Shown: positions 1 to 64,000 of the stretch, piece by piece
Numbering within the stretch: position 1 is the stretch's first letter
How the letters are laid out: every line of letters begins with the position of its first letter
NCBI GenBank assembly: GCA_009392915.1
Contig: CP045477.1
Location: forward strand, 384,001-448,000
Source: Candidatus Forterrea multitransposorum CG_2015-17_Forterrea_25_41
Lineage (GTDB): Archaea > Iainarchaeota > Iainarchaeia > Iainarchaeales > CSSED10-239
Length of the DNA stretch: 64,000 bases
Direction: 5' to 3'
Made by a program: the position numbers and the translations under genes
The notes under the pieces: generated by a model
Told to the model about the DNA's origin: nothing
What the model saw: only the letters and a program-made list of their open reading frames with translations
Databases searched by the model: none

Positions 1-450
1 AATTACAATATCATATGCAGAAAATACTAAAGATGCTAAAGTAAATCCTGAAAGACCCATGATACCTGTTAAAACACTCATGAAAACTATAAAGTTTGAA
101 GATATCATTGGATTATTATTAAACACAATTTGTATTAAAATATATGAAAGATATGTAAAAACTATTGAAGATCCTAAAAATATTAAAAATCTTTTATATC
201 TTGTAGTTATTTTTTCTTTAATAACATAATCAAGACCAAAAGATCCAAAACCTAAAATAATACCAAAATCTGTTAAAAAGTTTAATAGCTTTTTAGGTTT
301 TGCTAATTTATCTAATAAAGGTATAAATCTTTTTGTTTTTGTCATTATAAATAACCCTAAAAAAATATCTGTTTTAAATATTTTTCTAGAAGCCTGTGAT
401 ATTAAAAACAAAGAAAATAGTACGATAATAATCCATAGAATTGAATTCAT
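1..450 (-). CDS. Partial hydrophobic membrane protein; C-terminus lies beyond the window start
   Basis: The minus-strand frame is open from the window edge to an ATG at 448-450. Its translation is strongly hydrophobic (MNSILWIIIVLFSLFLIS...). No recognisable family. Confidence 0.3.
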   Translation of the reverse strand, partial: MNSILWIIIVLFSLFLISQASRKIFKTDIFLGLFIMTKTKRFIPLLDKLAKPKKLLNFLTDFGIILGFGSFGLDYVIKEKITTRYKRFLIFLGSSIVFTYLSYILIQIVFNNNPMISSNFIVFMSVLTGIMGLSGFTLASLVFSAYDIVI

Positions 451-504
451 AATTAATCATTTTTTATTTTATATATTTATTTATAGACATATATAAAAAG
501 CTTT

Positions 505-1377
505 TTATTTAAATTTATAAGCTATAATTTTATATACTAATTTTGCTAAAAAATAACTCTCAGAAGAAAAATTCCAATTAGCCCCTTTTGGTGAAAATTC
601 AACAATGTCAGCACCAATAATTTCTTTTTCTTTAAAAATTAAATTTAAAATTTTCATTGTTTGATTCCAATTAAATCCACCTGGTTCAGGAGTATTTGTA
701 TTTTTAATAATTGAAGGATCAAAAAAATCAACATCAATAGATAAGAATATTTTTTTTGGTAATTTTTTTAATTGTTTTTTAAAATTATTTAAAGATTTAT
801 GTAAATTATCTGCATATATTACAGAAACATTTTTTCCATCTTTTGTTTTTAAAAAATCATATTCATAAAAATCTTGAGATCTAACCCCTGCAATTAATGT
901 TTTATGATTTTTAGAAATATATCTTGAAACACAAGCATGATGCCAAGTATCTTTTCCCCATTCTTCTCTTAAGTCAGAGTGAGCATCAAGAACTATTATT
1001 CCAAAATCTTTTTCAATTTTTTCAAAAGCAGAAACTACAGGAAAAGTTGTTGAATGATCAGAACCTAAAATTATTGGGAATTTAAAAGAAGAAATATTTT
1101 TATAAACAGCATTTGAAATTTCTTTTGAAACTTTAAAAAAATCTTCTTTATTTTTTAAAAAATTAATTTCTTTAAAAGTATAAATTCCATTAAGATAAGG
1201 TTCTGTTTTTAAATCACAATCAAAATATTCAAGTTCATAAGAAGATTTAATAATTTCTTTTGGTCCCTTATAAGCACCCTCTCCAACAGTTACTTTACCA
1301 TTATAAAGTAAAGGTAAAATACATATTGAAGATTTATCTTTATTTGAATATTCTTTTAAAAGATTTAAAAATTGCAT
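505..1377 (-). CDS. speB: Arginase/agmatinase-family ureohydrolase (agmatinase-like)
   Basis: Ureohydrolase Mn-binding motifs are present: GSDHSTTFP, DAHSDL and SIDVDFFDPS. The gene lies in a cluster with a PLP decarboxylase and deoxyhypusine synthase. Confidence 0.8.
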   Translation of the reverse strand: MQFLNLLKEYSNKDKSSICILPLLYNGKVTVGEGAYKGPKEIIKSSYELEYFDCDLKTEPYLNGIYTFKEINFLKNKEDFFKVSKEISNAVYKNISSFKFPIILGSDHSTTFPVVSAFEKIEKDFGIIVLDAHSDLREEWGKDTWHHACVSRYISKNHKTLIAGVRSQDFYEYDFLKTKDGKNVSVIYADNLHKSLNNFKKQLKKLPKKIFLSIDVDFFDPSIIKNTNTPEPGGFNWNQTMKILNLIFKEKEIIGADIVEFSPKGANWNFSSESYFLAKLVYKIIAYKFK

Positions 1378-1380
1378 ACA

Positions 1381-3027
1381 TTATCTTTTTTTAACATATT
1401 TTTTATTTTTTACAATTTTTTTTTGTTTCTTAATATCTTTCTTTACTTTTTCTCTAAACTTTGTATCATCTTTTTTTCCATCATTAAAAGAGGATCTAGG
1501 ACCATCTCTCTTTCTATCACCATCAAAGGAAGATCTTGGTTTATGTTTGTCAAAAGAAGGTCTAGGACCATCTCTTTTTCTATCTCCATCAGTATGTGGT
1601 CTAGGTTTATGTTTATCAAAAGAAGGTCTAGGACCATCTCTTTTTCTATCACCATCAAAGGAAGGTCTAGGACCATCTCTTTTTCTATCATCATGGAATC
1701 TATTTTTAGATCTTTGATTTTCAAAAGAGCTTTCAGAAACTGCTCTTTTTCTATCTCTAAAACTTGTTTCATTTCTTGTTGTTCTTGGATTTTGAGAACC
1801 TCTTGATTTTCTTAAAAAACCTACTTGTTTATTAAAAAAATCTTTTGCTCTAATATCTGATTTATTATTTGTATTTTTTTCAACATCTCTAGTCCTATCA
1901 AAAGAAACAACTTTAACTTCTGGAACATCAATTTTTTTAATTGAAAAACCAAATCTTTTACACATTTTTATAAATGTAGGTTCATCTCTATAATCAATAA
2001 AAGTTATTGCTTTTCCTTCTTGACCAGCTCTTGCAGTTCTTCCTATCCTATGAACATACTGAGTATCATCTTTTGGAAGATCATAATTATAAATATATTC
2101 AAGATTATCAATATGTATACCTCTTGCAGAAACATCACTTGATATTAAAACTGCAGTTTTATGAGTATGATATTTATCTATAGTGTGTGTTCTTTTTCTT
2201 TGTTCAAGTCCACCATGAAGTTTAAATGCTTCAACTCCATTTTTAATTAAATTATTATAAATTACATCAACTTCTCTTCTAGTATTTGAAAATACAATTG
2301 ATTTTTTAGGATTTTCTTTAATTAAATGTAAAAGAAGAGAAAATTTTTGATTTGATTTAACAACATAATATTCTTGTAAAAGTTTTGAAGGATCAACTTT
2401 TGATTCAACAGAAACTCTTTCTGCATTTGGAATATATTTTCTTTCAATATTTGAAACATCTTTTGTAATTGTTGCAGAAAACATTAAAGTTTGTCTATGT
2501 CGTGGAATTTTATCAATAATTTTTGAAATATCTTCTGCAAAACCCATATCACACATTCTGTCAGCTTCATCTAATATTAAAAATTTAACTCCCTTTAGAT
2601 TTAAATTACCTCTATTCATTTGATCGATTATTCTTCCTGGAGTTCCAATTACTATGTCTGAAAATCTAATATCTTTTGCTTGTTGAGAAACAGATTCTCC
2701 TCCGTAAACAGCACATGAAATTAATTTTTTAACTTCAGACATTTTTTTAACTTCTTTAAAAACTTGCAAAGCAAGTTCTCTTGTTGGAACAATAATTAAA
2801 GCTTGAACTTTCTTTTCTTTATTAACATTTGGTAAAATACCTGAAAGAAAAGCTACTGTTTTTCCTGTTCCTGTTGCAGATTCTGCAATTATATTTTTAC
2901 CTTCTAAGATTAAAGGTATTGTTTTAATTTGTATTTCAGTAGGTTTTAAAATACCCATATTTGTTACTGCTTGTAATATAGTTTTATCTTTAATTAAACT
3001 ATTAAAATTTTCATTAGAATTAGTCAT
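1381..3027 (-). CDS. DEAD-box ATP-dependent RNA helicase with a repetitive RD/RG-rich C-terminal tail
   Basis: Helicase motifs I (AESATGTGKT), Ia (PTRELA), TPGR, II (DEAD in LILDEADRM), III (SAT) and VI (HRIGRTAR) are all present. The C-terminus carries repeated DRKRDGPRPSF units. Confidence 0.9.
   Translation of the reverse strand: MTNSNENFNSLIKDKTILQAVTNMGILKPTEIQIKTIPLILEGKNIIAESATGTGKTVAFLSGILPNVNKEKKVQALIIVPTRELALQVFKEVKKMSEVKKLISCAVYGGESVSQQAKDIRFSDIVIGTPGRIIDQMNRGNLNLKGVKFLILDEADRMCDMGFAEDISKIIDKIPRHRQTLMFSATITKDVSNIERKYIPNAERVSVESKVDPSKLLQEYYVVKSNQKFSLLLHLIKENPKKSIVFSNTRREVDVIYNNLIKNGVEAFKLHGGLEQRKRTHTIDKYHTHKTAVLISSDVSARGIHIDNLEYIYNYDLPKDDTQYVHRIGRTARAGQEGKAITFIDYRDEPTFIKMCKRFGFSIKKIDVPEVKVVSFDRTRDVEKNTNNKSDIRAKDFFNKQVGFLRKSRGSQNPRTTRNETSFRDRKRAVSESSFENQRSKNRFHDDRKRDGPRPSFDGDRKRDGPRPSFDKHKPRPHTDGDRKRDGPRPSFDKHKPRSSFDGDRKRDGPRSSFNDGKKDDTKFREKVKKDIKKQKKIVKNKKYVKKR
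1492..1700. repeat. Tandem repeat of about 66 bp (ggtctaggaccatctctttttctatc... core, about 3.5 copies) inside the helicase 3' coding region
   Basis: The units recur at about 1492, 1559, 1625 and 1664. They encode the repeated DGPRPSFD(K/G)..DRKR peptide. The overlapping track ORFs 1372..1806(+) and 1443..1772(-) are artefacts of this repeat. Confidence 0.6.
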
Positions 3028-3150
3028 ATTTAATTTTCCTTTTTTTAATTTTATTAAATAAGTTTATAACTTATAAAAGTATTAAACTCAATATATATTT
3101 ATGAAACAAATAGTTTAAAAAGAGCAAAGAAATCCTAAACAAAGCAAAGA

Positions 3151-4044
3151 TTATTTAACAATACCTTTATTTTTTGCAAAATCAAGTATTTCTTTAGGAT
3201 TTTTTAAATTTACATCTAAATATTCACTATTTAACATTTTAAAATCTGCAGAAAAAACATCTATTAAATATAATTTAATTTCTCCATTTGAAAGTCTTTT
3301 ATAAAAACAATTTTTTGGAGTAATATCTAAAATTTGAATAGAATCTTTTAACATAAAATTTGCAGTAACATCCATTAAATTATTTTTGATTTGTAAAAAT
3401 TCTTTTTCAGAAATTAATTTCTCTAAATATCCTTGTGTTACATTTTTAAGAGAAGTAAAATCATATGCAATAAAATGAATTCCTTTTTTAAGATGTGTTT
3501 TAGAAAAAGCAAATCTTGGCTTGATTATAGAAATTCCATTTTGTTCAAGATATTTTAAAAGAATCATTTCTTGAGCAGCATTTTTATAACTATAATTATC
3601 AAGAGCTACTTTAATATATAATGATTTATTTCTACCATTTTTATTTATGGTTAATTTATAAGAAGTAACAGTATTTCTTGACAAATAACTTAAAGATAAT
3701 TTTAAGGGTTCAACCTTAAATCTTCTCTTAGGATCAATATAGGAATATTCTTTTTCACTATTAATAATATTTTGTCTAAATTTTAAAGAGGATTTATTAA
3801 TTTTTCCTTCACCACCAAAAGATTTAAATAAATCATATATAACTTCAATGGAACTTGGAATATAATCTTTATAACCTTTTTTTCCTATACCTCTAGTGTA
3901 ATTTACTAAAGACTTAATTTTAGGATCATAAACAATCAAACTTGATGGAGAATCTTTAGATTTATATTTAGAAGTTTCAATATGTTTTAAAGGAGGTTTT
4001 GAAATTTTGGATGTGTTTTTTTTTAATCTAAAAGGTTTTATCAT
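3151..4044 (-). CDS. Hypothetical protein with possible protein-kinase-like fold
   Basis: Weak kinase-like motifs are present: QILDITPKNCF resembles a catalytic loop and LYLIDVFSADF resembles DFG. There is no strong family match. Confidence 0.3.
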   Translation of the reverse strand: MIKPFRLKKNTSKISKPPLKHIETSKYKSKDSPSSLIVYDPKIKSLVNYTRGIGKKGYKDYIPSSIEVIYDLFKSFGGEGKINKSSLKFRQNIINSEKEYSYIDPKRRFKVEPLKLSLSYLSRNTVTSYKLTINKNGRNKSLYIKVALDNYSYKNAAQEMILLKYLEQNGISIIKPRFAFSKTHLKKGIHFIAYDFTSLKNVTQGYLEKLISEKEFLQIKNNLMDVTANFMLKDSIQILDITPKNCFYKRLSNGEIKLYLIDVFSADFKMLNSEYLDVNLKNPKEILDFAKNKGIVK

Positions 4045-4050
4045 AATTAT

Positions 4051-5097
4051 TCAGTCTATTATTTCTATTTTTGGTCTTTCTAAATTAAAAAGATCAGTAT
4101 AGTAAATATAAGCTCCTGCATTTAAGAAAATAACTTTATCTCCTATCTTTGGAACATATCCTTCCTTAAAATATACTCTATATCTAAAAATATCTTCTGA
4201 AGCTGGAGTTAAACCTTTAATTGTATAAGGTTTAAGAGTATTAGTTTCACTTTCTCCATCAACTAAAAGTTTAATATGAGTAACTAAAGTATCCATTGAA
4301 CAATTAAATAAAGATGCATCAATAAAAATAGTATCATCAACAATATTTTTTATAGTTGTAATTAACTTTCCTGAAGGTGCAGCAATACTTCTTCCAGGTT
4401 CAGTTAAAAGTTTAATATTTAAACTATTTAAAAATATTTTAAGTTCTTTTAATTTATCATAAATAACCTCTATTGTTTTAGGATTAATGTTTTTATATAA
4501 AACAGGAAGCCCTCCTCCAATATCTAAAAAATCAATTTTTTCTAAAGTTTCTTTTATAAGAGAAGATGAAATCTCTTCAATTAAAGACCATTCAGATAAA
4601 TTTTGTGTTTTTCTATGGAAATGAACACCTAACTTTTCAATTAAAGGATTATCTTTTAATGAAATAATTAAATCATTAATTTCTTTTGAATAAAAACCAT
4701 AAACAAAAAACTTACCAGTAACAACAGTATATTCTTTAAGTCTCATTCTTAAAAGTAAAGTTATCTTATAATTATTTTTTTTAATTTCTTCTAAAAGAAA
4801 ATTTAAATCATTTTTATTATCAACAATAAATTTATCAATTCCTTCTTTAAAAATTACACTAATCTCTTCTTTATCAGGAGAATGAAGCATATACCATATT
4901 TTTTTTTTATCTTTTATTTTTTCAATCTCATTATTATGATGTATTAAAAAATTAGAAGAGGTGTTTTCTTCTAAAACTGAAGTAATATAAGGATTAGACT
5001 TAACACTATAACAAACAATATCAGATAACTTTTCTACTTTTTTATATTCTTTTAATATTTTTTCTTTTGAAAAAACAAATTTTGCATTTGATTTCAT
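4051..5097 (-). CDS. PLP-dependent Orn/Arg/DAP decarboxylase family (fold-type III), probably arginine or ornithine decarboxylase
   Basis: CYSVKSN carries the PLP-binding lysine. The Gly-rich DIGGGLP and the substrate loop EPGRSIAAPSG are present. It is adjacent to the agmatinase and DHS genes. Confidence 0.7.
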   Translation of the reverse strand: MKSNAKFVFSKEKILKEYKKVEKLSDIVCYSVKSNPYITSVLEENTSSNFLIHHNNEIEKIKDKKKIWYMLHSPDKEEISVIFKEGIDKFIVDNKNDLNFLLEEIKKNNYKITLLLRMRLKEYTVVTGKFFVYGFYSKEINDLIISLKDNPLIEKLGVHFHRKTQNLSEWSLIEEISSSLIKETLEKIDFLDIGGGLPVLYKNINPKTIEVIYDKLKELKIFLNSLNIKLLTEPGRSIAAPSGKLITTIKNIVDDTIFIDASLFNCSMDTLVTHIKLLVDGESETNTLKPYTIKGLTPASEDIFRYRVYFKEGYVPKIGDKVIFLNAGAYIYYTDLFNLERPKIEIID

Positions 5098-5104
5098 TTA
5101 AACA

Positions 5105-5734
5105 TCACACTTTTAAAACATAAGATGGAAGCTCTAGTTTTAGAGAGATTTCTTTTCCTTCTTTTGTAAAACACTTTAATTGATTTCTTTCAAAATCATA
5201 TGAAACAACTTTCTTTACATTATTTTTTGAAAGTATTTCTCTGTATTTATTAATTCTATTAAGATTTGCAGGAGTTTTTTCTAACTTAAAACCACCTATA
5301 TATTTTGAAAAACCTTTAAACTCTTCAAAAAACCAAGTTTCTAATTTTATTTTTTTAAATTTATTTATTTTAGAAAATTTAATTAAAAAGTCAGCATATT
5401 TTTTTATATCATATAAATTTCTTAAAGAGTTTTTATTATCATTTTTAAAAATTGTTTTTGAAAAATGTATACCATCTCTTTCAATATAAGATAGGAAAGA
5501 TACATATTTTGATTCTCCAACAATTGTTGTTCTTTTTTTATCAGTTAAGAAAGTAACTATTTTATCTTTATTAATAGCTTCATTTAATTCTTTTAAAGAA
5601 GGCTTTTCTGGAAAATATTCATACTTAACATCTTTATATCTTTCATTTAGTTTCTCATAAACACTTTTTTCTCTTTTGAAAGGATTTATTTTTTTTATAC
5701 TGGACCTAACTTTTGAAATACTTTTTTTAATCAT
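5105..5734 (-). CDS. Hypothetical protein in the polyamine/hypusine cluster
   Basis: A 209-aa ORF tightly packed between the decarboxylase and DHS genes. No recognisable motif. Confidence 0.4.
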   Translation of the reverse strand: MIKKSISKVRSSIKKINPFKREKSVYEKLNERYKDVKYEYFPEKPSLKELNEAINKDKIVTFLTDKKRTTIVGESKYVSFLSYIERDGIHFSKTIFKNDNKNSLRNLYDIKKYADFLIKFSKINKFKKIKLETWFFEEFKGFSKYIGGFKLEKTPANLNRINKYREILSKNNVKKVVSYDFERNQLKCFTKEGKEISLKLELPSYVLKV

Positions 5735-5737
5735 ACT

Positions 5738-6673
5738 TTAAAGCACTCCTTCTTTTTTTAAAGTATCAAGAGCAGAAACCATAGCTATTGGAAAAGTAAT
5801 TGTAACATCTCCAATAACAGTCACTGCATCAGAATTATCTTTAATCTTACCCCAAGATTTAGCTTCATCAGTTGTTGCACCAGAAAGACTTCCTGAACGA
5901 GGAGAGGCAGTTGTCATATAAAGAGCATAATCTGCTCCACCATTAATTAAAGTTGTAAGAATAATATGATGTTTTGAAACTCCACCACCAAGAGCAACAA
6001 TTCCTTTTTTTTCATCATGTGATGTTGAAAAAATAATATTTCTAAAATCATTAATAATATCAACATTAAAATCTTTATGTTCTTCTTTAAACAAATATAA
6101 ATGAAAACCAAAAGAGCCATCTGTTATTGCAGGACAAAAGACAGGAACATTGTTTATTGCTGCTTGATAAAGTATTGATGAAGGATCATTTAACTTAAGA
6201 CCAATCTCTCTTAAAAGTTCAGAGATTGTTAAAGATTTTTTTTCTTTATAAACTTCTAAAAGTAAATTTTTAATTTTTGCTTCAAGTTTTTGGTATTGAT
6301 CATTTGTAATTAAAATATTACCAACTCTATTTTCTCCTCTTTCATATAATTCTTCATCATTTGAAGAAAATGAACCTAAAATAAACTTATCTCCATCAGC
6401 TTTCATAATATCTTCTTCAATTGAACCTACAGTTGTAACTATAACATCACACATTTTCTTTTCAATTAACTGTGCAAAGAAACCTCTTAAACCAGAAGTT
6501 ACCATGTTAGAAGTAAATGAAAAATAAACTTTTGCACCTTCTTTTTTCATTTTAACTAAAAGATCAGATGCTCTTTTAAGTTCATAACTTTGAAAACCTA
6601 TCTTTCCATAACCTTCTAATAATTCTGAAACTGTTAAATTTTCTTTCCATAAAAAATCTTTTGTATAATCCAT
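5738..6673 (-). CDS. dys: Deoxyhypusine synthase
   Basis: DHS-like core with the Gly-rich NAD segment IVALGGGVSKHHI. It is about 310 aa, the typical archaeal DHS length. Confidence 0.85.
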   Translation of the reverse strand: MDYTKDFLWKENLTVSELLEGYGKIGFQSYELKRASDLLVKMKKEGAKVYFSFTSNMVTSGLRGFFAQLIEKKMCDVIVTTVGSIEEDIMKADGDKFILGSFSSNDEELYERGENRVGNILITNDQYQKLEAKIKNLLLEVYKEKKSLTISELLREIGLKLNDPSSILYQAAINNVPVFCPAITDGSFGFHLYLFKEEHKDFNVDIINDFRNIIFSTSHDEKKGIVALGGGVSKHHIILTTLINGGADYALYMTTASPRSGSLSGATTDEAKSWGKIKDNSDAVTVIGDVTITFPIAMVSALDTLKKEGVL

Positions 6674-6773
6674 AAATAATCTTTATTTTTTGTTTATTTT
6701 ATAAATATTATATAGAAAAAACAATATTTAAATATACTTATAGAATAAATATATATATATAAATTATAAAGAT

Positions 6774-6977
6774 GTGAAATTTATGAAAAAAAGATATAAA
6801 AGAAATAGTAAAGATGTTATAATTGGTGGAGTTGCAGGAGGACTTGCAAATTATTTTAATGTTGACCCTGTATTTATAAGACTTGCATGGGTAATCCTTT
6901 TATTTGTAAGTTTTGGATTAATGCTTCTTGTTTATATTATTATGTGGATTGTTGCTCCAGTTGATCCAAAAAATTAA
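6774..6977 (+). CDS. PspC-domain small membrane protein
   Basis: VIIGGVAGGLANYFNVDPVFIRLAWVILLF matches the PspC N-terminal domain signature. A single TM segment follows. Confidence 0.65.
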   Translation: MKFMKKRYKRNSKDVIIGGVAGGLANYFNVDPVFIRLAWVILLFVSFGLMLLVYIIMWIVAPVDPKN

Positions 6978-6994
6978 ATTTTATAGAAAGGGTT

Positions 6995-7921
6995 TTAGTT
7001 TGCACTTCTATTACCCATTTTTATAACTAAATTATATGCAACAAATCTTAAATTTTTTTCAATTAAATTAAAATATCTTTCACTGATATTGTTTTCTTTA
7101 GAAATTTTAAGAGCAATTTTTATACATTTATCAAATTGATCAATAATTGTTTTATAGTCCCATTTTCCTTCAATTACAGGAGTTACAACTTTATTTTTTA
7201 AATCATCTTCAAGATCAATATAATCATCAAGCATTTGTACAAAATATGCAAGTTCAAACATAAGTTTAATATTTTTTCTTTGGTTTTCTTTAGATATTGT
7301 AGAATATAAAAGCTCCATTGAACCAAAAATACCAGCTTTTCTATTACTTTCTTTACCTAAAAGACATCTTGTTTCAGCATCACACCATTTAAGTCCATAA
7401 TCTACTGCTTTTTTATCAAGGTTGCTTGCAAGATAAGATAAAAGAGATAACTTTCCTTTATTTAAAACTTTTTTAACTAAAGCTTCTTTAATTATTTTTG
7501 ATCTTTTTCTAGGTGATAATTCTTTATAATCATTATCATATATTTCATCAAGTAAAACATTACAAACAGCAGAATACATTATTTGTTTTCTAAGATTTTT
7601 ATTAACTGAAGTATATTTAATTATTTTTATAAAAACAAAATTATTAACTAATAGTTTTTTTGAAAAAAACCTATATTTATTATAACTTTTACCTGAAAGT
7701 AAAAGCATAATATATCCACCTAAAGCATATAACTCAGTTGAACCTAAAATTAGTTTTAAATAGAATTTTTCTTTTCTAATCTCAGGACAATAAATATCAA
7801 TTAATGGTTCTATAAATTGATTAAAATCATTTTTTGTTTTATTAAATAATATAGAAATTAATCTATCATCATTATCTTTAAAAAAAGAAACTAATTTTTT
7901 AATTCGCTTTTTTCTATCCAT
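6995..7921 (-). CDS. Isoprenoid-synthase-like protein (class I terpenoid synthase/phytoene-squalene synthase-like fold), tentative
   Basis: An Asp-rich motif DDYIDLEDD sits near residue 220 and a DEIYDND-like segment lies earlier. Assignment is by motif only. Confidence 0.3.
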   Translation of the reverse strand: MDRKKRIKKLVSFFKDNDDRLISILFNKTKNDFNQFIEPLIDIYCPEIRKEKFYLKLILGSTELYALGGYIMLLLSGKSYNKYRFFSKKLLVNNFVFIKIIKYTSVNKNLRKQIMYSAVCNVLLDEIYDNDYKELSPRKRSKIIKEALVKKVLNKGKLSLLSYLASNLDKKAVDYGLKWCDAETRCLLGKESNRKAGIFGSMELLYSTISKENQRKNIKLMFELAYFVQMLDDYIDLEDDLKNKVVTPVIEGKWDYKTIIDQFDKCIKIALKISKENNISERYFNLIEKNLRFVAYNLVIKMGNRSAN

Positions 7922-7932
7922 TTAAAAAATCC

Positions 7933-8538
7933 TTAAATTAAATGAGTTAAAGAAAGGTTTAATTTTAAAAGAGGATCTTGATAGAACTTTAAGATATCTT
8001 GATCTTCTCTAAGTCCATTATTATGCATTATTGCTTGAAATTTAGTAAATAGTTTTGTTGTAGCATAAACATCTGACATTGCTCTATGAGCATATTCGTT
8101 TTTAATATCAAAATAATTACATAAAGATGATAGCCTATAGCTTGGCATTGTTGAAATTATTTTTTTTGCAAGATTCATGGTACAAATATTTTTATTTTCT
8201 AAAGTTTGATTTAAATGTAAATTAAGATTATGATTTATAAAACCAATATCAAAAATAGCATTATGTGCAACTAAAATATCTTTTTTAATAAAATCTATAA
8301 AATTAGGTAAAACTTCTTGAATAGTTGGTTTTTCTTTAACCATATCATCTGTAATTCCTGTAAGTTGTGTAATTTCAGCTGGAATTTTCATTTGAGGATT
8401 TATTAATGTCTCAAATTTATCAACAATTCGATTTCCTTCAAGCTTTAAAGCAGCAATCTCAGTTATTTGATCTTTTGATCTATTAAGACCTGTTGTTTCA
8501 ATATCTAAGACAATGTATCTTCCAAGCATGTTTTTCAC
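7933..8538 (-). CDS. DnaQ-like DEDDh 3'-5' exonuclease
   Basis: Exo I is YIVLDIETTGL, Exo II is HNAIFDIGF and Exo III is HRAMSDVYAT. Confidence 0.8.
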   Translation of the reverse strand: MKNMLGRYIVLDIETTGLNRSKDQITEIAALKLEGNRIVDKFETLINPQMKIPAEITQLTGITDDMVKEKPTIQEVLPNFIDFIKKDILVAHNAIFDIGFINHNLNLHLNQTLENKNICTMNLAKKIISTMPSYRLSSLCNYFDIKNEYAHRAMSDVYATTKLFTKFQAIMHNNGLREDQDILKFYQDPLLKLNLSLTHLI

Positions 8539-8710
8539 CAGTTATGTATTATAAAATTATTTTTTAAGATTGTTATATTTAATATAGAACAACAGCTTTA
8601 AAAAAAGAACCATTAGTTTTCTTAACTTTTTATGTAGTGATTTAATTTTATTCTTTTTAGAAATATAAAAATAGTATTTATAATACTATTTATGGTACTA
8701 ATTATATATT

Positions 8711-9364
8711 ATGATACCAAAAATAACACCAAAAATATTTCCAAAATCAAAGATTGGAAGAAATAAGTTTAATAAAACATTAAAAAACGATCCTTCAGTT
8801 AAAAGAACTGAAATTCAACTTCTATCTATCCCTGGAAAAGGAATACATGATGTTTCTTCAAATAGACGAAAATATAGAGTTGGAAGAGATACTTTAAAGT
8901 TTGAAAAAATACTTAATGAAAGAGTAAAAGAATCTTTTAGAAAAAAATTAAGAAACTTAGAAAATAGAAGTCAACTTTTACACACACATATAACAAAAAG
9001 AAAATCTAAGAGTACTAAAGAAGAATTTGGAATGGCTCTTCCATCAAAATCAGATATTATTTCTTTTATGGAAGATAGAAGAAAAACTATTAAATATCAA
9101 ATAATTTCTGTAATTGACCCTAAGATTAGAAAACCTATAGGATATACAACTATTAAGATTAACACTTTAAAAGCAACACCTAAACAATTTATTGAAAGAA
9201 TAGATGGGTTTATTACAAAAGAAACTATTAAAAATGCTGAATATAAAAAACATATTTTTGAAATGATGGAAAGTTTAGGTATGGAGATTTATTTCACTCC
9301 TGAAGATGGTTATTCCTTAAATAGAAATTTTAATTATGTGAGGAAAAATGAAGCCAAGAAATAG
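8711..9364 (+). CDS. Hypothetical basic protein, paralog A of a lineage-specific tandem family
   Basis: It shares an N-terminal PKITPK..KIGRNKF segment with the next gene. It also shares the central GYTTIKIN and C-terminal LGMEIYFTPEDGY blocks. Confidence 0.5.
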   Translation: MIPKITPKIFPKSKIGRNKFNKTLKNDPSVKRTEIQLLSIPGKGIHDVSSNRRKYRVGRDTLKFEKILNERVKESFRKKLRNLENRSQLLHTHITKRKSKSTKEEFGMALPSKSDIISFMEDRRKTIKYQIISVIDPKIRKPIGYTTIKINTLKATPKQFIERIDGFITKETIKNAEYKKHIFEMMESLGMEIYFTPEDGYSLNRNFNYVRKNEAKK

Positions 9365-10043
9365 TCCAAGAATAACTCCAAAAGTAAAAGCTTTGCCAAA
9401 GATAGGAAAAGTAAAATTTTCAAAAGAAATCAAAACTCTTGAAATTAATAAACTAAATAAAGTTGCTTTCTATAAAGCTCCTGGAGAAAAACCTGTAAGC
9501 ATTTCAGGAGATAGATTGAATTCTTTTGCAGTTATTGATTCTGCAAAGTTTGATGCTATTTTTAAAAATATTAATAAAAAAAGAACAGATACTGGAAAAA
9601 AATCTATAGATAAAGAAAAGGGAAGTCTTTTTTATTTTAAACTACAAGACCCTAAACTTAAAGGAAAATATAACAATGGAAATGCAATTCCTGATCTTTT
9701 TTCACTTATTGATTCAATGTTTAAATATCCTAAAACAAGACATGGTTATGATGTTATGGCTGTTGTAAGTCCAGAGAAAAAAGTCTTAGGATATACCACT
9801 GTTAAAATAAATCATGCATTTATGAAAAAAATACTTCCAGAAATTGAAAATAAAACTATTAAAAATAGAAATGATTTTACAAGAAAAATAGTACATCTGC
9901 TTTCGAATATGGAAGGAAATATTAAAAATAAAGAAACTGTTTTTAATGTTTTAAAAGTTTTAGAAAAGATTGGCTTTGAGGTTTATTTTACTCCTGAAAA
10001 AGGATATAAGCTTGATAAGGAATATAGATTTATTAAAGAATAA
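9348..10043 (+). CDS. Hypothetical basic protein, paralog B of a lineage-specific tandem family
   Basis: PRITPKVKALPKIGKVKF, LGYTTVKIN and KIGFEVYFTPEKGYKLDKEY match paralog A. Its 3' 210 nt are about 80% identical to a remnant at 13372..13592. Confidence 0.5.
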   Translation: MKPRNSPRITPKVKALPKIGKVKFSKEIKTLEINKLNKVAFYKAPGEKPVSISGDRLNSFAVIDSAKFDAIFKNINKKRTDTGKKSIDKEKGSLFYFKLQDPKLKGKYNNGNAIPDLFSLIDSMFKYPKTRHGYDVMAVVSPEKKVLGYTTVKINHAFMKKILPEIENKTIKNRNDFTRKIVHLLSNMEGNIKNKETVFNVLKVLEKIGFEVYFTPEKGYKLDKEYRFIKE

Positions 10044-10046
10044 TAA

Positions 10047-10808
10047 TTATCTCCAAAAAATAAATTTTTTATCAGAGTATTTTGAATATAATTCTTTTGT
10101 CATAAATTTTTCTTTTTCAGTTAAGCTAGATGTCATGAAATTAATATTAAAAATTTCCTCAAAACCTTGAACAATTGCAGAAATAATTTTTTCTTTTGGA
10201 ATTGTTTTATAATCATATAAACCACAAACAAGGTCTTTTGCAGATTTTACTTTTTTTTCAAGAAGTTTTTTATCGTCTATTTTTAAATATTTAAACATTA
10301 TTTCACATTCAGGTTTTAAAAGAATAGTACCATGATGCAAAATAACATTATCAACTCTTGTTTGTGCATTTCCAGAAATTTTTTTATTATTAAGTAAAAT
10401 ATCATTTACAGGTTTAAAAGTAGTTTCAAATCCAAGTTTTCTTAGTCCAGCTATAATACCACTGCATATTAAAGCATAAGATTTTTCAACATCTTTAGGT
10501 ATACAAAAATCATCTTCTCTAATAATTAAACTATAATTTATTTCATAAAGAGGAGACTTATAAACAGCCCCTCCTCCTGTAATTCTTCTAAAAATTTCAA
10601 TATTATTTTTACTACATTCTTCAAGATTTAATTCTTTTTTAGCTTCTTGAAAAAAGCCTAAAGAAACAGCAGGTTTGTTCCAAGAATAAAACCTAAGTGT
10701 TGGAAGAGAAGATTTATCTCTAACAGAAGACATAATAGCTTCTTCTGATGCCATTTTATAATAAGAATCTTCTTTATCTTCAAGAGAGATTAACCTCCAT
10801 TTTTTCAT
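10047..10808 (-). CDS. Lipoate-protein ligase / octanoyltransferase family (LplA/LipM-like BPL_LplA_LipB domain)
   Basis: PTLRFYSWNKPAVSLGFFQ and KISGNAQ (the catalytic Lys motif) are characteristic of lipoate/octanoate protein ligases. Confidence 0.7.
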   Translation of the reverse strand: MKKWRLISLEDKEDSYYKMASEEAIMSSVRDKSSLPTLRFYSWNKPAVSLGFFQEAKKELNLEECSKNNIEIFRRITGGGAVYKSPLYEINYSLIIREDDFCIPKDVEKSYALICSGIIAGLRKLGFETTFKPVNDILLNNKKISGNAQTRVDNVILHHGTILLKPECEIMFKYLKIDDKKLLEKKVKSAKDLVCGLYDYKTIPKEKIISAIVQGFEEIFNINFMTSSLTEKEKFMTKELYSKYSDKKFIFWR

Positions 10809-11131
10809 TTATATTCCTCTAAAGCTTCTTTAACATATGACAAATAAACAAAAGAAGGTCCTCCTCCCATTAAAACTGCAACCCATGCAATTTCTAAGAT
10901 TTCCTCTTTAGTATATCCTTTATTTAATGCATTTTTTGTATGAATAAAAATACACCCCTTACATTGAGATTTAATTGCAATACCAAGAGCAACAGCTTCT
11001 TTTACTTTTGAAGAAACTTTTCCATCATTTTCTACAATTTGCATAAAATTTTGAAAAGCATTAATATGTTCTAAATTATTTTTTTTAAGATATATAAATA
11101 AATCATTAAATTTTTGTTCTTCATTTTTCAT
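10805..11131 (-). CDS. Carboxymuconolactone decarboxylase / AhpD-like protein
   Basis: The CKGCIFIHT CxxC..H motif is typical of the AhpD core. It is about 108 aa and overlaps the LplA-like gene by 4 bp. Confidence 0.6.
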   Translation of the reverse strand: MKNEEQKFNDLFIYLKKNNLEHINAFQNFMQIVENDGKVSSKVKEAVALGIAIKSQCKGCIFIHTKNALNKGYTKEEILEIAWVAVLMGGGPSFVYLSYVKEALEEYK

Positions 11132-11144
11132 ACTACAATCACCT

Positions 11145-11543
11145 TTACTTCATTGTTTTATCAAGCCATTCAATAATTTTATCTGCTTTAAATAAATCAT
11201 CTATTTCTTTAATATCAGATATCTTTAATTTAATAATCCAAGAATCATAAGGACTTTTATTTATTTTTTCAGGAGCATCATATAATTCTTGATTTATTTC
11301 AATAACCTCTCCACTTAAAGGAGAAGTTAAATGACCAGACCATTTTAAAGTTTCTAAAGAAACATATATGTCTTTTTTTTTTATTTTTTTAAAATCAAAA
11401 AATTTTATAAATAAAAATTCTTTTAATGTTTTTGCAATAGGTTCAATAATACCTATTGTTGCAATATCTTTTTCTATTTTAATCCAACTTGAGTCTTTAT
11501 TATATAATAAATTATCAGGAAGATCATATTCTTTATATTTCAT
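11145..11543 (-). CDS. gcvH: Glycine-cleavage H-protein-like lipoyl carrier
   Basis: SLETLKWSGHLTSPLSGEVIEINQEL matches the GcvH lipoyl-lysine region (E-S/T-x-K...SP-x-SGEV). Confidence 0.8.
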   Translation of the reverse strand: MKYKEYDLPDNLLYNKDSSWIKIEKDIATIGIIEPIAKTLKEFLFIKFFDFKKIKKKDIYVSLETLKWSGHLTSPLSGEVIEINQELYDAPEKINKSPYDSWIIKLKISDIKEIDDLFKADKIIEWLDKTMK

Positions 11544-11550
11544 AATAAAA

Positions 11551-12807
11551 TCACTTTTTTATTTTATTCTTAATAAAAATAATTATCCCAGTTAAAATCA
11601 AAGCTATTAAAATAACTCCAATAGCAGAAAATATATTATTTAAAAGACCTGGAGAAAAGACAAGCATACCACCTAAAGATAACATCATCATACCTGAAAG
11701 TAATTTTAAGGATTCTCCTTGAGATTGAGATAATTTTCTTGCACCTAAAGTATATGTAAATATTAAAACTATTACAAGTAATGGTAAAACATACATTAAG
11801 TTATAAAATAATAAATAAGAATAATAACTTACATTACTTAATTGATTTAAAACTAATATTTTTGTAAAAACCATAGGGAAACCAGCAGTACATAATAACT
11901 CATAGATGTTTGCTGTTATTGCAAGAACTATTGTTCCAATCATCATTGAAGTCATAGATTCTGCTTTTAAAAGACCTCTCATCTTTGTAATCAAATTTTT
12001 TCTATGATCATCTGAAACTGATAAAGTAATTCCTTTTTTAAAAGCAAAAAAATCTTTAATATTTATAATTGCAATTACTAAAGCTATAATTCCTGCAATT
12101 GTTGTAACAATTGAAATATTTTGTGTGACTTTAAAAAAATTAAGCCATGCTGACATGAATAAAAAATAAATTAAACCAGAAAAGAAAATAAATGTAAGAC
12201 CAATAATTAGCATTCTTTTCTTATTCTTTGCATAAACAAGCATTGATAATAAAAATAATAAAACAAAAAAAGCACAAGGATTAAAACCATCTAAAAAACC
12301 TAAAATTATTGTTAAAAGTGGTAAAGAAACAGAACTTCCATCAATTTTACCAATTAATGGAATATTAAAGGTTTGGGAAGAATTTTGGTTTATGTCTTGT
12401 AAATTATTATCTTGATCTAAATTAATATCATTTACTTCAATTTTTGCATTTTCAATTATACCAATAATCTCATCATTCATTTGAGAGCTATAACCTACAA
12501 AATATTGATCACCTATAAAGGTTGTAGGCACACCCTGAGGTTGAAAACCATGAGATTGTGTTAAATCATAAAAGAGCTCCTGATTTTCAACTGAAGACAC
12601 TTCATAATAATTAATATTTAGATAATCATAATTATTTTCAATAGATGTTAAAAAATTTTTTAATTCTGCACAATGAGGACAAGTATTACTTACAAAAATA
12701 TTTACATCTAAATTGTTTTCTAAAGCATTAACAGATACTGAAAAAACTAATAAAAATAAAAAAGTAAATAAAAATATTTTGTTTAAGATAATTTTTTTTG
12801 TTTGCAT
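11551..12807 (-). CDS. Thioredoxin-domain plus DsbD/CcdA-family transmembrane thiol-disulfide transporter fusion
   Basis: An N-terminal signal/TM is followed by a thioredoxin-like CPHC. Then comes a polytopic domain with the DsbD/CcdA motif GFLDGFNPCAF. Confidence 0.75.
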   Translation of the reverse strand: MQTKKIILNKIFLFTFLFLLVFSVSVNALENNLDVNIFVSNTCPHCAELKNFLTSIENNYDYLNINYYEVSSVENQELFYDLTQSHGFQPQGVPTTFIGDQYFVGYSSQMNDEIIGIIENAKIEVNDINLDQDNNLQDINQNSSQTFNIPLIGKIDGSSVSLPLLTIILGFLDGFNPCAFFVLLFLLSMLVYAKNKKRMLIIGLTFIFFSGLIYFLFMSAWLNFFKVTQNISIVTTIAGIIALVIAIINIKDFFAFKKGITLSVSDDHRKNLITKMRGLLKAESMTSMMIGTIVLAITANIYELLCTAGFPMVFTKILVLNQLSNVSYYSYLLFYNLMYVLPLLVIVLIFTYTLGARKLSQSQGESLKLLSGMMMLSLGGMLVFSPGLLNNIFSAIGVILIALILTGIIIFIKNKIKK

Positions 12808-12832
12808 GTTTACATCACCATATTTAGTTAAA

Positions 12833-13291
12833 CTACATTAATAATTCTAATTCTTTATTTAAAAAAATAATATTTTTATTATTTTCTTTTTTAACAAGAA
12901 CAATATTTTTTTCCTTAAGTTTTTTAATTAGCCTATGAGCTTTTATTTTGCCATATTTTTTTGCTAAAACCAATTGTTCTATTCTACCATTTTTTTCAAT
13001 AATATAACTTAAGAATGATTTTTCTTCAAAAGATAATATAGAATAAATAGTATTTTGATTTGAAAAAATAATTTTATTTTTTTTAGTTAAAGATAAAGAA
13101 TGAAGATAATAAAATAAAGATATTGAAAATATAATGATTAATAATATAAAAATAAAAAAAGTGTTTTGAGAAATAACATTACTACAAGTACAATCTTTTC
13201 CACTTAAATAATCTTTTTCAAGAAATATAAAAAAGATTATAATAGATATAAAAGAAATTATCGAAATTATAAAAGAATATTTTGATTGCAT
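12833..13291 (-). CDS. Hypothetical membrane-anchored protein with C-terminal winged-helix-like segment
   Basis: Two N-terminal TM helices are followed by a basic helix-rich C-terminus (LSFEEKSFLSYIIEKNGRIEQLVLAKKYGK...). The wHTH assignment is weak. Confidence 0.3.
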   Translation of the reverse strand: MQSKYSFIISIISFISIIIFFIFLEKDYLSGKDCTCSNVISQNTFFIFILLIIIFSISLFYYLHSLSLTKKNKIIFSNQNTIYSILSFEEKSFLSYIIEKNGRIEQLVLAKKYGKIKAHRLIKKLKEKNIVLVKKENNKNIIFLNKELELLM

Positions 13292-13371
13292 AATAAAAAA
13301 TAAAGTACAAAAAACTTTAAAAAGAGATGTTTCATAAAAATGAAACTTCTAAAAAAAACAGTTACTATATA

Positions 13372-13592
13372 TTGAAACAAGATTTAAAAATAAAACTATT
13401 AAAAATAAAAATTACTTGACAAGAAAAATAATAAACCTAATTTTAAATATTAAAGAAAATATAAATAAAAAAAGAAGAAATGTTTCTAATGTTTTAAAAA
13501 TTTTAGAAAAGCTTGGTTTTAAAGTTTATTTAACTCCTGAAAGAAGATATAAGCTTGATAAGGATTATAATTATGTAATAGACGGAAAATAA
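13372..13592 (+). pseudogene. Decayed partial copy (C-terminal about 70 codons) of the 9348..10043 paralog family gene
   Basis: The stretch is about 80% identical in nucleotides to 9841..10043. It translates to ...NVLKILEKLGFKVYLTPERRYKLDKDYNYVIDGK*. No in-frame start exists; upstream frames hit stops at 13342-13353. Confidence 0.55.
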
Positions 13593-13786
13593 TTTTTATA
13601 AGTATAATTTAATCTTTTTTAAAATAATTGAACATAAGGTTAAAATAATTCGTAATTATCAATACATATAATATATAAAAATATTTTTAAATATTAGCAA
13701 TAACAGTACCAACAAAATACATTTATTAGGTATCTTTGTTGCCAAAAGCTTCTGGCGGGAATTGAACCTAAAGGGAAAAGTGCTTT

Positions 13787-14743
13787 TTAATATCTAGATG
13801 GTTGAATTAAAGTTATTAAATAATCTTTCTTTAAAGAAGTCATAAGCAATTCAACTCTAAACCCTGTGTCTTGTAATATTTGTACAATTGAACCCATTGT
13901 AAATTTATAAGATCTGCCTATTAATAAAAAATCATCTTTTTCAAGTTTTATTTTTTCAGAACCTATCTCAATATAAATATCATCTTTTAAATAAATGGTT
14001 TGCTCAACCTGATTTAATAAAATATTCCAAGCAACATTATATTCTACTTGATCATCTTTAATTCCAAGATAATGTGGAACAAACATAACAAAATTATAAG
14101 CACCTGTTATTTTATATTTATTAATTATATTATCTGTTTTATAAATATTAGATAATTCTACACCTAATAACATATAATCATCTGAGCCCATTGAATCACG
14201 AATATTAGTAAGAACTCTTTCTCTATTAAAATGATTTCCTAAAGTAGAACCTAAAAAACAAAGTAAATTATTAAATCCATCTTTTTTTAAAGTATAAATT
14301 ATATCTGAAAATTGACCTTGCTCAAAATCAATATTGATAGGTAATATTTCTACATCAAATTTTTTAGATATATTATTTTTAGCTAAATTTAACATAGAAT
14401 TACTTATATCTATAGGCACATATCTAAAAACAATATTATTCTCTTTTAAATAATCTAAAATAGGTAATATTGGCTCACCAGTTCCACAACCAAGATCAAT
14501 AATATTTAGTTTAATATCCTTTAAATCGTAAGTAGATATTATATCTTGTATTCTTTTTTTAAGTAAAACAGATTCATTAGAATTAATTGTATTTTTAGAA
14601 TTAGCTCTTAAATTTGAAATATTAAACCAATTTTCTGCTCCTTTATCTAAATAAGCAAATTTTAATGGTATTTCACCAGTAGCCTTAATAGAGGTAATTA
14701 ATTCAAATTCTTGTTTTTGTGATAACATAAATAAATTATACAT
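13787..14743 (-). CDS. Class I SAM-dependent methyltransferase
   Basis: Motif I is LNIIDLGCGTGEP. Acidic-loop and motif II-like segments follow. Confidence 0.65.
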   Translation of the reverse strand: MYNLFMLSQKQEFELITSIKATGEIPLKFAYLDKGAENWFNISNLRANSKNTINSNESVLLKKRIQDIISTYDLKDIKLNIIDLGCGTGEPILPILDYLKENNIVFRYVPIDISNSMLNLAKNNISKKFDVEILPINIDFEQGQFSDIIYTLKKDGFNNLLCFLGSTLGNHFNRERVLTNIRDSMGSDDYMLLGVELSNIYKTDNIINKYKITGAYNFVMFVPHYLGIKDDQVEYNVAWNILLNQVEQTIYLKDDIYIEIGSEKIKLEKDDFLLIGRSYKFTMGSIVQILQDTGFRVELLMTSLKKDYLITLIQPSRY

Positions 14744-14817
14744 ATACTATTTAAATAATTTTCGGTTAAAATCTATTTTTAAACTTCTTATCGGTAATTG
14801 AACCTTATAAAAAAAAA

Positions 14818-16746
14818 CTATTTTCTAGTTTTTAAAATATTTATCTTATCCCTTAAAGTTATAGCTGCCTCAAAATCAAGATTATCAGAGGCCTTTCTCA
14901 TTTCTTTTTCAAGCTCTATTATCATTCTAGAAACGTCCTTTTTAGGTATTGACTTAACATCCTTAATCTCTGTGTGCTTCTCTTCAATAGGCTTAATGAT
15001 TGTCTTAGGTGTTATATTATTCTTTTTATTATATGCAAGCTGTATATTTCTTCTTCTTTCAGTTTCATCCACTGCTTTTCTAATAGATTCAGTTATTCTA
15101 TCAGCATAAAGAATAACTTTAGAATCTTTGTTTCTTGCAGCTCTACCAATAATCTGTATTAAACTTCTCTGGTCTCTTAAAAAACCTTCTTTATCAGCAT
15201 CTAAAATACCAATTAAACCAATCTCAGGAATATCAAGACCCTCTCTTAAAAGATTAATTCCTACAAGAAGATCAAACTTTCCTAAACGTAATTCTCTTAT
15301 AATCTCTGATCTTTCTAAAGTATTAATCTCTGAATGAAGATATCTTGTTTTTATGTTTTGTTCAGCAAAATATTCTGAAAGTTCTTCTGCAAGTTTTTTA
15401 GTTAAGGTAGTAACCAAAACTCTAAATCCTTTTTTAATAGTTTCATTTATGTTTTTTATTAAATGGTTTATCTGTCCTTCAGACTTATGAATCTCTATTG
15501 GAGGATCAACTAAGCCTGTTGGTCTGATAACAAGCTCTGAAATTAATTTTGATTTTGAAAGTTCATAATCTCCAGGAGTTGCTGACACAAAAATAACTTT
15601 ATTCATGAAATTCTTTTCAAACTCTACAAACTTTAAAGGTCTGTTATCATATGCTGATGGAAGACGGAAACCATAATCAATTAAGTTTTTCTTTCTTGAA
15701 AAGTCCCCTGCATACATTGCTCTTAATTGCGGTAGAGTTTGATGACTTTCATCAATAACTAAAAGAAAATCTTTTGGAAAATAATCAATTAAGGTGTATG
15801 CCCTTTCACCAGGTTTTCTTCCATCAAAATGTCTTGAATAGTTTTCAATACCTGAACAATAACCAGCTTCTCTTATCATCTCTAAGTCATACATTGTTCT
15901 TTGTTTAAGTCTTTGTGCTTCTAAAGCACCCATAGAAGGGAGGACTTCATTTAGTTCTTTTTCAATAGATTCTAGAGCTCTTTGTTTTGAAACATCATCA
16001 ATAACAAAGTGTTTTGCAGGAAAGATATAAAGAGAGTTAATCTTTGATAAAACTTCTCCAGTTATTTTATCAATCTCTGTTATTCTATCTATTTTTTTAC
16101 CAAATAACTCTATTCTTATGATATTTTGTGAATATCCTAAGATTAAATCAATAACATCTCCTTTAACTCTGAATTTTCCTTGTGAAAGCTCTAAATCATT
16201 TCTTTCATATTGTATGTTTACTAAATTTTCTAAAATTTCTTGTCTTGAAACCTCTTGTCCAAGATTAATCTCAAAACCCATTTCTTTAAATTTTTCTGGA
16301 TTTCCTAAAGAATAGATACAAGAAACAGAAGCAACAACAATAGTGTCTTCTCTAGAAGCAATTGATGCTGTAGCAGAGAGCCTTAACTCTTCTATCTTTT
16401 CATTAATCTTTGTGTTTTTTTCTATATATAGATCTCTTTGAGGAACATAACTTTCTGGTTGGTAATAATCATAATAAGATACAAAATATTCAACTTTATT
16501 GTTTGGGAATAACTCTTTAAACTCTCTGTAAAGTTGAGCTGCTAATGTTTTATTGTGTGCAAGAACAAGGGTTGGTTTTTGATGTTGTTCAATGATCTTT
16601 GCAACAGTAAATGTTTTACCACTTGCAGTTATTCCTTTAAGGGTTTGTAGTTTAGTTCCTTTTTTTAAAGAAGCTGATAGCTGTTCAATTGCTTTTCCTT
16701 GATCTCCTGCAGGAGAATATTTTGAAACTACTTTAAATTTATTCAT
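14818..16746 (-). CDS. uvrB: Excinuclease ABC subunit B (UvrB)
   Basis: Walker A is ITASGKT, followed by the UvrB helicase motifs. UvrB hallmarks [12 protein letters not shown] and the UvrB/UvrC interaction domain are present. Confidence 0.95.
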
Positions 16747-16810
16747 GTTTTTCTTTTTTAAATAATAAGTATATATATTAGTTATTTTAAAAATATAAAT
16801 AGGTTTCTAA

Positions 16811-16831
16811 AGAGGGTAAATGGCCGAGAAA
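16811..16831. promoter_or_regulatory. Copy 1 of recurrent GC-rich 21-bp motif AGAGGGTAAATGGCCGAGAAA, in the uvrB / 16896 divergent promoter region
   Basis: Exact 21-mer, identical to the copy at 20347..20367. It lies about 10 bp upstream of a TATA-like element (minus orientation) preceding uvrB. Confidence 0.5.
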
Positions 16832-16895
16832 ATTAAAAAGAAGAATTTATAAACTTTTTTAATAACTTTATAAATATATTAAATAGGGAATAAAC

Positions 16896-17675
16896 ATGCC
16901 TCAAAGAAGAAATTTACTTAGAAAAAATCCATCCATCTCAGAATCAATTAAAAACACAAGAGAAAATCCAACCAAAAACAGAAGGAAACTAAATGAAACT
17001 TTAGAAAGATCAAAATCACAACAATATGAAGGTTGGAGAGGTTGTGATGGTGGTTTTCAAAGATATAAAGAAGTTTTTAAAAAAAGTTTAAATGATAGAC
17101 CTACTAATTTTCTTTTAGAAGAATTAAAAGTACATAATCCAAATGTAATGATGCTTGGACCTGGAAAAGGACATTATGCAGCTCTCTTTAAAAAAGAGCT
17201 TGAAAGTATTGGTGTTAATATTCACATAGATACGCTTGGCTTTAGTAAAACTATTGATAAAGAATTAATTAGAGATGAATTAATAAGAAAAGATCATTCT
17301 CCACATATTTCAAAAGCAACTGCTTTTGAACATATAAACCCAAAAGAACATCCAAAACTTATAAAAAAAATAAAAGGAAAATATCATCTAGTCATAGGAG
17401 AAAGATCTGTAGGTTTATATGGTGAATCAAAGCCTTATGCTATTTTTCAAACAGCTTTATTACTTGAAAAAAGAGGAAGAGCATTTTTGGACGTGCAATT
17501 TACTAAAGAAACCTTAAAAGATATTGTAGAAGTCTCAAAAAGGATGTTAAGAGCATATAATAAAGCAAACAATACAGATTTAGAGTATAAAATAACTGCT
17601 TTAAAGGACACTTTAGTTACCTCTCAAGATCTTAGAACACAAGCAATATATATTCAAATAGATAGGGTAAATTAG
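16896..17675 (+). CDS. Hypothetical protein
   Basis: A 259-aa ORF with no recognisable motif. Confidence 0.35.
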   Translation: MPQRRNLLRKNPSISESIKNTRENPTKNRRKLNETLERSKSQQYEGWRGCDGGFQRYKEVFKKSLNDRPTNFLLEELKVHNPNVMMLGPGKGHYAALFKKELESIGVNIHIDTLGFSKTIDKELIRDELIRKDHSPHISKATAFEHINPKEHPKLIKKIKGKYHLVIGERSVGLYGESKPYAIFQTALLLEKRGRAFLDVQFTKETLKDIVEVSKRMLRAYNKANNTDLEYKITALKDTLVTSQDLRTQAIYIQIDRVN

Positions 17676-17707
17676 TTATTCTTATTTTAAAAAAAAGTGT
17701 TTTACTT

Positions 17708-18274
17708 ATGATCTTAAATTGGAAATTAATTATAAAAAAATCAAAAGCATTAATGGAAAAACAAACAAAATTAAATAAATCTCCTCCATTGCAACTTACA
17801 AAAATTGCAATAGAAAAAGGAAAAGACTTATCCAAAAGTCATAAAGTGGATAAAAATTTAGTAATAGTCTCTCTCTATTTAGCACACACAATATTTAATC
17901 AACAGAAATCTTCAAAAATAAGAAAAGAACATCCTAAATTAAGTTCTAATTTTGTAAAACCATATTTAAACGAATGGAAAATACCTATAAAAGAGCAAAA
18001 AATAATATTAAATAGTATAGAAGCACATCACGGTAGTATAAAAACAGAAACTAAAATTGCAGAAGTTGTAAAAAATGCAGAATGTTTTAAATTTGTCACA
18101 ATAGAAGGTTCTTTAATATATTTTCACGAGCTTGGTAAAAGAGGTACAAATTATAAAGAAGCAAAAAAGTTAGTTTTAGAAAAAGCAAATGAAAAGTACA
18201 AGTTATTAACATTTAAAGAATGTATTAAAGATGTTGAAGAACAAATGAAGGTTATAAACCATATTTTTAAATAA
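17708..18274 (+). CDS. Hypothetical protein
   Basis: A 188-aa ORF. It has weak HD-like histidines (IEAHHGS); not assignable. Confidence 0.35.
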   Translation: MILNWKLIIKKSKALMEKQTKLNKSPPLQLTKIAIEKGKDLSKSHKVDKNLVIVSLYLAHTIFNQQKSSKIRKEHPKLSSNFVKPYLNEWKIPIKEQKIILNSIEAHHGSIKTETKIAEVVKNAECFKFVTIEGSLIYFHELGKRGTNYKEAKKLVLEKANEKYKLLTFKECIKDVEEQMKVINHIFK

Positions 18275-18286
18275 ATAAAAAGAATC

Positions 18287-18360
18287 AATTTTAACAAAGC
18301 TTAAAGATAATGGGCATATACCTTACCATTATAGATAGCTGATTTTTTAAAAAGCCCTTC
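18287..18360 (-). repeat. Duplicated copy of the 3' end of the GNAT gene at 20383..20456 (about 85% identity over about 70 bp)
   Basis: 18301-18360 (taaagataatgggcatataccttaccattatagatagctgatttttt aaaaagcccttc) aligns with 20397-20456. Its RC reads ...EGLFKKSAIYNGKVYAHYL*. Confidence 0.6.
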
Positions 18361-18365
18361 TAACG

Positions 18366-18382
18366 GTCCGATTTTTTCGGAC
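18366..18382. other. GC-rich hairpin gtccg-attttttt-cggac immediately beside the duplicated segment
   Basis: A perfect 5-bp stem with a 7-nt loop in otherwise AT-rich DNA. Confidence 0.35.
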
Positions 18383-18444
18383 ACTTCGCTTTCTTTTAAT
18401 TAACTATATATCCTACAAGTATATTTATTTTTAAAAAAAATATA

Positions 18445-19206
18445 TCATACAATTATCTTTAAAATTAGTTTTTCAATTATATCTTTATTTATTCTAAGTA
18501 TGCTAGAGACCTGTTCTAGTTCTTCTTTAGTTATATTTGTTTTAAATTTAATCAATCTTTCTTTAATCGTGTGATTTTTTATAAAAGAAATTAAAGTAGA
18601 TATATCTTCTCCAGAATATAAACATAAAGCAACTATATCACAATAATCTTTAATCTTTTTATGTGTTTGACCTCTATTTACTACAGAATTTATCTTAGTA
18701 GCTAATAATAGAGGTGGAGAGGGTAGCCATAATTTTTTATTAAATTCAATTAATTCTGTTCTATATTTTTTATTCTCAAACACTAACTTAACTAAAGGTT
18801 CATCTGCAGGTGCAAATCCAAGTTCATTTATTATTTGTTTGTTAGTTTCTGCAATTAAAAGATCAATATACATAGGAAAAATATTATGAATAGGAGTGGT
18901 GATTGATTCTTCTTTGGTTAGTTCTTTTCCAGTTTCATAATTTATTTCTTTTAAATATCTAAAACTAACTAATTTAAATCCATTTTCTTCTAAAATATTA
19001 GATGTATATTTAAATGATTTTATAGTATTAAACCCTAAATCTACATCTCTTGAACCAATATAATCAGTTCCAAATTCTGATTTATATCTTGAATTTACAG
19101 TTAAATATGTAGCCCAACCTCCAATAATTATAATTGGTTCTTTTAGTTTAGATATAATTATTTTTAAATAATCATAACTAATTTCAGTTTCTTTTTTGTC
19201 GTACAT
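18445..19206 (-). CDS. Pol-beta-superfamily nucleotidyltransferase, AbiEii-like candidate toxin
   Basis: The NTase signature IIGGWATYL...GSRDVDLGF (GS-x9-13-DxD) is present. It overlaps the upstream wHTH gene by 23 bp, as in abiEi/abiEii pairs. Confidence 0.45.
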   Translation of the reverse strand: MYDKKETEISYDYLKIIISKLKEPIIIIGGWATYLTVNSRYKSEFGTDYIGSRDVDLGFNTIKSFKYTSNILEENGFKLVSFRYLKEINYETGKELTKEESITTPIHNIFPMYIDLLIAETNKQIINELGFAPADEPLVKLVFENKKYRTELIEFNKKLWLPSPPLLLATKINSVVNRGQTHKKIKDYCDIVALCLYSGEDISTLISFIKNHTIKERLIKFKTNITKEELEQVSSILRINKDIIEKLILKIIV

Positions 19207-19777
19207 ATTTATTAAGTAGTATATTATATGCTTCTATACATACCCCACCTTCTTTTTTAAGATCAATTAATAATTGAGGAATAGAGACAACCTTGAGTTC
19301 GTTTATTTTATTTGATTCTTTAAAAACATCTTTACCTTTTGAAATGATTAAAACTACATTTCCATTACCAATCAATCCTTTAGTTAAGATTAAATCTTTC
19401 CATTTTACATAATCTTCTTTAGAAATATATGCTTGAAATTTGTGTGGGAATAGATGATGATTAATTATATTTTCAGCAGCATAGGTTGTTAATGCATAAT
19501 CTAAGTTAGTTGTTTTAAAAAAATCAAGTGGATTTGATATATGAAAGTAATATTGTTCATATTTTTTATCTATTTTTATATAATAATCAATAAGTTTATT
19601 GACATCAATAACTTTTGTTTTTTCAATAATCCCTTCATTTTCTAATTTTCTAAGAAATTGAATAGTCCAAGCAATAGAGGTATTTGAAATTTTTGAAAGT
19701 TTATACTTAGTTAAACTTCCATCTGGATTATTTAGAAGAATTTTTATGATTTTTAGATTTTTTATATTTCTCATCAT
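19184..19777 (-). CDS. Winged-helix transcriptional regulator, AbiEi-like candidate antitoxin
   Basis: An N-terminal wHTH (SKISNTSIAWTIQFLRKLENEGIIEK) plus a C-terminal domain. It is paired upstream of the NTase gene. Confidence 0.4.
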   Translation of the reverse strand: MMRNIKNLKIIKILLNNPDGSLTKYKLSKISNTSIAWTIQFLRKLENEGIIEKTKVIDVNKLIDYYIKIDKKYEQYYFHISNPLDFFKTTNLDYALTTYAAENIINHHLFPHKFQAYISKEDYVKWKDLILTKGLIGNGNVVLIISKGKDVFKESNKINELKVVSIPQLLIDLKKEGGVCIEAYNILLNKYVRQKRN

Positions 19778-19791
19778 ATATATATTGGTTA

Positions 19792-20295
19792 TTAGAAGGG
19801 TTTATAAAGGTTACCGATATATTGGTAATATTGGTAGTATATAAACTTAACCAATATAGCTATTAACCAATACTTCTTTTTATACTCTCTAGCATCAATT
19901 CTTTCTTTTAATTTTATTCTTTCTTCTACAAGTTCTTGTTTTCTTGTCTGAATTGCAAAATAACTTTGAGCAAATGCAATTTCTTCTTTTCTTGAGTCTC
20001 CATTTTGTGCTATTAAGTAACATGCATATCTAGTTAATGTATAATCAATTATTTCTCTTTCTGCATCAGATCCTAATTTAACCTTTTTCCTGACCTCAAG
20101 AAAATGGTCATTAATATTAAATCCTGAATTTTTACAAGAAATTTTTGCTTTTTCAATTATACTTACAAAATTTTCCCATTTAGTATAACCTAAAAGGTCT
20201 TGTAACTCCCTTGCAAGCCAAAATTCAAGATTATCTTTAAAATAAGCACTATCTTGAAAACTTTTAGTTAGTTTATAAATTATTTCTCTTTGCAT
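19792..20295 (-). CDS. DinD-like protein (DNA-damage-inducible protein D N-terminal/Bro-N-like domain), C-terminally short
   Basis: EFWLARELQDLLGYTKWENF...TRYACYLIAQNGDSRK...YFAIQTRKQEL matches E. coli DinD as I recall it (recalled from memory, not checked). About 167 aa, versus about 270 for DinD. Confidence 0.6.
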   Translation of the reverse strand: MQREIIYKLTKSFQDSAYFKDNLEFWLARELQDLLGYTKWENFVSIIEKAKISCKNSGFNINDHFLEVRKKVKLGSDAEREIIDYTLTRYACYLIAQNGDSRKEEIAFAQSYFAIQTRKQELVEERIKLKERIDAREYKKKYWLIAILVKFIYYQYYQYIGNLYKPF

Positions 20296-20346
20296 AGAAC
20301 ATCACATATATATAAGAGTCTTTAATTTATATATTGATTTTGTAAG

Positions 20347-20367
20347 AGAGGGTAAATGGCCGAGAAA
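20347..20367. promoter_or_regulatory. Copy 2 of the 21-bp motif AGAGGGTAAATGGCCGAGAAA, upstream of the DinD-like gene
   Basis: Exact 21-mer. In minus orientation it is followed about 14 bp later by TATATAAATTAAAG, then the ATG at 20295. Confidence 0.5.
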
Positions 20368-20382
20368 GAGAAGAATAGAATT

Positions 20383-20934
20383 TTATTTTAATAAAGCATA
20401 AAGATAATTATCATATACTTTACCATTATAGATAGCTGATTTTTTTAAAAGCCCTTCTTTTTTAAATTTACTTTTTTCTAAAACTTTAATAGAGCCTATA
20501 TTTTTAGTACAAACTTCAGCTGCTATTCTTTTAATACAGGTATTTTTAAATAAAAAATGAATATATGCTTTTATAGCTTCAGACATAAATCCTTTATTCC
20601 AATAAGAAGAATGAAGCATAAAACCTAAATCACATCTTTTAAAATCTTTAATAATTGTAAAAATATCAATAGAGCCTATTAATTTATTTTCATAAGTTAT
20701 AAAAAAAGAAGCTCCTTTTCTTTTTTTCCAAGCATCTACTTTTCTTAAAATTTGTTTTTCTACAATCTTTCTTGAGTTTTTATTATCTCCAGAACCATTA
20801 TATATCCAGAGATTTTTATCTTCATATAACTTATAAAGTTCTTCTTTATATTTTATATCTGGTTTTATAAGTAATAATCTTTTTGTCTTTACTGGCTTAT
20901 ACTTATAACCTTTGTTAAATATTTTTTCATCCAT
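20383..20934 (-). CDS. GNAT N-acetyltransferase (RimJ/RimL-like)
   Basis: The Acetyltransf_3-like core is RCDLGFMLHSSYWNKGFMSEAIKAYIHF. Its 3' 70 bp are duplicated at 18287..18360. Confidence 0.75.
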   Translation of the reverse strand: MDEKIFNKGYKYKPVKTKRLLLIKPDIKYKEELYKLYEDKNLWIYNGSGDNKNSRKIVEKQILRKVDAWKKRKGASFFITYENKLIGSIDIFTIIKDFKRCDLGFMLHSSYWNKGFMSEAIKAYIHFLFKNTCIKRIAAEVCTKNIGSIKVLEKSKFKKEGLLKKSAIYNGKVYDNYLYALLK

Positions 20935-21619
20935 GGTTTAACCTTTTATATTCTTTAATTGCTTTATTAAGTACATTTAAAAAATTAGGATCTTTTTTCC
21001 ATTCTTCTAAAATAAATACTCTTAATTTAGAATGTTTAGAATAACCATCATCTTTAATTTCTATTAAATCTTTAAATTCCTCATTAATTATTACTGTAAA
21101 AGATTCTTTAATATCATGAATTTCAGATTCAGATAAATTACTTTCTTTACAAACGTTCCAAAAATAACTATGAAAGAATAAATGCATAAGCTCATGAATT
21201 ACAACTCTAAATAAATATTTATCCACATATTCGATATAAATGAATATTCCAAACCACTTTTGGTTTTTTCTAAATTCATAAGGACAAGCAACAAAAGTAT
21301 TATATTTAATATATACTTTATTAACAGGAAATTTATTTTTGTGAATCTTTTCTAATTTATTTATTATCTCATCCTTATATTTATTCAATTTTAGATTAGA
21401 ATTATAAAAATTAGTTAAATACTTTTTAGAATAAAATTTTTTAGTGTATTTATCTATTAACTCAACTTTTTTAGAATCAGATGCACTTATTAAAGAATTT
21501 TTAAAATCCTCAGGATAATCTTTAAACCAATCATTACCATAAGCACTAGAGTTTTTAATAAATTTAAGCCAATTTTTTAAATTTTCTTCTTTTGATACAA
21601 TAAATTCTATTTCAACCAT
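20927..21619 (-). CDS. Hypothetical HExxH protein (possible ImmA/IrrE-like zinc metallopeptidase)
   Basis: RVVIHELMHLFFH carries HExxHxxxH. There is no other diagnostic block. Confidence 0.3.
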   Translation of the reverse strand: MVEIEFIVSKEENLKNWLKFIKNSSAYGNDWFKDYPEDFKNSLISASDSKKVELIDKYTKKFYSKKYLTNFYNSNLKLNKYKDEIINKLEKIHKNKFPVNKVYIKYNTFVACPYEFRKNQKWFGIFIYIEYVDKYLFRVVIHELMHLFFHSYFWNVCKESNLSESEIHDIKESFTVIINEEFKDLIEIKDDGYSKHSKLRVFILEEWKKDPNFLNVLNKAIKEYKRLNHG

Positions 21620-21627
21620 AATAAATC

Positions 21628-22008
21628 TTAAATTTCAATTATGTATTCTTTTAAAACTTTTGTACCCCATATTCTAAACTGAGTTGCTTTAGATGAATTT
21701 ACTCTATATCCTACTGATATTATTGCATCTAAATTATAAAAATCAACATTTCTTTTAACATCTCTAGTTCCTTCTTTTTGAACTATTAGGAATTTCCTAA
21801 TAGTTTGATTTTTATTTAACTCTGCAGAATCATATATATTTTTTAGATGTTCATTTATAGTTGGGATTTCAACTCCAAATAATTCTGCAATCCTTTTCTT
21901 AGTTAACCATATATTTTCATTATAAATATAAACATCTAATTTTACTTCTCCATCTGGAGATTTATACAATAAAAATTTATTATTTTTAGAAATGATCTCT
22001 TTAGTCAT
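21628..22008 (-). CDS. RhuM-family protein, N-terminal portion only (truncated)
   Basis: LLYKSPDGEVKLDVYIYNENIWLTKKRIAELFGVEIPTINEHLKNIY...ATQFRIWGTKVLKEYI matches the conserved RhuM N-terminus. It stops at about 126 aa, where RhuM proteins (about 330 aa) continue. Confidence 0.55.
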   Translation of the reverse strand: MTKEIISKNNKFLLYKSPDGEVKLDVYIYNENIWLTKKRIAELFGVEIPTINEHLKNIYDSAELNKNQTIRKFLIVQKEGTRDVKRNVDFYNLDAIISVGYRVNSSKATQFRIWGTKVLKEYIIEI

Positions 22009-22020
22009 AATATTTATTCT

Positions 22021-22062
22021 ACTTTTTATATTTATTCTACTTTTTATATTTATTATTCTTTT
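22021..22062. repeat. 18-bp tandem direct repeat (tttattctactttttata, about 2.3 copies) at the 5' end / promoter of the RhuM-like gene
   Basis: Exact adjacent copies at 22021-22038 and 22039-22056, plus a partial third. Confidence 0.6.
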
Positions 22063-22361
22063 AAATTATTTAATCACAAACAATTTTTCTAAGTATAATA
22101 ATAGAAGATTATTTATGTTTAAAAAGCTTTCCAAAGTGCCTGACCATAAAAGGATTTTTAATCTTTTGATAACTTGTAGTATAGTTATTAATATTAAATT
22201 TTTCAGAATCAGAAACACCCTTTTTTGATACTTTTTAACTTAAAAATATCATGAGTGATACTTTTTTAATTAATAGTGTCAAAAGACTACCTTTTTGATA
22301 ATTTTCTAATAATCTACAAAATAAGTTATGTTTAAATAGATTATTAATTATTAAACTATCT

Positions 22362-22817
22362 ATGGATATAGAAAAATTACCTTTTAGAAAAGAAGTTACA
22401 GCATATATTGTAAATGAAAATAAAGAATTTATAGTTATCTTTTCAGCACTTGCAAACAGGTTTTGTAAAACTCCTGCTGGAGGTGTTGAAGAAAATGAGC
22501 CTTCAGATAAAGCAATATTAAGAGAAATTAAAGAAGAACTTAATCTTGATATAGAAATTATTGCAAAATCAAAGATAGAATACAAATGGGAACATACAAA
22601 AGAAAGAATAATTGAAAGAAACTTAAAATTTAGAGGATCAACTGGAGAAGTTTTTCTTGCAAAAATAAACCCACCAAATCAAGAGATTAAAATACAAGAA
22701 GAAGAAATCTCAGGGTATAAATGGATTAAAAAAGAAGATGTAGATAATTATTTTGCAACAGACACTTTAAAAGAAACAGCAAGAAAGATGTTTGAAGAGT
22801 TTAAAGAATATTTTTAA
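22362..22817 (+). CDS. NUDIX hydrolase
   Basis: The Nudix box is GGVEENEPSDKAILREIKEELNL (Gx5Ex7REUxEExGU). Confidence 0.8.
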   Translation: MDIEKLPFRKEVTAYIVNENKEFIVIFSALANRFCKTPAGGVEENEPSDKAILREIKEELNLDIEIIAKSKIEYKWEHTKERIIERNLKFRGSTGEVFLAKINPPNQEIKIQEEEISGYKWIKKEDVDNYFATDTLKETARKMFEEFKEYF

Positions 22818-23406
22818 AAAAATGATATTATTTATGAAAATAAGAAAAATAAAATTAAGAGAGCTAAAAGAAGCAGATATTTTTAAAGAAAAAATATTAA
22901 ACCCAGAAAAAAAAAGAAGATATAGACCATATTATAAAATTTTAAAAAATTACAAAAGAGAGCCTTCTTTATTTATTGGAGCTTATGATAAAAATAGAAT
23001 TATAGGAGTTGCTTTTGGGCATATTATAAAAAATAGAATATTATTAGGTGAAATGGCTGTTTTAGAAGAGTATAGAAACAAAGGGATTGGAAAAAAAATA
23101 TTAAAAAAAATTGAACAAAATTCAAAAAAATTAAATAAGAAATATATAGAGCTTGGTGCTCTTGATAATGCAGAAAAATTTTATCTTAAACAAAATTACA
23201 AACCAATTATTTTTGTGCAAATATATCCAAAAAATATCTTGAAAAATTACAATCATTTAAATTATAAAATAATTAAAGAAACAAATTATGTTGATTCTAA
23301 AAGATTTTATATTGAGGTTAAAAGATATGATCCTAAATTAAAAGAAAAAATAGAAAAAGAATTTAAAGCATATGATGTAATCTATTTATTTAGAAAATAT
23401 TTATAA
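22792..23406 (+). CDS. GNAT N-acetyltransferase
   Basis: Motif A is YRNKGIGKKILKKIE (R/Q-x-x-G-x-G/A). Confidence 0.6.
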   Translation: MKSLKNIFKKMILFMKIRKIKLRELKEADIFKEKILNPEKKRRYRPYYKILKNYKREPSLFIGAYDKNRIIGVAFGHIIKNRILLGEMAVLEEYRNKGIGKKILKKIEQNSKKLNKKYIELGALDNAEKFYLKQNYKPIIFVQIYPKNILKNYNHLNYKIIKETNYVDSKRFYIEVKRYDPKLKEKIEKEFKAYDVIYLFRKYL

Positions 23407-24924
23407 CTTAAAATCCCAAAGATGTTTACCATCAATAGTTGCATTCTTATCCATCTCTTGGATATACTTTCTAATTACCTTATAACTCTTTTCTAAAGGA
23501 GTTACTGGTTTTTTACCTTGATCAATTCTTGTAAAAGAAGAAATAATGTCTTCTTTTGAATATTCCTTAAGTAATAATTTATAAAAACCTTCTTGTAAGA
23601 AAGGTACAAGATTTCTAAAATAGGAAGAAGCTAGATTTAAATTATTTTTATTTTTTGCCTTAAGATACTCTTTAAAGTTATCTTGCATAAATTCAACCAT
23701 ATTTTTTAACTTTATTTCAATATTTATATAATCTAAAGATAAAATATACTTAGTTAATTCTTTTTTATCATTTTCAAATTCTTTTGTTTTAATTATTTTT
23801 ATCATTTTAAATAAAGATTTTTCTTTATTAACTAAAATTTTTAATTTTGGAGAATAATATACTTTTCCTTTCTTTCCATCAACTATAACTTCATCAAAAT
23901 TATTTGTTTCTTTTAATAATTTTGAAATATTAATACCACCAATACAAGGTATATTATTTTCTCTTGCAACTATTGCAGGATGTGAGGTTATTGAATCAAC
24001 TTCACAAATAACAGCTTTAGCTTTTTTAAAAATAAGGTCATATTCTGGAAAAAGAACATAAGTAACTAAAATATTTCCTTTTTTAAATATTTTATAAGCT
24101 TCTTTAGGGTCAGTTGCATCTGAAACATATTCTATGTTTCCTTTAGCATAACCATTTGAAAGGGTTATACCTTTTAGTTCTTTTTGGTTTTTTGCTTTAT
24201 TTACTATAATTTTTTTAATATTTTTTAAAGTAGTAATATTTCTTGTTTGTAAAAACCAAATTCTGTCTTTATTATCTATTGCAAATTCTATATCTTGAGG
24301 ATATTTAAAATATTGTTCAATTTGTTTTCCTTCTAGATATAATTTTTTAAAAGTTTTATTTAATTGTTTAGTAGTATTAATTTTTAAAGAATTTTTCTTT
24401 CCTGAAACCATTTCTTCTAGATGTCCTTTTACATGTTCTATTAAAAAACCTTTATTTGTTATTGGGTTTTTTGTAAAATATACTCCTGATAGTTTTGGTA
24501 TTATTTGTTTTTGTATAATTACAGCTAAGGTATCTTTTAATTTTTTATTAGTATATGATTTTAAAGAGATTTTCTTTTCTGAAGCAATAACTTTAGATAT
24601 TGCTAAAAATAGTTCTTTTTCATTATTTATATTTGTAATTGAGGTAAACTGTCCTGCAAAAGATTGTTTTACAGAATCTTCATAGATTGAAGAGCTTCTA
24701 ACAACTAAAGGGTATAATTCTCCTCCATAGTCTATTTGTTTTAAATAATCTTTAATTTGTTTCTTTAGATTAAGAGAAAAAGATTTTTTTATTATTTTAC
24801 AGAAATCTCTAGAGAGAACAAAACCATTAGGCACATTATAGGCTGCTCTTTTTAAAAGCATTAGGTTATATGCTTTATTTCCTACTTGTTTTTTATCAGC
24901 TACAGTGTAAAGGTTATAGATCAT
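23401..24924 (-). CDS. PEP-utilising enzyme (PPDK/PEP synthase-like ATP-grasp N-domain plus mobile phosphohistidine domain; no TIM-barrel PEP-binding domain)
   Basis: The PEP-utilisers mobile-domain signature is ITSHPAIVARENNIPCIGG. The N-terminus is PPDK_N-like (NKAYNLMLLKRAAYNVPNGFVL). Confidence 0.55.
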   Translation of the reverse strand: MIYNLYTVADKKQVGNKAYNLMLLKRAAYNVPNGFVLSRDFCKIIKKSFSLNLKKQIKDYLKQIDYGGELYPLVVRSSSIYEDSVKQSFAGQFTSITNINNEKELFLAISKVIASEKKISLKSYTNKKLKDTLAVIIQKQIIPKLSGVYFTKNPITNKGFLIEHVKGHLEEMVSGKKNSLKINTTKQLNKTFKKLYLEGKQIEQYFKYPQDIEFAIDNKDRIWFLQTRNITTLKNIKKIIVNKAKNQKELKGITLSNGYAKGNIEYVSDATDPKEAYKIFKKGNILVTYVLFPEYDLIFKKAKAVICEVDSITSHPAIVARENNIPCIGGINISKLLKETNNFDEVIVDGKKGKVYYSPKLKILVNKEKSLFKMIKIIKTKEFENDKKELTKYILSLDYINIEIKLKNMVEFMQDNFKEYLKAKNKNNLNLASSYFRNLVPFLQEGFYKLLLKEYSKEDIISSFTRIDQGKKPVTPLEKSYKVIRKYIQEMDKNATIDGKHLWDFKL

Positions 24925-25087
24925 ATTTAATCAAGTGTAATAGATATATGAGGATTTATGTTTAAAAGGCTTTCTTAAGTAGCTTATAAAAGGACTTTTT
25001 TCTTTAATCTGTAAAGAAAAACCTTAAAATCCTTAAAAAAAAGAAAATAATAAATAGATTAAAAATAATTTAATTTTAAATTATAAT

Positions 25088-25753
25088 CTATTTATTAATT
25101 ATATTGATAACATCAATTAAATCTTCAATTACATAATCTGGTTTATATAAAAAATGTTTATAAGGCAATTTAAGTGGATTATATAAAACAGCATTAATTC
25201 CATATTTTTTAGCTTCAATATCAACAGATAAATCCCCTATATGTAAAACATTTGAAGGTAAATAACCATCTAATTTAATTTTATTAATAAAATCAACATA
25301 TGGTTTACCAGATGCTTTCTTTCCACCTACTTCATTAGATAATGAAAAATATTTAAAATTATTAAATTTATTTTCTTTAACCCAATCTTTAATCCAGCTA
25401 GTTTTTGTATCACTAATAATTCCAAGAATATAATCTTTTTTTATTAAGTATTTTATTAATTTTAAAGTATTTTTAGAAAATTTATTTTTTAAAGTATATT
25501 CTTTGGAATTATTTATTATATTATTATAATTTTCAGAAATTGCTTTAGATAGACTTTTAGTATATTTAATATTAATTTTTTTTAATAAAACTTTTAAAAA
25601 AGCATCTTCTTTATATTTACTATTTTGAAAATCTCTCCAAGTTTCTTCAACAGCCTTAAGATAATTATTATATGTTAATGTAAAATTTTCTTTTTTTAGT
25701 ATTTTAAATTCACTTTTATATATTTCAAATAACAAATTTGGATCACTATCCAT
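25088..25753 (-). CDS. HAD-superfamily hydrolase
   Basis: LGIISDT is motif II-like and VLHIGDLSVDIEAKKYGINAV is motif III/IV-like. Confidence 0.5.
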   Translation of the reverse strand: MDSDPNLLFEIYKSEFKILKKENFTLTYNNYLKAVEETWRDFQNSKYKEDAFLKVLLKKINIKYTKSLSKAISENYNNIINNSKEYTLKNKFSKNTLKLIKYLIKKDYILGIISDTKTSWIKDWVKENKFNNFKYFSLSNEVGGKKASGKPYVDFINKIKLDGYLPSNVLHIGDLSVDIEAKKYGINAVLYNPLKLPYKHFLYKPDYVIEDLIDVINIINK

Positions 25754-26296
25754 AAATAAAGTATTTGAAACGTCAAAAGATATTATTTTTATAGTTTTAA
25801 TAATAATCCCTCTTTATTTTATATTTATAATAATATATAAAACTCATATATTATTTAATTATATCTTTTATAATAAAACATTTTAAATAAGAAAGAAATT
25901 ACAAGAAAAACCTTAAAATCTTTTCAAAAAGTTTAAAATTATCAAAAAAAGAATAAAAGAAAATAAAACTACTTACAATTAATAAGACTATTGGAAAATA
26001 TAATAAAAGGTTTCTAAATAAAACTAAAGGCCATGCAATAACATCCATTATAAAGAGAGAAAATTTATTCTTAAGTAGTAATAACTAAAAAAGTATTATA
26101 ACTATATTGATCTGTTTTTAATAAAAGAAAGGTAAAAATTTAAAAATATATTAATAATTGCAAAGGAAAAAGTGGCAATTAATAGATATATTGTTATTTT
26201 TTGTTTGTTTTTCATAATATAATATATTGTTAAAAGCTTTCTAACAGCTACAATTAAGTAAAACTTAAATATACTTATGTAACTCTTAATATTTAT

Positions 26297-26533
26297 ATGG
26301 TAGAAAAAGAACTTGCACTTATAATAAATGGAAACTTAAGAAAAAAGATAATATTAAGTTTAGCAATTCCTAACATAGCCACAAATTTAGCAAAAAAATT
26401 AGATGTTTCAAGATCTTCTGTATCAAGGACCTTATTATTTTTAGAGAAGCATTTTCTTGTAGAATGTATAAATAATGATGCAAGTTTTAACAGGTTATAC
26501 AAGCTTACCTTAAAGGTACAAGAAAGTTTCTGA
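26297..26533 (+). CDS. Small winged-helix DNA-binding protein (ArsR/TrmB-like)
   Basis: HTH is ATNLAKKLDVSRSSVSRTLLFLEKHFLV. It runs convergent to the end of the R-M operon. Confidence 0.4.
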   Translation: MVEKELALIINGNLRKKIILSLAIPNIATNLAKKLDVSRSSVSRTLLFLEKHFLVECINNDASFNRLYKLTLKVQESF

Positions 26534-26566
26534 TATGTTAAGGAAGATGTGATTATTATACTTTAA

Positions 26567-27220
26567 TTAAGTATAAATTATTTTACTTTTTATAAATTTA
26601 ATTTCAAGTTTTTCTGTGCATTTAATTTTAATTATTATATTTGCACTTTTTGAAAAATTATCTGCAAAAATATTTATGTTTGAACTAATTTTATATATTT
26701 TATTTTTTTCAAATTTAATTTTAGGAAATCCAATAGGTATTTGTTTAATCATAGGTAAAATATTTCCATTTATATTTACACTTCCTTCAAAAAAATTAAA
26801 TAAATCTAAATAATGCAATTCATTTTTAGATAAATTAAAATTTTCTTTACCTTCAGAACATTTACCTTTATGAGTTGCACTCCAGACAAAATAATTAGGA
26901 TCAAAAGGATATATTTTTTTATTATTCAATTTTATTTCATTACATTTAATTTTAATATTGTTTATTGCTATTGAACCTATATTTATTACTTTTATTCTAA
27001 AATAAATTAAATTACAACTTGAACCATCATGTTGATTAATATAAATTTTATTAATCTTATGAACACAGTTAACATCATCTAAATCAATTTTAATTTTTGG
27101 TTTTTTAATAAAATTAATAATATCTTCTTTAAATAATGCAACAACTACTGCACATAGAGTTAAAAAAGCCATAATTATTTGAATAATTGAATCTAAATTA
27201 TTTTCAACCATCAATACCAT
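26567..27220 (-). CDS. Single-pass membrane protein, last gene of the R-M operon (overlaps hsdR stop by 17 bp)
   Basis: An N-terminal TM helix is followed by a beta-rich, Cys-containing ectodomain. IYFRIKVINIGSIAINNIKIK resembles IYFYLSNVGQRPTTIKKM in the 34397..34879 product. Confidence 0.4.
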   Translation of the reverse strand: MVLMVENNLDSIIQIIMAFLTLCAVVVALFKEDIINFIKKPKIKIDLDDVNCVHKINKIYINQHDGSSCNLIYFRIKVINIGSIAINNIKIKCNEIKLNNKKIYPFDPNYFVWSATHKGKCSEGKENFNLSKNELHYLDLFNFFEGSVNINGNILPMIKQIPIGFPKIKFEKNKIYKISSNINIFADNFSKSANIIIKIKCTEKLEIKFIKSKIIYT

Positions 27221-30200
27221 CTCTACAAATTCTTTCTGCTTGTTCTAAAACCAATTTTACTGCTTCTGCTTGCATATCAGGAGGATAACCATACTTTGAA
27301 AGAATTCTCTTAACCAAAACTCTTATCTTTGCTCTTTCAGTTTCTCTAATTTCCCAATCAACGCTTGTTGTATTCTTTTTAATAGTATCTGTTAAAATTT
27401 TTGCAATAACAACTATTTGTTTATCCCCTAAAACATCTAAAGCACTTTTATTATTTGAAAGAGCATCATAAAAAGCAACTTCATCTTCGGATAAATCAAG
27501 TTCTTCACCTTTCTTTTCAGAAGCTTTAATTTCTTTTGCAATTTTTAATAGTTCTTCAATAACTTCAACAGTTGTTATACTTCTATTAGTATATAATTTA
27601 ATAATATTTTCAATCATTTCCTTAAAAGATCTTTGTTTTACAATATTTTTTCTAAATCTGGATTTAATTTCATCATTAAGAAGTTTTCTATACATCTCTA
27701 ATGCTAAATTCTTTTGAGGTAAATTTTTAATTTCAAGCATAAATTCTTCAGAAAGTATAGAAATATCTGGTCTTTTAAGTCCTGCAACTTTTAAAACATC
27801 CATAATTCCAGAAGACATTATTGATTTTGAAATTAATTGATTTAAATTTTGTTCTAAAAGCTCAGTTTGAGAAATATTTCTAGTAACAGTATTTTTTACA
27901 AACTGTGATTTAATTGCTTGGAAAAATGCAATTTCTTCTTTTAAATCTAAAGCTCTTTTATCAGGAACTGCTAAAGAGAATGCTCTTAAAAGATTAATAG
28001 TTGCATCAATAAATCTTTTTTTACCATCTTCTTGTTTTAATATATGTTCCATTGCATTAATTAAAAGCTTCATTCTATAATTTGTGTCTTTATTTTCTAA
28101 ATCATATTCAAACTTATATAATAAAGATTTAACAACATCATATTTATTTAATAATAAATTTACTGCTTCTTCTTGATTAATTCCAACCTTTTGTTGATCT
28201 TTTGGAGAATAATTACCTAAGGCTTCTTTTAATTGAGTAAGTATACTTATATAATCTACAATTAATCCACCTTGTTTTTCTCCAAAAACTCTATTTACTC
28301 TTGCAATTGCTTGCATTAAATTATGGTCTTTCATTGGTTTATCAATATACATTGTATGAAGAGAAGGAACATCAAAACCAGTAAGCCACATATCTCTTAC
28401 AATTACAAGTTTAATCTCTGAAGAAGGATCTTTAAAAACATCTCCAATTTCTCTTCTTTTTTCTGAATTTCTAATATGTCTTTGCCAGTCTAAAGGGTCA
28501 GTTGCGTTACCAGTCATTATTACCTTTAAAAATCCTTTTTTATCATCTTCGTTATCCCACTCTGGTTTAATTTTTATTATTTCATTATATAAATCTACAC
28601 ATATTCTTCTAGACATACAAACAATAATACCTTTTCCTGGCATTCCTAGTTGTCTTTCTTGGAAATGATTTATTATATCTTTTGCAATTTCTTTAATTCT
28701 TTCAGGATGACCTATTATTTTTTCAATTCTTGCCCATTTACTTTTTAATTGTTCTTTTGTATCTTTTTCTTCAGTTTCTGTTACATATTCAAAATCTTTA
28801 TCTAAAGTTATTTGAGATTCTGGATTTAAAGATATTTTTGCAAGTCTACTTTCATAGTAAATAGGAACTGTCATTTTATCTTCAACAGCTTTACTGATAT
28901 CATAAACATCTACATTTTCTCCAAATACATTTCTTGTACTTTTATCACTTTTTTCAATTGGAGTTCCTGTAAAACCAATATAGGTTGCATTTGGAAGAGC
29001 ATCTCTTAGGTTTTTTGCAAAACCTTCTAAAAAACCATATTGTGATCTATGTGCTTCATCAACAATAACAACTATATTTTCTCTATTTGATAGTTCTGGA
29101 TAAACTTCTCCTTTATTTTCTGATGAAAATTTTTGAATTGTTGAAAAAATAACTCCTCCAGAAGATACTTGTAATAGTCTTTTAATTTCTTCTCTATCTT
29201 CTGCTTGTTTTGGATCTTGTCTTAAAACATCTTTACATTTTGAAAATGTTGTGAAAAGTTGATCATCTAGTTCGTTTCTATCTGTTAAAACTAATAAAGT
29301 TGGATTGTTTAGTTGTTGTATAACTTTTCCTGAATAGAAAAGCATGGTTAATGATTTTCCTGAACCTTGAGTATGCCAAACAACACCTGCTCTTTTATCT
29401 TTTCCTTTAACAGCTTTAATTGTTGAAGATACTGCATTGTTTGTTGCATTATATTGATGATATGCTGCTATTTTTTTAATAGTTTTATCTTTATCTGCTT
29501 CATAGACTATAAAATTGTTTATTAAGTCTAATAATGTTTCTTTATTTAACATTCCTCTTATTAAAACTTCTAATTGTGTTAAATAAGAGGCTTGATCTTT
29601 ATATATTGTTTTCCAGATCATGAATCTATCTAGATTTGAAGAAATTGTTCCAACTCTTGTGTCTGTTCCGTCTGAAATTACTAAAATTTGATTATAGTTA
29701 AAGATTGTTGGAATTTCTTGTTTGTATGTTTGTAATTGGTTGTATGCTTTTTTAATATCTGCATTTTCATCTGTTGGATTTTTTAATTCTATTAAAACAA
29801 CTGGTATTCCATTTATAAATAAAATAATGTCTGGTCTTCTGGTATGTTCAGTTTCTTTAATTGTAAATTGGTTTAATGCTATAAATTCATTATTGTTTAT
29901 GTTATCTTTGTCTATTAAGTTTATTTTTATCCATTTTAGGTTTCCATTTATTCTTGTTTGAACGGTTATTCCTTCTGTTAGATATTTGTAAATTTGTTTG
30001 TTGTTTTCTATTAGTTTTTGTGATTCTATTCTTTGTAGTTTTTTAATAGCTTCTTGTTTTGCATCTTCAGGAAGATTTGGGTTTATATCACTTATTTTTC
30101 TTTTTAAAGTTTCATTTAAGAGCACTTGTGAGAAATCATCTCTTTCTGGTCTTTGGCTATCTGGAGCTATGTCTACTCCATTAAGTTTAGTGTAACCTAT

Positions 30201-30260
30201 TTCTTCAAACCAAGAAAGTGCTTGGTTTTCCACATCTCCTTCTCTTAAAAATGATGTCAT
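27204..30260 (-). CDS. hsdR: Type I restriction enzyme R subunit (HsdR)
   Basis: SF2 helicase motifs TQGSGKS (I) and VVIVDEAHRSQ (II, DEAH) are present. The N-terminal nuclease region and C-terminal HsdR domain follow, over about 1018 aa. Confidence 0.9.
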   Translation of the reverse strand: MTSFLREGDVENQALSWFEEIGYTKLNGVDIAPDSQRPERDDFSQVLLNETLKRKISDINPNLPEDAKQEAIKKLQRIESQKLIENNKQIYKYLTEGITVQTRINGNLKWIKINLIDKDNINNNEFIALNQFTIKETEHTRRPDIILFINGIPVVLIELKNPTDENADIKKAYNQLQTYKQEIPTIFNYNQILVISDGTDTRVGTISSNLDRFMIWKTIYKDQASYLTQLEVLIRGMLNKETLLDLINNFIVYEADKDKTIKKIAAYHQYNATNNAVSSTIKAVKGKDKRAGVVWHTQGSGKSLTMLFYSGKVIQQLNNPTLLVLTDRNELDDQLFTTFSKCKDVLRQDPKQAEDREEIKRLLQVSSGGVIFSTIQKFSSENKGEVYPELSNRENIVVIVDEAHRSQYGFLEGFAKNLRDALPNATYIGFTGTPIEKSDKSTRNVFGENVDVYDISKAVEDKMTVPIYYESRLAKISLNPESQITLDKDFEYVTETEEKDTKEQLKSKWARIEKIIGHPERIKEIAKDIINHFQERQLGMPGKGIIVCMSRRICVDLYNEIIKIKPEWDNEDDKKGFLKVIMTGNATDPLDWQRHIRNSEKRREIGDVFKDPSSEIKLVIVRDMWLTGFDVPSLHTMYIDKPMKDHNLMQAIARVNRVFGEKQGGLIVDYISILTQLKEALGNYSPKDQQKVGINQEEAVNLLLNKYDVVKSLLYKFEYDLENKDTNYRMKLLINAMEHILKQEDGKKRFIDATINLLRAFSLAVPDKRALDLKEEIAFFQAIKSQFVKNTVTRNISQTELLEQNLNQLISKSIMSSGIMDVLKVAGLKRPDISILSEEFMLEIKNLPQKNLALEMYRKLLNDEIKSRFRKNIVKQRSFKEMIENIIKLYTNRSITTVEVIEELLKIAKEIKASEKKGEELDLSEDEVAFYDALSNNKSALDVLGDKQIVVIAKILTDTIKKNTTSVDWEIRETERAKIRVLVKRILSKYGYPPDMQAEAVKLVLEQAERICRDGIDG

Positions 30261-32140
30261 AATTTATCACAATTATTATTTTTAATAAAAACATATAATC
30301 TTTTTATTAATTCTTGAGTAATATTTGGTAAATCATTAAATTTTATTTCTTTATCAGTCATATATTTAATTGATTTTTTTGAAAATTCTAATTTAGAATT
30401 TATTTTTTTATATTTATTTGTATCTTGAATTGAATTAAATAAACTTGAATCTATTTTGTTATCTACAAATATATTTTGCCCTAATTCATCAGGAGTAAAA
30501 ACTTTATCTTTAAAACTAAAAATGTCATTAAAAATTTCACAAGGCAACAAATATTCTATTTCTTTATGATATGCCCAAAAATTAGAAGGTAAATTTTCAG
30601 ATAATATTTTTAATCTATTTCCTTTAATATTAATTTTTGGTTCAATAACATCATTTTCTGAATCTATAGATAAATATTTTTTACCAGTTAAAGGGTTATA
30701 ACCATCATTATCAGCAATAATAAAATTATTTTTATTAATTGCATCTACAGTAATTTTTAAATTATCTTCAATATCTAAAAAGTTAAAATGAACAATATTG
30801 CCTCCACCATATTCAATAAAAGAATAGTGTTTATCTTCATTAAATTTAATTAAACTTGAATCTGAATCAAAATATAATTCCAAATATTTTTTAATATATA
30901 GTCTATCAGATATCCCTTCTACCCAAATAATACAATTAGATAAAAATACAGATGAGTTACGTACTTCGAGTAAATCTAAAATATCCTTATTTTGAGTAGT
31001 ATTTTTAATTACAAAATTACTATTGTTTTTTTCAAATGAATAAATAGATTTATTATTATAATCAAGTGTAATATCTAAAAGATGATTGGAATGTGTAGTT
31101 ATAAATATTTGTGCATTTTTTGCAAATTCACTATTATATACTTCTAATAATTTTCTTTGCATCCCTGGATGTAATGTTAATTCTGGTTCTTCAATAAATA
31201 TTAATAAATTTTCATTAAAATATTTAAATAATGGAAAAGTACATATCATAATAGTCTGTAATCCATCTCCAAGTTCATAAATAGGTCTTTCAACATCATC
31301 AATTTGTATATACAGTACATCAGAATTAATATTAGGAATTAAATTTATGTGCCTATCATTAAAAAAAGATTTACTTAGAAAATCTTCATAATTTTTTATT
31401 AAATTTCTTTCTTTTTGACTTCCTAATAGCATTTTTTTAATATCCTCATATAAAGATAATCCTGTAAATATAAAACAATTGGGATATTTTGTATTAAAAT
31501 CAATAATATATTTATCAGAGTGATTTTCATTAAAATAATCGTATTTTGTTCTATCTTGATAACAATCAAAATCATTAAATAAAAAAGATTCACTAATTAA
31601 TTTTGATTTTTCATCAGAAGAATCATTTCTAATTATTGGTCTAAGACCTCTTAACATAGGAATATATAAATAAGTATATTTTTGATCTAATCCAACTGTT
31701 AGTTCATCTTTAGTTTTAATAAATTTATCTATAAATAGAGCTAATTCATTTGTTTTAATATTACCATTATAAGTAGTGACATCTCCATTAGTTGAAGTCT
31801 TTATATTTGTTTTAATTTCGTCGTGAAATTTTAAAGAAATAGACAGGTCAGAAACATATTCTATATCTTTATATTTTAAAGGAATATTTAACACTTCAGT
31901 ATTAGGTAATTTATCTATATTAGGATATTTTCTAATTAATTCTTTAGAAATATTTTCATACATATTATATACTTCTAAGGTTTTTACTGTATTATAAGTA
32001 GTTTTTTTACTAAATATATGTCTTAATAATCTACTCTTTCCAGAATTATTTCCACCTACAAAAATATTTAGTTTTGATAAACTATTAATAGTATCTGGAT
32101 AACCTTCAAAATTTAATTTAATATTTTTAATTAATTCCAT
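30257..32140 (-). CDS. OLD-family ATP-dependent nuclease (ABC-type ATPase plus Toprim), embedded between hsdS and hsdR
   Basis: Walker A is IFVGGNNSGKSRLL. Walker B and H-loop are LLIFIEEPELTLHP. The Toprim Glu is in CIIWVEGISDRLYI and the Toprim DxD is FIIADNDGYNP. Translationally coupled (ATGA overlaps) on both sides. Confidence 0.7.
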   Translation of the reverse strand: MELIKNIKLNFEGYPDTINSLSKLNIFVGGNNSGKSRLLRHIFSKKTTYNTVKTLEVYNMYENISKELIRKYPNIDKLPNTEVLNIPLKYKDIEYVSDLSISLKFHDEIKTNIKTSTNGDVTTYNGNIKTNELALFIDKFIKTKDELTVGLDQKYTYLYIPMLRGLRPIIRNDSSDEKSKLISESFLFNDFDCYQDRTKYDYFNENHSDKYIIDFNTKYPNCFIFTGLSLYEDIKKMLLGSQKERNLIKNYEDFLSKSFFNDRHINLIPNINSDVLYIQIDDVERPIYELGDGLQTIMICTFPLFKYFNENLLIFIEEPELTLHPGMQRKLLEVYNSEFAKNAQIFITTHSNHLLDITLDYNNKSIYSFEKNNSNFVIKNTTQNKDILDLLEVRNSSVFLSNCIIWVEGISDRLYIKKYLELYFDSDSSLIKFNEDKHYSFIEYGGGNIVHFNFLDIEDNLKITVDAINKNNFIIADNDGYNPLTGKKYLSIDSENDVIEPKINIKGNRLKILSENLPSNFWAYHKEIEYLLPCEIFNDIFSFKDKVFTPDELGQNIFVDNKIDSSLFNSIQDTNKYKKINSKLEFSKKSIKYMTDKEIKFNDLPNITQELIKRLYVFIKNNNCDKL

Positions 32141-33432
32141 TAATATTTCACCCTTATTTTTCCAGACATTAATTTAGGTAATAATAAATCTCTTATTTCA
32201 GATAATTTCTTATTTTGCCTTTTATTTTCTGAAATTTTAATAAATGTACTTCTGATCATTGAATTATATTTTTTCAATATTTCATTTGATGGATTCAATA
32301 TCTGTATTTTCTGAATGTTTTCATTATTAATTGCTTGCATTGTTGTACCATTACATAAGTTATTTTTTATTATTTCAAAATCATCATTTAATACAAAATT
32401 CCAAATATAATACAAAGCATTTTCTTTTATGTCTAACCCAGCAAATCCAGTAGATAAAATTAAATTTTCTAATTCCCAAGCGCTATACTTATCAAAATAA
32501 GTTATTTTTTTACTATTTTTCATTTTAGCAAACCACACTGTATTCTCTTTAGGTTGCATATTTGCTCTTGATGGTCTTTTTATAAATGTAATTTTAGTAT
32601 TATAATTTATTATTTCAGAATTATCTATATCTGCAGTTGCAACATATGTTTTTTCATCAAAGTCTTCTGTACCAACCTTTGTAAAAGACGTTAGATTATT
32701 GTCTCCTAAATGCCCAACATCCCATCCTTTAGGTATTTCTTTTTTTAATTCTTTATTATAAACCATTTCTCCTCCACTAGATTTATAAGGTTCTCCTTTT
32801 TCATTTGGAAATTCAAAATCAACAAACCATCTTTTAAATAAAGTTTTTCCTATTTCTTCAAGTGTTTGATTCATTTTTCTGTTTAGTTCTATTTTTTCAT
32901 CTAAATCAGAAAGGATTTTTGCAATTTTTAACATTTCATTATTATTTTTTGGAACTATAACTAGTAATTTTTTAATATCCCCTAAACTAAGTGTTTTTTG
33001 TGTAGAACCACCAACATTTTTTTCAATTTGATTTAAAATATATTTAGAATTTAAGGCATAATATAAAAAATAACTGTTTATATTCGGGTTAATTATCACC
33101 GTATTTTGCCCTAAACAAAATAATTCTGTTGTATTTACAAAACTTGTAATTCCATATGTTCCAACCCTAGTCATTATGATATCATTTTGCTTTGGGATAT
33201 AATTTTTAGTAAATTCATCATAAATAGATTTAGTAACTTTTAATGTATTTGATAAATCTAAACTACCTGATTTCACATCAGTTACTCTTACCATTGATAT
33301 TCCTTTATTAACATAAATTGGAGTTTTATGACAAGAATCAATAACTATAGATATATCATTTAATGATTTAACGTCCCAATCTTTAGGAATTAATCCAATT
33401 TCTGTTTTTTTAAATTTTATTTTATTAATCAT
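32140..33432 (-). CDS. hsdS: Type I restriction-modification specificity subunit (HsdS), two target-recognition domains
   Basis: The conserved central and C-terminal coiled-coil blocks (LSDLDEKIELNRKMNQTLEEIGKTLFKRWFVDFEFP ... LSEIRDLLLPKLMSGKIRV) are typical of HsdS. Confidence 0.85.
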   Translation of the reverse strand: MINKIKFKKTEIGLIPKDWDVKSLNDISIVIDSCHKTPIYVNKGISMVRVTDVKSGSLDLSNTLKVTKSIYDEFTKNYIPKQNDIIMTRVGTYGITSFVNTTELFCLGQNTVIINPNINSYFLYYALNSKYILNQIEKNVGGSTQKTLSLGDIKKLLVIVPKNNNEMLKIAKILSDLDEKIELNRKMNQTLEEIGKTLFKRWFVDFEFPNEKGEPYKSSGGEMVYNKELKKEIPKGWDVGHLGDNNLTSFTKVGTEDFDEKTYVATADIDNSEIINYNTKITFIKRPSRANMQPKENTVWFAKMKNSKKITYFDKYSAWELENLILSTGFAGLDIKENALYYIWNFVLNDDFEIIKNNLCNGTTMQAINNENIQKIQILNPSNEILKKYNSMIRSTFIKISENKRQNKKLSEIRDLLLPKLMSGKIRVKY

Positions 33433-34400
33433 AATATTTCCAATTTATGTTCTGAATTAACAATTTCATAAAAATCATTAATATAAGTAATTATGTTTAA
33501 ATATATCGTATTATTTTTTACATCTGATACTTCTATGTGAGAAGTTATTTCAAAAATAGATCCTGTTCTTGTTTCTTCAGGAATATTAATATTCTCAGAA
33601 TACTCTAAAATTCTAAAATTTTTAATTTTAACTTTATCTTCTCCAATTTCAATTTGATTTAATTTAGACATATAATCATTAATATAACTTTTAAAATCAT
33701 ATGAATTGCTAAATTCCTCAATTGAATTAATAAAATTTTCTTCAGGATAAATATTATCTAATTTAATAAATAAACCATCACCTATCGGTTCTATAACTAT
33801 ATCTTTATTAAATAACTCTTTAAATTCTAATGCACAATTTTTATTAAATCCTAAATCCCTTGTAATTAAAAATACATTTTCATAATCATCAAAATCTTGA
33901 GATAATATTGTCTCCCATATCAAGGCATCTTTAAAACCAGAATCAGATTTTTTATCTTTATTAAAAGGAGACTTTTTTTCTAATGCTCTTATTTTTAGAT
34001 CATTAAATTTTTGAAAAATTAAATCATCAGAAATTTTTAAAATTTTTATTTTGTTTTCAAAAATATAATTTCCAATTTTATCCAAAATAAAATCTTTTAT
34101 ATTAAAATCATCTGAAATTTTAAATAAGTTAATTTTCGAATCAATATAAGCATATCTTTTTTTAATGTCACCTAATTTTCTGCTATCGGATTTAAAACAA
34201 TCTCTTCTTTGTTTTTCTAATTCAAATAAAGTTATATCTGTTATTGATAATTTAATATATTCAAACAAATTTTTTTTAAAAATATAATCATACAATTTTT
34301 TAAAATCATTATTAAATGTAAAAGTATGATAATAAATATTATCACTACTATTTTCTTTTAACACATTTGTATCAAAAATAATTATTGTTTTTGGCATCAT
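33429..34400 (-). CDS. PIN-like domain protein (uncharacterised), first gene of the insert between hsdS and hsdM
   Basis: PIN-like acidic positions are present: IIIFDTNVL (D), TLFELEK (E), DALIWETIL (D/E) and FLITRDLGF (D). An extra C-terminal domain of about 130 aa follows. Start and stop overlap neighbours by 4 bp. Confidence 0.4.
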   Translation of the reverse strand: MMPKTIIIFDTNVLKENSSDNIYYHTFTFNNDFKKLYDYIFKKNLFEYIKLSITDITLFELEKQRRDCFKSDSRKLGDIKKRYAYIDSKINLFKISDDFNIKDFILDKIGNYIFENKIKILKISDDLIFQKFNDLKIRALEKKSPFNKDKKSDSGFKDALIWETILSQDFDDYENVFLITRDLGFNKNCALEFKELFNKDIVIEPIGDGLFIKLDNIYPEENFINSIEEFSNSYDFKSYINDYMSKLNQIEIGEDKVKIKNFRILEYSENINIPEETRTGSIFEITSHIEVSDVKNNTIYLNIITYINDFYEIVNSEHKLEIL

Positions 34401-34879
34401 TTAAAATCAAATATTTTCTTTTTATTAGAATAATTAATTATTATTTTATATTTTAAATTGTTTTCTAAATTCATCTCTTTTTCAAAATTTTCTTTTGAAC
34501 TATAATTTAATTTAACTAATATTTTATCAGTGTGATTTGGTTGTAATAGAAATGGAAATATAACTGGTTTATATGATGGTAGAGGATAACTTGTTTTTAA
34601 ACCAACACCCAAACTTACAGATTCAGATACATTCAAATAAACTGAATTAGGCATAAATTTAGTTTTATTATGATATAATTCCATCTTCTTAATTGTAGTT
34701 GGTCTTTGACCAACATTACTTAAATAAAAATAAATCCAAATTTCATTTTCATCCATCTTAACTTCTAAAACTTCTTTTTCAACATATAATTTAGGTTTAT
34801 TTTTACTTTCTATATAAAAAGATAATAATATACCTAATATTGCAACTATTAAACCCAATATACTAATTATATATTCCAT
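34397..34879 (-). CDS. Small single-pass membrane protein (N-terminal TM plus beta-rich domain), RM-embedded
   Basis: MEYIISILGLIVAILGILLSFYI is the TM helix. It has weak similarity to the 26567..27220 product. Confidence 0.4.
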   Translation of the reverse strand: MEYIISILGLIVAILGILLSFYIESKNKPKLYVEKEVLEVKMDENEIWIYFYLSNVGQRPTTIKKMELYHNKTKFMPNSVYLNVSESVSLGVGLKTSYPLPSYKPVIFPFLLQPNHTDKILVKLNYSSKENFEKEMNLENNLKYKIIINYSNKKKIFDFK

Positions 34880-35370
34880 TAGTTATCATTTTTCTTTTTA
34901 AACTTTCTAATTAATGCTAATAATAGTTCTTGTTTAAAAAATATTATACTTAGTAATTCTATACCAAAAGCAATATTTAAAACAACAGATAATTTAAAAT
35001 TATTAATTATTGTTTTGTAAATACTTATTTGACTATTTTCTATATTTTCAAATTTTTGATTTAAATTAGTTATTTGATACTGTATAATATTATAATCATT
35101 TTTTATTTCTTCAAAATCTTTTTTAGTTATATTTTCTGTTATTAATTTGTTATAGTCAGACTGACAATTTTTTAGTTGTGAACTAATCTGTATTATATTG
35201 TTATTTAATGTAATTTTATTTAATTCACAATTATTTAATTTATCTACAATAGGTTTACATTTATCCTCTGATAATAAACCAAACAATCCTTGTATAATTG
35301 GAATAAATATCATCACAATTATAAACACAACTAAAATACCTCCAATTATTGCAAATGGATTATCCGCCAT
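34879..35370 (-). CDS. Small membrane protein with N- and C-terminal TM helices flanking a coiled-coil segment, RM-embedded
   Basis: AIIGGILVVFIIVMIFIPII is the N-terminal TM and VVLNIAFGIELLSIIFF the C-terminal TM. The middle is heptad-like and N/Q/K/E-rich. Confidence 0.4.
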   Translation of the reverse strand: MADNPFAIIGGILVVFIIVMIFIPIIQGLFGLLSEDKCKPIVDKLNNCELNKITLNNNIIQISSQLKNCQSDYNKLITENITKKDFEEIKNDYNIIQYQITNLNQKFENIENSQISIYKTIINNFKLSVVLNIAFGIELLSIIFFKQELLLALIRKFKKKNDN

Positions 35371-35372
35371 AT

Positions 35373-36890
35373 CTATTTCACCTCAAAGCCGATTCCTTTA
35401 AGATTTTTCTTAATCTCTTCTTCTAATTTCTTAGATTCTTTAAATTGTTCGCTTAATTCTTTTGTAAGGCGAGTCATCTTTTCTTGAAAAACTTCAGGAT
35501 CTTCCTCTTCTTCCTTAAAACCAACGTAACGGCCAGGTGTAAGAATAAAGTCTTGCTTTTCAATCTCTTCAAGAGAGGCTGATTTACAAAAAGAAAGCTC
35601 ATCTTGATAACTTTTTTTGTTTATCGGGTCTTTTGACCTCCAAAGAGAAACAGTTTCTGAAATTTTTGTAAAATCTTCTTCAGTGAGTTCTCTTTGTCTT
35701 CTGTTAATCATTTGTCCAAGATTTCTAGCATCAATAAAAAGAGTTTCTCCTTTTCTATGTGCAGGTTTATTTCTATTAACAAACCAAAGACAAGCAGGAA
35801 TCATTGTATTATAAAATAATTGAGATGGAAGAGCAATAATACACTCTACAAGATCATCTTTAAGTATATTTTTTCTAATTTCTCCTTCTCCAGAAGTATT
35901 AGAACTTAAAGAACCGTTTGAAAGAACAAAACCAGCAATTCCTTTAGATCCTAAATGATAAATAAAATGTTGAACCCATGCAAAATTAGCGTTCCCTGCA
36001 GGAGGAACTCCATATTTCCAACGAGCATCCTCTCTTAATAGATCTCCAGACCAGTCTGAATCATTAAAAGGAGGATTTGCAATTATAAAATCAGCTCTTA
36101 AGTCTTTATGTTCATCATTTAGAAAACTACCTTCATTATTCCAAACAACTTTATTATCAATACCTCTTATTGCAAGATTCATTTTACATAATTTCCAAGT
36201 TGTTTGATTAGATTCTTGACCATAAATAGATATTTGACCTATTTTTCCACCATGTTTTTCAACAAACTCTTCAGATTGAACAAACATTCCTCCAGAACCA
36301 CAACAAGGGTCAAATATTCTTCCTTTAAAAGGTTGTATTATTTCAACTAATAATTTAACAATAGATTTAGGAGTATAGAATTGGCCTCCTTTTTTTCCTT
36401 CAGCAGAAGCAAATTGTCCTAAGAAATATTCATATACTCTTCCTAAGATATCTTTACTATTATCTTTAGAATTAAAAGAAATTGTTCCTATAAGATCAAT
36501 TAACGCTCCTAATTTTGTTTTATCTAAAGATGGTTTTGAATAATCTTTTGGAAGTATTCCTTTAAGTGTTGGATTTTCTTTTTCAATTAAATCCATTGAA
36601 TCATCAATAATTCTTCCAATTTCTATATTTTTTGCATTATCTTGAAGATATTCCCATCTTGCTTTTTTTGGAACATAAAATACTCTTTGAGAGACATATT
36701 CATCTTTATCTTCTGGGTCTGCATATTCTTCTTCTTTTAGTTTAGTATATAGTTCTTCAAAAGAATCAGATATATATTTTAAAAATATTAAACCTAAAAC
36801 TACATGTTTATATTCTGCAGCATCCATATTACTTCTTAATTTATCTGCTGCTTTCCAAAGCTTTTCTTCAAATCCTAAATCTTGAGTCAT
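35373..36890 (-). CDS. hsdM: Type I restriction-modification DNA N6-adenine methyltransferase (HsdM)
   Basis: The HsdM N-terminal domain is present. Motif I is [13 protein letters not shown] and motif IV is IIANPPFN. Confidence 0.9.
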
Positions 36891-36960
36891 AATTAATCTC
36901 TTCTTTTATATAAATATAATATACATCTAAACACTTTTAAAGGTATTATGTATTAAAAAA

Positions 36961-37347
36961 CTATTCAAATCTAATCTCTTTTCTATCATCTTCTATTGCT
37001 TGTTTTATTTTATTATATTCTTCTTCACTTAACTCTATTATATTACTATAAGTATAATCTTCCTTTGCAAGCTTAAATCTTTCTTGTAAAGAACGTGCAC
37101 CAAGACCTTTATTAGATAAAAGTAATAAAGAAAGTTTAATCTGATAAGGATATGGTTTTTTCCAAGAAGTAAATTCATTGTCTACTTTTTTAATAACTTT
37201 AAATATTCCAAAAATTACTCCTTGACCATAATATACAATAATATCATCTAAATTAACTAAATCTCTTTCATTTTTGTCTATAAAACCACAATATTCTTTT
37301 GTTTTAACAAAAGATTCCCAAGAATGGTTAATTAAGTAATATTTCAT
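36961..37347 (-). CDS. PUA-like EVE-domain protein (tentative)
   Basis: A 128-aa protein starting MKYYLINHSWESF..., with DDIIVYYGQGVIFGIFKV resembling the EVE beta-barrel core. It lies 70 bp upstream of the hsdM start. Confidence 0.35.
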   Translation of the reverse strand: MKYYLINHSWESFVKTKEYCGFIDKNERDLVNLDDIIVYYGQGVIFGIFKVIKKVDNEFTSWKKPYPYQIKLSLLLLSNKGLGARSLQERFKLAKEDYTYSNIIELSEEEYNKIKQAIEDDRKEIRFE

Positions 37348-37349
37348 TT

Positions 37350-38729
37350 TTAATCATATCTAAATCCATATTTTTCAGTTAATTTTTGCCATTCATCATG
37401 ATATTTTTTCCATTCATTATATTCAAATTCATCTAATACCTGGCCAGAACCATAACTATCTAATTTATTTTGCAAAAATTTTAATCTCAAATTATCATCA
37501 TATTCTTCTTTAACACTTTCAAAAGATTTACCTTCAGAAACAACATAAATATTTGGCTTTGAAATTAATTTACCTACTCCAATATAATCTCCATCACTAT
37601 CTGTAATAATACTTGGAGTTGTTGTTTCTATAAAACAATAACCAGAATTATTATAAGAATATTTAATTGGGCATTTTAATCCTATTGAAGCATGCTGCTC
37701 TAATTCAAAACTAAAAATTGCAACACCATAACCTAACTCTTTTAACATTAATGCAAGTAAATTTGTTTTATCCCCACAAACTCCTGTTTGATCATATAAT
37801 GTTTCATAAGCATATCTATTACTATAATTATGATTAAAAGAATCCCAATCATAAGGCATTGTTTGAACTAAACTGATTGCAATCCTTGCTTGATCATCAG
37901 TATTATTTGTTATTTTTTTAATTTCATTAATTAATGGTAGAATATATCTTTCTTGATCTTCAGTATTAACATACATTAATGACATATATTCAGAAGTAGG
38001 AGGAGATTCATAAGAAGAATAAGTTACTGTTCGAGGTAAATTTGACAAATAATAATTAAACCCATTATAGACAGTGTAATTAAAACTATTAGGTACACCT
38101 CTTAGAGTATAATTTAACTTAATTGGCTTAGGTTCAGTTTGCAATTTATGTAAACACTTCCCATTAATATAAATTTCATCTATATCACATAAACATTTTT
38201 CAGGAAACTCAATTAAATTACCTTTCTGACAAAAATAAGGCTTAATATTTGAACAATTATTATATAAAGTACCATCTTCACACCTATTAATAACAAAATT
38301 AAATAATAAATTCATAATTATATAAATTAGAATAATAATAATAACAATATTTCTTAATTGTTTAAATCTAATTTTTTTAAGTAAATGAATAACTAAAGTT
38401 AAAATTAAACTATTTAGTAAAATTATTATAAAAAAGTTAAAACTAACCTTTAATAATAGATAATTAAAACTTAATAAAATAATAACATAAACTAAAGTCC
38501 ATATAAATAAATAAAAATTAAATCTAAATTTATTTTTATAAATTATAACAGTTATTATGCGTGAAAATAAACTAAATATGATTGCTATAAATACTAATTT
38601 AGTGGTATTATTAACAATATTTAATAAATTTAAAAATAAAGAAGATAAATAATATAATAGACTATAAATTAATATCCAAAATAGAAACCAGTAAGATTTA
38701 TAAAATCTAAAAATATTATTATTTCTCAT
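37350..38729 (-). CDS. Polytopic membrane protein with C-terminal transglutaminase-like cysteine-protease domain
   Basis: About six N-terminal TM helices and a Cys-rich linker precede the domain. GVCGDKTNLLALMLKELGYGVAIF (Cys), EQHASIGL (His) and CFIETT follow. Confidence 0.45.
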   Translation of the reverse strand: MRNNNIFRFYKSYWFLFWILIYSLLYYLSSLFLNLLNIVNNTTKLVFIAIIFSLFSRIITVIIYKNKFRFNFYLFIWTLVYVIILLSFNYLLLKVSFNFFIIILLNSLILTLVIHLLKKIRFKQLRNIVIIIILIYIIMNLLFNFVINRCEDGTLYNNCSNIKPYFCQKGNLIEFPEKCLCDIDEIYINGKCLHKLQTEPKPIKLNYTLRGVPNSFNYTVYNGFNYYLSNLPRTVTYSSYESPPTSEYMSLMYVNTEDQERYILPLINEIKKITNNTDDQARIAISLVQTMPYDWDSFNHNYSNRYAYETLYDQTGVCGDKTNLLALMLKELGYGVAIFSFELEQHASIGLKCPIKYSYNNSGYCFIETTTPSIITDSDGDYIGVGKLISKPNIYVVSEGKSFESVKEEYDDNLRLKFLQNKLDSYGSGQVLDEFEYNEWKKYHDEWQKLTEKYGFRYD

Positions 38730-38746
38730 TTTATCACATTAATATT

Positions 38747-39094
38747 TCAATGTCTTTTTTTAATTGATCTTTTAGAAATATTAGAACTTCTATATCTTAC
38801 AGGTTTACTTTTTCTATAAGAATCTTTTAAAACAGAATCACTTTCATTTTTTAAATCATGAATAGTTGGTTCTTTATAACCTAACTGCTTTAAAGCAGAA
38901 TCAAATATCTTTGTAAAGCTTAAGTTATTCTCTTGTACAAATCTTTCTTGACTTTTTGTAATTCTCATATTTATTCTTATATTTCTTCTTTCTGGAGAAG
39001 TATCTCTTTTTACATCTTCTATATTCATATAAATCAATCCCTTAAATACACTTTTCCCAATCAAGAGCATAGTGTATATACAACTTTGACACAA
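38747..39094 (-). CDS. Small basic protein, possibly ribbon-helix-helix DNA-binding (true start probably the internal Met at MNIEDVK...)
   Basis: RNIRINMRITKSQERFVQENNLSFTKIFDSALKQL fits a beta-alpha-alpha RHH pattern. Weak. Confidence 0.3.
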   Translation of the reverse strand: MCQSCIYTMLLIGKSVFKGLIYMNIEDVKRDTSPERRNIRINMRITKSQERFVQENNLSFTKIFDSALKQLGYKEPTIHDLKNESDSVLKDSYRKSKPVRYRSSNISKRSIKKRH

Positions 39095-39164
39095 CGAGTT
39101 TATAAATAGATCGATTACACTAAAATATAATAAAAAGAGAAGATTAAAAAATAAATCTTATCTA

Positions 39165-39890
39165 CTAAACTTTAATCTCTATTAAAACAGGATTATGGTC
39201 ACTAAATCTTCTAATTTCATCATTTTCAAGAACTTTGCAAGAAATAATGTTTTTAAAAATAGGTTTATTCATAAAAAAGTAATCATTTTGCCACTTAACT
39301 TTACTTTTTTTATGTCTTAAGGTCTGTACAGGATATTCTTTATCAGTTAAATCAAAAGCATCAAAAAAATTAAAATCTTTTAATCTATCAAAAAAAATCT
39401 TATGAGAGTTATTATATTTATATATTAAATCAAATTGAATACTTGCATTTAAATCTCCCCCCAATATAATATTTCTTTTACCATTAAGTTTACCATAAAA
39501 CAAAGGAGATAAATCAGATAACATGCTATGTAGATTAGGAATTGAATAACCATCTGTCATAAGACCATATAATGATATAAAAGTAAGTTTTTTATTATTT
39601 ATAACAGTATTTGCTATTGTTAAAGATCCATTAAATTTAGTATTTATTGTTTCCTGAGAAAGATTGTATTTTTTACTATAAATTCCAGATCCCCAATTAC
39701 GATTTTTATCAATTTTATTCCAAATAAGATTTGAATCTTTTTTAATATGTTCAGGAGGATTTGATTCTTGAAATAAATATATATCTGCATCAATATTATT
39801 TAAAAAATAATCCCAAATATCTTTATTTAGCTTTTTATTTTTCCAATAATCCATATTCCAAGTAACTATTTTAATATTCATTCTTATCAA
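39165..39890 (-). CDS. Endonuclease/exonuclease/phosphatase (EEP) family protein
   Basis: IVTWNMDYW, FQESNP, GGDLN and SDHNPV match conserved EEP catalytic blocks. Confidence 0.7.
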   Translation of the reverse strand: MIRMNIKIVTWNMDYWKNKKLNKDIWDYFLNNIDADIYLFQESNPPEHIKKDSNLIWNKIDKNRNWGSGIYSKKYNLSQETINTKFNGSLTIANTVINNKKLTFISLYGLMTDGYSIPNLHSMLSDLSPLFYGKLNGKRNIILGGDLNASIQFDLIYKYNNSHKIFFDRLKDFNFFDAFDLTDKEYPVQTLRHKKSKVKWQNDYFFMNKPIFKNIISCKVLENDEIRRFSDHNPVLIEIKV

Positions 39891-39898
39891 TTTTTATT

Positions 39899-40738
39899 TT
39901 AAATAACCTTCTTAATATTCTTTTCCAAGTAAACAATAAACTTATCTTTATTCTTTCCTTTTAACTTTTCCCAAGAATTATATACTTTTCTTATTTTATC
40001 TTCTAAAATAATATCTTCTTTATCATTATATCTGTATCTTGCATATTTTTCTTTATTATAACCTAACTTATATGCTAAAATATTTTCAATAGTAGATGTA
40101 AAAGTTTCACTAAATGACTGCTTTTTTATTCCACCATATTTATCTAAAATATATTTTTCAATTCTATTATATATTTCATTATTTGAATTAATTACATGAA
40201 TAAGTTCATGAATTAATAAAATATATATTCTATTTTTAGTAAATTTTCTATAATCAACATCATCTCCTATAGATATATGAAAAGATAAATTTGTTGCAGA
40301 ACCTCCAAAACCAGGCCTTGTATTATTTGCAACAAAGAAAGTAGAGCTTACTTTTGTAGAATTATAAATAACATCTAAATAAGGTTTAATTATTTTAAGT
40401 TCTTTCTCTTTAAAATTAGTTATAAATGTATTTAGAAAATCTTCTGATTTTTTATTAATAACAATAGGAAATAATTTTTTTAAAACAATTAGATGTTTTT
40501 TTTCAATATTACTTAATTTTTTTTTATTAACAATATTATCTATTAAATTTTTGTAATTAAGCCTATTTGTAGAAATAATACTATAATCTTTATTAATCAA
40601 AAAAATTAAATCTACCATTTCTTTTAATTGATTTTTATTAGCAAAAGTATAAACTTTATCAATATTACAATATGCTTTACAAGCAAGTCTTAAATCTTTT
40701 GAAGGTTTTATTAAGTTTAGTTTAATATCAACACTCAT
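39899..40738 (-). CDS. Hypothetical HExxH-motif protein (putative zinc metallopeptidase)
   Basis: ILLIHELIHVINSNNEIYN. Nothing else is diagnostic. Confidence 0.3.
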   Translation of the reverse strand: MSVDIKLNLIKPSKDLRLACKAYCNIDKVYTFANKNQLKEMVDLIFLINKDYSIISTNRLNYKNLIDNIVNKKKLSNIEKKHLIVLKKLFPIVINKKSEDFLNTFITNFKEKELKIIKPYLDVIYNSTKVSSTFFVANNTRPGFGGSATNLSFHISIGDDVDYRKFTKNRIYILLIHELIHVINSNNEIYNRIEKYILDKYGGIKKQSFSETFTSTIENILAYKLGYNKEKYARYRYNDKEDIILEDKIRKVYNSWEKLKGKNKDKFIVYLEKNIKKVI

Positions 40739-40805
40739 AAAGATATCTATTAAATAAAGGTTTTTTAAAAGTTATGTTTAATAAGGAGCTATCATAAACT
40801 AAAAA

Positions 40806-41147
40806 TTAAACATTTACCCAAATAACACAACCTTTCTTATGAACGTAAGGTTTTGGAGAAGAATATCTTTTGATATCAGACAATACCCAAGCATGAGGAT
40901 TATTATATTTTAAATCTAAAACATCTTCTTTCTTTATTTGATGCTTTTCTAAGTTTTTAAATAAAATATCTTTGTTAATTTTTATTGAATCTTTAATAGT
41001 ACATTCACCATATACTTTTTTGCTGCCACTCATAATAAGAGCAATTCTTTCACCAATCTTTGAAGTATTAAAGTTTCTTATCTCCCAAGTCTTTTTTCCT
41101 TCTAAGATTAAATTTAACCATTTTTCTTTAATTATAAGGCCTTTCAT
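40806..41147 (-). CDS. ASCH-domain (PUA-like) protein
   Basis: MKGLIIKEKWLNLILEGKKTWEIRNF...GERIALI matches the ASCH N-terminal beta-barrel signature. About 113 aa. Confidence 0.55.
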   Translation of the reverse strand: MKGLIIKEKWLNLILEGKKTWEIRNFNTSKIGERIALIMSGSKKVYGECTIKDSIKINKDILFKNLEKHQIKKEDVLDLKYNNPHAWVLSDIKRYSSPKPYVHKKGCVIWVNV

Positions 41148-41244
41148 AAAAGATATCTATATTTCAAAAGGCTTTTAAACTCTTTTATGTAGTAATTAAA
41201 CTATTTATTAAAAAACAAAAATATATCTTAATTAAGATGATAAA

Positions 41245-42603
41245 TTATTTATCAATAACTTTCCAATATCCTGCTTTGTCTGAACCTATTCTTTTTATCT
41301 TCTTTTGCTCTTTTAATATTTTTAAATATCTTTCAATAGTCTTTGTACTTAAATTAAATTCTGTTGCCATTTGAGCATAAGTAACTTTATTATTAGCTTT
41401 AATTAATTTTAATATTTTTACACCGACATTTACACCGACATTTACACCGACATTTACACCGACATTTACAGTGTCTTTTACAGGTGCATTTACACCGACA
41501 TTCATAGTAGATTCTATTATTTTTTGTCTTTTAAAAACAATACAAAACCAATCAGTATCTATATTAAACTTAACACTTGGAAAAAGTTTTTTTATTCTTT
41601 TAATACCAGAACCAATCTTTTCAATAAACTCTGTTCTTTGTAAACAACCTGCTAAAATAGGATTTCTTAATATACTTACTTTTCCAAAATCTTTTGGACT
41701 AAAAAGAAGTTTTCCTGGATTTAATATTTCAACTCTATCTTCATACACTTCTACCAATATTCTTCCTTGAACAAAATAATCTCTATGAATCATGGCATTT
41801 AGTACTGCTTCCCTTAAAGCAGCCTCTGGTATTTCAGGGGTTTCAACTCTTCTTAAATTAATAATATCAGCCCGTGTTTTTGTATTTCTTAGGATAAATA
41901 ACACAGCATTTTCAAAATTTGATAAAAAGTCAGATTCAAATACTTTTTTATCAAGCATAACAGCCTTAGTATCTCCTTGGTATAAAACACAACTAATATC
42001 TGCATTTAAAAAGAATTTAGTAATTCTTTTTGAAAATAATAATGCACAGGCATTATTTGGAATATCATTTGTTAAAAGATTTAAATTTTTTAAAATATGC
42101 TCTTTTGATAGAGTTGTTGAAAATTTTGCTTTTTTTCTATATTTAAGAAATTTAGTATTATCTATATCTTTAAAATTAAATGAAGAAGTTTGTTTTTCAA
42201 AAGAAATTTTATTTTCGTTTTGTAAAAAATCAATAATTTCATTTCTATCTAGCTTTTGAGAGTTAGCACCTTGCCTTACATAAAAAGAACCACCTACTAA
42301 ATATGGTTTATCTTTTCCTAAAGGAACATATATTATACCAATATTATCTATGATTTCAAAATTAACAACTAAAGAGGGATCTATGTTTCTTGCAATTGTT
42401 TGTACTTCAGAGGAAAATCTATTGTTTATAGAAATACCTTTTATTTCTCCTTTATCTGTAACTCCTAAAAGAATTTTACCTCCATCTGAGTTTGCAAAAG
42501 CACAAATTGATTTTCCAATTTCTTTATGGTTTAAACTTTCTTTAAACTCAAGAGTATATCCTTCTCCTGTTTTTATAAGATTAAGTAAGTTCTTTTTATC
42601 CAT
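41245..42603 (-). CDS. AlbA_2 (Schlafen-like) domain plus divergent HATPase_c_4 ATPase plus C-terminal wHTH; putative ATP-dependent transcriptional regulator (RecG-C-terminal-like family)
   Basis: The AlbA_2 N-terminus is LIKTGEGYTLEFKESL...AFANSDGGKILLGV. The C-terminal HTH is KVTYAQMATEFNLSTKTIERYLKILK. An in-frame (VGVN)n linker lies between the domains. Confidence 0.6.
   Translation of the reverse strand: MDKKNLLNLIKTGEGYTLEFKESLNHKEIGKSICAFANSDGGKILLGVTDKGEIKGISINNRFSSEVQTIARNIDPSLVVNFEIIDNIGIIYVPLGKDKPYLVGGSFYVRQGANSQKLDRNEIIDFLQNENKISFEKQTSSFNFKDIDNTKFLKYRKKAKFSTTLSKEHILKNLNLLTNDIPNNACALLFSKRITKFFLNADISCVLYQGDTKAVMLDKKVFESDFLSNFENAVLFILRNTKTRADIINLRRVETPEIPEAALREAVLNAMIHRDYFVQGRILVEVYEDRVEILNPGKLLFSPKDFGKVSILRNPILAGCLQRTEFIEKIGSGIKRIKKLFPSVKFNIDTDWFCIVFKRQKIIESTMNVGVNAPVKDTVNVGVNVGVNVGVNVGVKILKLIKANNKVTYAQMATEFNLSTKTIERYLKILKEQKKIKRIGSDKAGYWKVIDK
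41419..41502. repeat. 12-bp tandem repeat (tacaccgacatt)x7, five perfect and two degenerate, in-frame within the AlbA_2 regulator gene
   Basis: Perfect units start at 41419, 41431, 41443, 41455 and 41491; degenerate units at 41467 and 41479. On the coding strand they encode NVGVNVGVNVGV... Confidence 0.85.
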
Positions 42604-42722
42604 TTATATCATTCTTTTTAAAATTATACTTTTCTTTTAATTATTAAAAATTATGTTTTTTTGGAAGGTAATCTCTTTTATAATATATATTAGGACCTTT
42701 AAACTACATATATATTTTGAAA

Positions 42723-42749
42723 GGGAGAGGCCTCGTGGCCGAGAAAAGA
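42723..42749. promoter_or_regulatory. Copy 3 (variant) of the recurrent motif, GGGAGAGGCCTCGTGGCCGAGAAAAG, upstream of the AlbA_2 regulator gene and divergent from leuS
   Basis: It shares the TGGCCGAGAAA core and AGAGG prefix, and contains the palindrome GAGGCCTC. In minus orientation it lies about 9 bp upstream of an ATATATATG TATA-like element. Confidence 0.4.
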
Positions 42750-42937
42750 GCTTTATAATTAAAAGTTACTAAAATGCGCAAAATAAAATTAAAAAAAGAA
42801 TATATTTAACAAAAAAAAGTAAAATTATTTTATTTAAATAAAACATAAAGTAAAATATGTTTAAATATGTTTTGCAAAGAAGATATATATTATATATAAA
42901 AGAATATATAACAAAAATTAAAAAAATATGAAAACTT

Positions 42938-45307
42938 ATGGCCTTAGAAAACTGGAACAAAGATTTAGAAAAAGAAATCATTGAATTTGAAATTAAAAAT
43001 AAACTATTTAAGTTTAGAGAAGCAGAAGAAAAAGAAGTCTTTAGTATAGACACACCTCCTCCATACTTAAACAGACCAATACATATAGGACAAGCAACAA
43101 CTTATGCAATCATGGACATGATTGCAAGATATAGAAGAAAGAAAAACTATAATGTTATTTTTCCTCTAGGACTTGACAGAAACGGACTTCCAATAGAGAT
43201 GGAAGCTGAAAAAAAATATAACATGAATATTTTAACAACTCCAAGAGAAGAATATGTTGATAAATGTAGAGAAATTTTAATTGAATACTCTGGAGAAACA
43301 CAAAGTAGTTTTAGAAAAATAGGAATAAGCTTTAATTCCTATGAAGTAAATGAAGAAATAGGTTCAGTATATGAAACAGATTCTCCAAAATACAGACAAC
43401 TAACACAAAAAACATTTTTATCACTTTATAAAAAAGGACTAATCTATGAAGATGAAAAAGTTGTAAACTATTGTCCAGGCTGTAAGACAACAATTGCAGA
43501 TTCTGAAATTGATTATAAAGAAACAGAATCTTCATTTAATACAATTCTTTTCACAGTTAAAGAGACTGGAGAAAAAATACCAATAGCAACCACAAGACCA
43601 GAACTTATGTGCAGTATTGGTATGGTTATCTTTAACCCAGAAGATGAAAGATGGAAAAACTTAGATGGAAAAACAGCAGTAACTCCTTTATTTAACCTAG
43701 AAGTTCCAATAAAAGCACACACTCTTGCAAAACAAGACAAAGGAACTGGACTTGTTATGATGTGTTCTGCAGGTGATTATTCAGATATTAGATTTTTTAG
43801 AGAACATGGTATTAAACCAATAATCTCAATTAACATAGACGGAACAATGAACAGTAATGCTAAAGAGTTTGAAGGATTAAGAGTTAAGAAAGCAAGAGCA
43901 CAAATAATTGAAACTTTAAAAGAAAAAGGCCTTGTAACTGAAGAAAAGAAAATACAACATAAGGTTCCTATCTGTGAAAGAAGTAAAGATGAAGTTGAGT
44001 TTATTGCTCAAAGTGAATATTATTTAAAACAACTTGATTTTTTAGAAGATGTTAAAAAAATAGGAAATTCAATGAATTTTACAAATCCTGCAAGTAAAAA
44101 AATATTTGATGATTGGCTTAACACAGTTTCAACTGATTGGCCAATTTCAAGAAGAAGATATTATGCAACTGAAGTTCCTTTATGGTATTGTAAAGACTGT
44201 GGAGAAGTTATCTTAGGATCTGAAGATAAATATCAACAACCATGGAAAGAACTTCCAGAAACAAAAACTTGTCCTAAATGTTCTTCTGAGAACATAGAAG
44301 GAGATAAAAGAGTTTTAGATACTTGGTTTGATTCTTCAAACACTCCTCTTTATATACATCATTTTGGAAGTGATTTTTTTAATAAACATCCAGTATGTTC
44401 TCTAAGACCACAAGGTAAAGAGATTGTTAGAACCTGGCTTTATTATACAGTTTTAAAAGCTTATTTAATGAATGGTGGAGTTATCTTTAAAGATGTATAT
44501 ATCCATCAACATATCTTAGATGGAAAAGGATTTAAAATGTCAAAATCTAAAGGAAACATTATAGATCCTCAAAAAATCTTAGATAGTTATGGTGCTGAAA
44601 GTTTTAGATTATGGGCTGTAACTGAAGGTAATTTAGATCAAAAAGATTTTATGTGTTCTGAACAAAATATTAAAGCTGAACAAAAAACATTAAATAAACT
44701 TTGGAATGTTTCAAAGTTTATAACTCAGTTTAAAAAGAATGATTCTGTTGACACTAAGTTTACAGAACTTGATTTAACTTTAAGAAAAGAAATAAATGAG
44801 CTTGTAAAGCTTGCTGATAGAGATTATAATAGATATAATTTCCATATACCTATAGTTAAAGCAAAATATTTCTTAAACAATACTCTTTCTTCAAACTATT
44901 TAGAACTTGTTAAAAGTAGATGTTATAATGGAGAAGGAAAGTTTAAAGAGGAAGAAAAGAATGGTGCTATTGAGACTTTAAGATATGCTCTTGAGAAATT
45001 ACTATATATTCTTTATCCAGTAATACCTTTTACAACTAATATTATTGTTAAAGAAATATATGGAAAAGATATTAATGAAATTTATTTCCCTGAAGCTGAA
45101 GAAATTACAAGTAAGTTTACAATTGAAGATATTGAAACCTTAAACAACAGTATTTGGAAATATAAGAAAAATAATAATATTTCTCTAAAAGATTCTGTTG
45201 AAAAAGTTACTTTACCTTTAAAGTATGAGATTATAAAGGATGATATAAAGGTAACTCATAATATTATAAACCTAGAGTTTAAAGAAGGAGAAGAAATTAT
45301 TATTTAA
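42938..45307 (+). CDS. leuS: Leucyl-tRNA synthetase, archaeal type (class Ia), compact 789 aa
   Basis: The HIGH region is PYLNRPIHIGQATTYAIMDMIARYRRKKNYNVIFP, resembling archaeal LeuRS [28 protein letters not shown]. The editing block is ATTRPELM...GTGLVMMCSAGDYSD..GIKPIISI. KMSKS is FKMSKSKGN. The second His of HIGH is replaced by Gln. Confidence 0.7.
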   Translation: MALENWNKDLEKEIIEFEIKNKLFKFREAEEKEVFSIDTPPPYLNRPIHIGQATTYAIMDMIARYRRKKNYNVIFPLGLDRNGLPIEMEAEKKYNMNILTTPREEYVDKCREILIEYSGETQSSFRKIGISFNSYEVNEEIGSVYETDSPKYRQLTQKTFLSLYKKGLIYEDEKVVNYCPGCKTTIADSEIDYKETESSFNTILFTVKETGEKIPIATTRPELMCSIGMVIFNPEDERWKNLDGKTAVTPLFNLEVPIKAHTLAKQDKGTGLVMMCSAGDYSDIRFFREHGIKPIISINIDGTMNSNAKEFEGLRVKKARAQIIETLKEKGLVTEEKKIQHKVPICERSKDEVEFIAQSEYYLKQLDFLEDVKKIGNSMNFTNPASKKIFDDWLNTVSTDWPISRRRYYATEVPLWYCKDCGEVILGSEDKYQQPWKELPETKTCPKCSSENIEGDKRVLDTWFDSSNTPLYIHHFGSDFFNKHPVCSLRPQGKEIVRTWLYYTVLKAYLMNGGVIFKDVYIHQHILDGKGFKMSKSKGNIIDPQKILDSYGAESFRLWAVTEGNLDQKDFMCSEQNIKAEQKTLNKLWNVSKFITQFKKNDSVDTKFTELDLTLRKEINELVKLADRDYNRYNFHIPIVKAKYFLNNTLSSNYLELVKSRCYNGEGKFKEEEKNGAIETLRYALEKLLYILYPVIPFTTNIIVKEIYGKDINEIYFPEAEEITSKFTIEDIETLNNSIWKYKKNNNISLKDSVEKVTLPLKYEIIKDDIKVTHNIINLEFKEGEEIII

Positions 45308-45333
45308 TTTCTTTTTTTATAAATTTTATATTT

Positions 45334-45371
45334 TACCCTGGAGAAACTACTTTTTTTAAATGTCCAGGGTA
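45334..45371. terminator. Perfect 9-bp inverted repeat TACCCTGGA...TCCAGGGTA with a T-rich 20-nt loop between the convergent leuS and sod genes
   Basis: The stem arms are at 45334-45342 and 45363-45371. It sits between two converging stop codons, giving it a plausible bidirectional terminator position. Confidence 0.45.
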
Positions 45372-45393
45372 AAGAATAATTTTGTATTAAAAA

Positions 45394-46014
45394 CTATTTA
45401 TAGCTATTAAAAAGAAACTCTGCTTGCTTCCAATTTACAACATTCCAGAAAGCATCAACATACTCTGCTCTCTTGTTTTGATATTTAAGATAATATGCAT
45501 GCTCCCAAACATCTAAAGCTAAAATTGGTTTTAAGCCTAAAGAGATTGCAGAATCTTGATTTCTTGTCTGTATAATTTCAAGTTTTCCTTCCTTATTTAA
45601 AACAAGCCATACCCAACCAGAACCAAATAAAGTTAAAGCTTTTTCTTTAAATTTTTCTTTAAAGTTTTCAAAACTTTCAAAAGAAGTTACAATTTCTTTT
45701 TCTAAAGCTTCAAAAGGTGCTTTATTTGAGGTAGGAGATAAAATATCCCAAAAGAAATTATGATTGAAATATCCTCCACCATTGTTAATGATCGCTTGCT
45801 TTTTATCTTCTGGTAGAACAGATAAATCTTTTAATATATCAATAACTGACATGTTTTCAAGAGATGTACCTTCAATTGCTTTAATAAACTTATCATAGTA
45901 GGCTCTATGGTGTTTTGTATGATGAACACTCATTGTTTCTTTGTCTATAAATGGTTCTAAGGCATCATATTCATATGGAAGAGATGCAAATTGATTTATA
46001 TTGTTTTCACTCAT
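45394..46014 (-). CDS. sodA: Fe/Mn superoxide dismutase
   Basis: The signature DVWEHAYYL is present. Metal ligands sit in the N-terminal HHTKHH and C-terminal D..WEH blocks. Confidence 0.9.
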   Translation of the reverse strand: MSENNINQFASLPYEYDALEPFIDKETMSVHHTKHHRAYYDKFIKAIEGTSLENMSVIDILKDLSVLPEDKKQAIINNGGGYFNHNFFWDILSPTSNKAPFEALEKEIVTSFESFENFKEKFKEKALTLFGSGWVWLVLNKEGKLEIIQTRNQDSAISLGLKPILALDVWEHAYYLKYQNKRAEYVDAFWNVVNWKQAEFLFNSYK

Positions 46015-46153
46015 TTTAAAATCACACTCCTTTGGTTATAAGAATTTTTTTAAGTAAAAATATAAGAATAAGATTATATGAAATAACAATCATATATATA
46101 ATAATAGAGAAAAAGGTTTAAAAAGGGTAAGATTAAACCTTAAAACTTAACTT

Positions 46154-46945
46154 CTAAGAAATATTACCCCATTTAACTAAAGTTGCCTTTTCTATCTTTT
46201 TAAAAACTAATTCTTCCATTATAAGCCCAATAATAGCTATTAAAAATATACCAATTAAAACTTTATCAAAAGAAAAAGTCCATTGTGCAGTCCAAATAAA
46301 CTTTCCAAGTCCACCAAAAATTGAAATTAACATTTCAGCTCCAACTAAAGATCTCCAAGCAGAACCAAAACCTAATCTTATACCTGTCATAATTTCAGGA
46401 AGAGCACCAGGTAATATTACTTTTAAAATAATTTTAAATTTTGAAAGTCCAATATTTTTAGCAGCCAAAATCCAATTTGGATTAACATTTCTAACTCCAC
46501 TAATAGTACTATATATCATTTTCATAAAAGCAGAAATAAATATTACAATCCAGATAGTTTCTCTTGTAAATCCAAAAAATAAAATAATAAAAGGAATCCA
46601 TGCAAGTGAAGGAACTAAATATATGGCCCCTAAGAAAGGAGATATAATTTTTCTAAAAGTTTTATTAACTCCAATTAAGATACCTAATAATATAGAAGTA
46701 ATTAATGCAAGTATAAATGCAGGGATTGCATTTTTCATACTTATAAACAATAATCTAAATAATGTTCCATCTATTAATAATTTATAAAACTCCTTTAAAA
46801 CTAATAATGGAGACGGAAGCATCCAATGAGGTACCCATTGAAAAACATAGATTAATTGCCAAAGTACAATTAAAAATACAAATGGAATTGATCCAAGTAA
46901 TATATTTTTAATGTTTTTATTCTTTATATATCTCATATTGTGCAT
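46154..46945 (-). CDS. ABC transporter permease (NitT/TauT family; SsuC/TauC-like)
   Basis: The BPD_transp_1 EAA-like loop is LAAKNIGLSKFKIILKVILPGALP. It has six TM helices. Confidence 0.85.
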   Translation of the reverse strand: MHNMRYIKNKNIKNILLGSIPFVFLIVLWQLIYVFQWVPHWMLPSPLLVLKEFYKLLIDGTLFRLLFISMKNAIPAFILALITSILLGILIGVNKTFRKIISPFLGAIYLVPSLAWIPFIILFFGFTRETIWIVIFISAFMKMIYSTISGVRNVNPNWILAAKNIGLSKFKIILKVILPGALPEIMTGIRLGFGSAWRSLVGAEMLISIFGGLGKFIWTAQWTFSFDKVLIGIFLIAIIGLIMEELVFKKIEKATLVKWGNIS

Positions 46946-47921
46946 TCTTTAATTTTTCTTCAAATCTTTTATCAAATAAATCATCAATAGTTAAATTAAC
47001 ATCTATTAAATTATTTTCTTGAGCATATATAGCATAATCTAAAAAATTATCTAAATCAACCCATAAATTAAATTTTAATAAAGATAAAGAGTTTATAACT
47101 TCTTCTTTAGAATAGGAAATTATATCTTTATTAACAGCATTAATATGCTTTTGTAAAAGATTATATGTTTCATCAGGATTTTCAACCATAAACCTATGAC
47201 TTTCAATATATCCATCAATAAATTTTTCAACAACTTCTGGATTACCTTCAAGATAATCAGTATTTACAACTAAAGAAGTATTTAAAAAATATCTTTTATC
47301 ATATCCTTTTTCCTCCCATTCTGGAAGAATAATTGCCCCTGATTTAAAAAATTCTTCTTTACCTTCAGCACCTTTCAATGCTGCAGAAATTATTTTTTTT
47401 TCAACTAAAGCAAGAGGGGTATATGCATTTTCAATATCAACATAAGTATATTGAATATCTAAATTATTTTCTTTTAAAATTCTATTAAGCACATAACCAC
47501 TAGTACTATCAACTCTTGTTGCAATAGAGGTATTATTTAAATCTTTTAAGGTTAAAATATCATTAGGTCTTACATAAGCCATACTTGGTGCTAGTGCCAT
47601 TGGAGCAATAAATTTAATATTTATTCCTTTTGAAATTGGATCTATAAAATTATTTGCACCACCAGTAACTAAATTTACTTGGTTACTTGATACTGCTTGA
47701 CGAGAATATTTAGTAGAACTAAAAGGAACATATTCTACAATAATTCCTTGTTTTTCAAATAAACCTAATTCTTTTCCAACAAATATAGGAGAATGACCAA
47801 AACTATCTTCACTATATCCAATAATTATGTCTGATTTTACTTTTGAATTATTATTAAAAATAAAAATTCCAATTATTATTAATATTATTATAATGGGTAT
47901 TACCCAAAATTTTAATTTCAT
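46917..47921 (-). CDS. ABC transporter substrate-binding protein (NMT1/SsuA/TauA-like)
   Basis: An N-terminal signal/TM anchor precedes a periplasmic-binding-protein-like fold. It is in an operon with the NitT/TauT permease and ATPase. Confidence 0.6.
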   Translation of the reverse strand: MKLKFWVIPIIIILIIIGIFIFNNNSKVKSDIIIGYSEDSFGHSPIFVGKELGLFEKQGIIVEYVPFSSTKYSRQAVSSNQVNLVTGGANNFIDPISKGINIKFIAPMALAPSMAYVRPNDILTLKDLNNTSIATRVDSTSGYVLNRILKENNLDIQYTYVDIENAYTPLALVEKKIISAALKGAEGKEEFFKSGAIILPEWEEKGYDKRYFLNTSLVVNTDYLEGNPEVVEKFIDGYIESHRFMVENPDETYNLLQKHINAVNKDIISYSKEEVINSLSLLKFNLWVDLDNFLDYAIYAQENNLIDVNLTIDDLFDKRFEEKLKNAQYEIYKE

Positions 47922-47937
47922 TTAATCTCAACTCCTT

Positions 47938-48768
47938 TTATAATTTAACATTTAATATTTTATTTTCCATATCATTACTAACAAAATCAGACTCTTTAGT
48001 TTTAATAAAATCCTCTTTCATTTCTTTTTCAATATCTTCTCTTAATTTAATGATTTCTAAACTATTAAGTTTTCTTGGTCTTTTATGCTTTAAGTTATAG
48101 ATTTTTTTAATCTTTGCAGGTCTTGGGGATAATAAATATATTCTATCTGCAAGATAAAGTGCTTCATTAATACTATGAGTTACAAAAATAACTGTTTTTT
48201 TTGTTTTAAGCCATATTTTTTCAATTTCTTCTCTTAAATGTTTTCTATATTGATTATCTAGAGCAGATAAAGGCTCATCCATTAATAATAATTTAGGATC
48301 TACAACTAAGGCTCTTGCAATTGATACTCTCTGTTGCATTCCTCCTGAAAGTTTATGAATATTCCACTCTTTAAAATAATCTAAACCAACTAAAGAAATA
48401 TATTTATTTACAGTTTTTTCTTTTTCTTTTTTACTAAGATTTGAATTTTCTAAAGCAAAAGAGATATTTTCAGAAACAGTTCTCCATGGAAAAAGAACAT
48501 AATTTTGAAAAACCATCATTCTTTCTGGAGAAGGAGCTATAATTTCTTTATCTAAAAATAAGATTTTTCCTTTAGTTTGTTTTAGAAAACCAGCTAAAAG
48601 ATAAAGTAAAATAGTTTTACCACAACCACTTGGACCTAAGATACAAATAAACTCTCCATCTTTAACAGAAAAAGAAATATCATCTATGATTTTAAATTCA
48701 GAATTATTTTCAAAAAAAGACATGGATACATTCTTTAAATCCAACATATATATTTTAGAAGAGAACAA
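47938..48768 (-). CDS. ABC transporter ATP-binding protein (SsuB/TauB-like)
   Basis: Walker A is GPSGCGKT, the signature is LSGGMQQRVSIARAL and Walker B is LLLMDEPLSALD. Confidence 0.9.
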   Translation of the reverse strand: MFSSKIYMLDLKNVSMSFFENNSEFKIIDDISFSVKDGEFICILGPSGCGKTILLYLLAGFLKQTKGKILFLDKEIIAPSPERMMVFQNYVLFPWRTVSENISFALENSNLSKKEKEKTVNKYISLVGLDYFKEWNIHKLSGGMQQRVSIARALVVDPKLLLMDEPLSALDNQYRKHLREEIEKIWLKTKKTVIFVTHSINEALYLADRIYLLSPRPAKIKKIYNLKHKRPRKLNSLEIIKLREDIEKEMKEDFIKTKESDFVSNDMENKILNVKL

Positions 48769-48824
48769 TTTTTAAATAATGATTATTTATGTTTAGAAAG
48801 AACCTTTATGTTTAAGTTTAAAAA

Positions 48825-49169
48825 TTATTTCTTTTTTAAGGACTTTTTAATAGATGTTATCCCATATTCTAAAGGGATGGTATCTAGATTTAAATGAACT
48901 CTATTAATCTCTAAGACTTCAAGAAACTCTCTATAGGAAAGACCAGCAATTTCTGAAGCTGCAGAAATGTTTACAAGATTATTTTTATAAGCTTCTATAC
49001 CCTTTGAAACCCTATACTCAGAAATATCTTTCTCAATTAAAGACCTGATATACTCTGATTCAGTAAGATTTTTCTCTTTTGCAATAGTATAAACAATACT
49101 TGATAAAGAATCTTTAAGTCTTAATGTTTTCACATTCATTTTATCTTTTTCATCTATTTTCTTAACCAC
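48825..49169 (-). CDS. UPF0175-family antitoxin-like protein with N-terminal RHH-like segment
   Basis: ISAASEIAGLSYREFLEVLEINRV matches the UPF0175 C-terminal motif. It sits next to a DUF3368/PIN gene. Confidence 0.45.
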   Translation of the reverse strand: MVKKIDEKDKMNVKTLRLKDSLSSIVYTIAKEKNLTESEYIRSLIEKDISEYRVSKGIEAYKNNLVNISAASEIAGLSYREFLEVLEINRVHLNLDTIPLEYGITSIKKSLKKK

Positions 49170-49184
49170 AATAAACCATCTCCT

Positions 49185-49697
49185 TTATTTTAAATAACTT
49201 TCAATATTTTTTAAATATTCTTTTGAAATTGATCTTTCAATTAACTTAATCTTTAAAAGAAAGTCTTTTTTAGATATTTTCTTTTCAAAGTATAAAAACA
49301 ACATAAATTCAATAATATTTGAAACTAGTATATTATTTTTTTTACAAAAATCATAAGGTCTTCCATTATCAATAAAAGATATATATCCTTTCTCTAAAGA
49401 TAAAGCAATACAGAATATTTCTCCAGAATTTTTTGAAACTTGACTTTCAAGCTCTTTTGAAACCTTTAAAGGATCTTTAATTATTATTATTTCTTTTTTT
49501 TTAAGTCTTCTATACTCTCTAACATCTAATGGTATAAAAACCTTATACTTAAAAGATTCAAAGAAAGTAAGTTCAGCTTCAACTTTTGAAGGAAATATAA
49601 TTTTAGAATAATATTCTAAAAATATATCTAAAAGATCTACTTTAACCAAATGTATCCAAAAGGAAGTATCTACTATAGCTATAGAGGCGTCTTTCAT
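49185..49697 (-). CDS. PIN-domain protein (DUF3368-like), candidate toxin
   Basis: IAIVDTSFWIHLVKVDLLDIFLEYYSKIIFPSKVEAEL matches the DUF3368 N-terminal signature (vvDtSpLI.L..i..ldlL......v.iP..V..El). Confidence 0.5.
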   Translation of the reverse strand: MKDASIAIVDTSFWIHLVKVDLLDIFLEYYSKIIFPSKVEAELTFFESFKYKVFIPLDVREYRRLKKKEIIIIKDPLKVSKELESQVSKNSGEIFCIALSLEKGYISFIDNGRPYDFCKKNNILVSNIIEFMLFLYFEKKISKKDFLLKIKLIERSISKEYLKNIESYLK

Positions 49698-49752
49698 ATA
49701 TTATATATAGACCAAAAAGTATTTAAATGTATTACATAGTAATACGCATCAA

Positions 49753-50391
49753 TTAAATTTTTAATTTGTTTTTATCAACAATCTTAGATAAAAGAACAGA
49801 GTCTTTCTTTTCATAAAATTCAAAAGCATCTAAAATATCTAAATAAACATTTTCTAAAATATTGTTTGCAGTCTTTTTTGAAATCTTTTTAGTTTTATTT
49901 AATTTTTTTAAAAAAGAGATTACATCTTTAATGTCCTTACTTATATTTTTTTCATTAAAATTATTAAATTTAATAGTAAGGTCTTTTAATTTTAAAAAAT
50001 CTTTATCAACTTTGATAAATACAACTTCTTTTTTATTTACTTCTTTAAAAAACTTATAATGTTTCTTTAAAAAATCATAAATATCTTTATCAATTATGCT
50101 TTCTTGTATAAAATGTTTCTTATGATTTAATTTAGAGTATACAAAATGCTCTAAGAAACTATTTGTTTTACCTTCTTTTTTAAGAAGTAAAAGTAAATAG
50201 AAATAAATATGAAAGATACTATTTGAATAAAGATTATGCTTTTCACAATAGACTTTAACATAATTAAAAAAAGAATCTAAATCGTTTTTTAAAAGAAGTT
50301 TTAAAGATTTAGAAATAAACTCATCATTAATGTAAGAAGGTTTCTTAAAGTATTTTTTTAAAGTTAAATTATTTTTTAATTTTAAAAGCAT
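49753..50391 (-). CDS. Hypothetical protein
   Basis: A 212-aa ORF with no motif. Confidence 0.3.
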   Translation of the reverse strand: MLLKLKNNLTLKKYFKKPSYINDEFISKSLKLLLKNDLDSFFNYVKVYCEKHNLYSNSIFHIYFYLLLLLKKEGKTNSFLEHFVYSKLNHKKHFIQESIIDKDIYDFLKKHYKFFKEVNKKEVVFIKVDKDFLKLKDLTIKFNNFNEKNISKDIKDVISFLKKLNKTKKISKKTANNILENVYLDILDAFEFYEKKDSVLLSKIVDKNKLKI

Positions 50392-50518
50392 AATTTATCA
50401 CTAATTAACATATATATTATATACATGTCCTTTTTAAATACATATTTTTTATTAATTTCAAACCAAATAAAATAAATATAAAAAAAGAGATAAAATATAA
50501 TATCAAGGAGGGATCTTT

Positions 50519-51175
50519 TTGGAGTATGATAAAGAAAAAATGGAAAAGGCAAATAATTTAGTTAAAATACTAGAAAAAAAAGAAATACCTATTGAAATAA
50601 CTAATTTTAAAGAAGAAACTATTAAAGAGTTAAATAATTTCTACAATTACAACATAAACCCTGATTTTAAAATCATTCTTTTAGATAAAAGAGAAGAGTT
50701 TGATATTATTTCTGGAGAAAAAACCAAAGATTGGATGATTGGTAGAACCATATATGTAATTGGAAAAATAATAATATTTAACATAGATGCAGTTGAAAGA
50801 GAAACAAATCACAAAAAAGAAGATTTTTATAAAACTTTAAAACATGAAATTGCACATCTTTATTTTTTTAAAATAAGCTCTAAAGGTCACCCTAAATGGT
50901 TAAATGAAGGAATGGGATATTTTCTTGCAAAACAAGACTATAAAGATCTTCCTTTAGAACAAGCAGTTGAAGCAATAGATCAATTTAATAGCTTTGATGG
51001 AAAACATTATCCACATAGTGCAAAATTAGTAAGATTACTAATAGAAAAATATGGAAAAGAAAAAATTATTGAATTAATTAACTCTTGGTACTATAAAAGA
51101 GATGAGTTTGAAAATAATTTTAAAGAGATATATGGTTTTAAGTTTACAAAAGAAGAGCTTATTAAAAATCTTTAA
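50519..51175 (+). CDS. Hypothetical HExxH protein (zincin-like metallopeptidase fold candidate)
   Basis: LKHEIAHLYFF...WLNEGMGYF has HExxH plus a downstream Glu. Confidence 0.35.
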   Translation: MEYDKEKMEKANNLVKILEKKEIPIEITNFKEETIKELNNFYNYNINPDFKIILLDKREEFDIISGEKTKDWMIGRTIYVIGKIIIFNIDAVERETNHKKEDFYKTLKHEIAHLYFFKISSKGHPKWLNEGMGYFLAKQDYKDLPLEQAVEAIDQFNSFDGKHYPHSAKLVRLLIEKYGKEKIIELINSWYYKRDEFENNFKEIYGFKFTKEELIKNL

Positions 51176-51768
51176 TATTGTCTAATCTTATCAATATTAA
51201 GCTCCATAGTTACCTTATGAACCTCTTCTGTTAATTCCATATCTTTTAAAAGATATTTTTCAATAGAGGCATAGTCTTTCTTATGACAAAGCTCTGCAAC
51301 CATAGATCCATCAATATCATCTATTAAAGAAACACCAATAGCTTCTCCAAACTCTTTTAAGGTTCCTCTGCTTTTACCATATCTAAAACAAGTAATATAA
51401 TCTCTTAAGTCAAGTATTTCTTTTAAAGAAAAATGTTGTATCTTTACTCTATTAATAAAGCTTCTTGTAACTAGAAAAGAAATATCAAAACTTTTAATAT
51501 TAAAACCAACTATTCTAAAGACAGGATATTTTGTTTTAAAATCTTTAAAGTAGTTCCAGAACTTTTCTAAAAGTTCTTTTTCATTCTCTCCAATTAAAAT
51601 AACTGAATCTTTATCTTTTTCTTTAAGACCAATAGCTATAACTTTTGAATCAACTGGGTTAATTAGCTTTTGTCTTTCCTCTTCCTCTTTTTCAAAATAA
51701 CCATCAAAGGTAACAGGACAGGTTTCAATATCTAAATATAAGTAGTTCATATAGATATATGGTAGCAA
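51172..51768 (-). CDS. Predicted 3'-5' exonuclease related to the PolB exonuclease domain (DEDDy); real start probably ATG at 51750
   Basis: Exo I is YLYLDIETCP, Exo II is IVGFNIKSFDISFL and Exo III is YLLKDMELT. The track start is a TTG; an in-frame ATG lies 6 codons downstream. Confidence 0.55.
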   Translation of the reverse strand: MLPYIYMNYLYLDIETCPVTFDGYFEKEEEERQKLINPVDSKVIAIGLKEKDKDSVILIGENEKELLEKFWNYFKDFKTKYPVFRIVGFNIKSFDISFLVTRSFINRVKIQHFSLKEILDLRDYITCFRYGKSRGTLKEFGEAIGVSLIDDIDGSMVAELCHKKDYASIEKYLLKDMELTEEVHKVTMELNIDKIRQY

Positions 51769-51788
51769 AAATATATATCTTTATCTAA

Positions 51789-51811
51789 AGAGGGTATCTG
51801 GCCGAAGAAAG
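51789..51811. promoter_or_regulatory. Copy 4 (variant) of the recurrent motif, AGAGGGTATCTGGCCGAAGAAAG, about 40 bp upstream of the PolB-like exonuclease gene
   Basis: Same CTAAAGAGGGTA prefix as copy 1 and the same TGGCCGA(A)GAAA core. An ATATATATTTTT TATA-like element lies between the motif and the start. Confidence 0.4.
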
Positions 51812-51815
51812 CTAT

Positions 51816-52352
51816 TTACACTTCTAAAAAATAAAAACAAAGATAATTTTCTTTTTCTTTTTTTCTCTTTACAAACTTAAAATTATTCTTTAAAATATTT
51901 ATTTTACTAAAAATATTCTTAGGGTTTACAGTAATTAATATCTTTTTACAACCTTTCTTCTTTAATATTTCAATTCTTTTCTTTATAAAAAAGTCCTGTA
52001 TTCCTTGTCCTCTATATTTAACATCTACAGCAGTTCCAAAAAGAAAAGCAGATTTTAACCCTTCTTTTTTTGAAATATTATATTTTTCAAAATCTTTTTT
52101 TACAGGAAAAAGATATCCACACCAAGAAATAATCTTATCTTTATCTAAAAGAAGTAAAAGTTTTCCTTTTTTTAATTTTCTTTCAAAATTTTCTTTACTA
52201 TGTAAAGGATAAAAATCTATAGTTGTTGTTTTTGCTATTCTTTTATCAAATAAACAAAGTGAAGGAATATCTTTTTTATTTGCAAACCTAAGTTTATATT
52301 TTTTTGAAATCATAATATCATAAATTACATGTATTTTAAATAATATATACAA
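51816..52352 (-). CDS. GNAT N-acetyltransferase
   Basis: Motif A is VKYRGQGIQDFFIKKRIEILKKKG. Confidence 0.55.
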   Translation of the reverse strand: MYILFKIHVIYDIMISKKYKLRFANKKDIPSLCLFDKRIAKTTTIDFYPLHSKENFERKLKKGKLLLLLDKDKIISWCGYLFPVKKDFEKYNISKKEGLKSAFLFGTAVDVKYRGQGIQDFFIKKRIEILKKKGCKKILITVNPKNIFSKINILKNNFKFVKRKKEKENYLCFYFLEV

Positions 52353-52490
52353 AAGCTATATTTTTAAACAAATCTATTTAAATAAATATATATGAAGTAA
52401 CTACTTTATAATTTATAAAAAAAGTTTTCTTTATTTATATTTTTCTTTTTAAGAGAAGAAGACTTTAAAAAAATACAAAAAAACATATTT

Positions 52491-54314
52491 ATGAGTGAAA
52501 CTAAAGAAAAAACAAAAAAAGTTTCTTACAAAGAAAGAATAAAAACTTTAAAGTTAATCTTAAAGTGGTCCTATAAGTCATCTCCTTCAATATTTATAGG
52601 TGTAATTCTTTTAACAATTGTAAGTGGACTTTTAGTTGTTGTAACTCCATATGTCTACAAAATCTTAATAGATTACTTAACAACCTTAGACCTTACAACA
52701 ACAATAAAAGTGACTTCTTCTATAATATTTTTATTAATCTTATATCTTCTAACTATCTTTGGAGTTTATTTTTTCAATGAAATGAACTATCTTCTAAGAA
52801 CTAAAATGTCTTTAAGAATAGAAAAATATGCAAGTAGAAAGTTAATGGAAAAAACAACTTCTCTTGATTTAGAATATTTTGAAGATTCTGAGTTTTATGA
52901 TAGTTTATATAAAGCAAATCAAGTAATTGGACAAACACCAGGAATTTTAAGAGACTTTGTTTCAGTTTTTAGATTTTTAATAGCATCAGCTGCAATATTA
53001 ATCTCTTTAATTGTATATGATATAAAAATAGCTATACTTGTTTTAATAGGAACAATTCCAACATTATTAGTTTCTTTAAAATATGTAAATGTAAATTATA
53101 TGGTGTTTTCTTCAAACTCAAAAGAAAAAAGAAAAGCAAAATATTATCTTAATTTAATAAATACAGATAAAAAGTCTGTTAAAGAAATAAAACTATTCTC
53201 ACTTAAAAATACTTTTTTAAACAAATTTGAAGAACTTTTCAAAAGTGCAATAAAAAGACAAGATAAAGCAATCAACAAACACATGTTACTTGTATCTTTA
53301 AGTATTCTCTTTAACATGGCTGCAATGGTTTTTGCTTTAATAATTTCTATAAACCTATTTATTAAAGGACAAATAACCATAGGAACTATAGTTTTCTTAT
53401 TTGCTTTAATTACAGATTTTTCATATAATGTAAGTGTTCTTTTTGAATTATTTGGATATCTTAACACTTCAGTAACAGAATCAAATAGTTTAAGAGAAGT
53501 CTTAGTCTATAAACAAAAAATGATAACAAACAAGAGAAAAGTTTTCCCAAAGAAACTAAAACAAGGAATTACTTTTAAAGATGTATATTTTAAATATCCA
53601 AAAACAGAAAAATATGTTTTAAAAGATATAAACCTTACAATTAAGCCAGGGGAAAATATAGCTATTGTTGGAGAGAATGGCTCAGGAAAAACAACCTTTA
53701 TTAAACTTCTAACAAGGCTTTATGATACTTCTAAAGGAAATATCTTAATTGAAAATAAAGATTTAAAAGATTATAATTTATCAGAGATTCATAAAAACAT
53801 AGGTGTTATCTTTCAAGACTTTGTACAATATGAAGTAACTGTTAAAGAAAACATACATTTTGGAAATATTACAAAATCACCTAAAAATATTCAAGACTCA
53901 GCAGTAAAATCAGGAGCTCATAACTTTATAAAAGACTTTGATAAAAGATATTTAGAAAATTTAGGAAGAACCATTGAAAAAGATGGAAAAGAACTATCTG
54001 GTGGACAATGGCAAAAAATAGCTCTTGCAAGAGCTTTCTTTAAAGATTCAAAGATACTTATCTTAGATGAACCAACAGCTGCAATTGATGCAAAAGCTGA
54101 ATATGAGTTATTTAAAAGATTTAAAGCTTTAACCAAAAATAAAACAACTATCCTTATCTCTCATAGATTTTCAACTGTGAGAATGGCTGATAGAATCATT
54201 GTTATGGATAAGGGTAAAATTGTTGAAGAGGGTAGCCATAAAGAACTTATGGAAAAGAAAGGTGTCTACCATAACTTATTTACTCTTCAGGCTAAAGGAT
54301 ATGATATAGAATAA
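52491..54314 (+). CDS. ABC exporter, fused transmembrane and ATP-binding domains (MsbA/ABCB-like)
   Basis: Six TM helices are followed by the NBD. Walker A is GENGSGKTT, the signature is LSGGQWQKIALARAF and Walker B is ILILDEPTAAID. Confidence 0.9.
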   Translation: MSETKEKTKKVSYKERIKTLKLILKWSYKSSPSIFIGVILLTIVSGLLVVVTPYVYKILIDYLTTLDLTTTIKVTSSIIFLLILYLLTIFGVYFFNEMNYLLRTKMSLRIEKYASRKLMEKTTSLDLEYFEDSEFYDSLYKANQVIGQTPGILRDFVSVFRFLIASAAILISLIVYDIKIAILVLIGTIPTLLVSLKYVNVNYMVFSSNSKEKRKAKYYLNLINTDKKSVKEIKLFSLKNTFLNKFEELFKSAIKRQDKAINKHMLLVSLSILFNMAAMVFALIISINLFIKGQITIGTIVFLFALITDFSYNVSVLFELFGYLNTSVTESNSLREVLVYKQKMITNKRKVFPKKLKQGITFKDVYFKYPKTEKYVLKDINLTIKPGENIAIVGENGSGKTTFIKLLTRLYDTSKGNILIENKDLKDYNLSEIHKNIGVIFQDFVQYEVTVKENIHFGNITKSPKNIQDSAVKSGAHNFIKDFDKRYLENLGRTIEKDGKELSGGQWQKIALARAFFKDSKILILDEPTAAIDAKAEYELFKRFKALTKNKTTILISHRFSTVRMADRIIVMDKGKIVEEGSHKELMEKKGVYHNLFTLQAKGYDIE

Positions 54315-54321
54315 TTAAAAG

Positions 54322-54391
54322 TCCCCTCAACCGGATTTGAACCGATTCTAAAAGGTCTACAGCCCTTTGTGCTATCATTACACCATGAGGG
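54322..54391 (-). tRNA. tRNA-Tyr (anticodon GTA), about 71 nt, CCA not encoded
   Basis: The minus-strand RC is CCCCTCA-TG-GTGT-AATGATA-GCAC-A-AAGGG-CTGTAGA-CCTTT-TAGA-ATCGG-TTCAAAT-CCGGT-TGAGGGG-A. Acceptor 7/7 bp, D-stem 4 bp, anticodon stem 5 bp (one G-U), T-loop TTCAAAT. Confidence 0.75.
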
Positions 54392-54892
54392 GTTTTTTCT
54401 TCTTTAATATTTCTTCTTTTTAAAAAAATAAAAAAAGAGGTCATCTTTTATCCTCTAAGTCTCACCATCTTCTTTCTCAAATCATCTGTATCCATAGCTA
54501 TGCTTATAAGGTTATTTTTTAAAAGCCTACTCAGGTTATGCCTAAGCGTTCTATCAGATATATTCAATGATTGATTTAATTGAGAAATAGAAATTGACTC
54601 ACGACTAGATAACTCTTCTAATATCTTTTTAGATGTTTTTGTAATAGGGACACTGGGTTTTTATCCTTTTAACATCACTTAAAACCCAACACCTTTTATC
54701 GTCGTTCATAAATAAGTAAATAAAGAGAAAAGCTTTTAAAGACAAAGAAAGTGGCAATTATTTAATTTTGTCCAAGAAATATAGAAATTACCTTTATAGA
54801 GAAAAATACATAAAGTTTATATATATTATGTTTATACTATATAAATATATTATATATATGAAAACTTATAAACAAACGAGGTAGACTTAAAA

Positions 54893-57400
54893 ATGAAAAA
54901 AATATTTTATATACTTATAATCTTTATGACTTTATTTTTTGCAGGAAATTTATTTGCATTCACACCAACATTTTATGTGGGAGACGGAGTAACAGGACAA
55001 GCAACTCAATGCCTTACTCCTAATTACAATACAATAACTGGAGCATTAGAAAATATTTATAGTAACAATATTCCAAATTCACTAATAATTCTTTGTGAAG
55101 GAACATATAAAGAAGATGTGTTTCTTTCAAGTGAACTTGGAATTACATTAATGGGAGAAAATGAAAATGTAATTCTTGAAGGATTAGATAATGAAAATAG
55201 TGTAATTTCTATTTTATATGGAAAAAAATTTTTTCTAAAAAATTTAAAAATTAATTCTGATTCACTATATGGAATTTTTTCAATACAATCAGAAAACATA
55301 AATCTAGAAGATATAGAAATTAATCTTTCTTCATCAACAATTAAAGATGAAAATTCATCAGGAATAAATTTTTCTTATTCAGATAATGTAACATTAAAAA
55401 ATAAAATAGAAATTAATGTTAGTTCTAAAGATAAAGATAAAATAACAGGAATTACAATTAATAATTCTCAAGTTAGTTTAGAAGCTGAAGATTTAATTAT
55501 AGAAAACTTATTTTCAACAAATAATTCAGCAATAATATATGGACTTGAGATTATAGATTCAGAAGTAGATTTAAAAGAAAATATTAAAATAAAAAATATC
55601 AGTGGACTTGAAGCAATTGGAATTTTAATAGATAATTCAGAAATTAATAATACATCTCAAATAAGTATTAATTCAGAGAAAATAGATTCAATGTCAATTT
55701 CTAAAGGAATAGAAATTAAAAATAATTCTCAAATTAATATTAATGGAGATACAATAATTAATCTATTAGAAATAGGTAATGGAAATTCAGAAGCTTATGG
55801 TTTATTTTTAGAAAATACCCAAATACCTTCTTTTGGAGAAATTAGTCTATATGATATTAGAGGAGATTATATTTCTAAAGGAATTTACATAAAAGATACT
55901 GATGCTTTCTTTATAAAAGAAATAATCTTTTCAGAGAATAAAACAAATGATCAAACAACTTTTGTTGAGATAATTAATTCATCAGGAGATATTTCAGAGA
56001 TATATGATTCAGAAGAATCTTTTACAAATTATTCTAATTTTAAATATATACATCTTAAAGAAAATTCAGATATTAGAATTAATAAATTTAATATATATAG
56101 TGGAGATGCTTTCCCTGAATGTTTATATATTGAAGAAAATTCAAAAATAGAAATTACAAATGGTAATTTTCAAAATTGTCTGACAGGTTCTATAAAAAAT
56201 AAAGATTCTCAAATAATATTAAAAGAGACAAATAATTTTAATGAAAATAAAATTATTTCTTTTCAAAGTAATGATTCTAAAATAGAAGTTTACAAACCAG
56301 TAAACTTAAGTTTTTATAAAAATGGAAATAAAATAAACTTAGATTTAATTAAATTTTATAATGAAGATGGATATTATACAAATATATTTTTACAAAATAA
56401 ATCAGATGTAAAAATTGATTTATTATACTATAAACTTGCTTTCAATAATGGTATTGCAGATACTAAAGAATACAAAAGTTATGGGATTAAAACAATTTAT
56501 GACAGAATAAATGAAAATCCAGAATATATTTCTCTTGAAGGATATCAAGAAAATAGTTATAATATAGAAACACAAGAAATGCCTACAGAATTTATTGAAA
56601 TGAGAGCAAAAGATGGTGAGGCAACAGAAACTTCTAACCACTTTTCAGTAGTTGAAAAAGAATGTAGTGTTATTAAAAGTAATACCTATAAATGTTATGA
56701 TATTAAAAAATCAGATTCAATTAATGGTACAGATTATGAAATTGATTTTAAAATACCTGTAAGTTGGATAATTGCAAATGAACTTAAAGGAGATAATATT
56801 TCTCTTTACCATTATGAAAATGGAAATTATAAAAAACTAAATACAGAAAAGAAAGAAATGATTAATAATTATCAAAAATATACTGCAAATATTGAATCAT
56901 TCTCAGAATTTAAGATTGGAGGAGAAGAAACAACTGAAGAAAGTTCATCTTCTCAAACAAATGATTCATCAAGTCAAGATACAACTACAAATAATGATAC
57001 AAATACAGTAGATCAAAATAACAATACACCAGAAACACCAGATCAAAATATTACAACACCAGAAACAATAGATGAAAATAAAGAATGTAATATCACTTGT
57101 GATCCTGTTTATGAATATTTAGACATTGATAATTGTGAATGTATAGATATATCAGATAGAGTAGGATGTAGAATAGAGTGTGGTCCAGGATATACAGTTG
57201 ATAGAGAAAATTGTGAATGTGTAGAAATTGTTCTTGAAGGTGTTAAAACAGGAATTAAATTCTTTAATGGTGTTCTTTATATAGTATTAATAATTGTTAT
57301 AATAATACTAAGTATAATAGTATTTAAAAAGAAAAAACCAAAAATGAGAAAAAATGATACCCACAATCCTAAAAATAAAAAAAACACTAGAAGAAAATAA
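54893..57400 (+). CDS. Large secreted/surface-anchored protein (N-terminal signal peptide, beta-helix-like Asn/Ser-rich repeats, Thr/Ser/Asn linker, Cys-rich module, C-terminal TM anchor plus basic tail)
   Basis: The signal is MKKIFYILIIFMTLFFAGNLFA. Many NxS/T sequons and repeated I-N-N-S-x-I segments follow. The C-terminus has CNITCDPV...CECIDI...CRIECGPGY...CECVE, then a TM helix and KKKKPKMRK. Confidence 0.55.
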   Translation: MKKIFYILIIFMTLFFAGNLFAFTPTFYVGDGVTGQATQCLTPNYNTITGALENIYSNNIPNSLIILCEGTYKEDVFLSSELGITLMGENENVILEGLDNENSVISILYGKKFFLKNLKINSDSLYGIFSIQSENINLEDIEINLSSSTIKDENSSGINFSYSDNVTLKNKIEINVSSKDKDKITGITINNSQVSLEAEDLIIENLFSTNNSAIIYGLEIIDSEVDLKENIKIKNISGLEAIGILIDNSEINNTSQISINSEKIDSMSISKGIEIKNNSQININGDTIINLLEIGNGNSEAYGLFLENTQIPSFGEISLYDIRGDYISKGIYIKDTDAFFIKEIIFSENKTNDQTTFVEIINSSGDISEIYDSEESFTNYSNFKYIHLKENSDIRINKFNIYSGDAFPECLYIEENSKIEITNGNFQNCLTGSIKNKDSQIILKETNNFNENKIISFQSNDSKIEVYKPVNLSFYKNGNKINLDLIKFYNEDGYYTNIFLQNKSDVKIDLLYYKLAFNNGIADTKEYKSYGIKTIYDRINENPEYISLEGYQENSYNIETQEMPTEFIEMRAKDGEATETSNHFSVVEKECSVIKSNTYKCYDIKKSDSINGTDYEIDFKIPVSWIIANELKGDNISLYHYENGNYKKLNTEKKEMINNYQKYTANIESFSEFKIGGEETTEESSSSQTNDSSSQDTTTNNDTNTVDQNNNTPETPDQNITTPETIDENKECNITCDPVYEYLDIDNCECIDISDRVGCRIECGPGYTVDRENCECVEIVLEGVKTGIKFFNGVLYIVLIIVIIILSIIVFKKKKPKMRKNDTHNPKNKKNTRRK

Positions 57401-57791
57401 TATTAATTATTTTCTTTCTGGTGGATCTTCTCTTTTTTTAAGAAAAATAATTAAGAATACTAAGGATATTGATTTTTCTATAAAAGAAGAAGATTTAAAA
57501 AAAGCAAAAGAAGCTTTTAAAGAAGAAAAACTTTTAACTTCTAATAAAAAAGCAATTACATTCTATAAAGATGGATTTGAAATAGAACTACTTTTAACTT
57601 CTGAAAAAACAGATAAACTTTCAAATGATATTCTAGAAAAAAAGCTTTTTGATAAAATTAAGATTAAAAATGAAGAAATTAATTTAATTTCTTTAAAAAA
57701 TCTTCTTTCAATATATAGGTTTGTTTACTTAAGAGATGGTAAAGAAAAACATTTTGAAAGAATAAAGCTTATTGAAAAGTTATTAAAATAA
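57354..57791 (+). CDS. Minimal nucleotidyltransferase (Pol-beta superfamily)-like small protein
   Basis: YFLSGGSSLFLRKIIKNTKDIDFSI resembles the GS...D[IL]D NTase motif. The track start overlaps the upstream gene; the real start may be downstream. Confidence 0.3.
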   Translation: MIPTILKIKKTLEENNINYFLSGGSSLFLRKIIKNTKDIDFSIKEEDLKKAKEAFKEEKLLTSNKKAITFYKDGFEIELLLTSEKTDKLSNDILEKKLFDKIKIKNEEINLISLKNLLSIYRFVYLRDGKEKHFERIKLIEKLLK

Positions 57792-57893
57792 TATTTTTAT
57801 TTGTATAATTATGCAAGTGTTTAAAAACCTTTTCTTACATAATTATATTACTTATTCTTAATAATTAACAAAAAAAATAAAAGGTGATTTAAA

Positions 57894-58544
57894 ATGACAG
57901 AAAATAGTTTTCCTTTAATAGGAGATAACTTACCAGAAATGAAAGTTCAAACAACCATGGGAGAAAAAAACTTACCAGTTGATTACAAAGGTAAATGGAT
58001 TGTTTTATTCAGTCATCCAGCAGACTTTACTCCTGTTTGTACAACAGAATTTTATTCTTTTGCAAAGAAAAAAGAAGAATTTGATAAAATAAATACAGAG
58101 CTTTTAGGTCTTTCAATGGATCAAGTTTTTTCACACATTAAATGGGCTGAATGGATAAAAGATAATTTAGATCAAGAAATAAATTTTCCAATAATTGCAG
58201 ATCACGGACAAATTGCAACTAAATTAGGTATGCTTCATCCAAGTAAAGGAACAAATACAGTTAGAGCAGTTTTTATAATTGACCCTAAAGGAATTATAAG
58301 ACTTATAATGTACTACCCACAAGAAATTGGAAGAAATGTAGATGAGATTATAAGAAGTATAAAAGCTTTACAATATGCAGATAAACATAATGTAGCAATG
58401 CCTGAAAACTGGCCAAACCACCCTTTATTAAAAGATAAAGTAATTGTTCCTCCTGCAAAAGATGTTCAAACTGCAGAAAAAAGAAAAGAAGAATATAAAG
58501 ATTCTTGCTATGACTGGTGGCTTTGCTATAAAGACATGGAATAG
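57894..58544 (+). CDS. Peroxiredoxin (AhpC/TSA family, archaeal Prx6-like)
   Basis: The peroxidatic Cys motif is DFTPVCTTE. It has the Prx fold length, and a C-terminal CYDWWLC. Confidence 0.9.
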
Positions 58545-58573
58545 TTAAAAAAATATAAAACAAAGATTTCCAT

Positions 58574-59017
58574 ATGAGATATTTAATAAAGATATTTAAA
58601 AGTAATTATTGCAAAATAGTTTTTTTAATATCTTTATTTTTATCTTATCTTCTTTTACCTAAAAACATTCTATCTTCATGGTATTTAATTTTTGGAATAC
58701 TTTTTATGATTACAATATCTTTAACCATAACTTGCCTGGTTAGAAATATTAAAGAAAAAATAGTTATTGCAAGAACTTATAAAAACTCAATAATTAATAT
58801 TATTCTTACAGTTCTAGGAATTTCTGCACTTCAAGTATGCGGTATTGGAGCCCCTGTTTGTGCAGCAACTGTTTCAGCTGGATTTCTTGGAACTATTTTT
58901 CCAAGTTTATTTTTAAATTTAAGTAAAGATTTTACAATTATTATAATTATTCTTTCAATAGGAATACAAATATTTTCTTTATACTCAATGAAATGTTTTA
59001 AAGTCTGTTCTAAATAA
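58574..59017 (+). CDS. Hypothetical polytopic membrane protein
   Basis: Four predicted TM helices and no motif. Confidence 0.35.
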   Translation: MRYLIKIFKSNYCKIVFLISLFLSYLLLPKNILSSWYLIFGILFMITISLTITCLVRNIKEKIVIARTYKNSIINIILTVLGISALQVCGIGAPVCAATVSAGFLGTIFPSLFLNLSKDFTIIIIILSIGIQIFSLYSMKCFKVCSK

Positions 59018-59921
59018 CTTTTTTAACCTGCCCTTTAGATAAATATTTAGGGTTTACAAATCTTTTTTTACCTGAAAAAGCAGAATAGTCTTCTGGAACT
59101 TTTAGATTTTTATTTTTTAATTTATTAATAGTAAAAGAGACTAAAGGATCCTTAAATTTTTTAATCTTTTTAATAATATAGTCATCAGTCTTATAGAAAT
59201 CTCTTAAATAAATTATTTTTTCACTTAAAGCTTTTTTTAAAAGATCAATAAAAAGATTATACTTATACATGTGAAGTTTTCCACCCCAATGATTCTCTGC
59301 AAAATATTTATAGTTTTTATAAAAGTTTAAAGCTGATTTTTTAGTATTAAAAATAATTTCATTTTCTACAACAATTAAATCATTTACCATTCTCTCTAAA
59401 GTATTTTTATCTTTTTTATAATAATAAAACTCTCTAAAAGTATAATCAAGCCTATCTGCACAAAGGTCAGGTGCATCTCTTTCAAGTAAAGGATAGTTTT
59501 TAAAATCAGAAATTTCTTCTAAACTGATTTTGTATTTTTTAAATATTTTAATTATTTCTTTATCTTTTTTTAAAAAACCATAAAAAATATTGTCTCCATG
59601 TGCTTCTTCTTGATTCTCTAGAAGATAATCATAAAGATGAGAAAAAGCCATGTGAGAAGCGTCATGCAAAAGACCAGCTATCTTTTCTTTTAAAGGAGCA
59701 TTAAATTTTTCTAAAAGAAGTAAAACACCCACACTATGTTCATATCTTGAAAACTCAATACCATAGTGCCATTTTTTAGGTAAACCTTGCTGTCTAATCT
59801 CTTTTAATCTTAAAATTACTTTTGACTTTAAAAGAGCTATTAGTACAGGTTCAGTTATTTTAAAAGAACCATAGACAGGATCTTTAATAATAACATAATT
59901 TTTATAAAAAGTAAGTTTCAT
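59010..59921 (-). CDS. HD-domain metal-dependent phosphohydrolase
   Basis: The HD motif is HSVGVLLLLEK...IAGLLHDASHMAFSH. Confidence 0.6.
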   Translation of the reverse strand: MKLTFYKNYVIIKDPVYGSFKITEPVLIALLKSKVILRLKEIRQQGLPKKWHYGIEFSRYEHSVGVLLLLEKFNAPLKEKIAGLLHDASHMAFSHLYDYLLENQEEAHGDNIFYGFLKKDKEIIKIFKKYKISLEEISDFKNYPLLERDAPDLCADRLDYTFREFYYYKKDKNTLERMVNDLIVVENEIIFNTKKSALNFYKNYKYFAENHWGGKLHMYKYNLFIDLLKKALSEKIIYLRDFYKTDDYIIKKIKKFKDPLVSFTINKLKNKNLKVPEDYSAFSGKKRFVNPKYLSKGQVKKVI

Positions 59922-59985
59922 ACAATAGATATTATACTTTAAAAAGATTTAAAAAAAGAAGTATTTTTTCTTTTTTAAAAAAAAA

Positions 59986-60732
59986 TTATACTTCCATTCT
60001 TGAAAATAATTTACTTGCAATTACAACAGAAAATATCATAAGTGTAATTAATATAATAATACTAATAACTACTGAAAAAGAATTAATTCCAATTAAAAAA
60101 TATCTAATTAAATCAACAGCATAAGTTAATGGGTTTAAAGAAGTAATTATTGAAATTGCTTTTGGAAGATTATCTAAAGGAAATAAAGCCCCTGATAAAA
60201 AAAATAAAGGCATTACTAAAAGATTCATCAGTAATTGAAAACCTTGCATATCTGTTAATTTAGAAGCAATTGCAGTTCCAATTGCTGTAAAAAGAATAGC
60301 TGTAATTAACATTGAAATAATAGATAATAAAGCAAACCAAACATTAAATATCTTAAATCCAAATAATAAAGAAATTAAAAGAATAATTATTCCTTGCATA
60401 ACAGCAATTGTAGCTCCACCTAATACCTTTCCAATCATTATTTTAAGTCTTGAAACAGGAGCAACTAATGTTTCTTTTAAAAAACCAAATTGCTTATCCC
60501 ATATAAGTTCAATTCCAGAAAATATTGATGAAAATAAAACACTCATAGAAATTATTCCAGGAACTAAAAATTGAAGATAACTTCCTTGACCTGCTTGTTC
60601 AAAAACAGGACCAAAACCAAAACCAAAAGCAACTAAAAAAAGTAAAGGTTGTGCAAAAGATCCTATAACTCTAGATTTATTTCTATAAAATCTTTTCAAT
60701 TGTCTTTGCCATAGAATATATACTGTGTTCAT
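59986..60732 (-). CDS. ABC-2 family transporter permease
   Basis: A six-TM ABC-2 type membrane protein, directly downstream of an ABC ATPase. Confidence 0.75.
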   Translation of the reverse strand: MNTVYILWQRQLKRFYRNKSRVIGSFAQPLLFLVAFGFGFGPVFEQAGQGSYLQFLVPGIISMSVLFSSIFSGIELIWDKQFGFLKETLVAPVSRLKIMIGKVLGGATIAVMQGIIILLISLLFGFKIFNVWFALLSIISMLITAILFTAIGTAIASKLTDMQGFQLLMNLLVMPLFFLSGALFPLDNLPKAISIITSLNPLTYAVDLIRYFLIGINSFSVVISIIILITLMIFSVVIASKLFSRMEV

Positions 60733-60746
60733 AATTAATTCAAATT

Positions 60747-61535
60747 TTATTTTCTAGAGTGAAGTTTTCTTCCAAGTCTCATTCTATCAAGATTACTTGC
60801 TTCTTCTTCTCTTATGTTATAACCTGTAATCTTAATAAAAGCGTCTTCTAAACTTTTTGTTTTAGTTTTTTTAAGAATTTCTTTAATATTACCTGTTGTA
60901 ATTATTTTTCCTTTATCAATAATTGAAACTTTTTTTGCAACTTTTTCAACTTCGTCCATATAATGTGTTGTAAAAAAGATTGTTGTTTTTTCAGATTTAT
61001 TAATCTTTAAGATATATTCCCAGATATGTTTTCTTGTCTGAGGATCAAGACCTACTGTAGGTTCATCTAAAAATAATATTTTTGGAACATGTAAAAGCCC
61101 TCTTGCAATTTCAAGTCTTCTTTTCATTCCTCCAGAAAAAGTTGAAACATAATCGTCTTTCCTTTCATAAAGTTCAACAATATTTAATAATTTTTTTATT
61201 CTTTCCTCAATTTCTATTTTAGGAACTTTATATAAAACTGCATGTATTTTCATGTTTTCATAAGCAGTTAACTCATCATCAACACTAGGATCTTGAAAAA
61301 CAATACCAAAAGATTCTCGAACCTTCTTTGAATCTTTAAAAATATCAAAACCATTTAAAGAAACATTACCAGATGTTGGTTTTAAAATAGTTGTAAGCAT
61401 TTTTATAGTAGTTGATTTACCAGCACCATTTGGTCCTAAAAAAGCAAAGATTTCTCCTTTACTAACTTCAAGAGAAATATTATCAACAACTTTAGTTTTA
61501 CCATAAACTTTTGTAAGATTTTTAATTTTTATCAT
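60747..61535 (-). CDS. ABC transporter ATP-binding protein (ABC-2/DrrA-like)
   Basis: Walker A is GPNGAGKST, the signature is FSGGMKRRLEIARGL and Walker B is LFLDEPTVGLD. Confidence 0.9.
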   Translation of the reverse strand: MIKIKNLTKVYGKTKVVDNISLEVSKGEIFAFLGPNGAGKSTTIKMLTTILKPTSGNVSLNGFDIFKDSKKVRESFGIVFQDPSVDDELTAYENMKIHAVLYKVPKIEIEERIKKLLNIVELYERKDDYVSTFSGGMKRRLEIARGLLHVPKILFLDEPTVGLDPQTRKHIWEYILKINKSEKTTIFFTTHYMDEVEKVAKKVSIIDKGKIITTGNIKEILKKTKTKSLEDAFIKITGYNIREEEASNLDRMRLGRKLHSRK

Positions 61536-61586
61536 AAATAATCATTTTAAATAATAAAGTATACGTGAAAAAGAATATATTAGTAA

Positions 61587-62681
61587 CTATTTAAAAGAAT
61601 TAATGATTCCTCCACCTAAACAAACCTTTCCTTTATAAAAAACACAAAATTGCCCTATAGTTACAAATTTTTGTGAATTTTTAAAAACAACTCTCAAGGT
61701 TTTATTTTTTAAGTTAGGATAAACAATAGCATCTTGTTTTTCTTGACCATACCTTATCTTTACTTTTAATTTAATTTCTTTTTCTTTTAATATTTCATTT
61801 CCAGAAATAAAACTATAATCAGTAACAACTATTTCCTTTGAGAAAAGAGGAGTTTGCTTTTTTGTAACATAGATAATGTTTTTATTCCTATTAAAATCTT
61901 TTACAAAATATTTTTCAGGAAAACCTAGACCTTTTCTCTGTCCTCTAGTGTAAAACCATAAGCCTTTATGCTGTCCAAGATATCTTCCTTCATCATCATA
62001 AATAGGTCCTGGATTTTCTCCTAAACTTTCCTTAATAAACTCTGTTAAAGAGCTTCTATGTGCAAAACAAAAGTCTTGACTTTGTTTCTTTTTAACAAAA
62101 ATATCTAAATTATTTTCTCCAGCAACAAGACAAACTTCTTCTTTTGTAAAAGAAGAGACTGGAAACTCTAATCTTTTTATCCACTCTTGTGGAAGCATGG
62201 AAAGCATATATGTCTGATCCTTAAACTTATCTTTAGGTTCTATAAGTTGATAAGTTTTAAGTCTTTTGTTATATCTTTTAGATGCAAAATGACCAGTTGC
62301 AACTTTCTCAATACCATGTATATTCCCCCATTCAATTAAATGTTTTATTTTATGCTCTAAGTTACAATGAATACATGGATTTGGAACTCTTCCATTCTTT
62401 AGCTCTTTTAAAAAATATTTTACAACAGTTTCTTTAAATTCTTTTTTAACATCATAGATATGGTGCTCTATTCCTAAGTCCTTACAGACTAAAGAAACTA
62501 AGTTTAATGAATCAATTGTACAACAAGCATTTTCTGTATCAATATTTTTAGAACTATCCCATATTGGTAAAGCTAAAGATACAGCTATAGGTGTATATCC
62601 TTGTTTTTTAAGTAAAACTAAGGAAACCATAGAGTCAACTCCACCAGAGACTCCAACAACAATTCTTTTATCTTTTTCCAT
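61587..62681 (-). CDS. mnmA: tRNA-specific 2-thiouridylase MnmA
   Basis: The PP-loop is VGVSGGVDSMVS. Also present are NPCIHCN, ATGHFA, KDQTYML and the C-terminal GQRKGLG block. Confidence 0.85.
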   Translation of the reverse strand: MEKDKRIVVGVSGGVDSMVSLVLLKKQGYTPIAVSLALPIWDSSKNIDTENACCTIDSLNLVSLVCKDLGIEHHIYDVKKEFKETVVKYFLKELKNGRVPNPCIHCNLEHKIKHLIEWGNIHGIEKVATGHFASKRYNKRLKTYQLIEPKDKFKDQTYMLSMLPQEWIKRLEFPVSSFTKEEVCLVAGENNLDIFVKKKQSQDFCFAHRSSLTEFIKESLGENPGPIYDDEGRYLGQHKGLWFYTRGQRKGLGFPEKYFVKDFNRNKNIIYVTKKQTPLFSKEIVVTDYSFISGNEILKEKEIKLKVKIRYGQEKQDAIVYPNLKNKTLRVVFKNSQKFVTIGQFCVFYKGKVCLGGGIINSFK

Positions 62682-62761
62682 ATTTAAAAAAACCTTATAC
62701 CTTTAAATAAACTTTCATCTTATATACTATTATAACAAAATATTTGAGGTGAAATTAAATT

Positions 62762-63040
62762 ATGACATATGAAGAAACATCAAAACTTTCTGAAAAAACA
62801 TTAAACCTTAGAAGAGCAATTGATTCTTTAAGAGAAGAGCTTGAAGCTGTTGACTATTACCAACAAAGAGCAGATGCAACAAATGACCCTGAACTTAAGA
62901 AAATCTTAGAACATAACAGAGATGAAGAAAAGGAACATGCAGCAATGCTTATTGAGTGGCTTAGAAGAAACGATTCTCGTTTTGAAAAAGAACTTAAAGA
63001 TTATCTTTTCACAGATAAAGAGATAGGACATCACGAATAG
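62762..63040 (+). CDS. Small ferritin-like / rubrerythrin-like four-helix protein (tentative)
   Basis: EELEAVDYYQQRA...ELKKILEHNRDEEKEHAAMLIEWL resembles the ExxH diiron motifs of ferritin-like and encapsulated-ferritin-like proteins. Confidence 0.3.
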   Translation: MTYEETSKLSEKTLNLRRAIDSLREELEAVDYYQQRADATNDPELKKILEHNRDEEKEHAAMLIEWLRRNDSRFEKELKDYLFTDKEIGHHE

Positions 63041-63128
63041 ATTTTTTTTATAAAAAAAATCTTTTTCTTTTTTTCTTTTTATTTTGTTTTTAAAAAAACT
63101 TAATTTTCTTTTTCCCTTAAAACAAAAA

Positions 63129-64000
63129 CTATTCTCTTGAATAATAATTTTCAAGTTCCCTTATCTGGTCAACCTTAAACTCTTTTGTCATATCTTCAAG
63201 TAAACTTACCTCTTGAGGAGTAATGATTGGTTTTTTAAAGTTTGCAAAATCATCATATGCTATTCTTGGGCATGCAGTATTAACATAACAATCTATCTTC
63301 ATACCTAAAATATATTCTTCCTTTACATAATCTGATGCAAAGAGATATACTTTTTTACCTAATTTTTCTAATTTTTCTTGAATATGTCTTGCAAACCTTA
63401 ATCTAAACTGTCCATGCTTTGAACTTACTAAAATACCAAAAGTTTTAGAAGTTAAAGCTTTTGCAACTAAACCATATCTCTGTCTTACAAATCTATCATT
63501 AATTTCTAATTTTTTAGTTTCTCTTAAAATAGGATTAATAACATAGATATCCCTTTCTTCAAAAACAAAACCTAAGTTGTTTGGATGAAAGACTCCATCT
63601 CCTATGTAAATAATAGGGTTTTCTTTATCAATAATAGTTGAAGAATCACAACCTAAAACCATATGCTTTCTAACATGCATAGTTTCTTTTGAGTCTAAGA
63701 CTTCTATTCCTGAAGAAATTAATTCTTTTTTAATTTCTAAAATATCATCTAAGAAATTAGTTGTTGTAACTAAGTTTATTTTTTTTAAGTTAAGTTTTTT
63801 AATTTCTGAAAATATAAACTCTTTTTCTTCTTTTGAAAATAAATAACCAACAGGTACAAAATAAGTATTGATCAGTGGTTTGTTCATGTAGTTATGTCCA
63901 AAATGAACTAATGCCTTACATCCAAAATCAATAGCTTCTTGGTCTTTGATATCACAAGCACCAAAGCAAGGGTCAACAAACAATACTGGTTTATAGTCTT
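63129..64000 (-). CDS. dph2: Diphthamide biosynthesis enzyme Dph2 (2-(3-amino-3-carboxypropyl)histidine synthase), N-terminally truncated by the window edge
   Basis: VDPCFGACD and ALVHFGHN match the Dph2 Cys/His blocks. The frame remains open upstream of the track's TTG start to position 64000. Confidence 0.75.
   Translation of the reverse strand, partial: DYKPVLFVDPCFGACDIKDQEAIDFGCKALVHFGHNYMNKPLINTYFVPVGYLFSKEEKEFIFSEIKKLNLKKINLVTTTNFLDDILEIKKELISSGIEVLDSKETMHVRKHMVLGCDSSTIIDKENPIIYIGDGVFHPNNLGFVFEERDIYVINPILRETKKLEINDRFVRQRYGLVAKALTSKTFGILVSSKHGQFRLRFARHIQEKLEKLGKKVYLFASDYVKEEYILGMKIDCYVNTACPRIAYDDFANFKKPIITPQEVSLLEDMTKEFKVDQIRELENYYSRE

What the first reader, a model, noticed from the sequence alone, without database searches (positions are those of the whole stretch)
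33429..35370. Uncharacterised three-gene module (PIN-like nuclease plus two small membrane proteins) inserted between hsdS and hsdM and translationally coupled into the Type I R-M operon
Type I systems normally have hsdM and hsdS adjacent. Here three extra ORFs sit between them, and every junction is a 4-bp ATGA-type overlap (33429/33432, 34397/34400, 34879, 35370/35373), so they are co-translated with the methylase and specificity genes. The first product has a PIN-like acidic tetrad (IIIFDTNVL, TLFELEK, DALIWETIL, FLITRDLGF) plus an extra C-terminal domain. The second is single-pass with a beta-rich domain. The third is a TM/coiled-coil/TM protein. A soluble nuclease with two membrane proteins is the architecture of abortive-infection effectors. 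Embedding inside hsdMS suggests a back-up defence that fires when R-M is inhibited, by analogy with the prr locus. I do not recognise this trio as a described system.
Basis: partly seen in the sequence, partly recalled or inferred. Interest (0 to 1): 0.85.

Follow-up and report, generated by a model that had tools for sequence, protein, structure and literature searches.

The report
Accessory genes inside archaeal restriction operon
Three real genes (a PIN-type nuclease and two small membrane proteins) sit inside a type I restriction-modification operon of an uncultured archaeon, but they are three separate restriction-linked gene families that combine freely, not one three-part system.

Summary
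On the minus strand, three ORFs (163, 160 and 323 aa) lie between hsdM and hsdS. Only two of the four junctions are ATGA overlaps; one is a 1-nt overlap and one a 2-nt gap. The 323-aa protein is a Pfam PIN_12 (DUF4935) protein with a conserved D-E-D-D site and an NTF2/cystatin-like C-terminal domain.

The "trio = one abortive-infection system" reading is not supported. In related operons the three genes occur in different combinations, and each also occurs without the other two.

- **PIN_12 clade:** it lies beside hsd genes in 36 of 44 species genomes, with hsdM|PIN|hsdS in 23. Longer Bacillales and Staphylococcaceae forms end in the C-terminal tail of HsdR.
- **163-aa family (TM, Cys-bearing coiled coil, TM):** hsd genes were found in 18 of 22 loci, and it is often the only embedded gene.
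- **160-aa family (TM plus beta-sandwich):** hsd genes were found in 6 of 7 loci.

None of the three matches a PADLOC model.

My best reading is that these are independent accessory genes filling a cargo slot. The PIN_12 protein probably docks on the methyltransferase core as a latent back-up nuclease. That mechanism is inferred, not shown. Embedding of defence genes in type I operons is already known; these families are new members.

The parts
35373..36890 (-). hsdM, the type I R-M methyltransferase subunit (505 aa). Its stop codon marks the start of the cargo slot.
   Evidence: Pfam N6_Mtase E 3.9e-111 and HsdM_N E 1e-27. In the 97% identical strain L089, nucleotide identity ends exactly at this stop codon.
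34879..35370 (-). ORF163, a small membrane protein: N-terminal TM, about 90 aa of Cys-bearing helical or coiled-coil region (motifs ENITKKDxExIK and LNQKF), C-terminal TM, basic tail. It belongs to a family found almost only inside type I R-M operons.
   Evidence: 46 cluster representatives at E<=1e-3, nearly all 164-205 aa. Alignment A5. Hydropathy. hsd genes found in 18 of 22 distinct loci. No consistent Pfam or PADLOC family.
34397..34879 (-). ORF160, a single-pass membrane protein: TM helix at residues 2-26 followed by a beta-sandwich of about 130 aa. It belongs to a small archaeal family, placed between hsdM and hsdS wherever the flanks could be read.
33801..34400 (-). ORF323 residues 1-200: PIN_12 (DUF4935) nuclease domain with D10, E60, D158 and D182.
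33429..33788 (-). ORF323 residues 205-323 plus the stop codon: C-terminal alpha+beta domain with an NTF2/cystatin/VirB8-like fold. Its role is unknown; it may be an interaction or sensor domain.
32140..33432 (-). hsdS, the specificity subunit (430 aa).
   Evidence: Pfam Methylase_S E 3.7e-17. ATGA overlap with ORF323.
30257..32140 (-). ORF627, an ABC-type ATPase with an OLD-type TOPRIM region, filling the second cargo slot between hsdS and hsdR.
   Evidence: AAA_15 E 4.5e-17, AAA_21 E 5e-16, OLD-like_TOPRIM E 0.006. PADLOC NsnB, AriA, GajA and Old models at E 1e-13 to 2e-18.
27204..30260 (-). hsdR, the restriction/translocase subunit (1018 aa).
   Evidence: TIGR00348 hsdR E 1.2e-198. The closest solved relative is EcoR124I HsdR, E 1e-48.
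26567..27220 (-). ORF217, a membrane-anchored beta-rich ORF overlapping the end of hsdR by 17 nt. It may be a further accessory gene.
   Evidence: TM at 8-38. No family hit. No homologue in any fetched locus. Not related to ORF160.
36961..37347 (-). ORF128, a small conserved gene 70 nt upstream of hsdM. It may be the first gene or a regulator of the operon.
   Evidence: A homologue sits at the same position in L055 (E 4e-66) and in L089. No Pfam hit.

Best explanation
The window holds a type I R-M operon of an uncultured DPANN-type archaeon. Its two internal junctions, hsdM-hsdS and hsdS-hsdR, serve as cargo slots for accessory genes. The three ORFs are three independent occupants of the hsdM-hsdS slot. 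They are co-transcribed with the operon and probably translationally coupled to it.

(1) ORF323 is a soluble two-domain PIN_12 nuclease, probably an RNase of the VapC-like group. It belongs to a clade that is a long-term resident of one type I R-M lineage spread across Bacillota and Archaea. I infer that it binds the HsdM2-HsdS methyltransferase core and is kept latent there. When the core is perturbed, for instance by a viral anti-restriction protein or a stalled restriction reaction, it would cut nucleic acid and stop the infected cell. This is PrrC logic with a different effector.

(2) ORF163 and (3) ORF160 are separate R-M-linked membrane proteins. I read them as stand-alone accessory modules that either tether the R-M complex to the membrane where foreign DNA enters, or act as membrane-damaging effectors.

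Shown here: gene reality, fold, conservation, genomic linkage, independence of the three genes, and the fusion to the HsdR tail.
Inferred: binding to the core, latency, the trigger, the RNA target, and any role for the membrane proteins.
For: Independence of the three genes:
- Related operons with near-identical HsdM and HsdR carry different cargo. L001 has a 379-aa TM protein plus PIN_12. L058 has SduA_C, an ORF160-like gene and PIN_12. L060 has an ORF163-like gene, an ORF160-like gene and a 267-aa protein. L055 has DUF3800, a 219-aa protein and an ORF160-like gene.
- None of the 44 GTDB PIN_12 loci has an ORF160- or ORF163-family gene.
- Only L065, a copy of this locus, has PIN_12 next to ORF163 among the 22 metagenome loci found with the ORF163-family alignment.

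PIN_12 linkage to hsd genes:
- 36 of 44 species genomes have an hsd gene within 700 bp on the same strand.
- 23 are hsdM|PIN|hsdS, usually overlapping.
- 3 of 3 IMG/VR contigs show the same order.
- Distances are correlated between PIN and HsdM (Mantel r 0.64) and PIN and HsdR (r 0.66), against 0.94 for HsdM and HsdR. This indicates long co-inheritance.

Docking on the methyltransferase core:
- All long-form PIN_12 proteins (458-506 aa; Bacillus, Priestia, Staphylococcus, Mammaliicoccus, and loci L011 and L022) end in the HsdR C-terminal tail. Pfam T1RH-like_C scores 30.2 bits against a cut-off of 26.8.
- A profile I built from HsdR tails matches them with E down to 2e-10.
- The C-terminal helical domain of HsdR is described as the protein-protein interaction domain thought to contact the methyltransferase (PMC2602864).

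Active nuclease:
- The D-E-D-D residues are conserved.
- The model is confident and PIN-like.

Defence precedent:
- Cosus (brc24), a protein described as carrying a PIN12 domain, blocks phage T7, and point mutations in that domain weaken it (bioRxiv 10.1101/2024.07.02.601719).
- PrrC, TgvAB and DarTG2 are functional systems embedded in type I operons.
- Payne et al. validated 'guilt by embedding'.

Membrane families:
- For ORF163fam, hsd genes were found in 18 of 22 distinct loci. In the loci long enough to map, the gene lies inside the operon, mostly abutting an hsd gene, in either slot, and is often the only insert.
- For ORF160fam, hsd genes were found in 6 of 7 loci.
- In both families the exceptions are contigs of 2.7 kb or less.
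Against: - No experiment or complex prediction shows that the short-form PIN_12 in this window binds HsdM or HsdS. It lacks the HsdR-like tail.
- The tail fusion occurs in forms placed after hsdR, not between hsdM and hsdS.
- 8 of 44 PIN_12 loci show no hsd neighbour.
- Matelska 2017 judged DUF4935 genes in general to be mostly monocistronic. Cosus works as a single cassette. Autonomous action is therefore possible.
- Correlated distances can arise from co-inheritance alone.
- The RNA target is inferred only from family placement.
- For the membrane proteins there is no functional clue beyond linkage. Fold matches are generic, and ORF163 shows no similarity to HsdS.
- The surveys used one sequence motif each, so they sample subfamilies close to the query.
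Confidence: 0.45

Rival explanations
1. The embedded genes are autonomous. PIN_12, ORF163 and ORF160 are each self-sufficient defence genes, like Cosus, that sit in the hsd operon only for shared regulation and joint horizontal transfer. They make no physical or functional contact with the R-M enzyme.
For: Cosus, described as a PIN12-domain protein, protects as a single integron cassette. Payne et al. found many embedded systems that also work alone, with 96.7% of embedded genes co-oriented with their host system. Cargo turnover between closely related operons looks like a recombination hotspot, as proposed for the hsdS-hsdR site. 8 of 44 PIN_12 loci lack hsd neighbours.
Against: The linkage is much tighter than ordinary defence-island association (36 of 44 loci; 18 of 22). 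The insertion sits at the hsdM-hsdS junction, which is normally translationally coupled. The HsdR-tail fusion is hard to explain without contact with the core. PIN and Hsd distances are correlated.
Confidence: 0.3
2. One reading: the three proteins form one abortive-infection system, with a soluble nuclease plus two membrane partners, that backs up the R-M system.
For: The three genes are adjacent, co-oriented and overlapping in the window. The ORF163-like and ORF160-like pair recurs once more, in L060/L061. The ORF160-like and PIN_12 pair recurs in L005 and L058.
Against: The full trio appears only in an identical copy of this locus (L065). PIN_12 occurs without either membrane gene in all 44 GTDB loci and in L001 and L006-L010. 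ORF163fam occurs alone in many operons. ORF160fam occurs with other partners. ORF163 is replaced in the 86% identical relative L005.
Confidence: 0.07
3. The genes are accessory factors for the R-M enzyme itself rather than a back-up defence. PIN_12 could help restriction, for example by further degrading cut DNA, or it could stabilise the operon as an addiction toxin. The membrane proteins could place the enzyme at the membrane. This would make a four- or five-component type I system.
Against: HsdR is present and intact in nearly all PIN_12 operons, so PIN_12 does not replace it. The PIN_12 family groups with VapC-like RNases rather than DNA flap nucleases. There is no similarity between ORF163 and HsdS. 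Closely related operons function, by inference, without these genes.
Confidence: 0.15

Closest known systems
PrrC / EcoprrI locus (anticodon nuclease embedded in a type IC R-M operon)
   Same: It is a latent nuclease gene found almost exclusively inside type I R-M operons. The proposed logic is also the same: silenced by the R-M protein and fired when a phage inhibits restriction.
   Different: PrrC is an ABC-ATPase plus anticodon-nuclease protein that sits between hsdS and hsdR. ORF323 is a PIN_12 protein with an NTF2-like domain, has no ATPase, and sits between hsdM and hsdS. No PrrC model matched. Physical silencing is not shown here.
Cosus (brc24), a defence cassette of mobile integrons described as carrying a PIN12 domain
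   Same: The authors assign it the same domain family as ORF323. It has experimentally shown anti-phage activity that depends on residues of that domain.
   Different: Cosus is a stand-alone integron cassette with no R-M linkage. I could not obtain its sequence, so its relatedness to the hsd-embedded clade, and whether it has the C-terminal domain, are untested.
Other defence systems embedded in type I R-M operons: TgvAB (Vibrio VPI-2), DarTG2 (EPEC RRDM island), RloF/GmrSD, and the HEC and PDC candidates of Payne et al.
   Same: They are co-oriented genes wedged between hsd genes, and the slots are thought to be recombination hotspots. ORF627 in this window matches such ATPase-TOPRIM models.
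   Different: For TgvAB, DarTG2 and RloF the papers place the genes between hsdS and hsdR (or hsdR and hsdS). Here the hsdM-hsdS junction is the main slot. None of the three proteins, nor ten PIN_12 homologues, nor 31 ORF163-family members, matches a PADLOC v2 model through its own core domain.
VapBC type II toxin-antitoxin modules
   Same: ORF323 has a VapC-like PIN fold and acidic active site.
   Different: There is no small DNA-binding antitoxin gene. In most loci the PIN_12 gene directly abuts hsdM and hsdS. ORF323 also has an extra C-terminal domain and is about 320-370 aa rather than about 130 aa.
PADLOC candidate PDC-S15
   Same: Its C-terminal 150 residues or so match the HsdR-like tail of the long-form PIN_12 proteins. 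This suggests a wider class of effectors that borrow the HsdR docking tail.
   Different: The N-terminal part is different. It does not match the window protein at all.

Membership tests
Pfam PIN_12 (PF16289, formerly DUF4935) | Profile score above the curated gathering threshold | tested here: met
   44.3 bits against a cut-off of 32, E 3.3e-11, full profile 1-172 matched at residues 7-185. NCBI names the identical protein 'DUF4935 domain-containing protein'.
Pfam PIN_12 (PF16289, formerly DUF4935) | PIN alpha/beta/alpha fold with four conserved acidic residues | tested here: met
Pfam PIN_12 (PF16289, formerly DUF4935) | About 350 aa long, with a less conserved C-terminal alpha/beta region | tested here: met
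   323 aa. Residues 205-323 fold as helices plus an antiparallel sheet, as described for DUF4935 (PMC5499597).
Pfam PIN_12 (PF16289, formerly DUF4935) | Metal-dependent nuclease activity | not testable with these tools
   Needs biochemistry.
PrrC-type R-M guardian | Gene embedded in a type I R-M operon | tested here: met
PrrC-type R-M guardian | ABC-ATPase N-domain plus anticodon-nuclease C-domain | tested here: not met
   No ATPase or PrrC match for ORF323 in Pfam, NCBIfam or PADLOC.
PrrC-type R-M guardian | Silenced by binding the R-M protein and activated by an anti-restriction factor | not testable with these tools
   There is only indirect support: the HsdR-tail fusion in long-form relatives.
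VapBC toxin-antitoxin | Adjacent small antitoxin gene with a DNA-binding domain | tested here: not met
   The upstream gene here is a membrane beta-sandwich protein. In most loci PIN_12 abuts hsdM and hsdS directly.
   The trio is seen only in an identical copy (L065). Elsewhere the genes occur in other combinations.
Known or candidate defence systems in PADLOC-DB v2.0.0 | Match to a PADLOC protein model | tested here: not met
   ORF323 and ORF160 gave no hit at E<=1. ORF163 gave only a weak coiled-coil hit to JetC. Ten PIN_12 homologues gave only PDC-S15 on the HsdR-like tail of two long-form proteins. ORF163-family members gave scattered coiled-coil hits.
Cosus (brc24) | Sequence relatedness to Brc24 beyond the shared domain name | not tested
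A tblastn of ORF323 against PLSDB plasmids found nothing.
Archaeal type IV pilin or archaellin (considered for ORF160) | Class III signal peptide with a short basic leader and a cleavage site before the hydrophobic helix | tested here: not met

The most novel reading that the evidence does not exclude
The PIN_12 protein, and possibly the ORF163 and ORF160 membrane proteins, are true extra subunits of a distinct type I R-M lineage. The PIN_12 nuclease would dock on the HsdM2S1 core at or near the HsdR site as a second, RNA- or DNA-cutting effector. The small membrane proteins would tether or couple the enzyme to the cell membrane. That would be a four- to five-component, membrane-linked type I system not described before.
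Probability: 0.2. Interest if true: 0.8.

Novelty: new member of a known kind. Interest (0 to 1): 0.55.

Why it matters
Type I R-M operons are now recognised as hosts for embedded defence genes, but few such passengers have been characterised. This work identifies three candidate families whose linkage to type I operons appears, from this sample, comparably tight to that reported for PrrC.

- **PIN_12 clade:** it is widespread, sits at the hsdM-hsdS junction rather than the hsdS-hsdR site reported for TgvAB, DarTG2 and RloF, and has relatives that carry the C-terminal tail of HsdR. That fusion gives a concrete, testable hypothesis for how a back-up nuclease could read the state of a restriction enzyme.
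- **Membrane families:** there are two, both uncharacterised and known only from uncultured archaea and metagenomes. They would be the first membrane components tied to type I R-M, if they prove functional.

All three are absent from PADLOC v2, so that tool would not flag them.

Tried and rejected
- **ORF163 as a membrane-anchored mimic of the HsdS coiled coil.** hhalign of the family against 12 HsdS sequences gave a probability of 0.2%. Rejected.
- **ORF160 and ORF217 as paralogues.** Both have a TM helix followed by a KPK motif and beta strands, but BLASTP E was 0.16 and hhalign probability 0.5%. Rejected.
- **The L001 379-aa protein as a fusion of ORF163 and ORF160.** No similarity. Rejected.
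- **ORF160 as a prepilin.** It lacks a class III signal peptide. Rejected.
- **Searches that found nothing.** The ORF160 and ORF163 families are absent from IMG/VR. ORF323 has no match in PLSDB plasmids. PIN_12 has no solved structure by sequence.
- **Literature.** I found no paper describing PIN_12/DUF4935 linkage to type I operons. Matelska 2017 mentions PIN-like genes near type I R-M only in general terms, and its supplement was not held. The S. xylosus 'new type I variant' paper concerns a short hsdS, not the PIN gene.
- **Technical.** The afdb50 fold library was unavailable.


Full report
**What is in the sequence**

The region lies in DNA of about 22% G+C. On the minus strand there is an unbroken run of genes:
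- ORF128, 36961-37347
- hsdM, 35373-36890
- ORF163, 34879-35370
- ORF160, 34397-34879
- ORF323, 33429-34400
- hsdS, 32140-33432
- ORF627, 30257-32140
- hsdR, 27204-30260
- ORF217, 26567-27220

HsdM, HsdS and HsdR are confirmed by Pfam and NCBIfam. I read the junctions directly from the sequence. ORF160/ORF323 and ORF323/hsdS are ATGA overlaps. ORF163/ORF160 shares one base (TAATG). hsdM and ORF163 are separated by 2 nt, with a GAGGTGA motif 7 nt before the ATG.

Exact-sequence look-up shows these proteins in NCBI records of an uncultured 'archaeon' (NCP79258 to NCP79263). They occur on about 40 contigs, the longest 839,632 bp. The annotations are 'DUF4935 domain-containing protein' for ORF323 and 'hypothetical protein' for the two small ORFs. 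One ORF160 homologue comes from a record named 'Candidatus ainarchaeum sp.'. I take that name to be Candidatus Iainarchaeum, which belongs to the DPANN kingdom Nanobdellati.

**The three proteins are real**

In DNA this AT-rich, about 9% of random codons are stops, so open frames of 160-323 codons are not chance (my arithmetic).

ORF323 scores above the curated threshold for Pfam PIN_12.
- In an alignment of 51 homologues, D10, E60, D158 and D182 are invariant or nearly so, as is the GFKDALIWE motif.
- The AlphaFold2 model is confident (pLDDT 89.7).
- This agrees with the published description of DUF4935 as a PIN-like domain followed by an alpha/beta region of unknown fold (PMC5499597).

ORF160 has five homologues at 48-64% identity. 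Its model has a TM helix at residues 2-26 followed by a beta-sandwich (pLDDT 84.4). Fold matches are generic.

ORF163 has 46 cluster representatives at E<=1e-3, nearly all 164-205 aa. They share an N-terminal TM, two conserved Cys, the motifs ENITKKDxExIK and LNQKF, a C-terminal TM and a basic tail.

Against an 86-91% identical relative, dN/dS is 0.44 for PIN and 0.30 for ORF160, compared with 0.13 for the end of hsdM.

**They are not one system**

I examined the genomic context of homologues of each protein. Related archaeal operons with very similar HsdM and HsdR carry different cargo:

| Locus | Genes between hsdM and hsdS |
|---|---|
| L001 | unrelated 379-aa TM protein, PIN_12 |
| L005 (86% identical PIN) | unrelated 93-aa and 63-aa ORFs in place of ORF163, ORF160-like, PIN_12 |
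| L058 | SduA_C (Shedu-type nuclease), ORF160-like, PIN_12 |
| L060/L061 | ORF163-like (profile E 3e-9), ORF160-like, unrelated 267-aa protein |
| L055 | DUF3800, 219-aa protein, ORF160-like |
| L006, L007 | PIN_12 only, directly between hsdM and hsdS |

The full trio was seen only in L065, a 100% identical copy of this locus.

In a strain with 97% nucleotide identity (L089), identity stops exactly at the hsdM stop codon. Different small genes follow, and then housekeeping genes. The slot is therefore a recombination breakpoint even between strains.

**Each gene is linked to type I R-M on its own**

PIN_12:
- A scan of one genome per GTDB species with the PIN_12 alignment returned 44 loci.
- 36 have an hsd gene within 700 bp on the same strand.
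- 23 are hsdM|PIN_12|hsdS. A few are hsdS|PIN_12|hsdR or follow hsdR. Eight have no hsd neighbour.
- The hosts are mostly Bacillota. They also include Bathyarchaeota, Methanimicrococcus, an uncultured archaeon, a Mollicutes MAG, Haloplasma, an alphaproteobacterial MAG and Denitrobacterium.
- Three of three IMG/VR hits show the same order.
- No ORF160- or ORF163-family gene is present in any of these loci.
- Pairwise distances of PIN_12 correlate with those of HsdM (r 0.64) and HsdR (r 0.66), against 0.94 for HsdM and HsdR. This is consistent with long residence in one R-M lineage, with faster evolution of the PIN gene.

ORF163 family:
- A metagenome scan gave 22 loci.
- Counting distinct loci, together with L060 and L062, hsd genes were found in 18 of 22. 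The four without are contigs of 2.7 kb or less.
- In the loci long enough to map, the gene lies between hsdM and hsdS or between hsdS and hsdR, mostly abutting an hsd gene. It is often the only inserted gene, for example in L066, L072 and L078.
- It accompanies HsdM proteins that range from close to quite distant relatives of the window's.

ORF160 family: hsd genes were found in 6 of 7 distinct loci, and the gene lies between hsdM and hsdS wherever both flanks are readable.

**A fusion that points to a mechanism**

Longer PIN_12 proteins (458-506 aa) occur in Bacillus, Priestia, Staphylococcus and Mammaliicoccus, and in loci L011 and L022, where the gene follows hsdR.
- They carry at their C-terminus the tail found at the C-terminus of HsdR. 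Pfam T1RH-like_C scores above threshold in P0037.
- A profile I built from the last 110 residues of 29 HsdR proteins matches all long forms (E down to 2e-10) and only one short form, weakly and outside its C-terminus (L017, E 3.6e-5, residues 32-64); it does not match the window protein.
- The same tail matches the C-terminus of the PADLOC candidate PDC-S15.
- The C-terminal helical domain of HsdR is described as a protein-protein interaction domain thought to contact the methyltransferase (PMC2602864).

This is Rosetta-stone-type evidence that PIN_12 proteins of this clade work on the HsdM2S core. It is indirect for the short form in this window, which has the NTF2-like domain but no tail.

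**Most likely function**

The PIN_12 protein is probably an active metal-dependent nuclease. I favour RNA as the substrate because the family groups with VapC-like PIN domains, and because Cosus, whose authors assign it an RNA-binding PIN12 domain, is an experimentally shown anti-phage protein.

Three facts lead me to the model: the near-obligate embedding, the position between the two methyltransferase genes, and the HsdR-tail fusions. I propose that PIN_12 docks on the methyltransferase core and acts as a latent second effector. It would be released or activated when the R-M complex is inhibited or stalled. This is PrrC logic without PrrC homology.

The main rival is autonomous action with co-location only for regulation and transfer, as seen for other embedded systems.

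For the two membrane proteins I can commit only to 'R-M-linked accessory membrane proteins'. Tethering the enzyme to the membrane, or acting as membrane effectors, are both open. Similarity of ORF163 to HsdS was tested and rejected.

**Comparison with what is known**

Embedding of defence genes in type I operons is established:
- PrrC.
- RloF/GmrSD.
- TgvAB.
- DarTG2.
- The systematic 'guilt-by-embedding' study that added HEC and PDC models to PADLOC.

ORF627 in this window matches such ATPase-TOPRIM models. By contrast, no PADLOC v2 model matched the three proteins of the finding, ten PIN_12 homologues or 31 ORF163-family members through their own domains. Pfam has no family for ORF160 or ORF163.

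I found no paper that reports the linkage of PIN_12/DUF4935 to hsdM-hsdS. The one detailed treatment judged DUF4935 genes to be mostly monocistronic.

**Verdict**

The single-system interpretation is wrong. The general idea of defence-type accessory genes embedded in R-M is plausible and matches a known phenomenon. The new points are three uncharacterised families with very tight R-M linkage and an HsdR-tail fusion that makes a guardian mechanism testable. I rate this as new members of a known kind, of moderate interest.

Noticed in passing
window 30257-32140 (-): A 627-aa ABC-type ATPase (AAA_15/AAA_21) with a weak OLD-type TOPRIM match sits between hsdS and hsdR, with 1-nt and 4-nt overlaps. 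It matches PADLOC NsnB, AriA, GajA and Old models. This is a second, recognisable embedded defence gene in the same operon.
   Followed up: partly
window 26567-27220 (-): A 217-aa ORF overlaps the end of hsdR by 17 nt. It has a TM segment at residues 8-38 and a beta-rich remainder. It has no family hit and no homologue in any fetched locus, and it is not detectably related to ORF160.
   Followed up: partly
window 36961-37347 (-); L055 3598-3999; L089 3334-3720: A 128-aa gene lies just upstream of hsdM and is conserved at the same position in related operons (E 4e-66 in L055). It has no Pfam hit. It may be the operon's first gene or a regulator, by analogy with RptR upstream of an E. coli type I island (PMC12255303).
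   Followed up: partly
L089 (97% identical to window 35374-39160 and 23392-24924): A near-identical strain has the same upstream genes and hsdM, but identity ends exactly at the hsdM stop. What follows is a 119-aa ORF, a 266-aa ORF with an RNKVIH (Rx4H, HEPN-like) motif, a 38-aa IFDTN fragment, and then SRP54. No hsdS or hsdR is present there. The PPDK-like gene (window 23401-24924) lies on the other side, so the locus has been rearranged.
   Followed up: partly
L055, L058, L062, L077, L079: Related archaeal-type type I operons are filled with other defence-like cargo in the same slots: SduA_C (Shedu nuclease domain), DUF3800, Bles03, a faint HNH match and several unknown ORFs, with up to five genes between hsdS and hsdR. 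AbiEii lies just upstream of hsdM in L062, outside the slots.
   Followed up: partly
L025, L026, L036, L040, L047, L048, L049: Many PIN_12-containing operons, mostly from Bacillota (L049 is the archaeon Methanimicrococcus), also carry extra hsdS copies on the opposite strand. This is the layout of phase-variable (shufflon-type) type I systems.
   Followed up: no
P0029, P0037 (Bacillus PIN_12 long forms): The PADLOC candidate PDC-S15 matches only the C-terminal 150 residues or so of the long forms tested (the Bacillus proteins P0029 and P0037), which is the HsdR-like tail. The staphylococcal long form P0049 gave no PADLOC hit. Other effector families may therefore borrow the same docking tail.
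   Followed up: partly
window 37350-42603 (-): The genes upstream of the operon include a multi-TM transglutaminase-like protein, an endonuclease/exonuclease/phosphatase-family protein, an ASCH-domain protein and a Schlafen/AlbA_2-HATPase_c_4-HTH protein. Together these suggest a defence-rich neighbourhood.
   Followed up: partly
window 54321-54392 (-): A tRNA-Tyr (GTA) gene is the only RNA gene that Rfam and ARAGORN found in the 64-kb window.
   Followed up: no
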